64,000 bases of DNA from Candidatus Eiseniibacteriota bacterium (GTDB lineage: Bacteria; Eisenbacteria; RBG-16-71-46; SZUA-252), in assembly GCA_036380835.1 (NCBI GenBank), contig DASVDZ010000081.1:18749-82748 (forward strand), given 5' to 3'. Of this stretch, positions 1 to 64,000 are shown one piece after another (position 1 is the stretch's first letter; every line of letters starts with the position of its first letter). The notes under the pieces are model-generated. The model searched no databases. It had not been told where the DNA came from and saw only the letters and a list, made by a program, of their open reading frames with translations. The position numbers and the translations under genes were made by a program.

Positions 1-2197
1 CGAACTTGGTGAAGAGCCGCGCGCGTTGCTCCGGGGCGATTCCCGCGCCCGTGTCCTCGACGACGATCCGCGCCCGCCCCGTTCGCTCGTCCCGGTCGGC
101 ACGGACCCGCACCTCCCCTGTATCGGTGAACTTCACGGCGTTCCCAAGCAGGTTCATCATCACCTGGCGCACGCGCGCCGCGTCGAGGTGCGCCTCGAGG
201 GGCTCCAAAGGCAGGTCCACCAACAGGTTGAGCCCTCGGCTCAGGGCCATCGGGCTGATGGCGTCGACGGCGGACCGGACCGGGCCGCGGAGGTCGCCGG
301 GGCTCACCGTCAGCTCGAAGCGGCCGGCCTCGACCTTCGCCAGGTCGAGGATGTCGTTCAGGAGTCCCAGGAGGTGCTCGGCGCTCCGGCGAATCTGCCC
401 GGCGAACTCCCGCGATTCCTCCTCGGTCTCGTGCGACCCCTGCTCGATCAGCGTGGCGAACCCGATCACCGCGTTGAGCGGCGTCCGAAGCTCGTGCGAC
501 GTGTTGGCCACGAACTCGTTCTGCATCCGGCGCGCCTCCTCCAGATCCTCGTTCGCGCGCTGCAGTTGATCGTTCAGGAGCGCGAGCTCCTGCGTCCGAT
601 TGGCGATCTCGATCTCGCGCTCGCGCCGCTCGGCCACGTCGTGCCCGACCAGCACCATCGCGTTTCGGGCCCCGGCGCGGTCGTACGTCGGGGAGATGCG
701 GACCTCGGCGGGGAAGCGACCCCCCTTCGGCCGGACGAACCAGATCTCCCCGGAGAACTCCCCGGATTCACCGGCGCGCATCCAGGGCGGGGCGCCCCCG
801 GGGTCCACCGCGACGATCGCCTCGAGGCGCTGTCCGATCAGGGTGCCTTCGGCGACGCCGAGCGCCGCCTGCGCGGCCGGATTCGCGTGCGTGATGCCAA
901 AGTCGGGGTCGAGTCCGAGCAGGATCTCCCCCGTGCCCATCGTGAAGGAGGCGAGCATCTGGTCGCGCCGCTCCATGCGGATCCGCTTCAAGCCGACCGA
1001 CACCTGAGTCGCCATCCATCGGATCAGGGCCAGGTCCTCCGGCTCGAACCGCCGGGAGCGCGGCACGTAGCACTCGAGGACGCCGATCGTGTCGGATCCG
1101 TCGGTGAGGGGAACCGCGACGATCACGGGGCGGGGGCCGAGCCCCGGCGTGAGCGCCGGAAAGGCGTAGTCGGGGAGCGCCGCCGGGTCGCGGACGATCA
1201 CCACCTCGCGGTGCCAGGCGGCGCGGGCGGCCGGGGAGCGGGCGTCGCGGGCGATCGCGTCGGGACGGATCTCGGACCGGGCCTCCTCCGGAAGCTCGCG
1301 GACGGCGAAGAGCGCGAGCCGGCCGTCGCGCGGGTCGCGTAGGAACATCGCCCAGTGCGCGATGCTGCTCCCCTCGGCGATCGCGTCGAGGGCGCAGCGC
1401 ACGAGATCCTCGTCCTTCTCGGCGCGGGCGAGGGTGTCGCCGACCCGGTGGATGCTGATCTCCGCCTGCATCGCGCGGACCCGCTCGAGCTCGGCCAGGC
1501 GACGGCGAAACCGGACCGAGCCGATCGCCGCGATCCCGACGATCAGAGCGAGCGCGACGGCGCTCCCGTCTCGGCGCATTTCGGCGAGACCTCGCGTCGT
1601 GGAGGCGGTATCGAGATCGACGCCCGCGATTCCGGTCGTCCCGCCGTCTCGGTCGCGGACGGGCGCGAGCGCTGTCGTGAGGCCGGGGCCCGTCGCGGGA
1701 GCCGACGTCACGGTGGGGGCCTGCCGCGCCTCGAACAGCGGCGCGCCGGTCGTCGAAACGAACACCGCGCCCTCCGCACGGGGCGAGCCAGGGGTCGAGG
1801 AGGCAAGGAGCACCCTCCAGTCGCCCGTCGCGGCGTCGCGCCGGAGCAGGTAGACGGAGCGGATCTCGGGACTCACCTGGCGGAGCGTCAGGAGGCGCTC
1901 CCCCAGCTCGCGTCGCGCCACCGGGTCGAGCGCCTCGCCGGCCGCGGGAAGTCCCGGCTCCTCGTTCCTCACGGTCGCGGCGATCGATTTCGCGAGCTCG
2001 AGGGCGTGGCTCTGACGTTCGCGCTCGATCCCGAGGCCCGCGCGCTCGGTGAACAGCCAGACGGTCCCGAGCGTCAGGAGGACGCCGAGGGAGACCCCGA
2101 CGGCGTACCGGATCGCGATCCAACGGCGGAGCGCCTGGCGGCTGAGCCCGGTCGGCGGAAAGGAGCGCCGCGGGACGACGGATTCGAGGAAACCCAA
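1..2197 (-). CDS. Sensor histidine kinase, C-terminally truncated by the window edge. It has an N-terminal TM segment, a periplasmic region, GAF/PAS-like segments, HisKA and the start of HATPase_c.
   Basis: Reverse-strand translation reads ...NTSHELRTPLNAVIGFATLIE... (H-box), ...NLLGNAVKFT... (N-box) and VEDTGAGIAPEQ (G1 box) running off position 1. A TM helix WIAIRYAVGVSLGVLLTLGTVWLF lies near the N-terminus. The most plausible start is TTG at 2197; an alternative TTG near 2323 would collide with the divergent gene. The track does not list it because no stop lies inside the window. Confidence 0.8.
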   Translation of the reverse strand, partial: MGFLESVVPRRSFPPTGLSRQALRRWIAIRYAVGVSLGVLLTLGTVWLFTERAGLGIERERQSHALELAKSIAATVRNEEPGLPAAGEALDPVARRELGERLLTLRQVSPEIRSVYLLRRDAATGDWRVLLASSTPGSPRAEGAVFVSTTGAPLFEARQAPTVTSAPATGPGLTTALAPVRDRDGGTTGIAGVDLDTASTTRGLAEMRRDGSAVALALIVGIAAIGSVRFRRRLAELERVRAMQAEISIHRVGDTLARAEKDEDLVRCALDAIAEGSSIAHWAMFLRDPRDGRLALFAVRELPEEARSEIRPDAIARDARSPAARAAWHREVVIVRDPAALPDYAFPALTPGLGPRPVIVAVPLTDGSDTIGVLECYVPRSRRFEPEDLALIRWMATQVSVGLKRIRMERRDQMLASFTMGTGEILLGLDPDFGITHANPAAQAALGVAEGTLIGQRLEAIVAVDPGGAPPWMRAGESGEFSGEIWFVRPKGGRFPAEVRISPTYDRAGARNAMVLVGHDVAERREREIEIANRTQELALLNDQLQRANEDLEEARRMQNEFVANTSHELRTPLNAVIGFATLIEQGSHETEEESREFAGQIRRSAEHLLGLLNDILDLAKVEAGRFELTVSPGDLRGPVRSAVDAISPMALSRGLNLLVDLPLEPLEAHLDAARVRQVMMNLLGNAVKFTDTGEVRVRADRDERTGRARIVVEDTGAGIAPEQRARLFTKF

Positions 2198-2342
2198 GAC
2201 GACTCCCTGTTGGAGGAGATCCGATTGGTGCGCTCGGGAGATATCGGCAGGTCGGCGATGGAACTGGAGCCCGGAACCCCGGGTAGAGCGAGGAGACGTC
2301 TCGTCTAGCGTTTGCAACCACAAGGGATTATCATCAGCGGCC

Positions 2343-3533
2343 GTGCGCCACCCCCGTTTCCCCGAGATCCTGCTCGTCGTCTCCATCGCCGCGGCCCTGA
2401 CGGGCTGCGCGCAGCGCGCCGAGCGCCTGGTCGGAAACGAGCGGCTGATCCGTGGCGCGGGGGGCCTCGGAAGCACGCTTCGCGCCTACGGCCCCCTCGA
2501 TCGCGACACCTACGTCGCCGCCGACACGGCCGACCGTGGGAACACCCTGATCGTCGGCGTCGAGGGCGCCTTCGAGGCCCGCGTCCTGATGAGAGCCGGC
2601 CGCATCGTTCTCCCCGATACCAACGACGTCTCCGTCTCGATCGACTCGATGTTCCTCGACATGCAGTTCGATGGGGGGATCGACATCCCCAGCACCACCC
2701 TCCAGCTCTCGTCCGCGTCGGCGGCGTACGACTCGATGAACGTGACCTGGCCCGGCCCCGGGCTCGGGGCCGTCATGGGCCAGTCCGACCCGAGCGGCCA
2801 GATCGGGACCTACAAGATCGGGCTCGGAAACGCGGCGGCGTTCGGATTCTTCAAGGCGTGGGCGAACGATTCCACGCTCGTCCCGGCCCTCGTGCTGCGC
2901 GGCCTGAACCCGGGCGTCGCCGGATTCCGTGCGGGGACGGGCCGCATCCGGATCGCGTACCACCATCTCGTCTCGGGGGTGTCCGCGCCCGACACGGTGA
3001 ACACGCCGATCGCCTCCGACCTCTTCATCCACTCGCCGCTCTCGCCGGCGCCCACGGGGACCGACGCGACGCTGATCCTGGGGGGGCGGTACGAACCCGG
3101 GCTCGCGCTCCACTTCCCGGTCGGGACGTTCTCGGAGGGATTCTCGATCAACGAAGCGCGCGTGGTCCTTCGGATCGACACGGCGACGATGCAGTTCTTC
3201 GGGACCCACGATTCCGTGAACGTCGAGGTCCACCGGATCGGGAACGCGTGGCCGGAGGGGGTGTTCGACGCCCGCGATCTCGGCGCCGACCAAGCCGCGC
3301 TTGGCGTCGTGGCGAACTTCCGAGTGCGGGCCTCGAGCGACTCGCTCCTCATCGTGCCGGTGCCCACGGCGCTCGTCCGCGAATGGTCCGCGACGCCCTC
3401 GTCGAACAACGGCATCCTGCTCCGGATCGGCGAGTCGTTCCGGTGGCCGGAGCTCCATGTCTTCTCGCGCGAATCGTCCCGCCCGCCGGAGCTCTGGGTG
3501 AGCACCACCAGCCCGCCTCCGGGGAGGTTCTGA
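2343..3533 (+). CDS. Hypothetical lipoprotein
   Basis: GTG start in frame with ORF 2049..3533. The signal peptide ends in the lipobox LTGC (VRHPRFPEILLVVSIAAALTGCAQ). Composition is ordinary and I recognise no family. The stop lies 4 nt before the next gene. Confidence 0.55.
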   Translation: MRHPRFPEILLVVSIAAALTGCAQRAERLVGNERLIRGAGGLGSTLRAYGPLDRDTYVAADTADRGNTLIVGVEGAFEARVLMRAGRIVLPDTNDVSVSIDSMFLDMQFDGGIDIPSTTLQLSSASAAYDSMNVTWPGPGLGAVMGQSDPSGQIGTYKIGLGNAAAFGFFKAWANDSTLVPALVLRGLNPGVAGFRAGTGRIRIAYHHLVSGVSAPDTVNTPIASDLFIHSPLSPAPTGTDATLILGGRYEPGLALHFPVGTFSEGFSINEARVVLRIDTATMQFFGTHDSVNVEVHRIGNAWPEGVFDARDLGADQAALGVVANFRVRASSDSLLIVPVPTALVREWSATPSSNNGILLRIGESFRWPELHVFSRESSRPPELWVSTTSPPPGRF

Positions 3534-3537
3534 GGAA

Positions 3538-4785
3538 ATGCGCCGTCTCCTGATCGCCGCGCTCGTCGCGGCGCCGCTCCTGGGCGCGACGCCGTCCTTC
3601 CTGCCCGCGCCGGGGATCCCGGCGGCGCGCGCCAACTCGGTCTTCGCTCCGGGGGGGCTGGGCGAGCCCTCGCTGGAGGAAAGCGCTCGGATCCGCGCCC
3701 TCGGCGGCGCGGGCGCGGCCGAGCACGGACCCCAGTCGTTCTCGCTGGTCAACCCGGCCAGCATCGCCGAGGTCGAGCACCTGATCATCGAGGGGACCGT
3801 CCTCCCGACCTACCGCCGGATCCAGACGGCCGACATCGGCACGGAGACCGCGCGCGAGACCGCGTTCCCCTCCGCGCGCGCGCTGATCCGGCTTCCGGGC
3901 CGGCTCGTCCTCGGCGGGGCCTACCTCGTCGGGACGAGCGCCCGCTTCAGGATCGATCGCGCCGAGAACGCCGGCACGCCGTCCACGCTCCGGATCGACG
4001 GAACGGGGGGCATGGACCTGATCCGCCTGAGCCTGGCGCGGCGCCTGAGCCCGACGATCAACGCCGGGCTCGACTACGAGATCGTGGCGGGGAGCTTCCG
4101 CGAGGAGTGGCGGCGCGAGTTCGCCGACACGGCGCTCGCCCTGACGCGCGACACGCTCGAGACCTCATACACGCAGCGGGGACGGCTCCGGCTCGGGATC
4201 CAGGCGATCCGAGGCGACTGGACCCTGGGCGCCGTCTACGAGACGCCGCGGGACCTGCCGCTCCAGGAGACCCAGCGCACCGCGGGGAGCCGGGTGAGCG
4301 GACCGGCCGGGACGCTTCGCATCCCCTCCGGGTACACCGTCGGCCTTTCGGCGCCGATCTCGGAACGATTGCGGGCGGTGGGGCAGTATCGCCGGGCCAA
4401 CTGGAGCCGCTCCTCCCTCGCGAGCGACCTCGTCGACTTTCGCGCCATGCGCCGCATCTCCCTTGGCCTCGAGCGGCGGCGCGCCTCGATCGCGGGGATC
4501 CGCGCCGGGCTCCTCGACCGCGTGCCGCTTCGCGTCGGAGCGACGTTCCTCCGCTGGCCCGATCTGCTCCCGGTGGCGGGAGCGAGCGACATCTCCGGGG
4601 GCGTCGCCGGCGTCGACGAGTGGGCGGTCTCGGTGGGAACGGGCCTTCAGACCCAGGATCGCGGGGGCGCCATCGACTTCTCGCTCGAAGCGGGCTCGCG
4701 CGGGAGCCGCGATCGGCTCGGCGCGAGCGAGCGCTTCATCCGGCTCGGTATCTCGCTACGGGTGAGCGACGATACCTGGAAGTGA
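3538..4785 (+). CDS. Putative secreted or outer-membrane beta-barrel-like protein
   Basis: GAGGA RBS then ATG. N-terminal signal peptide MRRLLIAALVAAPLLGA. Alternating amphipathic stretches and a C-terminal ...SLRVSDDTWK with a penultimate aromatic residue. The family call is inference only. Confidence 0.5.
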   Translation: MRRLLIAALVAAPLLGATPSFLPAPGIPAARANSVFAPGGLGEPSLEESARIRALGGAGAAEHGPQSFSLVNPASIAEVEHLIIEGTVLPTYRRIQTADIGTETARETAFPSARALIRLPGRLVLGGAYLVGTSARFRIDRAENAGTPSTLRIDGTGGMDLIRLSLARRLSPTINAGLDYEIVAGSFREEWRREFADTALALTRDTLETSYTQRGRLRLGIQAIRGDWTLGAVYETPRDLPLQETQRTAGSRVSGPAGTLRIPSGYTVGLSAPISERLRAVGQYRRANWSRSSLASDLVDFRAMRRISLGLERRRASIAGIRAGLLDRVPLRVGATFLRWPDLLPVAGASDISGGVAGVDEWAVSVGTGLQTQDRGGAIDFSLEAGSRGSRDRLGASERFIRLGISLRVSDDTWK

Positions 4786-6885
4786 CGGCCTCGCGTCGAC
4801 GGCGACCCGGCGCTCCCGGCGCGCCGGCGCCGGCTCGCCGCACCGCTCGCACCGCGTGAGGGTCCGCGCCCGCTCCACGTAGTCCGCGACCGTCGCGACG
4901 AACCACGCGTGCGCCCCGAGCGAGGGGGACGCGCTCACCGTTCCCCCGCCGTACGGATGGAGCTGCTCCGGAAGGCAGCCCGCCCCCTCCGCCCGCGCCG
5001 CCGCCCAGAGGAGAAGGATCCGCGCCCCGGCGAGGTCCTGCAGGCTCCGCGCCGAGCGGATCGAGTGCTGCGCGAGCCAGAGCGTGGCCGCGATCCAGGG
5101 GTTCCCCGGCACTTCCGCGAGGTCGCTCCCGATCGAGCCGAGCGCGTCTCGCTCGTAGCGCGCGAGCCCGCCGACGCCGGTCCGGACCCAGAGTCGCGCC
5201 TTCACCGCGTCCACGGTGGCGCGGACGCGCGGGTCCTCGGGCTCGAGATCGTCGAAGAGCCCGAGCCAGAGCAGCGAGGCGTCGAGCGTCGCGTCGACCG
5301 CGCGCGCGTCCCCTTCGCGCGGCGCCGAGCGGACGAAGCGGCCGAGGTCGGGGCGATAGAACTCCCGCACCATCGCGCGCGAGACGAGGTCGGCCGCCAC
5401 GATCCACGAGCGGGCCCGGGCCGACTCGCCGAAGAAGGCGGCGAGACGCGACGCGCCGCGCAACCCGCCGCGCACGGCCGCGGCGACGGAGGCGTGAGCC
5501 CCCCAACGCTCCTCCCAGAGATCGGTCGAGAGCGGAAGGCCCGTGCGCGCGTCGAGCGCCGCGGCGAGGCGGTCGGCGGCGGGCGCCATCACGTCGAGGA
5601 AGAGGGGCGCCATGAACTCGGCGTCCCGTTCCCGCTCGAAGTGGCGCGCGGCGGCCCACAGATGGAGCGCTACGCCGTCGAGCGCGCGGCGGGAGCGGTC
5701 GGCGGCCGGGGCGGGGGAGCCCGCCGCGTCGAGCACCGGCACGAGCTCGCCCGCCTCCAGCGCCGCGCGGCCGGCGAACGAGAGGTAGCGCCGCGTCGCG
5801 GCCGGATAGCCCGCCCGTCCGAGCGCGTCGGCGGCGATCGAGGCGTCGCGGAGCCAGCACCAGCGGTATTCGGGGCGCGCCGCCGGCCCCGACGGAGGCT
5901 CGACGCCCGAGAGGATCGCGCCGTCCGGCGTCTGGTGGAGCCGGAGCGTGACGAGGCTCTTCGTGTAGAGGGCGTTCACGTCCTCGGGCAGGTCGGCCCG
6001 ATCGCGCGCTCCGTGGCTCGCCCAGACGTTCCAGTACGAGCGCGTGCGCGTGGTCAGAGCCGCGATCCCGCTCCGCCTGAACGCGGCGTCGACGTCGCGC
6101 GCCTCGGGGATCGTGCGCGCCGCGGCGATCGACGCGGTCACCATGGCGGCGGCCCCCGGGGCGAGCGGGATGGGAACGCCGATGACCGAATCGACGATGC
6201 CGCTCGCCTCGGCGGCGCCCTGGATCCGGCCCTGGGCCGCCTCCTCCGCGGTTCCCGGCGCTTCCTCGGAGGCACGCGCGGCGGCGGCGGCGAAGACGAT
6301 GCCGGGGCCGTCCGGTCCATCGAGATTCAGGAGCAGCGCACGGCGGCCGGCGTGGTGGATCAATCCGCCGCTCGCCGCGTCGCGCAGGGCGGCCTCGCCC
6401 GTGCTCGGCGTGCCGGGCGCGAGCCTCAGGTCGTGGTGCAGGAGGAGCCGCGCGTCGCGGAAGCGGTCGCCGCGGTTCGTCACCTGGATCCGCCGCGCGA
6501 GGAGGGGGAGGCGGCTCAAGACGAGCGACTCGACCCAGACCTCGAGGCCCCAATCGGGCGCGATCAGGGAGAAGTCGGCGATCGGCGCGTCGCCCATGTG
6601 GCCCGCGGTCGAGTGAAACCCTTCGGACAGCCACCGGAACACGCCGTCCACCACGAGCGCGATCCGCGCGGGGCGGCGGAGGAGCTGATGGTCGGGAGCG
6701 AGGTGGGGCGCGTAGAGCTCGTGCAGGGCCGCCGCGCGGTCCCCGGTCGCGAGGATGGTTCCGTTTCCGATCACGAACGCGCGCGACAGACGATCCTCCT
6801 TGGAATCCCGCTCCAACTTCGATGCCGCCGGGCCGCACGCTACCAGACGCGCTCGACCGCGGTCAACGGCTCCCCCGCGAACCAA
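4756..6885 (-). CDS. Glycoside hydrolase family 15-like protein (glucoamylase/trehalase superfamily)
   Basis: N-terminal VIGNGTILATG and the central EYRWCWLRDAS (WxRD) motif are typical of GH15 from memory. The start is uncertain because there is no good RBS. It overlaps the convergent gene by 30 nt at 4756-4785. Confidence 0.6.
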   Translation of the reverse strand: MVRGGAVDRGRARLVACGPAASKLERDSKEDRLSRAFVIGNGTILATGDRAAALHELYAPHLAPDHQLLRRPARIALVVDGVFRWLSEGFHSTAGHMGDAPIADFSLIAPDWGLEVWVESLVLSRLPLLARRIQVTNRGDRFRDARLLLHHDLRLAPGTPSTGEAALRDAASGGLIHHAGRRALLLNLDGPDGPGIVFAAAAARASEEAPGTAEEAAQGRIQGAAEASGIVDSVIGVPIPLAPGAAAMVTASIAAARTIPEARDVDAAFRRSGIAALTTRTRSYWNVWASHGARDRADLPEDVNALYTKSLVTLRLHQTPDGAILSGVEPPSGPAARPEYRWCWLRDASIAADALGRAGYPAATRRYLSFAGRAALEAGELVPVLDAAGSPAPAADRSRRALDGVALHLWAAARHFERERDAEFMAPLFLDVMAPAADRLAAALDARTGLPLSTDLWEERWGAHASVAAAVRGGLRGASRLAAFFGESARARSWIVAADLVSRAMVREFYRPDLGRFVRSAPREGDARAVDATLDASLLWLGLFDDLEPEDPRVRATVDAVKARLWVRTGVGGLARYERDALGSIGSDLAEVPGNPWIAATLWLAQHSIRSARSLQDLAGARILLLWAAARAEGAGCLPEQLHPYGGGTVSASPSLGAHAWFVATVADYVERARTLTRCERCGEPAPARRERRVAVDARPSLPGIVAHP

Positions 6886-6935
6886 CGGAGATGTCGATTG
6901 ACACGCGTCACCCCCGCGTTACGATCTACCCCCGC

Positions 6936-8417
6936 ATGCATTCAACCTTGGACGTTCTGCCGGCGTCGGTCCGAGACGCGCTGCTCGCCGTCCATCTGCT
7001 GGTCTGGGCCGTCCTCGCCGTCTTCGGCCTCCATCGGCTCCATCTGATCCGGCTCTACAAGCGGCGCCGCCGCGATGTCGCGCGTCCGGTGCCTCCCGAC
7101 GAGTGGCCGCGCGTGACGATCCAACTCCCGGTCTACAACGAGCGATACGTGGTCGAGCGCCTGCTCGAGGCGGCGGCCGCCATGGACTACCCCGCCGCGC
7201 GACTGGAGATCCAGCTTCTCGACGATTCCATGGACGAGACCGTGGCGATCGCCGCCGCGAAGGTCGCGGCGCTCCGGGCGCGCGGACTCGACGTGGCGCA
7301 CGTCCGCCGCCCCACGCGCGCGGGTTTCAAGGCGGGCGCCCTCCAGTACGGGCTCGAGCGCGCGAAAGGGGACCTCGTGGCGATCTTCGACGCGGACTTC
7401 GTGCCGCCCCCGACGTTCCTGCGCGACCTGGTCCCCTACTTCTCGTCGCCCGACGTCGGCATGGTCCAGGCGCGGTGGCGCCACCTGAATCAGGACTACT
7501 CCATGCTGGCGCAGGCCCAGGCGATCTCGCTCGACGGCCACTTCGTGATCGAGCACGCGGCGCGGATGGCGGGCGGGCGATTCTTCAACTTCAACGGCAC
7601 CGCCGGAATCCTGCGCCGGGCGTGCATCGTCGACGCCGGCGGATGGCAGGCGGACACGCTGACGGAGGATCTCGACCTCTCCTATCGCGCGCAGATGAAG
7701 GGCTGGCGCTTCGTGTTCGCGCCGGAGGTCGGCTGCCCCTCGGAGCTCCCGGTCGAGATGAACGCCTTCAAGGCGCAGCAGCACCGCTGGGTCAAGGGCT
7801 CGATCCAGGTGGCGCGGAAGATCCTCCCCGGCCTCTGGCGCTCGTCCCTTCCGCTCGCGATCAAGGTGGAGGCGACGTTCCACCTCACGTACAACGTGGC
7901 GTACGTGTTCCTTCTCCTGCTCTCCGCGATCGTCTATCCGGTGGTCCTCGCGCGGTACGAGAGCCGGAGCCTCCTCTTCACGGCGGTCGACGCCGTGCTC
8001 TTCCTCACGGCGACCTTCTCCGTGCTCTACTACTTCGCCACGGCGCAGCGCGAGTCGCGATCCGACTGGCGCGCCCAGCTCCGCTACGTTCCGTTCGCGA
8101 TGTCGCTCGGGATCGGGCTCGCCGTCAACAACTCGCGCGCCGTGCTCGAGGCGATCTTCGGATCGCGCGGCGACTTCCTCCGCACGCCCAAGTTCCGGAT
8201 CGAGGGGCGGACGGATCGTTGGCGGGGGAAGCGTTACCGCTCGGCCGTCAGCGGCTGGGCTCTGGTCGAGCTGTCGCTCGGGGCCTACTTCGCGTGGGCG
8301 ATGCTGGCGCTCGTCCACCACCATCTCTTCGCGCCGCTGCCGTTCTTCCTCCTCTATCTATTCGGGTTCCTGTACGTGGGCGGAGTCTCGCTCGTCCACG
8401 CCGTGCGCCGGGCCTGA
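6936..8417 (+). CDS. Processive family-2 glycosyltransferase (cellulose-synthase-like, D,D,D,QxxRW)
   Basis: DDS, DADF, TED and the QQHRW(VKG) motifs are present. A TM hairpin precedes the catalytic domain and several TM helices lie at the C-terminus. Alternative in-frame starts are 6891 and 6822. Confidence 0.8.
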   Translation: MHSTLDVLPASVRDALLAVHLLVWAVLAVFGLHRLHLIRLYKRRRRDVARPVPPDEWPRVTIQLPVYNERYVVERLLEAAAAMDYPAARLEIQLLDDSMDETVAIAAAKVAALRARGLDVAHVRRPTRAGFKAGALQYGLERAKGDLVAIFDADFVPPPTFLRDLVPYFSSPDVGMVQARWRHLNQDYSMLAQAQAISLDGHFVIEHAARMAGGRFFNFNGTAGILRRACIVDAGGWQADTLTEDLDLSYRAQMKGWRFVFAPEVGCPSELPVEMNAFKAQQHRWVKGSIQVARKILPGLWRSSLPLAIKVEATFHLTYNVAYVFLLLLSAIVYPVVLARYESRSLLFTAVDAVLFLTATFSVLYYFATAQRESRSDWRAQLRYVPFAMSLGIGLAVNNSRAVLEAIFGSRGDFLRTPKFRIEGRTDRWRGKRYRSAVSGWALVELSLGAYFAWAMLALVHHHLFAPLPFFLLYLFGFLYVGGVSLVHAVRRA

Positions 8418-9740
8418 CCCGGGCCGGCGTCCCGCTCCCCGAGCCTCGGTCCCGGCCCGGACGCGCCGCGCGCGGCCCGACCGCCGCGCGGCGGCCGCCA
8501 CGATCCACGCCGAGACGAGCCCGCCGTACTCCACCCACGGCATCCACGGCGGGAGCGCCCAGAGGCCCGTCGCGCGGAACGCCGGGAGCGGGAGGTAGGA
8601 GAGCGCCACGAGCCCCGAGAAGAGGAGGAATCCCGCGTCCGGGTGGAGCGGCAGGAGCGCGACGGCGGGCACGAGGTACCACGGAAAGACCGTGGGGCTC
8701 GCCAGGAGGAACGCGATCCAGAGGGCGAGCGTGGCGCCGGTCGCCGTGCGGGCGCGCCAGGCGATGCCGAGCGACGCGGCGGCGAGCGCCACCGCCAGGA
8801 TGAGGCGCGGCGGATCGCCCCGGTGGAAGTGCGGGCGGAGGATCGCGTAGAGCGAGCCGTTCCACTCCCAGTTCCTCGTGTAGGCCTCGAGGCCCCCCCA
8901 GAGCGCGCGCCCGGCGCCGGTAAAGGGAGCGAAGAGGAGCGCGCCCGCGACGGCCGCCACGGCAAGCGTCGCCCACCGCCGGCGGCGCGCGACGGCCGGG
9001 ACGAGGAGGAGCGGGACGTACTTGGTGAGCGCGGCGAGCGCGAACGTTACGCCGGCGCCGATCGAGCGCCCCCGCTCGAGGAGCGCCAGCGAGAGAACGA
9101 GGAACGCCGCCGTGGCGAGGTCGACGTGGCCGCTCCCGTAGCACTCGACGACGACGAGCGGGTTCCAGTAGTAGAGTAGGAGCCGCTCGGCCGGCAATCC
9201 GCGCCGCGCGAGGAGCCACGCGAGCGCCGCGACGAGAAGGGCCTCGAGGAGGAAGAGGAGCCCCTTCCAGGCGCGCGGCGAGGGCTCGACGCGCGCCGCG
9301 GCCCCGAAGAGGAGCTCGGCCGCGGGCGGGTAGACGGTCGGCACGTCGGCATGGTTGAGCTTCGCGAAGAGGCCGTCCCGAAATCGCGCGAGCGCGGGGT
9401 CGCTCGGCGGATGGGGGTAGGGATTGACCCCCGCCGCGACGAGGCGGCCGTCCCAGAGATAGCGGTAGAGATCCTCGGAGAGGGTCGGCGCCGACGGCAG
9501 GAGCAGGAGGCGCGGCACGAGCCCCACGAGGAGCACGAGCCAGAGGCCGCGCGAACGGCCGCCGGTCGCGGCGCCCCCGCGCAGGACGACCCAGGACGCG
9601 GCGAGGTAGAGGGCGTGCGCAGCGCCCCAGACGAGGACGAGCGTCCGGACGTGCCGGCCGAGGTCGCCCGCCCACGAGAGCGACGCGAGGGCGGCCGCGG
9701 CCGGGATGCCGAGAAGGAGGAGCAGCGCTTGTCGATTCAA
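8358..9740 (-). CDS. Polytopic membrane glycosyltransferase-like protein (DUF2029 / GT87-like)
   Basis: At least 10 predicted TM helices. DLYRYLWDGRLVAAGVNPY resembles DUF2029/mannosyltransferase families. The 3' end overlaps the GT2 gene by 60 nt, convergently. Confidence 0.5.
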   Translation of the reverse strand: MNRQALLLLLGIPAAAALASLSWAGDLGRHVRTLVLVWGAAHALYLAASWVVLRGGAATGGRSRGLWLVLLVGLVPRLLLLPSAPTLSEDLYRYLWDGRLVAAGVNPYPHPPSDPALARFRDGLFAKLNHADVPTVYPPAAELLFGAAARVEPSPRAWKGLLFLLEALLVAALAWLLARRGLPAERLLLYYWNPLVVVECYGSGHVDLATAAFLVLSLALLERGRSIGAGVTFALAALTKYVPLLLVPAVARRRRWATLAVAAVAGALLFAPFTGAGRALWGGLEAYTRNWEWNGSLYAILRPHFHRGDPPRLILAVALAAASLGIAWRARTATGATLALWIAFLLASPTVFPWYLVPAVALLPLHPDAGFLLFSGLVALSYLPLPAFRATGLWALPPWMPWVEYGGLVSAWIVAAAARRSGRARRVRAGTEARGAGRRPGSGPAHGVDERDSAHVQEPE

Positions 9741-9745
9741 GGAGC

Positions 9746-10882
9746 GTGGCGGATGCGATCCGTCCGATGAGCCCGCGCCGGAAGCGATCGCCCGCCGGCG
9801 CGCCGGACGCGCATCATACCAGGAAGCCCGGGGAGTCGGGCGTCCGCGCCCCCGCCGAGCTCGCCGCGTCCGATCCCGAGCTGCGGGGCCTCTGGGAGGC
9901 GGCGCCGCCCCTCGTCGAAGCGAGCCGCGCCTCCACGGTCACGCAGAACATGATCGGTGTGAGCCCCCGGATGCAGCGAATCTTCCGGCTCATCGAGAAG
10001 GTCGCGCCGACCGAGAGCACGGTCCTGATCACGGGCGAGAGCGGCACGGGGAAGGAGATGGTCGCGACGGCGATCCATCTCCAGAGCCGCCGGGCGCACC
10101 GGCCGTTCGTCGTGGTGAACGCCGCCGCCGTCCCCGAGACGCTCTTCGAAAGCGAGCTCTTCGGGCACGTGAAGGGGGCCTTCACCGGCGCCATCGCCGA
10201 CAAGCGCGGGCTCCTCCACCAGGCGGACGGCGGCACCCTCTTCCTCGACGAGGTGGCCGAGATGCCGCTCGCCGTGCAGGCGAAGCTCCTTCGCGCGCTC
10301 CAGAGCGGCGAGGTCCGCCGCGTCGGGGCCGCCGAGACGCTGCACGTCGACGTGCGCGTGATCGCCGCGACGAACCGCGATCTCCCGCGGGCGCTCGCGG
10401 AGGGGCGCCTGCGCGAGGATCTCTTCTACCGCCTGAGCGTCTTCCAGATCGAGATGCCGCCCCTTCGGGAGCGGCGCGAGGACATCCCGCTCCTCGCGAA
10501 CTACTTTCGGCAGCGCTACGCCCGGCGACTCGGGAAGAGGGTCGACCGGTTCACCGAGCGGGCGCAGTTCTATCTCCTTCGCTACGACTACCCGGGGAAC
10601 GTGCGCGAGCTCGAGAACGCCGTCGAGCGCGCGGTGACGCTCGCCGAGCACGGCGAGATCACGCACATGGACCTCCCCCCCACGTTCCGCGACGCCCCGA
10701 TCCGGCTCCTGCAGGAAGGGAGCGCCTTCCCCTACACCGAGACCCTGTCGCTGGCCGATCTCGAGGCGGAGCACATCCGGCGCGTGCTCACGCACTTCGC
10801 CGGGAACGCCACCAAGGCGGCTCGCTCGCTCGGAATTTCCCGGTCGACCTTGTGGCGAAAGATGAGAGAATACGGCCTGTGA
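9746..10882 (+). CDS. Sigma-54-dependent transcriptional activator (bEBP) with no N-terminal receiver or sensor domain (PspF/HrpR-like architecture)
   Basis: AAA+ sigma-54 interaction domain with Walker A GESGTGKE, the GAFTGA loop and ESELFGH, plus a C-terminal Fis-type HTH (ATKAARSLGISRSTLWRKMREYGL). Only ~65 low-complexity residues precede the AAA+ core. The true start may be the internal ATG at 9947 (MIGVSPRMQ). Confidence 0.85.
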   Translation: MADAIRPMSPRRKRSPAGAPDAHHTRKPGESGVRAPAELAASDPELRGLWEAAPPLVEASRASTVTQNMIGVSPRMQRIFRLIEKVAPTESTVLITGESGTGKEMVATAIHLQSRRAHRPFVVVNAAAVPETLFESELFGHVKGAFTGAIADKRGLLHQADGGTLFLDEVAEMPLAVQAKLLRALQSGEVRRVGAAETLHVDVRVIAATNRDLPRALAEGRLREDLFYRLSVFQIEMPPLRERREDIPLLANYFRQRYARRLGKRVDRFTERAQFYLLRYDYPGNVRELENAVERAVTLAEHGEITHMDLPPTFRDAPIRLLQEGSAFPYTETLSLADLEAEHIRRVLTHFAGNATKAARSLGISRSTLWRKMREYGL

Positions 10883-11000
10883 GTGTATCGAAATGGATCA
10901 ATGATACGCTCTATTATGAAACGGTTGACACGGTTTGGAACGCCGACCAAGGCAGGCATGATCTAGGTAAACATAGAAGTTACTTGTAGTTAACGGCGAA
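10883..11000 (+). promoter_or_regulatory. AT-rich upstream region with repeats, a candidate enhancer (UAS) and bending site for the sigma-54 promoter
   Basis: The local GC is far below the genome average. It holds the imperfect palindrome GTGTATC-N13-GATACGC at 10892-10919, the direct repeat ACGGTT-GAC-ACGGTT, and an A/T tract TAGGTAAACATAGAAGTTACTTGTAGTTAAC. Confidence 0.35.
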
Positions 11001-11009
11001 ACTCCTCCG

Positions 11010-11025
11010 TGGCACGGTCGCTGCA
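11010..11025 (+). promoter_or_regulatory. Sigma-54 (RpoN) -24/-12 promoter
   Basis: TGGCACG-GTCG-CTGCA has exact GG/GC spacing against the consensus TGGCACG-N4-TTGCA. It sits 85 nt upstream of the hsp20 start. Confidence 0.7.
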
Positions 11026-11110
11026 GTAAGCTCCCGGTGGTAGACCTGCGCGGGAACCATAGCCGCGCGAAGTGAACCCCAGGAACCCATTCAGCAAGGA
11101 GGAGACGCAT

Positions 11111-11548
11111 ATGGCTCTGGTTCGTTGGAATCCGACCCGCGATCTATTCCGGGACGACATGGCGCGCATCATGGACGAGTTCCTCGGACGCCGGCTCGAC
11201 GTGGAGAGCTCCACGGTCTGGCAGCCCGCCGTCGACATCGAGGAGAACGCGGAAGGATACCTCGTTCGCGCGGAGCTCCCGGGCATGAAGCTCGAGGACA
11301 TCAAGATCACGCTCAGCGAGGGGCAGCTCGTGGTGCGCGGCGAGAAGCGGCGCGAAGAGGAGAAGTCGGGCGCGACCTACCATCGCGTCGAGCGCGTCTA
11401 CGGGACGTTCGAGCGCGCGTTCACCCTCGGTCACGCGGTGAAGACCGACTCGATCGAGGCGACGTATCGCGACGGCGTGCTCGAGGTTCGCGTTCCGAAG
11501 GCCGAGGAGGCCAAGACGCGGGAGATCCCGATCAAGGTCGCGAAGTAG
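11111..11548 (+). CDS. Small heat-shock protein (Hsp20/alpha-crystallin family)
   Basis: AGGAGG RBS then ATG (MALVRWNPTRDLF...). The alpha-crystallin domain reads ...LVRAELPGMKLEDIKITLSEGQLVVRGEK...GTFERAFTL... Confidence 0.9.
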   Translation: MALVRWNPTRDLFRDDMARIMDEFLGRRLDVESSTVWQPAVDIEENAEGYLVRAELPGMKLEDIKITLSEGQLVVRGEKRREEEKSGATYHRVERVYGTFERAFTLGHAVKTDSIEATYRDGVLEVRVPKAEEAKTREIPIKVAK

Positions 11549-11581
11549 CGAGCGGTAGAAGACATCGGCCGGAGAGGGCGA

Positions 11582-11644
11582 GTTCCCGCGAGGGAACGCG
11601 CCCGCCGGCACATCCAGGCGCGGGACGGAGGGTCCGTCCCGCGC
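11582..11644 (+). other. Two perfect hairpins between hsp20 and dnaK
   Basis: GTTCCCGCGAGGGAAC (11582-11597) and GCGCGGGACGG-agggt-CCGTCCCGCGC (11618-11644, 11-bp stem). The second ends 6 nt before the dnaK RBS GGAGGGGG. Confidence 0.5.
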
Positions 11645-11660
11645 GATTCGGAGGGGGACC

Positions 11661-13592
11661 ATGGGAAAGATCATCGGAATCGACCTCGGCACGACGAACT
11701 CGTGCGTCGCCGTGATGGAAGGCGGCGAGCCCGTCGTGATCGCGAACTCCGAGGGAGCCCGAACGACTCCCTCCATCGTCGCGTTCACCAAGGCGGGCGA
11801 GCGCCTCGTCGGACAGGTCGCCAAGCGCCAGGCCGTGACGAATCCGCAGAACACCGTCTACTCGATCAAGCGCTTCATGGGCCGGAAGCACTCGGAGGTG
11901 ATCGAGGAAGAGAAGAACGTGCCCTACGCGGTCAAGGAAGGGCCGGGCGGCCAGGTCGTCGTTCAGCTGGGCGACAAGTCGTACACGCCGCCCGAGATCT
12001 CCGCGATGATCCTCCAGAAGATGAAGCAGACCGCGGAGGACTACCTGGGCGAGAAGGTGACCGAGGCGGTCATCACCGTGCCGGCCTACTTCAACGACTC
12101 GCAGCGCCAGGCGACCAAGGACGCGGGCCGGATCGCTGGCCTCGAGGTGAAGCGGATCATCAACGAGCCGACCGCGGCCGCGCTCGCGTACGGCCTCGAC
12201 AAGAAGAAGGACGAGAAGATCGCCGTCTACGACCTGGGCGGCGGCACGTACGACATTTCCGTGCTCGAGCTGGGCGACGGCGTCTTCGAGGTCAAGTCCA
12301 CGAACGGCGACACGCACCTGGGCGGCGACGACTTCGACAAGCGCGTGATCGACTGGCTCGCCGAGGAGTTCCGGAAGTCGGACGGCATCGACCTCCGCAA
12401 GGACCCGATGGCGCTCCAGCGGCTCAAGGAGGCCGCCGAGAAGGCCAAGATCGAGCTCTCGACCGTCATGCAGACCGACGTGAACCTGCCGTTCATCACG
12501 GCCGACGCGAACGGGCCGAAGCACCTGAACCTGACGCTGACCCGGGCGAAGTACGAGCAGCTCGTCGACGATCTCATCCAGCGGACGATCGAGCCGATGG
12601 AGCGCGCGCTCGCGGACGCGGGGCTCAAGCCGACGGAAATCGACGAGGTGATCCTGGTCGGCGGCGCGACGCGCACGCCGAAGGTCCAGGAGGTCGTGAA
12701 GAAGTTCTTCGGCAAGGAGCCGCACAAGGGCGTGAACCCGGACGAGGTCGTAGCGATCGGCGCGGCCATCCAGGGCGGCGTCCTCGCGGGCGACGTGAAG
12801 GACGTGCTCCTGCTCGACGTGACGCCCCTGTCGCTCGGGATCGAGACCCTGGGCGGCGTGATGACGAAGCTGATCGAGCGGAACACGACGATTCCGACCA
12901 AGAAGACCGAGGTCTTCTCGACCGCGGCGGACGGTCAGACGACGGTGGAGATCCACGTGCTCCAGGGCGAGCGCGACCTGGCGGTCGACAACAAGACGAT
13001 CGGCCGGTTCCAGCTCACCGGCATTCCGCCGGCCCCGCGCGGGATCCCTCAGATCGAGGTGACGTTCGACATCGACGCGAACGGCATCCTCCACGTCTCG
13101 GCGCGCGACAAGGCGACCGGCAAGGAGCAGAAGATCCGGATCGAGGCGAGCGGCGGGCTGACCGAGCAGGAGATCAAGAAGATGGTCAGCGACGCGGAGG
13201 TCCACGCCTCGGAGGACAAGAAGAAGCGCGAGGAGATCGAGGTGAAGAACCGCGCCGACGCGCTCGCGTACGAGACGGAGAAGAACCTCAAGGAGTTGTC
13301 CGAGAAGATGGACGGCGCCGACAAGGCGAAGGTCGAGAGCGCGCTCGCCGACCTCAAGAAGGCGATCGAGTCCGGCGGAACCGAGTCGATCCGCACGGCC
13401 AGCGAGGCGATGAGCCGCGCGTGGAACGAGGTGTCGAGCAAGCTCTACGCGGAAGCCGGGAAGTCGGGTCCGGCGGGTCCCGGCGCCGGCCCCGAGGGCG
13501 GGGACGCGGGGGGCGGCCCGTCCGCGGAGGGCGGCAAGAGGAAGGACGGCGGCGACGGGGCGGTGGACGCGGACTACGAGGTCGTGAAGTAG
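11661..13592 (+). CDS. dnaK: Chaperone DnaK (Hsp70)
   Basis: [18 protein letters not shown]..., DLGGGTFD, a full-length 643-aa Hsp70 with a Gly-rich C-terminal tail. Confidence 0.98.
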
Positions 13593-13608
13593 CGGGCGCC
13601 GGAACGGA

Positions 13609-16023
13609 TCACGTTGCTTCGGGGCCTCCGCGGGGAACCCCGCGGGGGCCTTCCTGTTTCCTTCGCTCCCCGTGCCGCCGCCAGATCAGGCGCGCGGGCG
13701 CCTGCGTGAGCGCGATCACGACGAGGAGCCCCGCGTGCGCCACCGCGTAGCGCGCGATCAGCGCGGCCCCGCTCACGTAGTGCGCCCGGTCGGGGCTCAG
13801 CAGGAACTGCATCGCCGAGAAGGTTCGATCGTACTTCTCGATCACGCCCGCCGTGCCGAGCGTGAGCGCGATCCATCCCACCGGGAGGGTCGCCGCGGCG
13901 AGGGCCGCCGCGACCACGCGGCGGGTCCCGCGTCCGGGGAGCGCCGCCAGGGCCGATCCTCCGGTCGCCACGGCCAGGAGCCACGCGCCGAGCATGACCG
14001 ACGCGCCGAGGCCGCCGCCGCCGGCCATCAGCTCCGTCAGATTGTCGGTCGCCGCGCGCGTCACGACGACCCAGTGCGCCACGGCGAGCGCCGGTACCGC
14101 CGTGACCGCCCAGCGAAGGAACGCGCGCCCGTAGTGGCGCCGCCGCGCTCCGGCCAGGAAGCCCGCGAGGAGCGCGCCTCCCGTCAGGAGCATCGATACC
14201 GCCCCGAAGAGCGCGACGAAGCGTCCGATCATCTCCAGCTCCAACGGCCACTCGAGGACGGGTGATCCCACCACGTCGTGGATCGCCTCCATCGGGACGA
14301 CGGCGCGCACGGCGACCCACGCGGCGAGGGCGTGCGCCAGCGCGAGCGCCGGGAGATACGCGGCGCGGCGCCACCCGTCGTGAGCGGCCCAGCGGGCCGC
14401 GAGGAGCGGGGGAGCGAACGCGGCGAAGAGGACCAGGGGAAACCCGGCGACGGCGAGCGCGGTGCCGCCGCGCCCGAATAGCTCGCGCACGTTGTAGGGC
14501 ACGCCCGGGGAGAGCGCCGCCACGGCCGAGATCGAGACGAGCGCCGCGTAGCCGACCGCGAGCGCGATCGCGGCGCCGCGGAGCGTCCAGCCCCGGCGGA
14601 CCGTCGCGCCGTCTTCCGGTGGGGAGTCCACGCGCGGCGCGGGGTCGGGAGCGATCGCCGCCGTCCGGGGAGGCGCCGCGGCCATCCGCCGCGCGATCGC
14701 GCGGGCGCCCGCGTATCCCGCGGCGCCCCCCACGGCGGCGAGGAGCCAATCGGCCGAATCGGGCGTCTTGCTCGGCAGGAAGACCTGCACCGCCTCGATC
14801 AGGAAGGCGCCGGCGCCGATCGCGGCGACCGACCCGGCGGCGGCCGCGCGCCGTGCCCGCGCGCCGCGCACGCGCGCGAAGACCACCGCGAGGGCCACGC
14901 CGAGCGGGACGAAGAGGAACACGTTCTTGAGGAGTTCGTCGAAGGCGACGTACTCGGTGCCGGTCCAGTAGGCTCGGAACGGGACGGAGAAGAGGAGGCC
15001 GACGCGCGGATCGATGACGGCCCGCACGTATTCGAAGTCGTACGGATACCACGAGGCCGCGGCCACGAAGGCCGCCCATCCGAAGAAGGCGACGAGCGCG
15101 ACCCAGGGCGCGCGCGAGCCGTGTCCCGCCACCGCGGCGGCCGCCGCGGGGCCGCGGGGGCGGATCCGCGTTCCGAGCCAGGCGCCGAGCGCGCCGCCCG
15201 CGGCGGCGCAGATCACGTCGGTCACGTCGCAGACCCGGCTCTGCACGAGGAGCTGCGCCGCCTCGACCGCCATCGCGAGGAGCACGGTGAGGCACCACCC
15301 GACCGACGGCGCGCCGCGGCCGATCGTCCAGAGCGCCGGGAGCGGGAGCCAGAGCGCCGCCTCGATCCCGAGCGACCAGAGCGCCTCGATCGGGCTTCGA
15401 CCGAGCCCCGAGAACGGGACCAGGTGGATCATGCCGCGGTGCCACTTCTCGTAGATCACGTGGGGGCTCGAGGTGAGGTCGAGCGGCATGAGGTCGTAGA
15501 GGAGGAGAAAGGCGACGTAGGGCGGGAGGAGCCAGCGGGCGACGCCTTCGCGGCCGCTCACCTCCCCCCAGCGGTCGAGCGCGGCCCGAACCCGATCGCC
15601 CGCGATCCACCACCCGATCACGCCCATCGCGGCTCCGATCGAGCCCGCGATCACGTCGTAGAAGGAGACCGAGCGCGCGGGAACGTAGATCTGCGCGAAC
15701 TCGAGCGCCATGACGAAGAGGAGGCCGGCGAGCCAGACCGCGGCGCTCCGGAGGATCCCCGCGAAACCCCGGGGTCGCGCGCCGAGGACTCCCGCCCAGA
15801 GGAAGGCGAAGACGGCGAAGAGGATCACGTTCGCCGTGAAGTCGGAGCGGTAGAGGCGCCCCAGGTGGAGCGTGAGGATGGGACGGTAGCGCGCCAGCGC
15901 CGCGGCCCACGCCACCGGGGCGAACCGGAGCGGGACGAGGCACCCGTAGACGACGAAGAGGGTATAGCCGATCGCGGGGAAACGGAGCGCGCGGACTCCG
16001 GCCTGGCTTCGAATGCGGTTCAA
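13609..16023 (-). CDS. Large polytopic membrane protein containing several tandem VanZ-like domains
   Basis: 804 aa, about 20 predicted TM helices. The VanZ-type segments (RSDFTANVILF...EFAQ..., ...DVTDVICAAAGGALG...) recur three times. Confidence 0.6.
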   Translation of the reverse strand: MNRIRSQAGVRALRFPAIGYTLFVVYGCLVPLRFAPVAWAAALARYRPILTLHLGRLYRSDFTANVILFAVFAFLWAGVLGARPRGFAGILRSAAVWLAGLLFVMALEFAQIYVPARSVSFYDVIAGSIGAAMGVIGWWIAGDRVRAALDRWGEVSGREGVARWLLPPYVAFLLLYDLMPLDLTSSPHVIYEKWHRGMIHLVPFSGLGRSPIEALWSLGIEAALWLPLPALWTIGRGAPSVGWCLTVLLAMAVEAAQLLVQSRVCDVTDVICAAAGGALGAWLGTRIRPRGPAAAAAVAGHGSRAPWVALVAFFGWAAFVAAASWYPYDFEYVRAVIDPRVGLLFSVPFRAYWTGTEYVAFDELLKNVFLFVPLGVALAVVFARVRGARARRAAAAGSVAAIGAGAFLIEAVQVFLPSKTPDSADWLLAAVGGAAGYAGARAIARRMAAAPPRTAAIAPDPAPRVDSPPEDGATVRRGWTLRGAAIALAVGYAALVSISAVAALSPGVPYNVRELFGRGGTALAVAGFPLVLFAAFAPPLLAARWAAHDGWRRAAYLPALALAHALAAWVAVRAVVPMEAIHDVVGSPVLEWPLELEMIGRFVALFGAVSMLLTGGALLAGFLAGARRRHYGRAFLRWAVTAVPALAVAHWVVVTRAATDNLTELMAGGGGLGASVMLGAWLLAVATGGSALAALPGRGTRRVVAAALAAATLPVGWIALTLGTAGVIEKYDRTFSAMQFLLSPDRAHYVSGAALIARYAVAHAGLLVVIALTQAPARLIWRRHGERRKQEGPRGVPRGGPEAT
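13623..13662 (+). terminator. Probable intrinsic terminator of dnaK, lying inside the 3' coding end of the convergent gene
   Basis: A 12-13 bp GC stem (GGCCTCCGCGGGG / CCCCGCGGGGGCC) is followed by the T-rich TTCCTGTTTCCTT. Confidence 0.45.
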
Positions 16024-16251
16024 CCGGTACCCTCGTCCTCGTCGTGATCGGGCGGAGGGCGCGCGGAGACCGCGCGACGGCGCGCCCGGGGGGGCTCGAG
16101 CCCGCCGATGGAAGCACGGAGCGCCGCCTCTTGGCCAGCGTTCGATTCCGCCCCCGCGCGAATCCGGGTCGCGATCGACGCGCCGGTACGTACTCCAGGG
16201 TGAACGATCCTACCGCGTCCGTACCCGAACCCCCATCCACGGAGACCGATC

Positions 16252-16749
16252 ATGCGCGAGACCCCATTCGAGAAGGCGACCTTCGCGGCCGGCTGCTTCT
16301 GGGGCGTCGAGTCGACGTTCCGGGCGGTGCCCGGCGTCGTCGACGCCGTCTGCGGCTACACCGGCGGCCGGACGGCCGATCCAACCTACGAGCAGGTCTG
16401 CTCGGGGCGCACCGGCCACGCCGAGGCGGTCGAGGTGAGCTACGACCCGGCCCGCGTGACGTACGAACAGCTCCTCGACGTCTTCTGGGAGAACCACGAC
16501 CCGACGACGCCGAACCGACAGGGACCCGACGTCGGCGAGCAGTACCGCTCAGCCGTCTACTTCCGCACGATCGACCAGGAGCGGTCGGCCCGGGCGCGGA
16601 AGGAGGCGCTCCAGGCGGAGGGGCGGTTCCGCCGCCCGATCGTCACGGAGATCACTCCCGCGGGCCCGTTCTACCGGGCCGAGGAGTACCACCAGCGCTA
16701 TTTCGAGCGCCGGGGCATCGCCCCGACGTGCCACCTGCCGGGCCGGTAA
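16252..16749 (+). CDS. msrA: Peptide methionine sulfoxide reductase MsrA
   Basis: Active-site GCFWG(VES) and YHQ(RYFER). 165 aa. Confidence 0.95.
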
Positions 16750-16914
16750 CCGGGCCAAAAGGAGCCGGCTCCGGCCGGACGCCGGGCGGAATCGCACCGC
16801 CCCGCGTCTCCCTCTCCTTCCTCTCCCCTTGTCGGGCCTGCACTTATCGGTGCGGGCCCGTTTCATGCTTCCCGGCCTCTCGAGGGCCGCGAATCGCCGC
16901 GCCCGGAGGAGGCA

Positions 16915-19550
16915 GATTGGGAGCCACGGGCAGCTCGCTCTTCGCGCACTTCCCCCACCCCGCGTGGATCTACGACACCGCGACCCTCCGCTTCCTGGAG
17001 GTCAACCCCGCGGCCGTCTCGAGTTATGGATACTCGCGCGACGAGTTCCTCGCCATGTCCCTGGAGGAGATCCGTCCTCCGGCGGAGGTCGTGGAATTGC
17101 GACGACAGCTCGCCCGGATCGCGGCCGGGGGCCCCGGAGTCTCGAATTTCTCCGAGGTGACGCATCGGCGGAAGGACGGCAGCACCCTCCTCGTGGAGAT
17201 CTCGTCCCGGCCGATCCGGTACCACGGACGCCCGGCCCGACTCGTCACGGCGGTCGACATCACCGACCGCGCGCGGGCGACGGCCGCGCTCCGGGCGAGC
17301 GAGGAGCAGTTCCGGACGATCGCCGACAACCTTCCGGCGGTGGTGTGGATGGTCGGTCCCGACGGCCTATGCACCTGGACGAACCAGCGATGGCTGTCCC
17401 TCACCGGGACCCGCCTCGAGGATAACCTCGGCGCGGGCTGGGCCGCTTCGGTGCACCCGGACGATCGGGAGCGCGCGATGGCGACCTTCGGCGCGGCGCT
17501 CGCCTCTCGAGCCCCGCTGGCCATGGAGTTCCGGGTCCGGACGATCGACGGGACCACCCCGTGGTTCGTCGTCCTGGCCGAGCCTCGGTTCGCCGCCGAC
17601 GGGTCCTTCCTGGGCTACATCGGGACCTGCACCGAAGCCGAGGCGATTCGTCAGGCGAGGGAGACGGTCCGCCTCTACGAGCAGGTCGTCGAGCGCATGA
17701 CGATGGGACTCTGCGTTTGGCACCTCGACGATCCCGGCGACCCCGAGAGCCTGCGTCTGGTCGCGGCGAATCCGGCGGCGTCGACCTTCACCGGACTCGA
17801 CATGCCCGGTGCGATCGGCCGGTCGATCGGGGAGTGCTTCACCACGGCCCTCGAGTTCGGGCTTCCCGAGAAGATCCAGAGGACGATCCAGACGGGCGCC
17901 GAGCGCGACCTGGGACGCATCCGCTACTCCGACGACCGGGTCGCCGAGCGCGTCTTCGACGTGAAGGTCTTTCCGCTCCCCGGCGATTGCGCGGGGGTCG
18001 TCTTCGAGGACGTGACCGCCGAGTCGCAATCGGAGCTGGCGACGACGCGGCAGAAGGAACTCCTGGAGACGATCTTCGACCACATCCCGGTGATGATCGC
18101 CCTCCTGGGCCCGGACGGGATCGTGAAGCTCGTGAACGGCGCCTTCCGGCGGACCCTCGGGTACACGCTCGAGGATGTCCGCTCCCCGGAGTTCCTCGAG
18201 ATGCTCTACCCGGATCCGGAGTACCGCCGCCAGGTCTTCGGGTTCATCGAGAAGGCCGACGGGCGCTTCGCGGACTTCCGCACGACCGCGCGCGACGGCC
18301 ATGTCATCGAGGCGATGTGGGCGAACGTCCGCCTGAGCGACGGCTCCCTGATCGGGATCGGCCAGGATCAGACCGAGCGAAAGCGGCTCGAGGATCAGCT
18401 CCGCCAGGCGCAGAAGCTCGAATCGGTCGGAAGGCTCGCCGGCGGCGTCGCGCACGACTTCAACAACCTGCTGACCGTGATCATCGGGTTCGTGGGGCTG
18501 GGCCGCCAGCAGTTCGCGCCCGATCACCCGGTGCAGCGATCGATGGACGAGATCGGCAAGGCGGCCGACCGCGCGGCCGCGCTCACCCGCCAGCTGCTCG
18601 CCTTCAGCCGAAAGGAAGTGATCCGGGCCGAGGCGCTCGACCTGGGGCAGACCATCGGCGGGATGAGCGGAATGCTCCGGCGGCTGATCGGCGAGGACAT
18701 CCGGCTCCATACGGAGATCGGCGGCGGCGACATGACCGTGCTCGCCGACCGGGGACAGATCGACCAGGTGGTCATGAACCTCGCAGTCAACGCCCGGGAC
18801 GCCATGCCGCAGGGCGGCGACCTCCACATCGGCGTCGACGCGGATTCGGGGCCGAGGGGTGCCTCCCGAGCCGTTCACCTGTCGATCCGAGACACGGGAT
18901 GCGGCATGACCGAGGACGTGAAGCGCCAGATCTTCGAGCCCTTCTTCACCACGAAGCCGGTGGGAGAGGGGACGGGGCTGGGCCTCGCGACGGTCTACGG
19001 CATCGTGCACCAGGCGGGGGGCACGATCGACGTGGAGAGCGAGCCGGGCATGGGGACGACCTTCCACATCCGGCTGCCGCTCCACGCGCGCCCGGCGCCC
19101 GCCGCGGCGAAGGGGCGCGTCGAGGAGGCGGCGCCGGGCGGCGGCGAGACGGTGCTGGTCATCGAGGACGAGGACGCCGTGCGGCGGCTCATCGTCGCCG
19201 TGCTCCAGGGCGCGGGGTATGCGGTGCTCGAGGCCGCGGGGGCCCTGGACGCGATCGGGCACGCCTCGGATTCGGCGACGCCGATCGACCTCATCCTCTC
19301 CGACCTCGTGATGCCCGGGCTCAACGGGCGCGAAGTCGTCGAACGGGTCGAGATGCTTCGGCCCGACGTGCCCAAGCTCTACATGTCGGGTTACACCAAC
19401 GACGCCATCGTGCGCCGGGGGATCGAGACCGGCGACGCGCCCTTCCTCCAGAAGCCTTTCTCACCCGCGGTCCTGCTCCGGCGGGTGCGGGAAATTCTCG
19501 ACGGCGGCGCGGCCCGGCGCCGGTCCATGCGTTCGTCGATTTCCCGCTAA
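16915..19550 (+). CDS. Hybrid sensor histidine kinase (three PAS domains, HisKA, HATPase_c and a C-terminal receiver)
   Basis: TTG start 9 nt after GGAGGAGG. H-box VAHDFNNLLTVI, ATPase boxes ...NLAVNARDAM... and GTGLGLATVYGIV, a receiver with ...DLILSDLVMPGLNG... and ...FLQKPF. The upstream 870 nt of track ORF 16044..19550 is alternate-frame junk overlapping msrA. Confidence 0.85.
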
Positions 19551-19630
19551 GCATTCGGAACCCTTCCGCCGATACCTCCCACGTCGCCGGGGCGCCACGC
19601 GCCCGGACCAGAACGGGGGAGCACAACTCC

Positions 19631-21058
<1,428 letters not shown>

Positions 21059-21224
21059 CCCCGCCGCCCCCCGCCGCGGCCCAGCCCCATCCCGTCCGCG
21101 GCGGTCCGCGTGGCTCGATCCGGCCCAATCGCCTTGACAGTGGCCTTGCCCCATCCGTAGCCTCATCGACGAATCCCGAACCGTTCGTTTCCCATCCCGC
21201 ATCCATGCCAAGAGGAAACCCCCA

Positions 21225-21827
21225 GTGGTCCCATCCGTGACCGACGAGGAACTCGTCCAGAGGGCGCAGCGAGACGACGATCGTTCCTTCGGTGAGCTCG
21301 TCACGCGATATGAAACCAAGGTCTACAGCCTGGCCCTCAAGATGCTGCGCAACCCGGAGGACGCCGAGGACGTGCTCCAGGAGACGTTTCTGCGCGCCTA
21401 TCGGGGGATCAAGTCGTTCCAGGGCCATTCGACCTTTTCGACCTGGATCTACCGCATCACGGCCAACTCGGCCCTGATGAAGCTGAGGAAGAAGCAGCTT
21501 CCGACGGTGTCGATCGACGACGCCGACGAGCGGGAGGCGCCGATCAACATCGCCGACTGGGCTCCCGGCCCCGTCGAGCGGCTGATGAGCGAGGAGACGA
21601 GGAAGGCGATGGAAGACGCGATCGAGGCGCTGCCCCCCGAGTTCCGGCAGGTCTTCATCCTGCGGGACGTCGAGGAGCTGTCGAACGCCGAGGTGGCCGA
21701 CGTGCTCGACCTGTCGGTGGCCGCCGTGAAGTCGCGGCTCCACCGCGCCCGACTCAAGGTTCGAAACCGGCTCGCGCAGTACTTCAACGAGTCGAAAACG
21801 GGACGCGCCATGGGAGCCAAGACATGA
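21225..21827 (+). CDS. ECF-type RNA polymerase sigma factor (sigma-70 regions 2 and 4)
   Basis: Region 2 [20 protein letters not shown] and region 4 ...[25 protein letters not shown]... Confidence 0.9.
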
Positions 21828-22096
21828 TGACGTGCAAGGAGGTCCTCGATTCGCTGTCCGCCTACCTCGACGCGGAGCTCAAACAGGAGGTCGCGTCGGA
21901 GATGCACAAGCACATCGGAATGTGCAGCGATTGCCGGGCCGAGTTCGATTCCCTCACGATGACCATCAAGCTCTACCACCACGCCTCTACGCCGGCGATG
22001 CCCACCGAATGCCACGACCGTCTCATCAAGGTGCTCGAGCTGGAGCGCCTGAAGCCGAAGCGCGAGTCCCGCGACCCGTCCGCATCCGACGCCTAG
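21824..22096 (+). CDS. Zinc-binding anti-sigma factor (ZAS, HxxxCxxC) without a TM segment
   Basis: Its ATG overlaps the sigma factor stop (ATGA). Motif H-IGM-C-SD-C, plus upstream C4 and a downstream C...H. 90 aa, no hydrophobic helix. Confidence 0.65.
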   Translation: MMTCKEVLDSLSAYLDAELKQEVASEMHKHIGMCSDCRAEFDSLTMTIKLYHHASTPAMPTECHDRLIKVLELERLKPKRESRDPSASDA

Positions 22097-22118
22097 GGCG
22101 CCCCGGACCCGCGGCCCG

Positions 22119-23093
22119 ATGTCCTCCGCCGCTCCGCTCCGAATCCGGCTCTTCCGCCCGCAGAACCAGCTCGGCGACCTGCTCCTGAACGTCCCGGCCA
22201 TCCGGGCGATCCGCGAACGCTACCCCGCCGCCCACATCACGCTCGTCGTCGGGCGCCAGAACGCGTCCGCCGTCCTGGGACAGCCCTGGGCCGACGAGAT
22301 TCGCGTGGTGGACACGCGAAACTTCCTCGGCGTGCTCCGGGCGTCGCTCGCGCCGGCGAGGCGCACCGACCTCGCGATCTACTTCACGACGGTTTCCTAT
22401 TCGCGGAGCGGCGCGTTCCTGGTCCGGCGGTCGCGCGCGCGGGACCGGATCGGGTTCGATCCGATCCGCTATGCCGAGCGGGATCGCGCCGCCCTGACGC
22501 GCGCCGTCGACTATCCCGCGGGCGCGCCGCATCAGGCGGAGGTCACCCTCGCGCTCGCCCGCGCGGCCGGGGCGGCTGGGCCGCCGCCCCCGCCCCCGTA
22601 CTACCTTCCCGACCGTGATCTCGCCTCACGGGCGCCGGAGGGAGTGGTCTACGTGCATCCGGGCGCGGGGAAGCTCAAGAACCGCTGGCCCGCCGCCCGA
22701 TTCGCGACGGTCGCGGCGGAGCTCCTGGCGCGCGGACACGACGTGAGGCTGATCGAGGGACCGCAGGACGCGGGGACGACCGGCGCCGTCAGCGCGGCGG
22801 TGGGGCGCGCGCTTCCGGTGGTCCGTGGCGAGACGATTCCGATGCTCGCGGCCCGGTTCTCACGCGCCGCGCTCTACGTCGGCAACGACACGGGACCGCT
22901 CCACCTGGCCGGGGCCGTCGGGTGCCCGACCGTGGGGATCTACGGGTGGTCCGATCCCAACGAATGGAAGCCGGTCGGCCGCTGTGTGCGCTGGGCGCGC
23001 GCGGCCGACCACGAACTCGAATCGGTGGCGGCGGCGGACGTGCTCGACCGGGCGCTGCCGCTCTTGACGGAGGAACCATGCGCGAAGGGTTGA
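22119..23093 (+). CDS. Glycosyltransferase family 9 (LPS heptosyltransferase-like)
   Basis: Overall GT9 fold signature: ...LRIRLFRPQNQLGDLLLNVPAIRAIRERYP... at the N-terminus and ...VGNDTGPLHLAGAVGCPTVGIYG... at the C-terminus. Confidence 0.7.
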   Translation: MSSAAPLRIRLFRPQNQLGDLLLNVPAIRAIRERYPAAHITLVVGRQNASAVLGQPWADEIRVVDTRNFLGVLRASLAPARRTDLAIYFTTVSYSRSGAFLVRRSRARDRIGFDPIRYAERDRAALTRAVDYPAGAPHQAEVTLALARAAGAAGPPPPPPYYLPDRDLASRAPEGVVYVHPGAGKLKNRWPAARFATVAAELLARGHDVRLIEGPQDAGTTGAVSAAVGRALPVVRGETIPMLAARFSRAALYVGNDTGPLHLAGAVGCPTVGIYGWSDPNEWKPVGRCVRWARAADHELESVAAADVLDRALPLLTEEPCAKG

Positions 23094-25075
23094 GGGGTCG
23101 CGTGCGAGGGATCGCGCGCGCGGCGGGGGTGGCGGCGGTCGCGACGCTCCTCGTGGGGCTCCCGAGCACGGGGCGCGCGGCACCGGCGGCGACGGCGAAA
23201 CGGTTCACGCTGGGTCCTTGGACGTCGGGCGACCCCATGCTCGCGACCATCGCCGACCGCGAGGCCGCGCGGGACACCGCCGGGATCGCTGGCGCGATCC
23301 TCTCGACTCGTACCGAGCCGTCGGTTCGCGCCGCCGGGGCCCGGGCGCTCGGCAGGATCCAGAGCCGCGGGTCGGTGCCCGTTCTGGTCCGGCTGATCCA
23401 GGACCGGACCCCATCGGTTCGCCGGGAGGCGGCGTTCGCGCTCGGCCTGATCGGCGATTCCCTGGCGGCGCCGGCCCTCGCGTCGCGTCTCGGGGCCGAG
23501 CCCGACCCCGCGACGAGGGTCGCGATCGTGACCGCGCTCGGATACCTGGGCGCGCGCTCGAGCGGGCCGGCCCTCCTCCGCTCGCTTCGGGGGCCCCGCG
23601 CCGCGGAGCGGGAGGCCGCCGCGCTCGCGGCGGCCCGATCGCGCGACTCGACGCTGGTCGCGCCGCTCCTCCGCCTCGCGAAGGATCCGCGGGTCGACGC
23701 GCGCTGGCGCGCCGCGTACGCGCTCGGAAGGATCGGGGACCGGAGCGCGGCGCCGACGCTTCGCCTCATGATCCGGGACCGGGCCGAGATCGTCCGCTCC
23801 ATGGCGTCGCGCGCGCTCGGCGAGGTCGGCGACTCCGCCGCGGCGCCACGCCTGGTCGGCCTCTTCCGCGATCCGTCCTGGCGCGTGCGGGTGAACGCGG
23901 CCCACGCCCTGGCCGCGATCCATGGAACGAGCGACGCGCGATCGGTCCGCCCGCTCCTCGCCGATTCGAGCGCGCAGGTGCGGTGGGAGGCGGCGCTCGC
24001 CCTGGGCGCGCTCGGCGACGGGGGCGCCGTCAAGAGCCTCAGGGCGGCGCTCCACGACAGCGCGACGGGCGTCGTTCAGGGCGCCGCCATGGCGCTCCTC
24101 AAGATCGAGGGGGAGGAGGCGGTGCCGGCGATCGCCCCCGCGCTCGACCTTCTGCCGCCGTTCCTCCGCTCGGGACTCGCCGAAGCGCTCGGCGATCTCT
24201 CCGGTCCGGCGTCGCTCGAGATCCTCCTCGCCCGCCTTCGGGACGGCTCCGATCCGGCGGCCGCGGCGGGGGCCGCCTCGGGCCTCGGCAAACGCTCCGG
24301 CGACCGCGGCGCGGCCCTCCCGGCGCTCCGCGAGGCGCTCGGCGCGAAGGATTTCAGCGTCGTCTGCTCCGCCGCCGAGGCGCTCGGCGCGCTCGGCGAC
24401 ACCGCGTCGGTGCCCGCGCTCGCGGCGCTCTTCCACCGGGCCGGCGCGCCCGACGACGCCGACGTGCGCGCGTCGGCGTCGACCGCGCTCGCCGCGATCA
24501 AGACCCCCGCGGCGCTCGACTCGCTCCGCCCGGCGCGCTCCGATCCCGATCGCCGGGTGCGCGGGATCGCCACCGCGGCGTTGGGGATGCCCGCCGACTC
24601 GGTCGCCGCCGAGCCCGCTCCGCCGCTCCGCGTCGATCCGCTCCCGGCGCGCCCGGCGCGCGCCGCGGTCGTCGTCACCGAGCGCGGAGCGATCCGGATC
24701 GCGCTCGATCCGGCCGCCGCCCCGCGCACGGTGGAGAACTTCGCGCGCCTCGCCCGCTCCGGCTACTTCGACGGGCTCGCCTTCCATCGGGTCGTACCCG
24801 ACTTCGTGATCCAGGACGGGTGCCCGCGCGGCGACGGCTGGGGCGGTCCCGGGTACGCGATTCCCTGCGAGTACAACGACCTCCCCTACGCGGAGGGGAC
24901 CGTCGGAATGGCGCTCTCGGGGAAGGACACCGGGGGGAGCCAGTGGTTCGTGACGCTCTCGCCGCAGCCGCGGCTGGAGGGGCGCTACACGGTCTTCGGC
25001 AAGGTCACGTCGGGGATGGGCGTGGTCGAGCGGATCATGCCCGGCGATCGGATCGTCAAGATCGTGGTGGAGTAG
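23078..25075 (+). CDS. Secreted HEAT/PBS-lyase-repeat protein fused to a C-terminal cyclophilin-type peptidyl-prolyl isomerase
   Basis: GGAGGA RBS then ATG. Signal peptide AAVATLLVGLPSTGRAAPA. About 12 repeats of V.R..AA.ALG.IGD..A...L. The C-terminal ~160 aa reads ...FHRVVPDFVIQDGCP...GTVGMALSGKDTGGSQWFVTL...YTVFGKVTSGM..., a cyclophilin fold. The 5' end overlaps the GT9 gene by 16 nt. Confidence 0.7.
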   Translation: MREGLRGRVRGIARAAGVAAVATLLVGLPSTGRAAPAATAKRFTLGPWTSGDPMLATIADREAARDTAGIAGAILSTRTEPSVRAAGARALGRIQSRGSVPVLVRLIQDRTPSVRREAAFALGLIGDSLAAPALASRLGAEPDPATRVAIVTALGYLGARSSGPALLRSLRGPRAAEREAAALAAARSRDSTLVAPLLRLAKDPRVDARWRAAYALGRIGDRSAAPTLRLMIRDRAEIVRSMASRALGEVGDSAAAPRLVGLFRDPSWRVRVNAAHALAAIHGTSDARSVRPLLADSSAQVRWEAALALGALGDGGAVKSLRAALHDSATGVVQGAAMALLKIEGEEAVPAIAPALDLLPPFLRSGLAEALGDLSGPASLEILLARLRDGSDPAAAAGAASGLGKRSGDRGAALPALREALGAKDFSVVCSAAEALGALGDTASVPALAALFHRAGAPDDADVRASASTALAAIKTPAALDSLRPARSDPDRRVRGIATAALGMPADSVAAEPAPPLRVDPLPARPARAAVVVTERGAIRIALDPAAAPRTVENFARLARSGYFDGLAFHRVVPDFVIQDGCPRGDGWGGPGYAIPCEYNDLPYAEGTVGMALSGKDTGGSQWFVTLSPQPRLEGRYTVFGKVTSGMGVVERIMPGDRIVKIVVE

Positions 25076-25087
25076 CGAGCCGGACGG

Positions 25088-25969
25088 CTACGTCAGCGCC
25101 AGCACCAGCCGTTCGAGGAAGCGCTTGAGCGGCGTCGCCGCGGCCGCGACCGCCGCCGTCACGTCCTCGTGCGCGAGCCGCGCCGCGCCCTTCCCGGCCG
25201 CTCGGTTCGTGATGCAGGAAATCGCCGCGCAGGGGACGCCGAGCGCGGCCGCCTCCGCCGCCTCGGCCGCGGTCGACATGCAGACGGCGTCGGCGCCCAT
25301 CCGCTCGAGCATCGCGATCTCGGCCGGCGTCTCGTAGGACGGCCCGAGCATCACGCCGAGCACCCCCCGCTCGAGGCGGACGCCCGCGACGACCGCGGCG
25401 TGCGCGGCCTTCGCGAGCAGCTCCTCCGCGTAGACGGGGCGCGACGCGAGGCCCCGCGGCCCGGCTGGGGCGCCGCTCGCGGCATCCTCCCCGTCCGGGT
25501 CGGGCGGGCGCACGGGGCGCGAGGGCCCGCGCCACTGGAGATTCACCTGGTCCTCGACCAGCATCAGCGCCCCCGGGGTCATGCGGGGCGCGATCCCTCC
25601 CGCCGCGTTCGTCAGGATGAGCGATTTGATTCCGAGCGCCGCCATGACGCGCACCACCCGCGTCACCGATTCCGCGGGATATCCCTCGTAGAGGTGGGAG
25701 CGTCCCTGCGCGACGACGACGGGCCGCCCTGACCACCGCCCGATGAGGAGGCGCCCCGAGTGGCCCGCCACCGTGGAGCGCGGCAGGCCGGGGATTTCCG
25801 CGGTGGGGAGCGCCGCGTCCCAGGCGACGCCGTCGGCGACCACGCCGAGGCCGCTCCCGAGGACGAGGCCGACTCGCGGGACGATCGACGTGCGGCGCCG
25901 GACGACGCGGAGCGCCTCCTCCGCGTCGAACGGGGCCGGCTCGGCGGGGAGCCGCCGGACGCGGCTCAC
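25088..25969 (-). CDS. punA: Purine nucleoside phosphorylase (PNP family I, trimeric type)
   Basis: ...VGLVLGSGLG..., ...GHSGRL..., ...VAQGRSHLYEGY..., ...LILTNAAGG..., ...MGADAVCMST... GTG start overlapping the upstream gene's stop (GTGA). Confidence 0.85.
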   Translation of the reverse strand: MSRVRRLPAEPAPFDAEEALRVVRRRTSIVPRVGLVLGSGLGVVADGVAWDAALPTAEIPGLPRSTVAGHSGRLLIGRWSGRPVVVAQGRSHLYEGYPAESVTRVVRVMAALGIKSLILTNAAGGIAPRMTPGALMLVEDQVNLQWRGPSRPVRPPDPDGEDAASGAPAGPRGLASRPVYAEELLAKAAHAAVVAGVRLERGVLGVMLGPSYETPAEIAMLERMGADAVCMSTAAEAAEAAALGVPCAAISCITNRAAGKGAARLAHEDVTAAVAAAATPLKRFLERLVLALT

Positions 25970-26874
25970 AGGACGTCCGGGTCGAGCCGCGCCTGGCGCG
26001 TGGTGGAGAAGCGGAGGGCGCGGCGCGACAGGAACACGAGGTAGAGGAGGCCGAGAAGGAACGGCGCCATCTCGGCCGCGATGGACCAGGCTCCCGCCCC
26101 TTCGGCGTACGGCTGCGCCGCGCGGAGGAGGGCCGGACCGGCCGCGAGGAGGATCCCGCCGGCGAACGACCAGCGCCCGGCCACCGCGCAGGCGAGCGCG
26201 AGGAAGCCGAGCGCCGCGGGCGGATTGCTCTGGGACTCGCGGACGAGGAGCGCCGCGGCGGGCAGCGTCCAGAAGGCGCCGAGCGCGATTCCCGAGAACC
26301 GGTGGATTCCGCCGCTCGAGCCGGGGACGCGTAGCGCGGGGGATTCGCCGAAGGCGCGGAGCTTGAGCCCGAACGGCGTCTGCCACATCACCCACGCCGA
26401 CAGCGCGATCAGGACCGGCGCGATCCAGAGGAACGGATTCGCGACCAGGTCCTCGGCGATCGTGCCGTCGAAGATGGTGCCGCGGACCAGACCCGGCGCG
26501 GGGAACTCGGTGAAGATGCGATAGGGGCCCGCGCGGATCACGAGGCCCAGCGCGCAGGCGGGAACGAGGCTCAGGCAGAAGGAGCCGGCCGCCATGTCGG
26601 CGCGCAGGAGTTGGAGGAGCGCCCCCGCCGCGAGGCCGAACGCGACGGCGGCCAGGGCACCGATCCCGACCGCCGCGGCGTAGCTCGACGTCCATTCGTA
26701 GCCCAGGATCAGGCCGATCATGGCCGACGCCACGCATCCCTCGACGCCCAGGCCCGAGAACCCGGCGCGCTCCCAGTAGAGGCATCCGGCGACGAGGAGC
26801 GCGAGCGCCGCCCACTCGGCGGGGAAGTGGAGGAGCGGGACCCAGTCGAACCCCGCCCCCAGAGCGCCGTTCAT
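25966..26874 (-). CDS. ABC-transporter permease (nucleoside/BMP-type family likely)
   Basis: 8-10 TM helices with permease-like loops. It sits between punA and udk. No ATPase or binding protein is adjacent. Confidence 0.5.
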   Translation of the reverse strand: MNGALGAGFDWVPLLHFPAEWAALALLVAGCLYWERAGFSGLGVEGCVASAMIGLILGYEWTSSYAAAVGIGALAAVAFGLAAGALLQLLRADMAAGSFCLSLVPACALGLVIRAGPYRIFTEFPAPGLVRGTIFDGTIAEDLVANPFLWIAPVLIALSAWVMWQTPFGLKLRAFGESPALRVPGSSGGIHRFSGIALGAFWTLPAAALLVRESQSNPPAALGFLALACAVAGRWSFAGGILLAAGPALLRAAQPYAEGAGAWSIAAEMAPFLLGLLYLVFLSRRALRFSTTRQARLDPDVL

Positions 26875-27506
26875 CGCGCGTCGGAGACGAGGGCGCGGAG
26901 CTTCGTCTTGAGCAGGTCGATCGCCACGAAGTTGTAGCCGCCCTCGGGAATGATCAAGTCGGCGTAGCGCTTCGAAGGCTCCACGAACTGGAGGTGCATC
27001 GGGCGCACGCTCGACTCGTACTGCCGGATGATCGAGTCGAGCGTCCTCCCGCGCTCGGTCAGGTCGCGCTTGAGCCGGCGGATGAACCGGACGTCGGGGT
27101 CGGCGTCCACGTAGAGCTTGATGTCCATCAGCTGCCGGAGCGCCGGATCCTCCAGGATGAGAAGCCCGTCGAGGATGATGACGCGCCGTCCGGCGGCCCG
27201 GCGCCCCTCGGGGAGCCGCGTGTGCGTGCGCATGTCGTAGACCGGCATCTCGACCGACCCGCCGTTCAGGAGCGTCTCGAGCTGCGTTCGGAGGAGGTCG
27301 CGGTCGAAGGCGTCGGGGTGATCGAAGTTCCGGTTCTCGCGCTCGCCGAGCGGGATCGCCTGGAGGTCCTTGTAATAGAAATCCTGCTCGATGAGCAGCA
27401 CCTCGTCGCCGCCAAGGTCCTCGGCGATCGCTTGGGCGACGAGCGTCTTGCCGGCCCCGGTGCCGCCGGCGATGCCGATCAGGATGCCGCGTCGACCGAG
27501 GGGCAT
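26871..27506 (-). CDS. udk: Uridine kinase
   Basis: P-loop GIAGGTGAGKT, ...NFDHPDAFD..., ...IILDGLLIL...; 211 aa. Confidence 0.9.
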   Translation of the reverse strand: MPLGRRGILIGIAGGTGAGKTLVAQAIAEDLGGDEVLLIEQDFYYKDLQAIPLGERENRNFDHPDAFDRDLLRTQLETLLNGGSVEMPVYDMRTHTRLPEGRRAAGRRVIILDGLLILEDPALRQLMDIKLYVDADPDVRFIRRLKRDLTERGRTLDSIIRQYESSVRPMHLQFVEPSKRYADLIIPEGGYNFVAIDLLKTKLRALVSDAR

Positions 27507-27511
27507 CGCGG

Positions 27512-28066
27512 CTAGGCGGTCCCCGCCTGGCGCGCGGCCCGCTCGGCTTCGATCTCCGCCTCGGTCAGCGCCGCGACATACGGAAGATGGCGGAACCGCT
27601 CCGCGTAATCGAGCCCGTACCCGACGACGAAACGGTCGGGGACGGAGAACCCGATGTAATCGAGCGGGACCTCGCGCTCCCTGCGCGAGGGCTTGTCGAG
27701 GAGCGTCGCGATCTTGACGCGGCGCGGCCCACGGCGGAGCAGCGCCTCGCGCAGGAAGGCGAGCGTGTGCCCGCTGTCGACGATGTCCTCGACGAGGACC
27801 AGGTCGCGCCCGACGACGTCCTTTTCGAGGTCCTTCAGGAGCCGAGGCGAGCGGCTCGATTCCGCCGAGGCGCGATAGGAGGAGATGCTGACGAAGTCGA
27901 TCTCGTGGGGGATCGGAAGGGCCTTCATGAGATCCGCGACGAAGAGGATGCAGCCGTTCAGGACCCCGACCAGGAGCGGCGTCGAGTCCGGATGGTCACG
28001 CGCGATCTGCTTGCCGAGCTCGCAGACCCGCCGCTGAATGTCGGCCGCGCTGATCAGGACTTCCAT
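27512..28066 (-). CDS. hpt: Hypoxanthine-guanine phosphoribosyltransferase
   Basis: PRPP-binding motif LVLVEDIVDSGHTL and ...LLVGVLNGCILFVADL...; start at the internal ATG (MEVLISAADIQRR). Confidence 0.9.
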   Translation of the reverse strand: MEVLISAADIQRRVCELGKQIARDHPDSTPLLVGVLNGCILFVADLMKALPIPHEIDFVSISSYRASAESSRSPRLLKDLEKDVVGRDLVLVEDIVDSGHTLAFLREALLRRGPRRVKIATLLDKPSRREREVPLDYIGFSVPDRFVVGYGLDYAERFRHLPYVAALTEAEIEAERAARQAGTA

Positions 28067-28210
28067 GGGATTGTCCACGCCTCCGGTAGGAATCTGGCCG
28101 CACTCTAGCACCCGTCCCAGGGGGTGTCAAATTCCGCGCAAGTTCCATCCCGGGCAGCCGATAATCGCGAGAGCACGGGAGTCGTCCGGACCGATCAGGG
28201 AGGAACGACC

Positions 28211-28597
28211 GTGGTCAAATCAGCGGCGGAACGGCGGGCGGCGCAGCGGCGGCGGCAGGACCGCCGGGCCGAGGGCCGCATGGAGCGGCAGCTCTTCTGG
28301 ATGCTCTGGGGCGTCGGGCTCATGAACTACCTCGACGCGGGCCAGACCGTCTATCTGCTCAACGTGAAGCTGATGGTGGAGGCGAACCGGCTCATGGCCT
28401 TCCTGCTCGACCACAGCCCGTACGTCTTCTGGCTCTACAAGACGCTGGTCCCGTCGCTCGGATGCTTCCTCCTCTGGAAGTTCCATCGCCGCGTGCGGTG
28501 GATGTACGGCGCCGTCCTGACGGTCTTCGCGGTCTACGCCACGGTGGTCATCCGGAGCTTCCTCTACATGCTGCTCCCGATCCATCCGCCGGCCTAG
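28211..28597 (+). CDS. Small integral membrane protein (DUF5658-like)
   Basis: GTG start 8 nt after AGGGAGG. Basic N-terminal tail then 3 TM helices (LFWMLWGVGLMNY..., FWLYKTLVPSLGCFLLW, AVLTVFAVYATVVI). The alternative ATG is at 28280. Confidence 0.45.
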   Translation: MVKSAAERRAAQRRRQDRRAEGRMERQLFWMLWGVGLMNYLDAGQTVYLLNVKLMVEANRLMAFLLDHSPYVFWLYKTLVPSLGCFLLWKFHRRVRWMYGAVLTVFAVYATVVIRSFLYMLLPIHPPA

Positions 28598-28877
28598 CGA
28601 CCGCATCCGCGGAGACGCCGCGGCATCCAAGGCACAGCGAGACGCACGAGCGTCGGACCGGCTGCAATCAGCCGTGCAAAATGCGTCCCGCGTAAAGTCC
28701 CCCACCCCCCACGTCCCCTCCCCCGATATTTATAAGTATTTGTAATAGATGTCGATACGGAGAATCCGCGGCGCCTTCGCCTGGTGCGGATTCCGCAGTT
28801 CGCCATGGCATGGTCGGTGCGAAAGGTCGTACCAGGGGATGCCGAAGAGAGTGCCAGGGGGCGGCGAGGAGGGCTCT

Positions 28878-29690
28878 ATGGACGGAACCAAAGGGAAGTC
28901 GTATCTGAGGCTGACCGTCGATCCGGGAGTTCGCGGCCCGGTGACGCGGGAGGACGTCGGCTACTTCTTCATCAACTCGTTCCTCCTCTCGCGGATCGAC
29001 TCCGACATGCCGTCCGACCTCGCCGAATACGACGAGGACGTGAACGTCTATACCGCCTCGCTCCTCGCGGGAGTGGTGTCGGGCCGGGAGGACCTCCTGC
29101 GCGCCGACCTCGTCTCGACCCGTGACGCGGACGTCTTCGCTCGCGTCCAGGAGAGCAAGGACCGGCGGCTCCGGTACCAGGTCTACAAGGCCAACGCCGA
29201 CTTCCTCTACGTCTCGCTCGGCGTCTTCGCCGAGGGCGTGGTACCGCGCGAGCCCGTGGCGGCCTCGGAGGCCGACGCGCAACGGCTCACCGGCCGCGGG
29301 AAGTCGTACTACCATTTCGCCTCGGCCTACGCCGAGCGGCTCTACGGATCGCGCGCCGGCATCGCCGAGGTCATGGAGAAGCTCTCGCGGAACTTCGAGG
29401 CCTACACCAAGGTGATGTCCTGGATGAGCGGGGAGTACCTCAATCTCGTGCGCCGGCTGAGCGAGGGCGAGGTCTTCCACATCGAGCGGGACGCCCAAAG
29501 CCGCTTCGAGGACGCCCACAAGTCGAACACCTGGGACGAGCTGCTCGACGCGTACGTCGAGTGGCAGAAGTCGCACGCCGTCCAGGCGCGCCGGCGCCTG
29601 ACGCGCGCCGCGCGCGAGCTCAAACGGATCGATCCCCAGTTCTCGTTCCGCGCCTTCCGCGAGAAGTGGGGCTCGCCGCGCCGGACCTGA
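28878..29690 (+). CDS. Hypothetical cytoplasmic protein
   Basis: ATG 5 nt after GAGGAGGG. Balanced composition (...DVNVYTASLLAGVV...YYHFASAYAERLYG...YVEWQKSH...). I recognise no family. The N-terminal extension in track ORF 28749.. is probably non-coding. Confidence 0.5.
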   Translation: MDGTKGKSYLRLTVDPGVRGPVTREDVGYFFINSFLLSRIDSDMPSDLAEYDEDVNVYTASLLAGVVSGREDLLRADLVSTRDADVFARVQESKDRRLRYQVYKANADFLYVSLGVFAEGVVPREPVAASEADAQRLTGRGKSYYHFASAYAERLYGSRAGIAEVMEKLSRNFEAYTKVMSWMSGEYLNLVRRLSEGEVFHIERDAQSRFEDAHKSNTWDELLDAYVEWQKSHAVQARRRLTRAARELKRIDPQFSFRAFREKWGSPRRT

Positions 29691-29774
29691 TCACCGCGGG
29701 CCGCGACCGGCCCGCGCGCCGCCCGTTCCCCGCGTTTGACACGCCCCCGACCGTCCAGTAGGTTGGATCGCCTC

Positions 29775-31103
29775 ATGCCATCCCCCGTCCGCATCGGTCT
29801 CCTGGGCTGCGGCGTCGTGGGCGCGGGATTCCTCCGCCTGCTCGGCGAGCGCACGCGCGCGGCCGAGGACGCCGTCGGGGCGCCGCTCCGCGTGACGCGG
29901 CTCGCGGTGCGCGATCCGAAGAAGCGCCGGGCCGTCGACCTCGAGGGGGTCGACGTGACGACCGACCCGATGGAGGTGGCGGCGGCGGAGGACGTCGACC
30001 TCCTCGTCGAGCTGATGGGCGGCGCCGAGGCCTCCTACGCGCCGGTCAAGCGGGCGCTCGATCGCGGCGCCTCGGTCGTCAGCGCGAACAAGCACCTGCT
30101 CTCGATCCACGGACCCGAGCTCGAGGCGCTTGCCCGCGCCCGCGGCGTCGCGCTCCGATACGAAGCCTCGGTCGCCGGAGTGATCCCCGTGCTCCAGGCG
30201 CTCGATCACGGGCTTCGGACCGAGCGCTTCACCCTCCTGGTCGGGATCCTGAACGGGACCACCAACTACATCCTCTCCACGATGGAGCGCGAGGGGCGGG
30301 ACTTCGGCGAGGCGCTCGAAGCGGCGCGCGAGCTCGGATTCGCGGAGGCCGACCCCACGCTCGACCTCTCGGGCGAGGACACGGCGCAGAAGCTCACGAT
30401 CCTGGCGCGCCGCGCTTTCCGCGCCCCGGTGCCGCACGGATCGATACCGACCGAGGGGATCGTCGGGATGGAGCTCGAGGACCTCCGCCAGGCCGACCGC
30501 TTCGGTTACGTGGTGAAGCTGCTCGGGATCGGAATGCGCACCGACGAGGGGATCGACCTCCGCGTCCATCCGGCCTTCATCCCCAGGCGCTACCTCCTCG
30601 CCTCCGTCAGGGACGAGTTCAACGGCGTCTACCTTCGCGGCGACGCCTCGGGGTCGATGCTCCTCTACGGCAAGGGCGCGGGAGCGCTCCCGACCGGCCA
30701 GGCCGTGCTCGGCGACGTGCTCGCGGTCGCGCGCGAGATCCGCCTCCGCGAGGCGGCCGGCGCGGGGGCCGCGCCGCACGGCGGGCCGGAGCCGCGCGCG
30801 CGCGGCGGCGGCGACCGGCCGGAGGACGAGCGGCTGCCGTCCGACCTCGTTCGGACCAAGTACTACGTCCGCCTCCTGGTCGAGGACCAGCCGGGCGTCC
30901 TCGCCCAGATCGCGCACCGCCTCGGCGCCTCGCGGGTCAGCGTCGCGCAGATGTTCCAGGCGCCGGGGGTGCGCGGCGAGGCCTCGATCACCATCCTCAC
31001 GCACGAGACCCGGGACCGCGAAGCCCGAGACGCGATCCAGGCGATCGCCTCGCTCCCCGCGGTGCGGAAGTCGCCGCGCGCGATCCGGATCTTCGACCTG
31101 TGA
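29775..31103 (+). CDS. hom: Homoserine dehydrogenase (with C-terminal ACT domain)
   Basis: VRIGLLGCGVVGAG NAD-binding motif, ...SVVSANKHLL..., ...GILNGTTNYIL..., and a C-terminal ACT region. Confidence 0.9.
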   Translation: MPSPVRIGLLGCGVVGAGFLRLLGERTRAAEDAVGAPLRVTRLAVRDPKKRRAVDLEGVDVTTDPMEVAAAEDVDLLVELMGGAEASYAPVKRALDRGASVVSANKHLLSIHGPELEALARARGVALRYEASVAGVIPVLQALDHGLRTERFTLLVGILNGTTNYILSTMEREGRDFGEALEAARELGFAEADPTLDLSGEDTAQKLTILARRAFRAPVPHGSIPTEGIVGMELEDLRQADRFGYVVKLLGIGMRTDEGIDLRVHPAFIPRRYLLASVRDEFNGVYLRGDASGSMLLYGKGAGALPTGQAVLGDVLAVAREIRLREAAGAGAAPHGGPEPRARGGGDRPEDERLPSDLVRTKYYVRLLVEDQPGVLAQIAHRLGASRVSVAQMFQAPGVRGEASITILTHETRDREARDAIQAIASLPAVRKSPRAIRIFDL

Positions 31104-32173
31104 CCCTCCGGGGCCCGGCTCCCTGGCGCGGGATCGTCCGCGAGTTCCGCGAGATCCTCCCGCCCGTCCCCGAGGACGCGATCGTCACGCTCCTCGAAGG
31201 GAACACGCCGCTCGTGCCCGCGCCCCGCCTCGCCGCGCGCCTCGGCGGCGGGATCGAGCTCTACCTCAAGGTCGAAGGGCAGAACCCGACCGGCTCGTTC
31301 AAGGATCGCGGCATGACCGTCGCCGTCTCGCGCGCGGTCGCGGCGGGGGTGAAGGCCGTCCTCTGCGCCTCGACCGGCAACACGTCGGCGTCGGCGGCGG
31401 CCTACGCCGCGCGGCGCGGGCTCCGCTGCGTCGTCGTGATCCCGGGCGGGCAGATCGCGCTCGGCAAGCTGGCGCAGGCGATGATCTACGGCGCCCACGT
31501 CGTGGCGGTGAAGGGGAATTTCGATCGCGCGCTCGAGATGGTGCGCGCGCTCGCGGACGAGGGAACGGTCGCCGTCGTGAACTCGATCAACCCCGACCGG
31601 ATCGAAGGGCAGAAGACGATCGCGTACGAGATCGTCGCCGCGCTCGACGGCCGGGTCCCCGACGTCCACGCGCTCCCGGTCGGGAACGCGGGGAACATCA
31701 CCGCCACCTGGAAGGGATACGTCGAGCGGGACCGGACCGAGGGCGGCGGCCGCCCGAGGATGCTCGGCTTCCAGGCCGAGGGGGCCGCGCCGATCGTGCG
31801 GGGCGAGCGCGTCCTCGAGCCGAAGACCCTCGCGACCGCGATCAAGATCGGGAACCCGGCGTCCTGGGAAGGGGCGCTCCGGGCGCGAGACGAATCGGGA
31901 GGCCGGATCGAGATGGTCACGGACGACGAGATCGTGGCCGCCTACCGGCTCCTCGCCGAGCAGGAGGGCGTCTTCGTGGAGCCCGCGTCGGCCGCCGGCA
32001 TCGCGGGGCTCCTCAAACAGGGCGCCTCGGGCGCGCTTCGCGGCGTTCGGCTCGCGGTCGCCACGGTCACCGGCCACGGCCTCAAGGACCCCGAGCGCGC
32101 CGTCCAGGTCTCGCCCGAGATCGAGACGGCGGAGGTCGACCTTGCCGCGCTCCGGAGGATCCTCGTCCCGTGA
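31100..32173 (+). CDS. thrC: Threonine synthase
   Basis: PLP-lysine motif ...[11 protein letters not shown]..., ...[11 protein letters not shown]...; GTG start overlapping the hom stop. Confidence 0.9.
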
Positions 32174-33084
32174 TCCGCTGGAGCGCGACCGCGCCCGCGT
32201 CGACGTCGAATCTCGGTCCCGGGTTCGACTGTCTCGGCCTCGCGCTCCGGATCCCGCTCACGGTCACCGCGACTCGGATCCCCGAGGGATTCCGGATCGA
32301 GCGTCTCGGGGAGGGGGAGGACCTCGCCCTCGATCCGCATCGCGATTCGGTGCTCGGCGCGTACCGGCGCCTCTTCCGCGTCGCGGGGCGCCCGGTCCCC
32401 ACGGTGGCGCTCCGCATCCGATCGTCGATTCCGGTGGCGCGCGGCCTCGGGTCGAGCGCGGCCGCGATCGTCGCGGGGCTCACGCTCGCGAACCACTGGA
32501 TGCGGGGCCGCTTCGACCGGGACGCGCTCCTTCACGAAGCGATCGCGATCGAGGGGCATCCGGACAACGTCTCGGCGTCGCTCCTGGGCGGGCTCACGCT
32601 CTCCCTCCCGACGGGCGGCGGGGCCGTGACGTCGCTCCCGCTCCCCGCGCCGCGCGGCCTCGGCATCACGCTCGTCGTGCCCGAGATCCGGGTGAGCACC
32701 GAGCAGGCGCGCGCCCTCCTTCCGGCGTCGATCGCGCTCCGCGACGCGGCCGCCAACACCGCCCGGGCGCTCGCGCTCCTCCACGCGCTTCGCGCGAAGC
32801 GCTTCGATCTCTTGGCCGACGCGCTCGAGGACGTGTACCATGTGCCGCATCGCGCCCGCCTCATCCCCGCGTACGATCGCGTGGCCAAGGCGGGACGGAG
32901 CGCCGGCGCGTACGGCGTGACGATCAGCGGCAGCGGCCCCACCCTCCTGGCGTTCCACGCGCCGGGCGCGGGCGGCCGCGTCGGCGCCGCCATGGTCCGC
33001 GCGTTCGCGCGCGCTCGCGTTCGCGCCCGCGCGATTCCGGGGCGGATCGACGCGCGCGGCGCCCGCGCCCGCACCCTACGGTAA
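32170..33084 (+). CDS. thrB: Homoserine kinase (GHMP family)
   Basis: ...[14 protein letters not shown]... and the GHMP motif [11 protein letters not shown]; GTG start overlapping the thrC stop. Confidence 0.85.
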
Positions 33085-33101
33085 GGAGACCGGCACCCCC
33101 C

Positions 33102-34319
33102 TTGGCCTTGCTCGTCCAGAAGTACGGCGGCACCTCGGTCGGAACCCCCGAGCGGATCCAGGCCGTCGCCGACCGGATCGTGCGCACGCGGCGCCAGGGG
33201 ACCGACCTCGTCGTCGTCGTCTCCGCGATGGGGGACGCGACCGACGATCTCCTGGCGCTCGCCCGCAAGGTCTCCGCGCGGAGCCACCCTCGCGAGATGG
33301 ACATGCTGCTGACGGCGGGGGAACGAATCTCCATGGCGCTCGTCTCGATGGCCGTGAACGACCTCGGCCAGGAGGCGGTCTCCTTCACCGGATCGCAGAG
33401 CGGCATCGTGACCGACACCTCGCACACCCGCGCGAAGATCCTGGAGGTGAAGGCCGACCGGATCCGCGAGGAGCTGAAACGCGGGCGCGTCGTGATCGTG
33501 GCGGGGTTCCAGGGGGTGAGCCGCGAGCGCGAGGTGACGACGCTGGGGCGCGGCGGGTCGGATACGACCGCCGTGGCGCTCGCGGCGGCGCTCCACGCCG
33601 CGGAATGCGAGATCTACACCGACGTGGACGGGGTCTACACCGCCGATCCGCGGATCGTGCCCCAGGCCCGCAAGCTCCGCGCGCTCTCCTACGACGAGAT
33701 GCTGGAGCTGGCCTCGCTGGGGGCGCGGGTGCTGCACAACCGCTCGGTCGAGATCGCGCGCCGGTTCGGCGTGCCGGTCCACGTGCGGTCCAGCTTCAAC
33801 TGGAACGAGGGGACGCGCATCGTGAAGGGAGACTCGATGGAGCAGGTCGTCATTCGGGGCATCGCCCACGATCCCGACGTGGCCAAGGTGGCGCTGCTGG
33901 GCGTTCCCGACCGGCCCGGCGTCGCGGCCGAGATCTTCCGCGCCGTGGGCGGCCAGGGGGTGAACGTCCGGATGATCGTGCAGGCGAGCGGGGCGGAGGG
34001 AAAGAACGACGTGACGTTCGCGGTCGGCACGCACGACGCGCAGTCGGTGCTGCCGATCGTCGAGGCGATGCGTCAGAAGCTGGGGGCCCGGGCGTTCGTC
34101 TACGACCCGGACGTGGCGATTCTCTCGGTCGTGGGCGAGGGGCTGGCCACTTCACCGGGCACCGCGGGGCAGGTGTTCGAGGCGCTCGCGAAGGCGGGCG
34201 TCAACATCGAGCTGATCAGCACGTCGTCGATCACCATCACCTGCATCGTGCGCCAGTCCGACGCGGAGCGTGCGGTGCGCTCGCTGCACGAGGCGCTGGA
34301 GCTCGAACGGGAGCCGTAG
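33102..34319 (+). CDS. lysC: Aspartate kinase (monofunctional, with ACT domains)
   Basis: TTG start 13 nt after AAGGAG. ...[11 protein letters not shown]..., ...[16 protein letters not shown]..., two C-terminal ACT domains. The long N-terminal extension in track ORF 32142.. is alternate-frame junk. Confidence 0.9.
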
Positions 34320-34338
34320 CGCGCGTCATGGGAGCGCC

Positions 34339-35091
34339 ATGGAGTTCAAGGACAAGCCATCGAGGCTCAGGCGCGGCGCCGCGCCGCCCGACGAGCGCGC
34401 GAGCCTATTCTTCCTCGCCGTCGCGTCGGCGCTCCACGCCGCGATCCTCCTCTTCTTCGTGAGCTGGGTGAAGGCGCCGATCGACGTGGCGCTGCCCGGC
34501 TCGAGCGGCCCGTCCGTGCCGCGGATGCGCCTGGTCCACCTCTCGCCCCTCCGGACGTTCCCCTCGGCGGAGGCCGCGGCGCCCGAGGCCGTCCAGGCGC
34601 GTCCCAAGCCCGCGCTCATCAAGCGCTACACGCCGGGCGCGAGGATCGAGGTGAAGCCGGAGCGCGGCCCGGCGCGGAAGAGCGCGAACGACGAATCGAA
34701 GACGGCCTCGCGCGAGGTCGCGCCCGCGCCGCAGGCCGATCTGATGCCGCGCTGGTGGTCGCCCGATTCGTCGCGCGCGGTCGGAGTGCGCACCGAGGGG
34801 GACTTCCGCTTCGCGTACTACCTCGCCGCGATCCGGAACAAGATCGGCTCCCGCTGGGTTCCACCTCCGGGGATCGACGCGCGCGGTCGCGTCGTGCACG
34901 CCACGCTCTACTTCCGAATCGGGCGCGACGGCCAAATTTCTGTCGCGCAAATCGAGAACTCGTCGGGCAATCCGTTCTTCGACCAGACCGCCATGCGGGC
35001 CCTGCTGGCCGCCACGCCCCTCCCGCCCTTGCCGGCGGGCTACGACAACGACTGGCTGGGAGTCCACTTTGGCTTCGACTATCAGCAGTAG
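34339..35091 (+). CDS. TolA/TonB-family energy-transducer-like protein (N-terminal TM anchor, Pro/charged linker, C-terminal TonB_C-like domain)
   Basis: TM LFFLAVASALHAAILLFFVSW, a proline-rich spacer, then C-terminal ...GRVVHATLYFRIGRDGQISVAQIENSSGNPFFDQTAMRALLAA.... It sits immediately upstream of tolB-pal. Confidence 0.65.
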   Translation: MEFKDKPSRLRRGAAPPDERASLFFLAVASALHAAILLFFVSWVKAPIDVALPGSSGPSVPRMRLVHLSPLRTFPSAEAAAPEAVQARPKPALIKRYTPGARIEVKPERGPARKSANDESKTASREVAPAPQADLMPRWWSPDSSRAVGVRTEGDFRFAYYLAAIRNKIGSRWVPPPGIDARGRVVHATLYFRIGRDGQISVAQIENSSGNPFFDQTAMRALLAATPLPPLPAGYDNDWLGVHFGFDYQQ

Positions 35092-36379
35092 CGTCCGGCG
35101 CGGCGCGGCCGCGCTCCTCGCCGGCCTCCTCGCCGCCGCGCCCGCCGCGGCGCCGACCGCGGTCGCCCAGACCGACGTCCGGATCGGCGTCAAGGCCTCC
35201 GGGACGGTCAAGTCGCCGCTCCTCCTCGCCACGTTCCGCGCCTCGGGCGCCGCCGCGGGCGCCGCCACCGACGCGCGGGCCGTCGCGCGCCGCGACTTCG
35301 ACCTCTCGGGCGTGTTCGCCGTGGCCGACGTCGACCCGCTCGACAAGAAGCTCGAGCCCGACCCCTCGCTCCAAGGCACCGTGCGCGTCGAGGGGACGGT
35401 GGAGGCCTCAGCCGGCGGCTTCCGGTTCACGGGGGAGGTCTTCGACCTCGCGACCGCCGAGTCGGTGCTTCGGCGCGCCTACCCCTTCACGCGGGAGACG
35501 GCGCGGATCACGATGCATCGGTTCGTGGACGACGTGCTCGAGCAGCTGACCGGGGAGCGCGGGATCTGCGAGACCCAGGTCGCGTTCGTCCGGGAGACGG
35601 GGCGGATCGAGGAGATCTGGGTCATGGACTACGACGGCGCGAATCCGAGGCAGATCACGCACGACCGGACGATCGCGCTCTCGCCCGCCTGGGCGCCCTG
35701 GGGCACCGAGCTCGCGTTCACGACGTACAAGCGGGGGAACCCGGACCTCTACCTCTTCGACCTGCACCGCGGCGCGTCGTATCCGTTCTCGACGCGGCCG
35801 GGCCCGAACATCGCCCCCTCCTACTCCCCCGACGGCAAGTGGATCGCGTGCGCGCTCTACCGCGACGGGAACTCCGAGATCTACCTGATCAGCCGGGACG
35901 CGCAGACCGCGCGCCGCCTGACGCGGAACGACCGGATCGATTCGTCGCCGTCGTTCAGTCCCACGGGCCGCGAGATCGTCTTCTCGTCCGACCGCTCCGG
36001 GTCGCCGCAGATCTACGTGATGGACGCCGACGGCGTGAACCAGCGGCTCCTCACGCTGGAGGGGAAGTACAACGACTCGCCGCGCTGGTCGCCGAAGGGG
36101 GACAAGATCGCGTACGCGGCGCGCCACGACGGATGGTTCGACGTGGTCGTGATGGATTCGGACGGCCAGAACCCCGTCCAGATCACCTCCAACGCGGGGC
36201 ACAACGAGAATCCCCAGTGGTCGGCGGATGGGCGAAAGATCTACTTCTCGAGCAGCCGTTCCGGGCGGAGGCAGATCTACGTCATGAACGCCGACGGAAG
36301 CGACGTCGTCCAGCTCACCCAGGGGGACGAGTGCTTCAATCCCGCGGCCGGCCCGAGGCCCCGCGGGTCGGTGAAGTAG
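35069..36379 (+). CDS. tolB: Tol-Pal system beta-propeller protein TolB
   Basis: Signal peptide, N-terminal TolB domain, then repeated PD40 blades (...PDLYLFDL..., ...SEIYLISRDAQTARRLT..., ...PQIYVMDADGVNQRLLT..., ...DVVVMDSDGQNPVQIT..., ...RQIYVMNADGSDVVQLT...). Confidence 0.9.
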   Translation: MASTISSSVRRGAAALLAGLLAAAPAAAPTAVAQTDVRIGVKASGTVKSPLLLATFRASGAAAGAATDARAVARRDFDLSGVFAVADVDPLDKKLEPDPSLQGTVRVEGTVEASAGGFRFTGEVFDLATAESVLRRAYPFTRETARITMHRFVDDVLEQLTGERGICETQVAFVRETGRIEEIWVMDYDGANPRQITHDRTIALSPAWAPWGTELAFTTYKRGNPDLYLFDLHRGASYPFSTRPGPNIAPSYSPDGKWIACALYRDGNSEIYLISRDAQTARRLTRNDRIDSSPSFSPTGREIVFSSDRSGSPQIYVMDADGVNQRLLTLEGKYNDSPRWSPKGDKIAYAARHDGWFDVVVMDSDGQNPVQITSNAGHNENPQWSADGRKIYFSSSRSGRRQIYVMNADGSDVVQLTQGDECFNPAAGPRPRGSVK

Positions 36380-36390
36380 CCTTCGGACCA

Positions 36391-36419
36391 TTGACGCTTC
36401 CGGGGAGCTGTGGTAGGGT
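36391..36419 (+). promoter_or_regulatory. Candidate sigma-70-type promoter for pal
   Basis: TTGACG-N17-TAGGGT, 60 nt upstream of the pal start. Confidence 0.3.
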
Positions 36420-36478
36420 GTCGAAGGTGCCGGAAGTCGTTGCGGCAAAACAATCTGACACGATTGGAGGACCGCACC

Positions 36479-37000
36479 ATGCGCCGAAAGCCAAGGATAG
36501 CGACGCTCGTTCTCGCGGGGGCCACCCTCGCGCTGACGGTGGCTCTGGGATGCGCTTCGAGGAAGCAGGTGACGACCGCCACGCCGGAGCCGACCCCGCC
36601 CCCGCCGACCGAGACGCCCGCGCCGCCGCAGGAGACCGCCCCGCCGCCGCCGCCGGCCGAGCAGCCGACGATGGCCCTCGAAGACGCCTTCTTCGACTTC
36701 GACGACGCGTCGCTTCGGCAGGACGCCAAGTCCGCGCTCGAGGGCGACGCGAAGTACCTCGAGAAGAACTCGAGCGCCAACGTCGTCATCGAGGGACACT
36801 GCGACGAGCGCGGATCGGTGGAGTACAACCTCGCGCTGGGCGAGAAGCGGGCCCGCGCCGCGAAGGACTACCTCGTCTCCTACGGGATCCCGGCCAACCG
36901 CATGACGACCATCTCCTACGGCAAGGAGCGGCCGTTCGATCCGGGCCACTCCGAGGACGCCTGGTCCAAGAACCGACGCGCCCATTTCGTGCCGAAATGA
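36479..37000 (+). CDS. pal: Peptidoglycan-associated lipoprotein Pal (OmpA-like C-terminal domain)
   Basis: GGAGGA RBS. Lipobox LALTVALGCAS, a Pro/Thr-rich linker, and the OmpA_C motif ...NVVIEGHCDERGSVEYNLALGEKRA... Confidence 0.9.
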   Translation: MRRKPRIATLVLAGATLALTVALGCASRKQVTTATPEPTPPPPTETPAPPQETAPPPPPAEQPTMALEDAFFDFDDASLRQDAKSALEGDAKYLEKNSSANVVIEGHCDERGSVEYNLALGEKRARAAKDYLVSYGIPANRMTTISYGKERPFDPGHSEDAWSKNRRAHFVPK

Positions 37001-37776
37001 ACCGGCGGCGCCGAACCCGTTCGATCGTCGTTCTCCTGGCCTCGGCCGGCGCGCTCGTCGCGCTGGCCGGGCCGGGGTGCGCCCCGGGCGGCTACTACAA
37101 CCAGAGCCAGAGCGCGCTCGACAGCCTCCTGACCTCGCAGGCCGATCTGATGCGCCGCGTGGACCGCCTCGACAAGAAGGTCGACACGACGCGCGAGAAC
37201 GTGCAGGCCTCGCGCGCCAGCGCCGACTCGCGCCTCGGGGAGCTGACGCAGCGGATGGACGTGATGGAGGGAAAGCTCGAGGCCTCCGGCATCCGCTTCA
37301 GCGAGCTGGCGCAGAAGGTCGACACGGTGAAGCAGAAGATCTCCTCCGCCGACAGCGCGCGCGTCGCGCAGGGTCTCGCCCCCCGCGACACGACGGGCAT
37401 TCCCGATCCGGAGGCCGCGTACCAGGCCGCCTACTCCGACATCGCGTCGGGGCGCTACGATCTCGCCCGCCAGGCCTTCCAGCAGTACCTCGCCCACTAT
37501 CCGGATACCGAGGAGTCCGACAACGCCCAGTACTGGATCGGCGAGTGCGCCTACGCGACGGGCGACTTCCAGGGGGCGATCGTGGGATTCGAGCGGGTCG
37601 TCCTCCACTACCCGAAGGGGGACAAGGTCCCCGCGGCGCTGTTCAAGATCGGCGTCTCCCACGCGCGGCTCGGCCACAACGAGGACGCGAAGAAGTACTT
37701 CCGCATGGTGATCCAGAGGTTTCCGAGGAGTCCCGAGGCCTCCCTCGCGAAGGAGCGGCTGAGCCAGATCCCGTAA
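36997..37776 (+). CDS. cpoB: Tol-Pal-associated TPR protein CpoB/YbgF
   Basis: ATG overlaps the pal stop (ATGA). Signal peptide, an N-terminal coiled coil, and C-terminal TPR repeats (...[27 protein letters not shown]..., ...[26 protein letters not shown]...). Confidence 0.8.
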
Positions 37777-37801
37777 CCCCCGCCGCCCGGACGGTTGCCG
37801 C

Positions 37802-40420
<2,619 letters not shown>

Positions 40421-40421
40421 C

Positions 40422-40438
40422 GCTTCCGGAGCGCGGAA
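40422..40438 (+). terminator. Short hairpin after clpB
   Basis: CTTCCG-gagcg-CGGAAG, 1 nt after the clpB stop. No T-tract follows, so this is a weak call. Confidence 0.25.
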
Positions 40439-40520
40439 GTAGCGTGGCGGTTCGCCAATTTCCGGAGAATCCGCAGCTTACGTCGCCTCCCGCCGGTCCG
40501 GCCGGTGATCCGGGGTCGCC

Positions 40521-40985
40521 ATGCGCCTGTCCGAGCTGATCAACGAACAATCGGTGCGGCTCTCGCTCGAAGCGCGCGAGAAGGAAGCGTGCATCAAGGA
40601 GCTGGTCCAGCTCCTCGAATCGGCGCACGGCGTCAACACCAAGGGCGAGATCCTGAGCAAGGTGCTGCAGCGCGAGTCGATGATGTCGACCGGGATCGGC
40701 AACGGCGTCGCGATCCCGCACGGCAAGACGCGGCTCCTCGATCACCTGGTGGCCGCCTGCGGCGTCTCTCCCGCCGGGATCGACTTCGATTCCATGGACG
40801 GAGAGCCGGCGACCCTGTTCATCCTCCTCGTCTCCCCCGAGAGCCTCCGCGGCCCCCACGTGAAGGCGCTGGCGAACGTTTCGCGGCTCCTCAAGGAGGA
40901 GTCGGTTCGGGCCGCGCTCCGGCAGTGCGGGTCCCCCTCGGAGTTCCTGGCGACCCTGCGCGACGCCGAGCAGCGATATCTGTAG
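40521..40985 (+). CDS. ptsN: PTS EIIA-Ntr-type nitrogen regulatory protein
   Basis: PTS_EIIA_2 fold with the phosphorylatable His in ...GIGNGVAIPHGK.... 154 aa, no other PTS genes nearby. Confidence 0.8.
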   Translation: MRLSELINEQSVRLSLEAREKEACIKELVQLLESAHGVNTKGEILSKVLQRESMMSTGIGNGVAIPHGKTRLLDHLVAACGVSPAGIDFDSMDGEPATLFILLVSPESLRGPHVKALANVSRLLKEESVRAALRQCGSPSEFLATLRDAEQRYL

Positions 40986-41095
40986 CGCGCCGGTGGCCGG
41001 AGGGCCTGTAACGGCCGGTTGACGCCGCGTAGGGGGGCTTGGTACCGTTCCCCTCGTTCCACGCCGCGTCCCCCAGAAAGGAGTATTTCCCTTCC

Positions 41096-42460
41096 ATGAG
41101 GCTGTTTCGAGGATTGTGGGTGGGGGCCAGCCTCCTCCTGGTCCTGGCAGGCTGTTCGAACAAGAGCGACAAGGTCAAGGGCGGAGGAACCTACACCCCG
41201 CTCATCACCGGCATCTCCATCAGCACCGAGCCGGCGGTGCGGGGGATCCCCAACCAGGTCACGGTGCTCGTGACCAACGTGAACGGCCTCCCGATCACGT
41301 ACCACTGGAAGGCGGCGTCCGGAGCGATGACCGACACGACGGCCGCGACCGCGACGTGGACCCCGCCCGACACGATCGGGACGTACGACCTCACGGTCTC
41401 GATCCAGGCCGAGGAGGGGGACAACCACTACTTCAAGACGGAGACGTACCACGTCTACGTCGACAACGAATTCGAGCGCTGGACCCGGTCGGAGGCGATC
41501 CAGATGGACGAGGCGCCGATCCCGGGCGGCGGCTTCCTCTACTCGGAGATCCGGAACAACGCCACGGGAGAGTCGGACGTCTGGCGCATCGACACCCCGG
41601 GCGGCGGCTCGACTCAGCTGACGCACGGATTCTTCAGCGCCACCTCGCCGACGCCGCGCGCGGACAAGGCCGTGTTCGATTTCCGGGCCGTCGCGACCGG
41701 GTCGGCGGGATTGCCGGGCCTCTGGCAGCTTCCCTGGGGCGGCGGCGACTCGACCACGGCGCTGCTCCTGGCGCGGGCGAACGGCAACGACCAGCGTTCG
41801 CTCGTCTGCCCCCGCTTTTCCCGGACGGCGGCGTACCTCCTCTACGGCACCGACTCGGTCGGCTTCGGCTACACCGCGGACTATCCGCACCCGACCTTCC
41901 GCGAAGCGGGCGCCCTCATCACAGCTCCCTACCGCCTGATGGGGGTCGACTCAACGGGCAGCATCGTTCTCGGATCCGTGGGATTCCCGTTCATGAATTG
42001 GGGCGGGCCGGACGGCAACAGCGACGGCATTCCCGACTCGGTGATCGCCCAGGGGGTGGAGTTCCTGGGGTTGCAAGGGAACGAGCGGAACATAGGCCTG
42101 TACAAGTTCGCCAGCGACGTCGAGCTCCATGTGAACGACGATCCGCTGCCGTTCTTGAGCGACCCGACCGCCGGCGACCCGGATTGGTCCCCGGACGGCC
42201 AGCACATCGTCTTCACGAAGAGGAACGGCATCGCGGGCGACCGGGACATCTGGATCATCAACGCGCACTCGAGCGATCCGGCCAGCGCGCTCCGCGTCAC
42301 CTTCGGCCCCGCGGACGACTCGCATCCCCGCTTCTCGGAGGACGGCTCGACGATCTACTTCATCTCGAATCGCGCGGACCGCTACGGATTGAACGGCGTC
42401 TTCGGCACGGAGCGTCGGGGCACGAACATCTGGAGCGTGGAACGCTTTGACAAACCCTAG
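41096..42460 (+). CDS. Lipoprotein with C-terminal TolB-like/PD40 beta-propeller repeats
   Basis: AAAGGAG RBS. Lipobox LLLVLAGCSNK. The C-terminal blades read ...DPDWSPDGQHIVFTKRNGIAGDRDIWIINA... and ...PRFSEDGSTIYFISNR... Confidence 0.6.
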   Translation: MRLFRGLWVGASLLLVLAGCSNKSDKVKGGGTYTPLITGISISTEPAVRGIPNQVTVLVTNVNGLPITYHWKAASGAMTDTTAATATWTPPDTIGTYDLTVSIQAEEGDNHYFKTETYHVYVDNEFERWTRSEAIQMDEAPIPGGGFLYSEIRNNATGESDVWRIDTPGGGSTQLTHGFFSATSPTPRADKAVFDFRAVATGSAGLPGLWQLPWGGGDSTTALLLARANGNDQRSLVCPRFSRTAAYLLYGTDSVGFGYTADYPHPTFREAGALITAPYRLMGVDSTGSIVLGSVGFPFMNWGGPDGNSDGIPDSVIAQGVEFLGLQGNERNIGLYKFASDVELHVNDDPLPFLSDPTAGDPDWSPDGQHIVFTKRNGIAGDRDIWIINAHSSDPASALRVTFGPADDSHPRFSEDGSTIYFISNRADRYGLNGVFGTERRGTNIWSVERFDKP

Positions 42461-42511
42461 GCTCGTTCGCGGCGGAGGCGCCCGCCGGGGCGCCCCCGCC
42501 GACGGCCGACC

Positions 42512-43707
<1,196 letters not shown>

Positions 43708-43711
<4 letters not shown>

Positions 43712-44172
43712 TTCCCGGCGGGGCGCCCGCGGGCGCGGACGGCGACTCCCGCCCCCGGCGCCGCCTCTTCCTCGAGTACTGGCTGCCCGTGCTCCTCTAC
43801 GTCGGGCTCATCTTCTCCCTTTCGTCCATCCACGGATCGTCGATCCCCACGTTCTTTCCGAACGTGGACAAGCTCGAGCACTTGTTGGAGTATTCGCTAT
43901 TCGGTCTCCTGGCGGGACGGGCGATCCGGTTCACGCTGGGCGGCGGACGACGCGCCTTGGCCGTGGGCGGAACGCTCGGCATGGGCGCGCTGGTCGGCGC
44001 GCTCGACGAGATCTACCAGCGCCGGGTCCCGGGGCGCAGCTCCGATCCGACCGACTGGCTCACCGACGTCGCGGCGGTGGGGCTCGCGATCCTGTTCACC
44101 CAGGTCGTGACCGCCCGGTCCGCCGCGAGCCTCCGTTCCCGAACCGAGAAGGGCGGCATCCCCCGACGATGA
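43708..44172 (+). CDS. Small VanZ-family membrane protein
   Basis: TTG start overlapping the upstream stop (TTGA), in frame with track ORF 43267... ...LEYWLPVLLYVGLIFSLSS..., ...KLEHLLEYSLFGLL..., ...ALDEIYQRRVPGRSSDPTDWLTDVAAV..., which is VanZ-like. Confidence 0.5.
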
Positions 44173-45485
44173 AGTTCCAGGCTCCGAAGGGCACGCGCGA
44201 CATTCTTCCGGGTGAGTCCGAGTCGTGGACCGAGCTGGAGGCGTCGGCGCGCGACATCCTGGCCCGCTACGGCTACCGCGAAGTGCGGACTCCGATGTTC
44301 GAATCGACCGACCTCTTCGTCCGGAGCGTCGGCGAATCGACCGACATCGTCCGGAAGGAGCTCTACACGTTCGAGGACAAGGGGGGCCGTTCGCTCACGC
44401 TCCGTCCCGAGGGGACCGCGTCCCTGGTGCGCGCCTACCTGGAGCACTCGCTGGGCCACGGGCAGCCGATGGCCCGCTTCGCGTACGTGGGGCCGATGTT
44501 CCGGTACGAGCGCCCGCAGGCGGGAAGGTTCCGCCAATTCTGGCAGATCGGCGCGGAGCTGTTCGGCCCCGGGGGCCCCGCCGCCGACGCCGAGATGATC
44601 GATCTCTTCGTCGCGATCATCCGGGGCGCCGGCGTCCCGGACGTGACGGTGCTCCTGAATTCACTCGGCGACGACGTCTGCCGTCCGGCCTATCGCGAGC
44701 GGATCCGCGAGTACTTCACGGCGCGCGCCGACCGGCTGTGCGGCGACTGCAAGGAGCGGCTCCGCACCAACCCGCTCCGGATCCTCGACTGCAAGATCCC
44801 CGGCTGCCAGCCGGTGATCGAGGGGGCGCCGAGCGTGCTCGACACGCTCTGCGACCCGTGCCGCGAGCACTTCGACGGCGTCCAGGAGGCGCTCCGCGCG
44901 CTCGCGATCCCGGTCACGATCGCGCCGCGCCTCGTGCGCGGCCTCGACTACTACACGCGGACCGTCTTCGAGGTGCACGCGGGCTCCCTGGGCGCGCAGA
45001 ACGCGGTCGGCGGAGGCGGACGCTACGACGATCTCGTGGAGCAATTCGGCGGGCCGAAGACGCCGGCGATCGGCTTCTCGATCGGCACCGACCGCCTCCT
45101 CATGGCGGCGGGCCGGGCCGGCCCCGAAGGGGCCACGGCGTGGCGGCCGGACGTCTGCGTCCTGACGCGGGACCCCGGGGCTCTCGACCGGGCGCTCGCC
45201 GTCGCGCGCTCCCTCCGCGGCCTCGACGCGGGCGCCCCGGGGAGCGGCGCGGAGCGCCGGGAGACGTCGCTCCAGGTGATCGTCGACATCACGGGCCGGA
45301 GCGCGAACGCGCAGATGAAGTGGGCGTCCCGAACGGGGGCGCGCCACGTGGTGTTCGTGCCGCCCGACGCGGACGGCTACTCGATTCGGGACATGGAGGC
45401 GGGGAAGGACGAGGTGAAGCAGAAGACGATCGAGTCGCTCCGTGACTTCCTCCGCTCGCGCGCCGCGGAAGGAGCGCCCCGGTGA
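44169..45485 (+). CDS. hisS: Histidine--tRNA ligase
   Basis: MKFQAPKGTRDILP..., class-II motifs ...FRYERPQAGRFRQFWQIG... and ...GGGRYDDL... Confidence 0.95.
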   Translation: MKFQAPKGTRDILPGESESWTELEASARDILARYGYREVRTPMFESTDLFVRSVGESTDIVRKELYTFEDKGGRSLTLRPEGTASLVRAYLEHSLGHGQPMARFAYVGPMFRYERPQAGRFRQFWQIGAELFGPGGPAADAEMIDLFVAIIRGAGVPDVTVLLNSLGDDVCRPAYRERIREYFTARADRLCGDCKERLRTNPLRILDCKIPGCQPVIEGAPSVLDTLCDPCREHFDGVQEALRALAIPVTIAPRLVRGLDYYTRTVFEVHAGSLGAQNAVGGGGRYDDLVEQFGGPKTPAIGFSIGTDRLLMAAGRAGPEGATAWRPDVCVLTRDPGALDRALAVARSLRGLDAGAPGSGAERRETSLQVIVDITGRSANAQMKWASRTGARHVVFVPPDADGYSIRDMEAGKDEVKQKTIESLRDFLRSRAAEGAPR

Positions 45486-47275
45486 TCGAGCCCCTGGGCG
45501 GTCGGAAGCGGACGCATCGCTGCGGCGATCTGCGTCCCGAGCAGGCGGGGACGCGCGCGCGGCTCATGGGATGGGCGCATCGCGTGCGGGACCACGGCGG
45601 CGTTCTCTTCCTCGACCTCCGCGACCGCTACGGGGTGACCCAGATCGTCTTCCGTCCGGAGAAGTTGAACGAGAAGACGATGGAGCGGGCGCGCGCGATC
45701 GGGAGCGAGTGGGTCGTCATGGTGGAGGGGACCGTCCTGAACCGGCCGAAGGGGAGCGAGAACGACGACCTCCCGACCGGCGGGATCGAAATCGAGGCGG
45801 ACGGCCTCGCGATCCTGAACGCGAGCAAGACGCCCCCCTTCCCGGTGGACGACTCGGGCGTCGCGGCGTCGGAGGACCTCCGGCTCCGCTACCGCTACCT
45901 CGACCTCCGGCGCCCCGCGCTGCGCGACGGCATCGTCTTCCGTCACGCCATGACGCGGAGCGTGCGCGAATACCTCTCCGACCACGACTTCCTCGAGATC
46001 GAGACGCCGCTCCTCGTGAAGCCGACGCCCGAGGGGGCTCGCGACTACGTCGTGCCGGCGCGCGTCCACCCCGGGAAGTTCTACGCGCTGCCGCAGTCGC
46101 CGCAGCTCTACAAGCAGATCCTCATGGTCTCCGGATTCGACCGCTACTTCCAGATCGCGCGCTGCCTGCGCGACGAGGATCTCCGCGCCGACCGCCAGCC
46201 CGAGTTCACGCAGATCGACCTCGAGATGTCGTTCGTGACCGAGGATGACGTCTTCGGCGTGGTCGAGGGAATGCTGGAGTCGGTCTTCCGGCGCGACCTG
46301 GGCCGCGATCTCAAGATCCCGTTCCCGCGACTCACCTATCGCGACGCGATGGAGCGCTTCGGGAGCGACAAGCCCGACCTCCGCATCCCGTTCGAGATCA
46401 AGGACGTGACCGCGGTGTTGGGGGAGAGCGCATTCCAGGTCTTCCGCGCGGCCAAGGAAGGGGCTCCCGCCACGATGACGGGCGCGCTCGCCGTTCCCGG
46501 GCAGGGGTCGGCGTCGCGGAAGGAGATCGAGGGGTGGGAGGCGGCCGCGAAGGCGATGGGCGCCGCCGGGCTCGCGTGGGCGCGCGTCAAGGCGGGCGCG
46601 CTCGACGGGGGCGTCGCGAAGCACGTGACCGGCGATCTCGTCGCGCGCCTCCTCCAGACGGTGGGCGCCAAGGAGGGCGATCTCCTCCTCCTGGGCTCGG
46701 GCCCGCGTGCCGTCGTCCAGCGCGCGCTCGGCCACGTCCGCACCCAGATCGGGGCGCAGAAGTTCACGCTCGAGCCCGACGACTTCCGCTTCGTATGGGT
46801 CCACCAGTTCCCCCTCTTCGAACGGGACGAGGAGCGGAAGGCCTGGATCCCCGCGCACCACGTCTTCACGATGCCGCTCGACGAGCACCTGGCCCTGCTC
46901 GAGACCGATCCCGGGCGCGTGCACGGCCAGCTCTACGATCTCGCCGCGAACGGAAACGAGCTCGCGTCGGGGAGCATCCGGATCCATCGGAAGGACATCC
47001 AGGAGCGGGTCATGGCCGTGATCGGGATGCGCCCCGAGGAGCTGACGGCCAAGTTCGGGTTCCTCCTCGAGTCGTTCGAGTACGGCGCGCCGCCGCACGG
47101 CGGGATCGCGCTCGGGCTCGATCGCCTCGTGATCCTCTTCCACGGCGGCGACTCGATTCGCGACGCGATCGCGTTCCCGAAGACCGCGAGCGCCGCCTCG
47201 CTCATGGACGGCGCCCCCGCTCCGATCGACCCGGGCGACCTGAAGGACCTCCGAATCCGGATCGTCGCGGACTAG
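45482..47275 (+). CDS. aspS: Aspartate--tRNA ligase
   Basis: N-terminal OB fold (...GWAHRVRDHGGVLFLDLRDRYG...), class-II core (...FYALPQSPQLYKQ..., ...QIARCLRDEDLRADRQPEFTQID..., ...GSIRIH..., ...GLDRLV...). Confidence 0.95.
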   Translation: MIEPLGGRKRTHRCGDLRPEQAGTRARLMGWAHRVRDHGGVLFLDLRDRYGVTQIVFRPEKLNEKTMERARAIGSEWVVMVEGTVLNRPKGSENDDLPTGGIEIEADGLAILNASKTPPFPVDDSGVAASEDLRLRYRYLDLRRPALRDGIVFRHAMTRSVREYLSDHDFLEIETPLLVKPTPEGARDYVVPARVHPGKFYALPQSPQLYKQILMVSGFDRYFQIARCLRDEDLRADRQPEFTQIDLEMSFVTEDDVFGVVEGMLESVFRRDLGRDLKIPFPRLTYRDAMERFGSDKPDLRIPFEIKDVTAVLGESAFQVFRAAKEGAPATMTGALAVPGQGSASRKEIEGWEAAAKAMGAAGLAWARVKAGALDGGVAKHVTGDLVARLLQTVGAKEGDLLLLGSGPRAVVQRALGHVRTQIGAQKFTLEPDDFRFVWVHQFPLFERDEERKAWIPAHHVFTMPLDEHLALLETDPGRVHGQLYDLAANGNELASGSIRIHRKDIQERVMAVIGMRPEELTAKFGFLLESFEYGAPPHGGIALGLDRLVILFHGGDSIRDAIAFPKTASAASLMDGAPAPIDPGDLKDLRIRIVAD

Positions 47276-47338
47276 GGCGCCCTCCCGGCGCCGGCGCCCT
47301 GACGCCTCGGCATGGCTCTTCCCTCGGGCGGCCGCATC

Positions 47339-47354
47339 CTGGCACCCATTCTGC
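47339..47354 (+). promoter_or_regulatory. Sigma-54-like -24/-12 motif in the ORF-poor region after aspS
   Basis: TGGCACC-CATT-CTGCA with correct GG/GC spacing. A TTGACA hexamer lies 26 nt downstream at 47380-47385. Confidence 0.35.
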
Positions 47355-47633
47355 AATCCAAGACGAGACGTGCCGGGGTATTGACAACCCGGAGGCGAGC
47401 ACCTAGCTTGAATCGAGGTTCCGAGGGGCCCCGCGAGGGTCCCCAAAGCCAAACTAATTTGCTTAACGACAGCCACTTAGCTTTCTTCCGCAGCCCCCAC
47501 CGGGGGCCGCGTTCCGCCGACGGGCCGGGCGCCGCCGGTCGAGGGCTGGCCGCTCGGGATTGGCCGGCCGACCGGGGTCGGCCCGGAACGCGCGCCTCAC
47601 GATCTCTCCCGCGGGTCGCCTCTCTGGCCGTCC

Positions 47634-47854
47634 TGATGGCTTTCGCCGCAGGATGCGGCCACGCCACCGTGCCCTGTCCGACGCCGACCGCCGACCTCGA
47701 CCGCCATCGTGAGGAGTCGATGGAGGCGCAGCGCGAGGTGGGGCGGGCGGTCGCGGAAGAACGCGCGCTGAAGGAGCGGCGGGATCAGACCCGGAGCCGC
47801 CTCGAGGCCGCCCAGGCGGCCGCCGACTCGATGGCGCGGGCCGGGGGACGATGA
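47634..47854 (+). CDS. Small charged coiled-coil protein (73 aa), uncertain
   Basis: ATG ...MAFAAGCGHATVPCPTPTADLDRHREESMEAQREVGRAVAEERALKERRDQ...; stop overlaps next start (ATGA). No clear RBS. Upstream in-frame sequence looks non-coding, so the lipobox-like AAGC sits too close to the ATG for a signal peptide. Confidence 0.3.
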
Positions 47855-48372
47855 GGCGGGCGGCGATGACCTGGATCGCGATCGCGGGGCTCTGCGCGGG
47901 AGGAGGCTGCGGGAAGCCGGTGCTGAGGCTCGCCGACGCGTCGCTCGGCGACTACTACACGCCCGAGGAGTTCAAGCGTCTGTCAAAGGAGCAGCGGGAC
48001 GAATACTGCGACGAGCTGGCGCTCCAGGACTCGACGTACCGGGACGAGATCCGCGAGGCCAAGGATGCGCTCGCGGCGCTCGCGCTTCGGCGCGAGCCGC
48101 TCGGGCGCGAGGTCGACTCGCTGAGCGCGCGGGCCGATTCGCTCGCGCGGCGTTTGGCGGAGGCGCCCGCCCCGGGCCCCGCTCCCGGGGAGCGCTCGAC
48201 GCGCGCCCCGGAATGGACGGTGCGGCGCGGCGAGTCCTTGTGGCGCATCAGCGGGAGCGCGGACGTCTACGGCGACGGGCGGGGGTGGCGGCGGTTGTTC
48301 GAAGCGAACCGAGACCGGATCCGAAACCCCGATCTCATCTATCCGGGACAGGAGATACGAATTCCACGATGA
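47851..48372 (+). CDS. Secreted LysM-domain protein
   Basis: Signal peptide MTWIAIAGLCAGGGCG. C-terminal LysM reads WTVRRGESLWRISGSADVYGDGRGWRRLFEANRDRIRNPDLIYPGQEIRIP. Confidence 0.65.
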   Translation: MRRAAMTWIAIAGLCAGGGCGKPVLRLADASLGDYYTPEEFKRLSKEQRDEYCDELALQDSTYRDEIREAKDALAALALRREPLGREVDSLSARADSLARRLAEAPAPGPAPGERSTRAPEWTVRRGESLWRISGSADVYGDGRGWRRLFEANRDRIRNPDLIYPGQEIRIPR

Positions 48373-49379
48373 ATCCGAGCCAGGGCGAGACCACCCGTTT
48401 CGTCGCGATCGACGACGTCGATCCGCTGTCGCTGTTCGGACGGAACGATTCGAATCTGAGACTCGTCGAGCGGAGCTATCCGGTCCATCTCACGTATCGC
48501 GACGGCAAGCTCGCCGTGAAGGGCGACGCGGCGATCGTCGACGAGGTGAGCTCGGTGCTCCTCACGCTCGCCGACCTCGTGCGCCGCGGCGCCGTGCTCG
48601 AGGAGCACGACGTGCACAACTTCATCGGCCTGACCGACGTGCAGGACCGGGAGCAGTCGCGCTCGCTCTACGAAAAGCCGGTCCTCTTCACGTTCGACAA
48701 GCGGACGATCCGCGTGAAGACCCTGGGGCAGGCGCGCTACGTCGCGGCGCTCCAGCGCCACGACATCGTCTTCGCGATCGGCCCGGCGGGCACGGGGAAG
48801 ACGTACCTCGCCGTGGCCGCCGCGGTGAACGCGCTCAAGGCGCGCCAGGTGGAGCGGATCTTCCTGGTCCGCCCGGCGGTGGAGGCGGGGGAGAACCTCG
48901 GCTTCCTCCCGGGCGACATGAAGGACAAGGTGGACCCCTATCTCCGCCCGCTCTACGACGCGCTGAACGATCTCTTGAGCTACGAGAAGATCCGCCGCTT
49001 CCTCGACCTCGGCGTCATCGAGGTGGCCCCGCTCGCCTACATGCGCGGCCGGACCCTGAACAACGCCTTCGTGATCCTCGACGAGGCGCAGAACACGACG
49101 GTGGGCCAGATGAAGATGTTCCTGACCCGGCTCGGCTACGGCTCGAAGGCGGTCATCACCGGTGACGTCACCCAGATCGACCTGGGCGCCCAGCATCCGT
49201 CGGGACTTGTCGAGATCCAGAAGATCCTTCGAAACGTCTCCGACCTCTCGTTCGTCTACCTGAACGAGCGGGACGTCGTGCGCCACCACCTGGTGCGCGA
49301 GATCATCCGCGCGTTCGACGAGCACGGCCGCGCCGCGGCCGAGCGGGGCCCCGGCGACCGGAACGGGGACGCGCCCTAG
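48369..49379 (+). CDS. phoH: PhoH-family ATPase
   Basis: ATG overlaps the upstream stop. Walker A GPAGTGKTYLAV, ...FVILDEAQN..., ...VITGDVTQID... Confidence 0.9.
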   Translation: MNPSQGETTRFVAIDDVDPLSLFGRNDSNLRLVERSYPVHLTYRDGKLAVKGDAAIVDEVSSVLLTLADLVRRGAVLEEHDVHNFIGLTDVQDREQSRSLYEKPVLFTFDKRTIRVKTLGQARYVAALQRHDIVFAIGPAGTGKTYLAVAAAVNALKARQVERIFLVRPAVEAGENLGFLPGDMKDKVDPYLRPLYDALNDLLSYEKIRRFLDLGVIEVAPLAYMRGRTLNNAFVILDEAQNTTVGQMKMFLTRLGYGSKAVITGDVTQIDLGAQHPSGLVEIQKILRNVSDLSFVYLNERDVVRHHLVREIIRAFDEHGRAAAERGPGDRNGDAP

Positions 49380-49382
49380 GTC

Positions 49383-51653
49383 ATGAGCGCCGAACGCCTC
49401 CAGGTGCTGGAGCCGCGCCGCAAGGAGCGGCGCCCGCTCGCCCAGAAGCTGGCCGCGATCTTCGGCCCGCGATTCCGGCGGTCCACGCTCTTCGCCGGCT
49501 TCCTCGCGTTCTCGTGCCTCCTCTTCCCGCGCGATCCGGCCTTCGAGGTGATGACGCTGCGGGAGGGCTTTCCGGCGAAGCGCGACCTGATCGCTCCGGT
49601 CCAGTTCTACCTGCTCAAGGACCGGGTGCGCTTCCGCGAGGAGCTGGTGGACGCCGAGCGTCGCGTGAGCCCCGTCTACTCGGTCGATCCGACCGTGGCG
49701 CAGGAGGCGCACGCGCTCCTCGACTCGCTCCGGACGTCCGGCCCCCCCTCGACCGATCCCGGGACGCGCGGCTACGAGCGGTGGCGCAACCTCGGCCTCT
49801 CCGCCGAGGCGGCGCGTACGATGTCGGGGCCCGACGGCAGGCGGATCGTCGTCCTCGCCCAGCGGATCCAGGAGGAGGCGCACCAGCCGGGGCTCCTCTC
49901 CGATCTTTCGAGCGCGCGGTCGTCCACCGACGCCCCGGCGATCCAGATCGATCGGGACGGAATCCGATACCCGACCGCGTGGGGGTCGCTCCACGACGTC
50001 GCCTCGCTTCGCGACCAGGCCTGGGAGGAAGGACAGCGCGCCTTCCCGAGCCGTCCCGAGGCGACGCAGGCGCTGGCCGAGCTGGTCGGGGCGGTCGTGA
50101 GGCCGAACCTCCGGTACGAGGCGTCGGCCACCGAGCGCCTCCGCGCCGACGCGCGGAACGCGGTGAACCCCTACGACGGCCTGGTCCGGAAGGACGAGAA
50201 GATCATCGGGAGCCACGAGCTCGCCACCGCCGAGCACATCCGGAAGCTCGAGTCGCTGCGGGCCTGGAGCGCGCGCCTCGGACAGGCGCCCTCGCTGGCC
50301 CGCGACTTCCCCGGCATCCTCGGCCGCGTCGTGCTCCTCGCGTTCCTGATCCTCGGGTTCGCCGGCTACCTGAAGCTCCACCAGGCTCCGGTCTACCGCG
50401 ACACGACGCAGCTCCTCCTCCTCGCGGTCCTCTGCGCGCTCGTCCTCGGGGTCGGATGGGTCGTCATGAACCAGATTCGCGGCTACGAGATGCTGATTCC
50501 CGTGACGGTGCTCTCGCTGACCGCGGCGCTCCTGTTCGGGAACGCGCTCGCCTTCGCCGCGACGCTCGTCGCGTCGCTCTACGCGGGGGTCGTCTTCGGG
50601 CTCGGGCTCCCCTTCCTGACGGGAAGCGCGCTCGCGGGGATCGCCGCCATCGCGAGCGCGACGGGCGTGCGCCGGCGCCGGGACTTCTACCGGCCGATGC
50701 TCGTCGTGGCGCTCGCGTACGTGGTCGCGATCGGCGCGATGGGGCTGGTCGACGGCGCGCGCTGGGACGTCCTCCTCCGCCGCGCGCTCTGGGGCGCGGG
50801 GTCGGGCGTCGCGTCGGTCCTCGCGGTGACCCTCTTCCTCCCGCTCCTCGAGGGGCTCTTCACGGTCACGACCGACATCACGCTGCTCGAGCTGGCCGAC
50901 CTGAATCGCCCGATCCTCCGGCGCCTGATGCTCGAAGCGCCCGGGACCTATCACCACAGCCTCGTCGTCGGCAGCCTCGCGGAGGCGGGCGCGGCCGCCA
51001 TCGGGGGGAATCCGCTCCTCGCCCGCGTGAGCGCGTACTATCACGATATCGGCAAGATCGACAAAGCCGAGTACTATGGCGAGAACCAGTCGAGCGCCCG
51101 GAGCCGGCACGAGAAGCTCTCGCCGACGATGAGCTGCCTCATCATCGAGGCGCACGTCCGCGAGGGGGCGGAGATCGCGCGGAAGGAGAAGCTGCCCCGG
51201 GCGATCGTCGACGGAATCCTCGAGCACCACGGCACCACCCTGATGAGCTTCTTCTACCAGAAGGCGCTGGCGCAGGACCCCGAGGCCGAGGAGCGCGACT
51301 TCCGCTACCCCGGCCCGAAGCCGCGGTCGAAGGAGACGGCGGTCCTGATGCTCGCCGACGCCGTCGAGGCGACGGCGCGCTCGCTCACCGAGCCGACGCC
51401 GAGCCGGATCCGCGGCGTCGTGACGCGGATGCTCGACGCCCGCGTGAAGGACGGTCAACTCGATGAGAGCCCGATCACGTTCGAAGACCTGGCGAAGGTC
51501 CGGGAGAGCTTCATCCCGATCCTCACCGCGCTCTTCCACGCGCGCGTCCACTACCCGGGTAGCCCGGCGACCCTGGACGAGCGCCGCCGCGGTGCCGCCG
51601 ACGACGGTCGCGAGCACGGAGACAAGGCCCGGTATAAGGTCGACAACTCTTAG
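49383..51653 (+). CDS. 7TM receptor with intracellular HD phosphohydrolase domain (PgpH/YqfF-like HDIG protein)
   Basis: N-terminal extracellular region, 7 TM helices (residues ~330-500), and C-terminal HD/HDIG motifs ...YHHSLVVG...YYHDIGKI..., ...ILEHHGT... Confidence 0.8.
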   Translation: MSAERLQVLEPRRKERRPLAQKLAAIFGPRFRRSTLFAGFLAFSCLLFPRDPAFEVMTLREGFPAKRDLIAPVQFYLLKDRVRFREELVDAERRVSPVYSVDPTVAQEAHALLDSLRTSGPPSTDPGTRGYERWRNLGLSAEAARTMSGPDGRRIVVLAQRIQEEAHQPGLLSDLSSARSSTDAPAIQIDRDGIRYPTAWGSLHDVASLRDQAWEEGQRAFPSRPEATQALAELVGAVVRPNLRYEASATERLRADARNAVNPYDGLVRKDEKIIGSHELATAEHIRKLESLRAWSARLGQAPSLARDFPGILGRVVLLAFLILGFAGYLKLHQAPVYRDTTQLLLLAVLCALVLGVGWVVMNQIRGYEMLIPVTVLSLTAALLFGNALAFAATLVASLYAGVVFGLGLPFLTGSALAGIAAIASATGVRRRRDFYRPMLVVALAYVVAIGAMGLVDGARWDVLLRRALWGAGSGVASVLAVTLFLPLLEGLFTVTTDITLLELADLNRPILRRLMLEAPGTYHHSLVVGSLAEAGAAAIGGNPLLARVSAYYHDIGKIDKAEYYGENQSSARSRHEKLSPTMSCLIIEAHVREGAEIARKEKLPRAIVDGILEHHGTTLMSFFYQKALAQDPEAEERDFRYPGPKPRSKETAVLMLADAVEATARSLTEPTPSRIRGVVTRMLDARVKDGQLDESPITFEDLAKVRESFIPILTALFHARVHYPGSPATLDERRRGAADDGREHGDKARYKVDNS

Positions 51654-51660
51654 GTCGCTG

Positions 51661-52056
51661 GTGACGGAGGCGCTCCGCCTCCTGGGCCGTCCGCGCGCCA
51701 CCGCGTCGGTCGTCCTGACCGACGACGCGACGATCCGCGGCTTGAACCGCGACTACCGCGAGGCCGACCAGGCGACCGACGTCCTCTCGTTTCCTCTCGC
51801 CCCGCCCGAGGCGCTCGCCGATCCCGGCGCGCGCGTCTTCCTCGGCGAGATCTACGTCTCGCTCGAGACCGCGCGGGCGCAGGCGCGCTCCGTCCGGCGG
51901 CCGTTCCACCGGGAAGTGGCGCACCTCACGGTGCATGGCCTGCTCCATCTCCTGGGCCACGACCACCCGTCCTCCGCCGCCCGGCGGCGCATGGCCGCGC
52001 TCGAGGCGCGGCTCCTCCGCTCGCTCCGCCCGAAGATCGCCGCGCTCGAGCGCTGA
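51661..52056 (+). CDS. ybeY: rRNA maturation endoribonuclease YbeY
   Basis: Zinc motif HLTVHGLLHLLGHDH. GTG start 8 nt after the upstream stop. The N-terminal 66 codons of track ORF 51463.. overlap the previous gene and are not coding. Confidence 0.85.
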   Translation: MTEALRLLGRPRATASVVLTDDATIRGLNRDYREADQATDVLSFPLAPPEALADPGARVFLGEIYVSLETARAQARSVRRPFHREVAHLTVHGLLHLLGHDHPSSAARRRMAALEARLLRSLRPKIAALER

Positions 52057-52105
52057 CGCCACCGGAGCGTGGCGCCTCCTCGCCCGGAAGTGGTACCATG
52101 GCGCG

Positions 52106-52744
52106 ATGTTGAGCCGCCTCAAGACGTACTTCCTGACCGGACTCCTCGTTCTCGCCCCGTTGACCATCACGGCCTACGTGCTCTGGCGCCTCTTCATCTT
52201 CATGGACCACCTCGTCGGGACGACCCTGCGGGGCGGCTACATCCGTCCGGGCGGCATTCCGGGCGTCGGGTTCGTGACGGTGATCATCCTCATCACGGTG
52301 ACCGGCGCCCTCGCGAACAACTTCCTCGGACGTCAGCTCGGCCAGGTGCTCGAGTCGATGCTCCTCCGCGTCCCCTTCCTGCGCGGCCTCTACTCGACGC
52401 TGAAGGAGATGGGGGAGGCGATCCTGAGCGAGCGCCGCCAGGCGTTCCAGCGGGTCGTCCTGGTGCCGTATCCCTCGCCGGGGATCTACACGATCGGGCT
52501 CGTCACCACCGACGCGCCGCAGGCGCTCCAGGACGCCGCGGGGAAGCCCCTGCGCGGGGTCTTCATCCCGACGCCGCCCAATCCGACGACCGGCCCGCTC
52601 GCCTACTACGCGGACGAGGACCTGATTCCAACCAGCCTCCGCGTGGATCAGGCGATCAAGATGGTGATCTCGGGCGGCGTCGTGGTGCCGGCCGACCTCG
52701 CCGTCGCGAGGAGCGCCCGCGCCGCGGCCGCTCCGGAGGAATAG
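52106..52744 (+). CDS. DUF502-family membrane protein
   Basis: Two N-terminal TM helices ([20 protein letters not shown]; [17 protein letters not shown]), then a conserved ...[14 protein letters not shown]...[10 protein letters not shown]... region typical of DUF502. Confidence 0.6.
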
Positions 52745-52746
52745 CC

Positions 52747-53526
52747 ATGGCCATCGTCCAGACGGAGGCGCTCGTGATCCGCTCCCACCGCCTCGGGGAG
52801 ACGAGCCTGATCGTGAGCCTCTACACGCGCGAATTCGGGCTCCTCCGCTGCGTCGCGAAGGGCGCGCGCGGGGCGAAGAGCCGATTCGGCGCGTCACTCG
52901 AGCCGGGCGTTCGCCTGAACGCGGTGATCTACCGGAAGCTGACGCGCGACCTCCAGCTCCTCTCCAAGGCCGACATCGTCGCGTACTGGCCCGCCCTGTG
53001 GGAGGATCCCGATCGCTTCGCGCGCGCCGGGGCGGTGCTCGAATTCCTGGAGCGGGCCGCGTTCGGCGAATCGGGCGACCCGGAGCTGATCGACCTCGCC
53101 GCGGAGACGCTCGGCGCCATGGCCCAAGGACCCGCGGCCGCCCTCGAGCCGATGCTCCGCGCCTTCGAAATCCAGGCCTGCCGCCGCCTCGGCTACGCGC
53201 CCGAGCTGACTCGCTGCCTGGAATGCCGAGCGCCCCTCGACCAGGGGGGGCTCTTCCACCCGCTCCAGGGGGGGCTCCTCTGCGGCGCTCCCTGCGGCGG
53301 CGACGGCGGCGCGTTCCGGATTTCCGAGCGCGCTCGAAAGACGCTCGTGGCGCTCGCGGAGCACCCACTCGCCTCGCTCGGGGGCTGGGCGATGGAGCGC
53401 TATCCCGGGCCCGAGATCACGAAGGCGATCGAGCGGTTCCTGACGGCCCACCTCGAGCGCTTCGAGGGGCTCAGGGCCCAGCGCGTCGGCGAGGCGATGA
53501 TCCGGTACGCGGGGGCGTCACGGTGA
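52747..53526 (+). CDS. recO: DNA repair protein RecO
   Basis: N-terminal OB fold ([31 protein letters not shown]...), C-terminal Zn-finger Cys pairs (C-LEC ... CGAPC). The start is 3 nt after the upstream stop. Confidence 0.85.
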
Positions 53527-54443
53527 CCGCGACGCCCGCGGCGAAGCCGCGCACGTTCCAGGAGATCCTGCTCCGTCTCGAGCAGTTCTGGTCGGACCAG
53601 GGGTGCACCCTCCTCCAGCCGTACAGCGGCGAGGTGGGCGCCGGCACCTTCAACCCGGCCACCTTCTTCCGCGTGCTCGGCCCGGAGCCGTGGAGGGCGG
53701 CGCACGTGGAGCCTTCGCGCCGGCCCAAGGACGGCCGCTACGGGGAGAATCCGAACCGGCTCCAGAACTTCTACCAGTACCAGGTGATCCTCAAGCCCTC
53801 GCCGGACGACGTGCTCGATCTCTACCTCGAGAGCCTTCGCTGGATCGGGATCGACCTGAAGGAGCACGACGTCCGGTTCGTCGAGGACGACTGGGAGTCG
53901 CCGACGCTCGGGGCCTGGGGCCTCGGCTGGGAGGTTTGGCTCGACGGCCAGGAGATCACCCAGTTCACGTACTTCCAGCAGGCGGGAGGGTACGACCTCG
54001 ATCCGATATCGGCGGAGATCACGTACGGCATCGAGCGGATCGCCTGCTATCTGCAGGGCGTCGAGCGGATCATGGACCTCCAGTGGTCGAAGGACCATCG
54101 CTGGGACGATCTCTTCCTGAAGGGGGAGGTCGAGTGGTGCCATTTCAACTTCGAGCAGTCGAACGCCGAGCTCCTCTTCGAGCAATTCGAGAAGTACGAG
54201 CGCGAGGCGATCCGCCTCCTCAAGATGGGCCTCGTCCTCCCCGGTTACGACTACATCGTGAAGTGCTCCCACGCGTTCAACCTCCTCGAGGCTCGCGGCG
54301 CGATCAGCGTGACCGAGCGCGTCGGAACGATCGCGCGCGTCCGGAAGATGGCGCGATTGGCGGCCGGCGCCTATCTCAAGCAGCGGGAGGAGATGGGGCA
54401 TCCGCTGGCGCGGACGGCGGAGGGGGCCCCGGCCCGTGGCTGA
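53523..54443 (+). CDS. glyQ: Glycine--tRNA ligase alpha subunit
   Basis: ...[18 protein letters not shown]..., ...[10 protein letters not shown]..., ...[22 protein letters not shown]...; GTG start overlapping the recO stop (GTGA). Confidence 0.95.
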
Positions 54444-56556
54444 AACGCTCCTCCTCGAGATCGGCTGCGAGGAGATCCCCGCGTCCTACATCGGGCCGGC
54501 GCTGAGCGAGCTGGAGTCCCTCGCCAGGGCGGGGCTCTCCGAAGCGCGCGTCGGCCACGGCGCGGTCGCGATCGCCGCGACGCCGCGCCGGCTTGCGCTC
54601 CTGATCGAGGGGATCACCGATCAAGGCGACCGAGTGCTCGACGTCCTCGGACCGCCGGTGAGCGTGGCCTTCGACGCGTCGGGCCGGCCGACGCCGGCCG
54701 CGCAGGGGTTCGCGAAGAAGGTCGGCCTGCCGCTCGAATCGATCGGGAGGAAGCCGGGGGGGAAAGGGGCGGACGTTCTCCACGCCCGCGTCCACGAGAA
54801 AGGGAAGCCGGCCGCCGAAGTGCTCCCCGCGCTCGTCGAGGCCTGGATCGGGGGCATCCACTTCCCGAAGACGATGCAGTGGAACGGGCGGGATCGATTC
54901 GCCCGGCCGGTCCGCTGGATCGTCGCGTTATTGGGCGACCGGATTCTCCCCGTCAAGGCCTTCGGGCTGAGCGCTGGCCGGAAGAGCCGGGGACACCGCA
55001 TCCACGCGCCCGGCTGGTTCGAGGTCGGGAAGCCCGGGGGCTACGTCGGGCTCCTCCGCGAGCGCGTGGTCATGGTCGACCGCTCCGAGCGCCTTCGAAC
55101 GATCCGCGACGAGCTGGCCCGCGCCGGCGCCTCGATCGGGGGCGCGCCCGTCGAGGATCCGGAGCTGCTCGAGGAAGTGGCGGACCTGGTCGAGTGGCCG
55201 GAGGCGGTGGTCGGCTCCTTCGACGCCTCCTACCTCGCCCTCCCGCGCCCCGTGATCGTCACGGCGATGCGGGCGCACCAGCGCTACTTCGCCGTGGAGG
55301 CCAAGGACGGCTCCCTCCTCCCGAGCTTCGTGATGATCCGGAGTGGGCGCGGGGAGGGCGCGGCCGAGATCCGGCGCGGCACCCAGGCGGTGCTCCGGGC
55401 GCGGCTCGAGGACGCGCGGTTCTACTGGGACAACGACCGGAAGGGCGGCCTCGAGGCGAAGGTCGAGGCGCTCCGAGGGATCGTCTGGCACGAGCGACTG
55501 GGTACGGTCCACGACCGCACCATGCGCATCGTGCAGATCACGGAGGATCTCGCGCGAACGCTCGCCCCGAAGGCCCGGGCCCACGCCGCGCGCGCCGCCT
55601 ACCTCTGCAAGGCCGACCTCGCCTCCGAGATGGTCCGCTCGGGGAAGGAATTCGCCGCGCTCCAGGGGATCATCGGCGCCGAGTACGCCGCGGCCTCCGG
55701 CGAGGACGCCGAGGTGGCCCGCGCGATCCGCGAGCACTACCTTCCGCAGGGGCCGTCGGATCCGCTGCCCGGCTCGATGGAGGGGACGCTGGTCAGCCTC
55801 GCCGACCGCCTCGAGGCCATCGTCGGAGCGTTCCGAGCCGGGCTCGAGGTGAGCGGATCGCAGGACCCCTACGGTCTGCGCCGCGCGGGGAACGGCATCG
55901 TCCGGATCCTCCTCGAGAAGCGGCTCCGATTCGACGCGATCGAGAAAGCGGCGTGGGTGGACGGGCTCTTCGAGAAGGCGGGGATCGGCCGGTTCGGGAG
56001 CGCCTCGTTCCAGGACTTCTGGGCGCAGCGCGTGGAGAGCGCGCTCTCGGACGCCGGCGTGCCGCACGATACGGCGGCCGCGGTGCTGGCCGTGCGTCCC
56101 GGCGACCCGCTCGACGTGCTGGCGCGCGCCCGAGCGGTCGACGAGATCCGCCGGAGCGACGACTTCGAGGGACTCATGGTCGGGTACCGTCGCGCCGCGA
56201 ACCTGCTCCGCTCGGCGTCGCCCGAGGACGTGGCCGCCGCGGGGCAGCCGATGGCGGAGCGCGCCGAAAATTTCGGCGAGAAGGCGGAAGCGGACCTCCA
56301 CCTCGAGACGAAGATGACCCGCCAAGCTGTCGAGACCTATTTACAGGCGGATGCCCCCGATTACGGTGCCGCCCTGAAGCACTTGCTCGGCCTCCGACCA
56401 TCCATCGACGCCTTTTTCGAGGCCGTGATGGTCATGGTGGACGATCCGGCGACCCGTCGCCGGCGGCTCGCCCTCCTCGACGCGGTGCGTCGATCCTTCC
56501 TCAGAATTGCCGATTTCTCGGCCCTCCCAACCGCTCCAGGTCAAAAATCCGTTTGA
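54436..56556 (+). CDS. glyS: Glycine--tRNA ligase beta subunit
   Basis: [15 protein letters not shown]..., ...RYFAVE..., a 706-aa typical GlyS. The start overlaps the glyQ end. Confidence 0.93.
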
Positions 56557-56581
56557 CATTAGCGGCTTTTTCCCCTATACT
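56553..56581 (+). promoter_or_regulatory. Consensus-like sigma-70 promoter
   Basis: TTGACA-N17-TATACT, with the -35 overlapping the glyS stop codon. It heads a ~440-nt GC-poor leader before the next gene. Confidence 0.6.
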
Positions 56582-56859
56582 GACGCGGTAAAGGAGGCAA
56601 AATAACTTGTCTCCCAACAGCCGCGACCGTTAGAACCGATTGAAATTACAGCACATGCACGACATCGCGAGGGCTGACGGTGCGGCTATTTCCGTCTATT
56701 GGGGAGATTCCATCCGACTGTCTGATTCGGTTAAATGACGAAGAGCGAAGGGGGTGAGAGGTCCAAGCGGCTTTGTTCTTACATCATTGATTACAATAAC
56801 TTACAACAAACACACAACCCGTAGAGATCCAATGAAAGGAGGTCGGTCAAGGCTGCGAA

Positions 56860-56908
56860 CGAGATCGCCCAAGAACGCTCGAGCACTGTCCCGACGAGCG
56901 GGCGATCT
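56860..56908 (+). other. Perfect 10-bp inverted repeat in the leader, a predicted RNA stem-loop
   Basis: GAGATCGCCC-N29-GGGCGATCTC. A second 6-bp pair AGTCCT/AGGACT lies at ~56960-56983. Confidence 0.45.
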
Positions 56909-57025
56909 CCGATGCATCACTCCAGGCTCGACTAGATGTACAGAAACCCGTGACGTTCGGTTCCAGAAAGTCTAGTCCTCCCGATCTAGGACTTCGTGTC
57001 AGGAAACTCTAAGGAGGATGTGAAC

Positions 57026-60000
57026 ATGCGGAAAACCTTTGTCGCCATTCTGGGCCTCGCGGCTCTCTGCGTGTGGGCGTTGCCCGCCTTCGCAGACAGT
57101 CAGAGTGACCCGCCCTTGGCCAAGGCGTACACGCCTCTCGATGGGCGCCCTGGTTACAACGGGTCGATGGCAAAGAACGGAAGTCTGGGGGCGACCCTGA
57201 GCGGCACCGTGATCAATCAGGGGTCGGCCGGCACCACGGTCTATTTCCTCTACCCCGGCGCCTGCCAGCAGCGGGCTCTCGGAACGTGGGCGCCAGTGTC
57301 CGCGGAGCAAGCGGACAGCATGGACACCTACACCGAGGGCGGGACCGGCGGCTACGGCGTGGCCGACCAGTCGGTCAAGGAACGCCTTTGGCACGTCGTG
57401 AACAGCTCCGTGCCGGCGGGCCAGCGTCCCGCGATTCTCGCGGGCACGGCCTCGCTCTGGTGCGGTAAGTACGATCCGAACTGGGTCGTCCAGGTCGGGT
57501 ATCCGAACACCACGTTCCAGATCCTCTACATCGACACGGGCGCTCACGCGGGCTCCTACACGCTCACGTACAAGGCGAACCAGAGCTCGGAGATCGGGTA
57601 CGACTACGTCTACCTGATCGGTGGCGATCCGACCCTGTCGGACGCCATGCAGAACTCGCGCGCGAAGTTCGACGAGGCCACCTCGTCGGGCGCGAGCGGC
57701 GGCTCGGACCTCCTGGTGACGTGGACGGGCTCGATCCTCACGACGACGCCGGGCGCGACGAACCCGCCGATCGGCTCTCAGATCATCGGTGACGGCGCGG
57801 CTCAGCCCTCGTCGATCGTTCCCGTGACGATCAACATGCCCAGCAATTATCGCGACATCTACTTCCTCTTCACGGCGGACTGCGGCTACTCGAGCGAAGA
57901 CGGCAACTGGCCGAACAGCCATGGCCAGATCTTCGACGACGTCACGTGCAGCGACAACGGCGTGATCTTCGGCGACGGCACCGCGCCGTCCGGCTCGGAC
58001 GCTTGGTTCGGCGACGTTCTCCAGGGTACCTACGGCTCGCAGGGCTACATCGCGGCGCGCGTGGCGCCGGGTACCGGCGAGCTCTGGCAGATCGTCAACG
58101 GCGGCTTCTCGACCACCGCGGACAACTGCCAGCTCCAGAAGAACGACACGGCGGATCGCATGTTCTTCGGCGCCGATGCTTCCTCGAAGAAGACGATCGC
58201 CGGGCAGTGGAATTCGATCATCTCCTGCACGTTCCCTGTTCCGGTCGGAACGGCCGAGCTCAACGCGTTCTGGGGCGAGTACCTCGACCTCCCGCGCGGC
58301 GCCGGATTCGTTCAGGATTCGGAGTACCGCTTCTACAAGGGCGGTGTCTGGAGCAACTGGCAGGATACCGATCCCGACGGCGGCGTCATCACCTCCGTGA
58401 TCAAGACGTGGCTCGTGGATGGAGGCAATCTGGCGTCGGCCGTCCAGGCCGATTCGGTCCAGATTCGGTACGACCTCCGCTGTATCACGGCGTTCGCCAC
58501 GGACCGCATCACCTGCGGCCAGCTCGACTACGGGATCCTGTACGACGACTTCTATCTGCAGGTGTTGTCGGGCATCCCGGCGCCGCTCATCTCGTCGTTC
58601 CCGAGCGCGGTGCCTCAGACGATGTTCGTGGACGGCACCATGACGGGGCTCAATTGCACGACGCCTCCGTGCTGGCCCGGAACGCGCGGCACCAACACGC
58701 CCAGCGCTCCGGCGGGTCAAGTCATCACGGATAACGTCAACTCCCCGTACGGCGACTCGCTCTGGTGCGGCATTGCGACCGGTCTGCGCAAGAACGGCAT
58801 GGGCGTGAACTGGCACAATGGCTACAGCAAGCTGGTCAACGGCGGCCGCACGCTCGCGTTCACGAACGCCACGTTCGTGCCGGCGTACGACACGCCTCGG
58901 GCGATCTATCGCCTGTTCGATCCCACCTCGCAGAGCTGGAGTGCGTTCGACTCCACGGAAATGGCTGCGGACAACATCCAGATCTCCGGTGCCGACACGG
59001 TCAACGCCGTGGCGTTCGGCGCTCCGGCGTATCGCTGGGATTGGCCGCCGATCGACAAGGCCGGCCAGAACCTGCCGGGCGGCTTCACGATCAACGGCGT
59101 CGGCGCGTACAACAACCTCGCGTTCCTGCCTCGCGGAACGCGGATGCAGTTCTACTTCAAGGGCGTCGACATCAACGGCGGCCGTTCGTACATCTTCGGC
59201 GCCGGCGGCCTGCCGCGCGAAGTCGAAGATCTCCCGACGTTGCCGGGCGGCTCCATCGTGGCCCCCGACATCATGGAGATGGACGTGCTTCCGCGGAAGT
59301 ACGCCGTCGGCTCGGGTACCTCGCTCCTCGCGGGCAAGACCAACACGCCGGTCTTGAACCTCGACGGCTCGTACTCGGTCTGGAGCTTCGGTCAGGATCC
59401 CGTCACGCAGGCGCTCCGCGGTATGGGCGTCCGCGCCGACCGGTATCGTCTGACGCAGGGCCTCGACAACGCCGACAACTTCGGCGGCCATGAGCTCTTG
59501 GGCCCGCCGGACAATCAGCGTGCGGCACGCAGCTCGAACTACTTCCCGAACCTGACCGAGTACGGCATCCTGGATTCGCTGTCGAAGTGGTATCGCATCG
59601 TGATCCAGTCGGGTCACACCCGCACCGCGACCCTCGAGGACGAGTCGGATTCCCGGCTTCTCGAAGCGTGGTGGGCGGCCGAGACGCCGGGTTCGAACGG
59701 CGGCGACCGTTGCGTCTTCGTCTCGGGCGACGACTACTTCAACGCGCTCCTGAACATCCCCGCCGGCGAGGCGAGCTCGCGCCGGATCTCCTACGGCCAG
59801 AACGTGCTGGGCGTCAACAGCGCGAGCGGCGCGTGGGTGGGGGCGAATGCGGTTCCGTATCCCACGGTCGAAGATCGCTTCTCGGCTCCGGGCGCCGGGC
59901 CCGGCCTCGTGACCGGCTATACGTACCCGGTCGACGGCGGCTGCCCCGGTCCGAACCGGTTCGACGCGCTCACGAAGATCGGTGCGTCCACGGCTCAGAA

Positions 60001-60688
60001 CATCGCGTTCTACCCGATCTTCTCGGGTATCACGGATGTCGCGGGCGTGGCGAACATGACCGAGCGTGACGCCGTGACGGACCACGATCGCAACAAGGCT
60101 CTTGGCTACGGCTTCTCGATCCAGTTCGTCCGGAAGGCCGGAATCCCGACCAATGCCGCGAACTACGTGCGGTCCGGCGTCCAAGAGCGTATGCAGATCC
60201 TGTACAAGTTCCTCGCGAGCTGCCGCGGTCCGCGGAGCGGTGCGGCGGGCGATACGTCCGTCTGCTGGCCGTGCCCGACGGACGCGAACATGACCGGAAA
60301 CTGGGCGACTCTGACCGGCTTCCAGACCGGCAGCTACGGTCCGCTCTACCCGATCCAGGACAACCTGGCGGCGACGGGCGTCGAGGTCTCGGATGCTTCC
60401 GCGGCCCCGAAGGTCAACAAGCTCGAGGGTAACTACCCGAACCCGTTCAATCCGCAGACGACGATCAAGTTCACTGCGGCGCAGGCGGGCAAGGTGACGC
60501 TGCGGATCTTCAACGTGGGCGGCCAGCTGGTCCGGACGCTCACCACGAAGGCCGAGGTCGGGCCGAACGAAGTCCGCTGGAACGGCAAGCGTGACGACGG
60601 CGCCCAGCTCGCGAGCGGTGTCTACTTCTACAAGGTTCGTTTCGTCGACGGCACCGAAACGGGTAGCCGGATGGCGCTTGTGAAGTAA
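57026..60688 (+). CDS. Large secreted protein (1,220 aa) with C-terminal T9SS/Por sorting domain; the mature region matches no family I recognise
   Basis: AAGGAGGA RBS 7 nt before ATG. Signal peptide MRKTFVAILGLAALCVWALPAFA. The C-terminal 80 aa read ...NYPNPFNPQTTIKFTAAQAGKVTLRIFNVGGQLVRTL...GVYFYKVRF...MALVK, which is the TIGR04183 / FlgD-Ig-like Por_Secre_tail pattern. No HExxH, GxSxG or other catalytic signature was seen by eye. Confidence 0.8.
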   Translation: MRKTFVAILGLAALCVWALPAFADSQSDPPLAKAYTPLDGRPGYNGSMAKNGSLGATLSGTVINQGSAGTTVYFLYPGACQQRALGTWAPVSAEQADSMDTYTEGGTGGYGVADQSVKERLWHVVNSSVPAGQRPAILAGTASLWCGKYDPNWVVQVGYPNTTFQILYIDTGAHAGSYTLTYKANQSSEIGYDYVYLIGGDPTLSDAMQNSRAKFDEATSSGASGGSDLLVTWTGSILTTTPGATNPPIGSQIIGDGAAQPSSIVPVTINMPSNYRDIYFLFTADCGYSSEDGNWPNSHGQIFDDVTCSDNGVIFGDGTAPSGSDAWFGDVLQGTYGSQGYIAARVAPGTGELWQIVNGGFSTTADNCQLQKNDTADRMFFGADASSKKTIAGQWNSIISCTFPVPVGTAELNAFWGEYLDLPRGAGFVQDSEYRFYKGGVWSNWQDTDPDGGVITSVIKTWLVDGGNLASAVQADSVQIRYDLRCITAFATDRITCGQLDYGILYDDFYLQVLSGIPAPLISSFPSAVPQTMFVDGTMTGLNCTTPPCWPGTRGTNTPSAPAGQVITDNVNSPYGDSLWCGIATGLRKNGMGVNWHNGYSKLVNGGRTLAFTNATFVPAYDTPRAIYRLFDPTSQSWSAFDSTEMAADNIQISGADTVNAVAFGAPAYRWDWPPIDKAGQNLPGGFTINGVGAYNNLAFLPRGTRMQFYFKGVDINGGRSYIFGAGGLPREVEDLPTLPGGSIVAPDIMEMDVLPRKYAVGSGTSLLAGKTNTPVLNLDGSYSVWSFGQDPVTQALRGMGVRADRYRLTQGLDNADNFGGHELLGPPDNQRAARSSNYFPNLTEYGILDSLSKWYRIVIQSGHTRTATLEDESDSRLLEAWWAAETPGSNGGDRCVFVSGDDYFNALLNIPAGEASSRRISYGQNVLGVNSASGAWVGANAVPYPTVEDRFSAPGAGPGLVTGYTYPVDGGCPGPNRFDALTKIGASTAQNIAFYPIFSGITDVAGVANMTERDAVTDHDRNKALGYGFSIQFVRKAGIPTNAANYVRSGVQERMQILYKFLASCRGPRSGAAGDTSVCWPCPTDANMTGNWATLTGFQTGSYGPLYPIQDNLAATGVEVSDASAAPKVNKLEGNYPNPFNPQTTIKFTAAQAGKVTLRIFNVGGQLVRTLTTKAEVGPNEVRWNGKRDDGAQLASGVYFYKVRFVDGTETGSRMALVK

Positions 60689-60722
60689 CCCCCTTCCGTA
60701 GGGGTTTCAGTCCGTAGGCGAT

Positions 60723-60752
60723 CGGGCCGCCGGGGTAACTCCCGGCGGCCCG
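60723..60752 (+). terminator. Rho-independent-type terminator hairpin
   Basis: CGGGCCGCCGGG-gtaact-CCCGGCGGCCCG, a perfect 12-bp stem 34 nt after the stop. The tail is A-rich rather than T-rich. Confidence 0.5.
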
Positions 60753-60766
60753 TCGCACAAAATCAG

Positions 60767-60796
60767 TTGACACCGTTTCCGCCGCATTGCTAACTT
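60767..60796 (+). promoter_or_regulatory. Candidate sigma-70 promoter
   Basis: TTGACA-N18-TAACTT, 66 nt upstream of the next start. Confidence 0.4.
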
Positions 60797-60862
60797 AGTC
60801 GAGTCCCCAAGACATCACCCGAACACCTGCCGGTGCACAAGCCAGTCTCCTCGGAGAACGAA

Positions 60863-62434
60863 ATGCCCGCATCCAGTACGTGGCGGAACTTCGCCCGTGT
60901 GGTTGTCCCCGTCATTTGCTGTCTCGCCGTCTTCGTCTCCTGCGCCAAGGAGCCGCTTCGCGTGGATCGAAACCGCCCGCCACGGACGTTTCTCGTCTCG
61001 GCCCCGGCCGAAAGTTCGTCCTGGTCGTACCACGTCCACCTCTACTGGCGGGGCGAGGACAGCGACGGATACGTGACGGGATTCCTGTGGGCCTGGGACG
61101 ACTCCTCGATCGGCGCCTACCGGTACACGACGAAGACGGACAGCACGTTCGATCTCGACGTCAACGATTCCACCCTCTTGGTCGGCGGCGGGACCAGCCA
61201 GGTGCAGCCGGGCCAGACGAAGCCCCACACGTTCTACATTCGCGCCGTCGACAACCTGGGCAAGTCGGATCCGGTCGGGACGATCTTCAATCATCGCGTC
61301 TACAACGCCTCGACCGACGAGCCCAGCGTGCGCTTCGTGGGCGCGCTCCCGAGCGGGGCCGGGATCATCGACACGCTCTGCGACGGAGCGCCGTTCAAGA
61401 TCTGCTGGACCGGCAGCGACCCGGATGGCTACGTCGCGTACTACCGATGGGACATGGGGCCCTATTCCAGCCCGCTCCAGACCGACACCTGCGCCGTCTT
61501 CAACGACCCGAACGTGCCTGGATCGCCGCCGATCACGAGCGGCGTCTACACGTTCACGGTCACGGCGGTGGACAACGCGTTCGCCGCCAGCAAGGCCTCC
61601 TCGGGCGGCCGCTTCCTCCTCGTCGCCAATCACGATCCCGACACCTGGTTCGTCGACTCCTCGGGCGGAACGGGCGAGCCGGTGGGGCACTACTACCAGC
61701 CCTATCGCGACGGCCAGCCGGTCAACCCGACCGAGGTGCACACCTTCTCCCAGGGGGACACGATCCCCTACCGATCCACGGTCTGGTGGAGCTGGGGATC
61801 GTCCGACGATCACTCTGGCAGCGGATGCAGCGAGGGCAACATCATCAGCGGTTGGTCGCTGATCCTCCGCACGGGCACCCGAAACAATTTCGAGCCCTAC
61901 GTCATCGGCTACCAGGACCAGATCTGCACCGATGGGGCCGGCGCGCCGGTTCGCTTTACGACCAACGACCCCGCGGTCGTCCTGCAGGAGTGCAATCTCC
62001 AGAGCCTGGTGCTCGACTCCCTGGACGCGGGACGCGGGATGCAGGTCACCGTGGCCTCGCGCGACGGATCCGGCCGCGTCGACGGCTCCCCGGCCTCGTT
62101 CTCGTTCAACTGCGACTTCCCGCCGCACATCGATTCGCTCTTCGTCCAGGACGTCACGCCGACGAGCGGCCCGAACGCGGGGCAGCCCTGCAAGCGGTTC
62201 TATTGGGTCGCGCGCGATCCGGAGGACGGGTTCACGAAGGAAGCCGAGATCACGATGGACGGCATTCAGAAGATCCAGCTCACGAGCTGGGAGCAGGAAG
62301 TCATCATCCCCGAGTCGAGGTTCCGGAGCTTCTCCCCCCTGAATCCCCATACGGTGGAGGTCCGAGTCTCGGATCGGGCCCACATCCGATCGGACCAGGT
62401 CCTGTCCATTCAATTCGACGTGACGTACCCCTAG
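60863..62434 (+). CDS. Lipoprotein with repeated PKD-like (WxGxDxDG) beta-sandwich modules
   Basis: GGAG 7 nt before ATG. Signal peptide plus lipobox ...VICCLAVFVSCAK. The motifs HVHLYWRGEDSDGYVTGFLWAWDD, FKICWTGSDPDGYVAYYRWDMG and CKRFYWVARDPEDGFTKEAEITMDG recur. The alternative GTG is at 60833. Confidence 0.7.
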   Translation: MPASSTWRNFARVVVPVICCLAVFVSCAKEPLRVDRNRPPRTFLVSAPAESSSWSYHVHLYWRGEDSDGYVTGFLWAWDDSSIGAYRYTTKTDSTFDLDVNDSTLLVGGGTSQVQPGQTKPHTFYIRAVDNLGKSDPVGTIFNHRVYNASTDEPSVRFVGALPSGAGIIDTLCDGAPFKICWTGSDPDGYVAYYRWDMGPYSSPLQTDTCAVFNDPNVPGSPPITSGVYTFTVTAVDNAFAASKASSGGRFLLVANHDPDTWFVDSSGGTGEPVGHYYQPYRDGQPVNPTEVHTFSQGDTIPYRSTVWWSWGSSDDHSGSGCSEGNIISGWSLILRTGTRNNFEPYVIGYQDQICTDGAGAPVRFTTNDPAVVLQECNLQSLVLDSLDAGRGMQVTVASRDGSGRVDGSPASFSFNCDFPPHIDSLFVQDVTPTSGPNAGQPCKRFYWVARDPEDGFTKEAEITMDGIQKIQLTSWEQEVIIPESRFRSFSPLNPHTVEVRVSDRAHIRSDQVLSIQFDVTYP

Positions 62435-62468
62435 CGACGAACGGCCGATGACAAGGAGCGATGATTCC

Positions 62469-64000
62469 ATGGCGCGCGGTTCGATGATTCGACTTCCGAT
62501 CGTACTGCTTCTGGCGCTCGCGCTGGCCGGGCTCGCCGGCTGCGCGAAGAGCGTGAAACCGGGCAAGCCGCCACAGCCGTTGAGCCCCGAGACCCAGATC
62601 ACGTACGCGCCGCTCCAGGGCGACACCGCATCGTTCCGGGTCCATTTCTACTGGAGCGGATGGGACAAGGACGGAGAGGTCGTCCGGTTCCGCTGGGCCG
62701 TCGACGCCGACACGATCAAGGACGAGCACGACTGGCATTCGACGACGTCCAAGGACACGACGCTTCTCTTCCTCGTGGATCCGGTCAAGGAGATCCAGGG
62801 GCACGTCTTCTGGGTGGCCGCGGAGGACAACGACGGCCACATCGACTCCACTCCGGCGAAGCGATTCTTCTCGGCGAAGACCATCCCGCCGACCTCGAAG
62901 ATCGACCGGGGCCCGGACGGGAAAGGGCTCCCGATCGGACCCAACTTCACGTTCGAGTGGTCGGGAATCGACCCGGACGGCGGCGAGACCGGCGGCTCCG
63001 CCCCGGTCGACTCGTTCGAGTACCTCCTGCTGCAGGTGCGCGGGATCGCGGACACGAACACTCCCCCGACTCACGACCCGCTGCCCGATTTCGACGAAAA
63101 GGTCTACTTGGGCCTGATCAACGAAGCGACGGGCCGGACGCTGCTCGATCGGCCGGCCCCGGGGAGGCACAGCGATTGGGCCTGGCAGGGCGTGCGGGGA
63201 ACCCGGAAGCGCTTCCGGAACGTCACTCCCGCGCCCTACGTCTTCGCCGTTCGAGCGGTCGACATCGCCGGCGCGACCGAGAAGAATCTGAAAATCACGG
63301 ACAACATCCGCTACTTCAACGTGACGAACAGGAACCCTGGCCCGCTCCTCACGATCTGCAGCAGCGTGCTGAACAAGTGCCTCCCGGCCGCGTCGGGTCC
63401 CGAGGACATCGTCCGGAAGCAGATCCAGGTCTTCGAGGGAGAGACGGTCTCCTTCTCGTGGACGGCGTCCGCGGAGTTCTACGGGGGCGAGGTGGTCGGA
63501 TACACGTTCGCGATGGACGACACGACCACCGCGGAATGGGGATCGCTGACCCTCCTCAAGACGGGGGCGACGTTCTCGCGCAACGATCTCCCCCCGGGCG
63601 CTCACAACCTGTACGTGCGCGTCGTGGACGACGGCGGGCTGGTCACGAACGCCAAGATCCCGCTCTTGATCGTCCATCCCGACTTCAAGGACCCGGGTGC
63701 CGAGAAGAACGCGCTCTACGTCGACGACTTCGGGACGCCGGGGGCGACGCCGCTCAACGCGGGCGCGAATTACCTGTCGGATGACGCGGAAGACATCTGG
63801 TGGGCGGATCACATCACGACGCCGCTCACCCAGGAATTCGGAGTTCCGTTCACGCAGTACGACACCGTCCGGAACAACATCGGGATCGAGGGGCGTGGCG
63901 TTCCCGACCCCAGCGAGCTGAAGAAGTACCGCGTCGTCATCTGGAGCGTCGACCTCAACAACACCGGGTCCTCGCCGACCGGGCTCTGGAAGACGCTCGT
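62469..64000 (+). CDS. Paralogous PKD-like-repeat lipoprotein, 3'-truncated by the window edge
   Basis: ATG ...MARGSMIRLPIVLLLALALAGLAGCAK (lipobox). The reading frame stays open to position 64000, which is why it is absent from the ORF track. The same motif recurs: FRVHFYWSGWDKDGEVVRFRWAVDAD, FTFEWSGIDPDGGETGG, VSFSWTASAEFYGGEVVGYTFAMDD. Confidence 0.7.
   Translation, partial: MARGSMIRLPIVLLLALALAGLAGCAKSVKPGKPPQPLSPETQITYAPLQGDTASFRVHFYWSGWDKDGEVVRFRWAVDADTIKDEHDWHSTTSKDTTLLFLVDPVKEIQGHVFWVAAEDNDGHIDSTPAKRFFSAKTIPPTSKIDRGPDGKGLPIGPNFTFEWSGIDPDGGETGGSAPVDSFEYLLLQVRGIADTNTPPTHDPLPDFDEKVYLGLINEATGRTLLDRPAPGRHSDWAWQGVRGTRKRFRNVTPAPYVFAVRAVDIAGATEKNLKITDNIRYFNVTNRNPGPLLTICSSVLNKCLPAASGPEDIVRKQIQVFEGETVSFSWTASAEFYGGEVVGYTFAMDDTTTAEWGSLTLLKTGATFSRNDLPPGAHNLYVRVVDDGGLVTNAKIPLLIVHPDFKDPGAEKNALYVDDFGTPGATPLNAGANYLSDDAEDIWWADHITTPLTQEFGVPFTQYDTVRNNIGIEGRGVPDPSELKKYRVVIWSVDLNNTGSSPTGLWKTL

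Follow-up and report, generated by a model that had tools for sequence, protein, structure and literature searches.

The window analysed here is a stretch of 64,000 nt (contig DASVDZ010000081.1, positions 18,749-82,748 of the forward strand; GCA_036380835.1, Candidatus Eiseniibacteriota) from the Eisenbacteria, an uncultured soil phylum. Within it an activator gene, 17-bp dyads, an AT-rich spacer, a -24/-12 promoter, hsp20, a structured spacer and dnaK follow one another in this order (Table 1). The ATG of hsp20 is preceded by the strong Shine-Dalgarno sequence AAGGAGGAG, and DnaK scores above the cut-offs of two equivalog models, with 1050.4 bits versus 648 for PRK00290 and 1018.9 bits versus 822.55 for TIGR02350. 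No rpoN gene is found in the 64-kb window, outside of which it lies.

Table 1. Genes and predicted regulatory features of the hsp20-dnaK locus (positions refer to the window).
Feature	Position	Strand	Evidence and remarks
Receiver-less sigma-54 activator (bEBP) gene, 371 aa	9767-10882	+	NCBI start ATG 9767; alternative GTG start 9746
Short motif ELAASDPELRGLWE in disordered N-terminus (family consensus ELASxDPxxRGLWE)	9857-9898	+	Alignment of 34 orthologues
GAFTGA loop, AAA+ contact motif for sigma-54	10175-10192	+	Read in sequence; G137, T140, G141, A142 invariant
Fis-type HTH (HTH_8), C-terminal	10748-10873	+	Pfam E 2e-15; SRSTLWRK invariant across orthologues
Enhancer dyad I TGTATCGAAATGGATCA	10884-10900	.	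19.6 bits; centre about -144 from predicted start
Enhancer dyad II CGCTCTATTATGAAACG	10907-10923	.	22.7 bits, top score in window; centre about -121
Weak third site TGACACGGTTTGGAACG	10926-10942	.	<10 bits; right half-site alone good; centre about -102
AT-rich spacer, enhancer to promoter; possible bending or IHF-like site	10943-11009	.	GC about 0.44-0.53
Sigma-54 promoter TGGCACGgtcgCTGCA, -24 GG / -12 GC	11010-11025	+	Only match in window; conserved in 34 loci
hsp20, small heat-shock protein, 145 aa	11111-11548	+	Pfam HSP20 E 1.1e-24
Two GC-rich hairpins, hsp20-dnaK spacer	11568-11644	+	MFE -63.8 kcal/mol, z = -4.5
dnaK (Hsp70), 643 aa	11661-13592	+	NCBIfam DnaK equivalog, 1050 bits vs cut-off 648
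Terminator-like hairpin at operon end, this genome	13621-13652	+	14-bp stem, 11 GC pairs, T-rich tail (terminator scan)

The initial annotation had proposed that a sigma-54 promoter serves hsp20-dnaK, that the adjoining receiver-less bEBP is its activator and that the AT-rich tract acts as enhancer, a reading that is supported by our comparative analysis of the sequences. The element TGGCACG-N4-CTGCA was found as described, with GG at -24 and GC at -12 in the exact canonical spacing (TGGCAC-N5-TTGCW) and a gap of exactly 85 nt up to the ATG of hsp20, which dnaK follows; from its position, transcription is predicted to start near 11036. A search of both strands of the window with TGGCACGNNNNYTGCW returned this single match, with 0.02 expected and 2 of 100 shuffles giving one. 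The element is present in each of the 34 related hsp20-dnaK loci that were measured, which without exception come from Candidatus Eisenbacteria (25 strict matches and nine one-base variants; columns T31 G34 G34 C29 A34 Y34 G30, N4, T34 G34 C33), counts which, like the other statistics given here, overstate significance because related loci are not independent samples. In eight loci it is kept at the same place in intergenic DNA that is otherwise only 54% identical, and no strict match was found upstream of about 50 unrelated hsp20 genes without an adjacent dnaK.

Judged by its motifs, the product of the upstream gene, which matches P0001 at 100% identity over 371 aa, is a true sigma-54 activator. 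The reading frame of the initial annotation, at 9746-10882, contains Sigma54_activat (PF00158, E 4.5e-71), AAA_lid_14 and HTH_8 and is devoid of receiver, GAF and PAS domains (Pfam); the AAA+ domain carries Walker A and B motifs and GAFTGA, and the Walker A motif GESGTGKE, GAFTGA and the HTH are invariant in the 34 orthologues. No Pfam domain was detected in the first ~60 residues, and no receiver, GAF or PAS domain among the best 120 homologues, which are 68-86% identical and 311-402 aa long. The label PspF-like is appropriate for the domain architecture but not for family membership, the scores being 280.2 bits versus an equivalog cut-off of 443.55 for TIGR02974 and 237.7 versus 529 for PRK11608; among solved structures, those of ZraR and NtrC1 rather than that of PspF are the nearest, and a pspA-like gene is found next to the activator gene neither in this window nor in related loci with Pfam-labelled genes. 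Likewise, an assignment as an HsfA-type response regulator was discarded, as there is no Response_reg match, the best 120 homologues have no receiver, and residues 14-61 are modelled as disordered (AlphaFold2, pLDDT <50). Within this disordered N-terminus the ELASxDPxxRGLWE motif stands out, with L42 and W43 invariant and E31, L32, A33, D36, P37, G41 and E44 at least 90% conserved in the 34 orthologues.

Directly after the stop codon of the activator gene are two to three copies of the conserved enhancer unit, a 17-bp dyad of the form yGTTyCA-N3-TGrAACr, whose 7-N3-7 geometry is also that of NtrC sites. A matrix built solely from orthologous loci in other genomes and then run on the window gave just three matches of at least 10 bits in the 64 kb, the two best being dyads I and II. 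Measured from the -12 C, the position of dyad I (129-133 nt) is occupied in 21/23 group A loci, that of dyad II (106-110 nt) is conserved, and a dyad at 89-94 nt occurs in eight of these 23 loci; most loci of group B also have a third dyad. The dyad centres cluster at 131-133, 108-110 and 89-91 nt from the -12 C, the helical phase being kept across loci with outliers shifted by ~10-11 bp (R = 0.61, n = 86). The C-terminal HTH of the activator would accordingly find its putative cognate sites in two to three dyads lying ~100-145 bp upstream of the predicted start. The AT richness noted in the initial annotation is evident, with GC of 0.44-0.46 across 10850-11000 versus 0.70 for the window. The palindrome GTGTATC-N13-GATACGC (10883-10909) and the direct repeat ACGGTT-gac-ACGGTT (10922-10936), which it had put forward as enhancer units, are both present but not conserved in orthologous loci; being specific to this window and straddling the true dyads, they were rejected in that role. 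The AT-rich spacer contains no clear IHF consensus, only loosely conserved TAA and TTA patches.

All group A loci of sufficient sequence length show the gene order bEBP-hsp20-dnaK, and wherever the sequence of a group A or group B locus reaches that far, dnaK comes immediately after hsp20; in contrast to these, hsp20 and dnaK are both absent within 5 kb of the bEBP gene in all 80 unrelated bEBP loci. Group B, a second Eisenbacteria clade that includes the type MAG RBG_16_71_46, possesses the same promoter and dyads with no activator gene within 10 kb of the locus, and its cognate activator was not found. Since dyads and promoter are maintained in a clade lacking an adjacent activator gene, the dyads belong with hsp20-dnaK and not with the 3' end of the activator gene. 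In most relatives msrA (PMSR) is the next gene after dnaK, as it is in each of the eight distinct arrangements that a gene look-up recovered for group A; it is not downstream of dnaK in this window or in group B, and therefore msrA is not a core member. The spacer between hsp20 and dnaK harbors two hairpins in 8/8 orthologues, with differing sequences and no Rfam family match. These are likely to be intercistronic attenuators or stabilisers, and the structured spacer might also conceal a further promoter for dnaK.

The usual accounts of the bacterial heat-shock response invoke sigma-32 or the repressors HrcA, HspR and CtsR. The absence of CIRCE and of sigma-32-type hexamers, both asserted in the initial annotation, was borne out: no CIRCE was found at up to 3 mismatches, and the best match to CTTGAAA-N13-15-CCCCATNT in 10883-11660 has 5/14 mismatches, which is background level. 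For HAIR, even the best matches anywhere in the window have at least 3 mismatches, and the regions upstream of hsp20 and dnaK contain none of these. On these operator and promoter searches, HrcA/CIRCE, HspR/HAIR and sigma-32 control of hsp20-dnaK were rejected. An RNA thermometer was also set aside, given that the hsp20 leader has no Rfam match to ROSE, fourU and similar elements and a fold z of -0.18, and that predicted Shine-Dalgarno accessibility in 23 leaders barely changes from 25 to 45 C. The clpB gene of the window (37803-40420) has no such sigma-54 promoter and no dyads, so that, as far as seen, the module is not a general heat-shock regulon.

Based on these comparisons, we consider it highly probable that the hsp20-dnaK locus is a dedicated sigma-54-dependent chaperone module across Candidatus Eisenbacteria. 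That the -24/-12 match is fortuitous and that sigma-70-type promoters read hsp20-dnaK would be compatible with the one sigma-70-like match, TCGAAA-18-TATTAT (10888-10917), which overlaps the dyads, but is scarcely credible in view of a chance expectation of 0.02 per 64 kb and of the retention of GG in 34/34 and of TGC in 33-34/34 loci amid freely diverging intergenic DNA; a sigma-70-only reading is already contradicted by these conservation data. The dyads might alternatively be operators of another transcription factor, such as a repressor, with the activator acting elsewhere, for instance on the upstream glycosyltransferase genes, GT2 and GT87 being syntenic with the activator in group A. 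Nevertheless, those genes are preceded by no dyads and no -24/-12 elements, while the dyads are NtrC-like in geometry, lie at the classical enhancer distance and are helically phased to the -24/-12 element. Moreover, a sigma-54 promoter needs a bEBP to fire and the linked bEBP is this activator, which makes such an arrangement very improbable.

With regard to the mechanism, we hypothesize that dimers of the activator would occupy the dyads and assemble into an active hexamer. With the AT-rich spacer bending between them, the hexamer would then contact the sigma-54 holoenzyme and open the promoter at the expense of ATP. A single transcript would then carry hsp20 and dnaK, and the two spacer hairpins may set the hsp20:dnaK ratio or stabilise the processed halves. 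The stress signal and the control of the activator are matters that we infer. Lacking a sensor, the activator is probably controlled in trans by way of ELASxDPxxRGLWE, and the alignment together with the structural model suggests that this motif is a candidate control handle, although it could serve another purpose. By analogy with other chaperone-based circuits, the most economical model, put forward with more reserve, might be negative feedback in which the operon's own DnaK (with DnaJ) or Hsp20 would sequester the activator or deliver it to a protease, until damaged proteins titrate the chaperones away and release it. The broader proposal that the core proteotoxic-stress response of Eisenbacteria runs through sigma-54, with the bEBP as stress-sensing node, which its own targets DnaK and Hsp20 would keep inactive or have degraded via the motif until their titration by damaged proteins frees it, is tentative and we regard it as rather doubtful. 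Heat induction of the module is assumed from the gene families.

The initial annotation had described the bEBP as constitutively active, which is not established. In such a case DnaK and Hsp20 would be a housekeeping supply, with output following the level of activator or of sigma-54 holoenzyme instead of a stress signal; bEBPs truncated of their regulatory domains are commonly constitutive, this activator has no sensory domain, and no terminator separates its gene from the enhancer. However, the motif is strongly conserved although the disordered tail around it varies, which speaks for an interaction under selection, and sigma-54 promoters normally serve tight on/off control, and we find constitutive activity unlikely. 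A somewhat better, though still speculative, possibility is that the wiring is as proposed but that the signal is not heat, being oxidative or hypochlorite-type protein damage, desiccation or envelope stress perceived via a partner protein encoded elsewhere. Sensor-less or orphan activators are known to answer non-thermal stresses, such as membrane stress in the case of PspF, oxidative protein damage would fit equally well with msrA downstream in most relatives, among them the eight group A arrangements, and clpB stands outside the module; against this, msrA is missing downstream in this window and in group B, and Hsp20 and DnaK are classical responders to heat-denatured protein. A non-heat signal overlaps with the main explanation and does not exclude it.

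Taken together, the wiring of hsp20-dnaK via a sensor-less activator and sigma-54 points to an unusual protein-damage response, organized as a well-supported and apparently undescribed module. Conserved throughout an uncultured phylum, such a dedicated sigma-54/activator module for hsp20-dnaK extends chaperone control by a distinct type of wiring, and its dyad plus -24/-12 signature may be used for annotating the regulon in Eisenbacteria MAGs. It also provides a concrete and portable test system: the activator is a single small protein, the operator is defined and 17 bp long, and the near-consensus promoter ought to be recognised by E. coli sigma-54. The control of domain-less activators is understood mainly from PspF and HrpR/S, and the module offers a further bEBP of this kind, which has no sensor but carries a short N-terminal motif that is conserved. 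If true, a chaperone-controlled bEBP would represent a new mechanism, a previously undescribed form of bEBP regulation and, for sigma-54, an equivalent of the feedback loops of sigma-32/DnaK and HSF1/Hsp70.

Several known systems resemble the one proposed here. In the phage-shock response of Escherichia coli, PspF is likewise an AAA+ plus HTH activator without a sensory domain, encoded beside its target operon pspA, with tandem upstream sites and a bendable spacer before a sigma-54 promoter and with stress-protective targets; PspA, encoded first in the operon, acts as the anti-activator, a logic that we also propose for the present module. Nevertheless, PspF is not an orthologue and ranks behind ZraR and NtrC1 among the PDB matches, it has no ~60-residue disordered N-terminal tail with a conserved motif, and the psp system has a divergent rather than co-directional activator gene and provides membrane-stress proteins rather than cytosolic chaperones. 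ZraR (1OJL) and NtrC1 (4L4U/1NY6) are the best sequence matches over the AAA+ and DNA-binding regions (E 1e-90 to 1e-77), but they have phosphorylation-controlled N-terminal receivers where this activator has a disordered tail. A regulator checked by chaperones under its own control is also found in sigma-32/DnaK-DnaJ, HspR/DnaK and HrcA/GroEL, which are a sigma-70-family factor or repressors, whereas here the regulated component would be an AAA+ enhancer-binding protein and the interaction is hypothetical. In Myxococcus xanthus, Ueki and Inouye are said to have found lonD under the control of HsfA/HsfB, HsfA being a receiver-bearing response regulator phosphorylated by the kinase HsfB; this is also a heat-shock gene driven by a sigma-54 activator, but with a receiver domain and a Lon protease target instead of a receiver-less activator and hsp20-dnaK. 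Kuczynska-Wisnik et al. reportedly described in 2001 an internal sigma-54 promoter of ibpB in E. coli, again on a small heat-shock gene, for which we know of no dedicated activator with an adjacent gene and where the main control is sigma-32, whereas in Eisenbacteria sigma-54 apparently provides the principal promoter, dnaK included. HsfA, initially given as the known parallel, is not the sole one, as predicted sigma-54 promoters are reported to be enriched at groEL, groES, ibpA, grpE, dnaJ and dnaK in Planctomycetota and Bacteroidota (Carrera-Reyna et al. 2025, PMC12316311), which, as here, are computational -24/-12 promoters at chaperone genes outside Proteobacteria. In the passages of that survey considered here, where Eisenbacteria is not mentioned, the result is a position-matrix enrichment that names no activator, enhancer or architecture, and to this the Eisenbacteria case adds a cognate activator, an enhancer motif and its phasing.

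Three co-directional genes occupy 9746-13592 and encode a sigma-54 activator (bEBP), an Hsp20-family protein and a third product that, to judge by its score, is a bona fide DnaK. The window comes from a metagenome-assembled genome of Candidatus Eisenbacteria. The database entry for the activator, P0001, found on an 84.7-kb contig, is 100% identical to the protein of the window and starts at ATG 9767, and an exact-sequence look-up of a 378-aa version with a GTG start gave no match. The activator gene and hsp20 are 228 nt apart. This spacer is AT-rich, as the initial annotation had described, its GC content falling to 44-46% vs 70% for the window, and it contains TGGCACGgtcgCTGCA at 11010-11025. 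The pattern TGGCACGNNNNYTGCW was matched only once in the 64 kb, both strands being searched (0.02 expected).

Coordinates of the chaperone module, its hairpins and clpB in the window
Feature	Position	Remark
Activator gene	ATG 9767 (NCBI start) to 10882	371 aa sigma-54 activator
Hsp20-family protein gene	11111-11548	
Two very stable GC-rich hairpins	11568-11644	hsp20-dnaK spacer
dnaK	11661-13592	DnaK, 1050 bits vs NCBIfam cut-off 648
Terminator-like hairpin	13621-13652	after dnaK
clpB	37803-40420	directly follows pal / ybgF-like tol-pal cluster, 25 nt after ybgF-like gene

Orthologous loci were gathered in two independent ways, by look-ups of activator homologues, which gave eight distinct loci (protein identity 69-78%), and by a metagenome scan with Hsp20, which gave 80 loci (Hsp20 identity 40-77%). 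All eight look-up loci have the gene order GT2 / GT87(-) / activator / hsp20 / dnaK / msrA; the mean identity of their activator-hsp20 spacers is only 54%, and the TGGCA and TGC columns are invariant, 122-128 nt past the activator stop codon. At scan loci with an Hsp20 at least 56% identical, every contig of sufficient length has the activator gene before hsp20 and dnaK after it; those of related loci L106, L110 and L136 are too short on the upstream side and that of L111 on the downstream side. The strict motif was found in 15 of these loci with usable upstream sequence (14 distinct sequences), and one-base variants in L111 (CGGCACG..GTGC) and L106 (..TTGA). The promoter first proposed from the window sequence is not only unique in the 64 kb; its element is found at 34 of 34 hsp20-dnaK loci, 25 with the strict form and 9 with one-base variants, and the columns read T31 G34 G34 C29 A34 Y34 G30, N4, s T34 G34 C33. 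At about 50 hsp20 loci that are more distant and have no dnaK beside them, the strict motif was not matched. Likewise, neither hsp20 nor dnaK lay within 5 kb of any of 80 unrelated bEBP loci used as a negative control, which encode proteins of about 50% identity and came from a genome-collection scan with the activator protein that was saturated by generic AAA+ patterns. Taken as a phylogenetic footprint, this is strong evidence for a functional sigma-54 promoter, with a transcription start predicted near 11036.

Upstream of this promoter, the recurring enhancer unit is a 17-bp dyad, yGTTyCA-N3-TGrAACr, with the same 7-N3-7 geometry as NtrC sites. With a matrix made from other genomes only, leaving the window out, the two best sites of the window are 10907-10923 (22.7 bits) and 10884-10900 (19.6 bits), and only three window sites reach at least 10 bits; at a third position, 10926-10942, the window genome has a half-site. 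Measured upstream from the -12 C, the dyad centres lie across the loci at 131-133, 108-110 and 89-91 nt; relative to the predicted start, this places them at roughly -144, -121 and -102. The loci that deviate do so by about one helical turn, with centres at 121 and 98-99 nt in L095 and L111 and at 140-142, 118-120 and 95-97 nt in L130 and L177, and the helical phase between dyads and promoter is therefore kept (mean resultant 0.61, n = 86, a figure that overstates independence, given the relatedness of the loci). Having two to three sites for dimers would fit the assembly of a hexamer. The palindrome GTGTATC-N13-GATACGC and the direct repeat ACGGTT-gac-ACGGTT, previously put forward as functional units, are present in the window and were rejected because they are not conserved in orthologues. 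From the dyads to the promoter, conservation of the AT-rich tract is limited to loose TAA/TTA patches, which give no convincing consensus for a second dyad or an IHF site at about -55; the tract is possibly a bendable spacer or an IHF-type site, not a defined element.

A second set of Eisenbacteria loci from the scan, among them the type MAG RBG_16_71_46, has an Hsp20 44-53% identical to that of the window and a divergent GT1 glycosyltransferase gene as upstream neighbour instead of the activator gene. Their hsp20-dnaK genes are preceded by TGGCACG/TGGTACG/CGGCACG-N4-sTGC and by two or three yGTTyCA-N3-TGrAACr dyads, at phased distances as in the loci with an adjoining activator. Since dyads and promoter are kept without that gene, the dyads belong to the control region of hsp20-dnaK; and since both occur in a second clade, the chaperone module is, on the genomes compared, a trait of the phylum and not of a single genus. 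No bEBP gene was found within 10 kb either side of hsp20-dnaK in this second set, so its activator must be encoded elsewhere, beyond that distance.

The activator comprises a Sigma54_activat AAA+ domain (E 4.5e-71) with intact GAFTGA and Walker A motifs, followed by an AAA lid and by an HTH of Fis type; the domain search returned no domain in its first ~60 residues. In agreement with the initial annotation, no receiver, GAF or PAS domain is found in the protein. Nor is one carried by any of its 120 best homologues (identity 68-86%, length 311-402 aa). The term PspF-like holds for the architecture only, since the protein scores below the PspF equivalog cut-offs; the central and DNA-binding parts are closest by sequence to ZraR (1OJL, E 1.3e-90) and likewise to Aquifex NtrC1/NtrC4, with PspF more distant (~1e-64). 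The N-termini of the homologues are variable in length, basic and of low complexity, and residues 14-61 of the activator are modelled as disordered (pLDDT <50). These tails carry a sharply conserved ELASxDPxxRGLWE (window 9857-9898), in which L42 and W43 do not vary among 34 sequences. When 1.84 billion cluster representatives were searched exhaustively, ~209,000 bEBP-like proteins were obtained, in which multi-AAA+ proteins and generic bEBPs prevail, and the motif was found in none of the 10 short matches inspected among the best 150. A conserved motif that includes a tryptophan, in a tail predicted to be disordered, would most simply be a docking site for a partner. A second small motif, G-x-AFPY (window ~10715-10735; F321, P322 and Y323 invariant), is located in the low-confidence linker between AAA lid and HTH of the bEBP orthologues.

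The predicted fold of the 112-nt hsp20-dnaK spacer consists of a pair of GC-rich hairpins (-63.8 kcal/mol, z = -4.5). Such a pair is present in all eight orthologous spacers examined, with the structure kept and the sequence differing; there the second hairpin stops 10-25 nt ahead of the dnaK Shine-Dalgarno sequence. We infer that hsp20 and dnaK are co-transcribed, because the hairpins leave little space for another promoter; they may serve as attenuators or, following processing, protect the transcript ends. In most relatives, the window excepted, the second stem contains GGAGGGG/CCCCTCC, a Shine-Dalgarno-like and an anti-Shine-Dalgarno arm, directly ahead of the true Shine-Dalgarno sequence of dnaK (matching spacers L083-L093). 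An RNA thermometer in the hsp20 leader was ruled out: the predicted leader folds ordinarily (z = -0.18), predicted Shine-Dalgarno accessibility is nearly constant between 25 and 45 C in 23 hsp20 leaders, and no Rfam match was obtained in the leader or the module spacers. Neither CIRCE nor a sigma-32-like promoter was found near hsp20-dnaK, as the earlier reading had it, and the same holds for HAIR.

To the extent visible here, hsp20-dnaK make up a narrow regulon, joined by msrA in some lineages. In the window clpB was ruled out as a second member, given the 25-nt gap after the ybgF-like gene and neither dyads nor a -24/-12 element ahead of it; a weak dyad-matrix match at 36988 falls within the end of pal. 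A PtsN-like EIIA(Ntr) gene follows clpB (40509-40985); in many bacteria this gene is part of the rpoN operon. A second plausible sigma-54 promoter, TGGCATGGTCGGTGC at 28806-28820 (+), lies 57 nt upstream of ATG 28878, which is preceded by the Shine-Dalgarno sequence GAGGAGGG and opens a 270-aa ORF with no Pfam match, homoserine dehydrogenase being next. A different candidate enhancer precedes this promoter (28720-28800), namely the inverted repeat GGAATCCGC..GCGGATTCC together with an AT-rich tract. A third sigma-54-like site, TGGCACCCATTCTGCA at 47340-47355 (+), is found in the spacer after aspS (45446-47275), where there is no Rfam or tRNA match; about 40 nt beyond it, in the region 47380-47520, come a sigma-70-like TTGACA-N17-TAGCTT and then a GC-rich hairpin-forming sequence, ahead of a PhoH-like gene.

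Next to the module, 6822-9740 holds two glycosyltransferase genes, one GT2 (Glyco_transf_21) and one, divergent, of the GT87/MptA-B family, both strictly syntenic with the activator gene where it adjoins hsp20-dnaK (L083-L094). At the loci without it a GT2 homologue lies downstream of dnaK, a sign that the neighbourhood of the chaperone operon has been locally rearranged. In L083, L085, L089 and L093 a second, longer bEBP (464-489 aa) is encoded a few genes past msrA, ~5-6 kb beyond the activator gene; in 3 of the 4 it follows a Ser/Thr kinase-TPR gene. The corresponding part of the window lacks the pair. Convergent with dnaK is a large ORF at 13609-16209 (-), with ~867 codons, a coding-like GC3 of 0.91 and no Pfam domain.

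Together, these comparisons establish, at the level of sequence, the parts list, conservation and geometry of the module. The overall observation of the initial annotation stands and its interpretation is supported, with corrections concerning the repeats, the PspF-like label, constitutive activity and HsfA as the known parallel. Following established bEBP biology, activator dimers bound to the dyads would probably assemble into a hexamer, which would reach the sigma-54 holoenzyme at the -24/-12 promoter over the AT-rich spacer and open the promoter by ATP hydrolysis via its GAFTGA loop. Alternatively, another protein may occupy the dyads. The activator might also be constitutively active and controlled by its abundance, but ELASxDPxxRGLWE, conserved in a disordered tail, argues against simple constitutive activity, and the same motif is the best candidate for the interface of the unseen anti-activator that had been postulated. 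It is possible, if rather doubtful, that through this motif the activator is inhibited or turned over by the operon's own chaperones and relieved by damaged proteins. The signal may instead be non-thermal, and msrA hints at oxidative damage. The finding would matter more if the activator is chaperone-controlled, or if these genomes are without rpoH and hrcA.

No published work on gene regulation in Eisenbacteria was found, the literature sampled for the phylum consisting of ecological or genome-survey studies. Elsewhere, Myxococcus offers a precedent in HsfA/HsfB-lonD, and E. coli one in the sigma-54 promoter of ibpB. In Planctomycetota and Bacteroidota, predicted sigma-54 promoters are enriched at GroEL, GroES, IbpA, GrpE, DnaJ and DnaK genes according to a 2025 survey, which gives no activator or enhancer in the parts available (PMC12316311), and a comparative study of 2011 counts chaperone/turnover as one of the COG categories over-represented in the vicinity of sigma-54 genes and describes no module of the hsp20-dnaK type (PMC3162934). 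Given the survey's chaperone promoters, HsfA/HsfB-lonD and ibpB, sigma-54 control of chaperones is not unprecedented; what appears to be undescribed is the activator family with its operator, the phased enhancer of three sites and the link to dnaK. The proposed chaperone feedback would resemble the sigma-32/DnaK, HspR/DnaK, HrcA/GroEL and PspF/PspA circuits.
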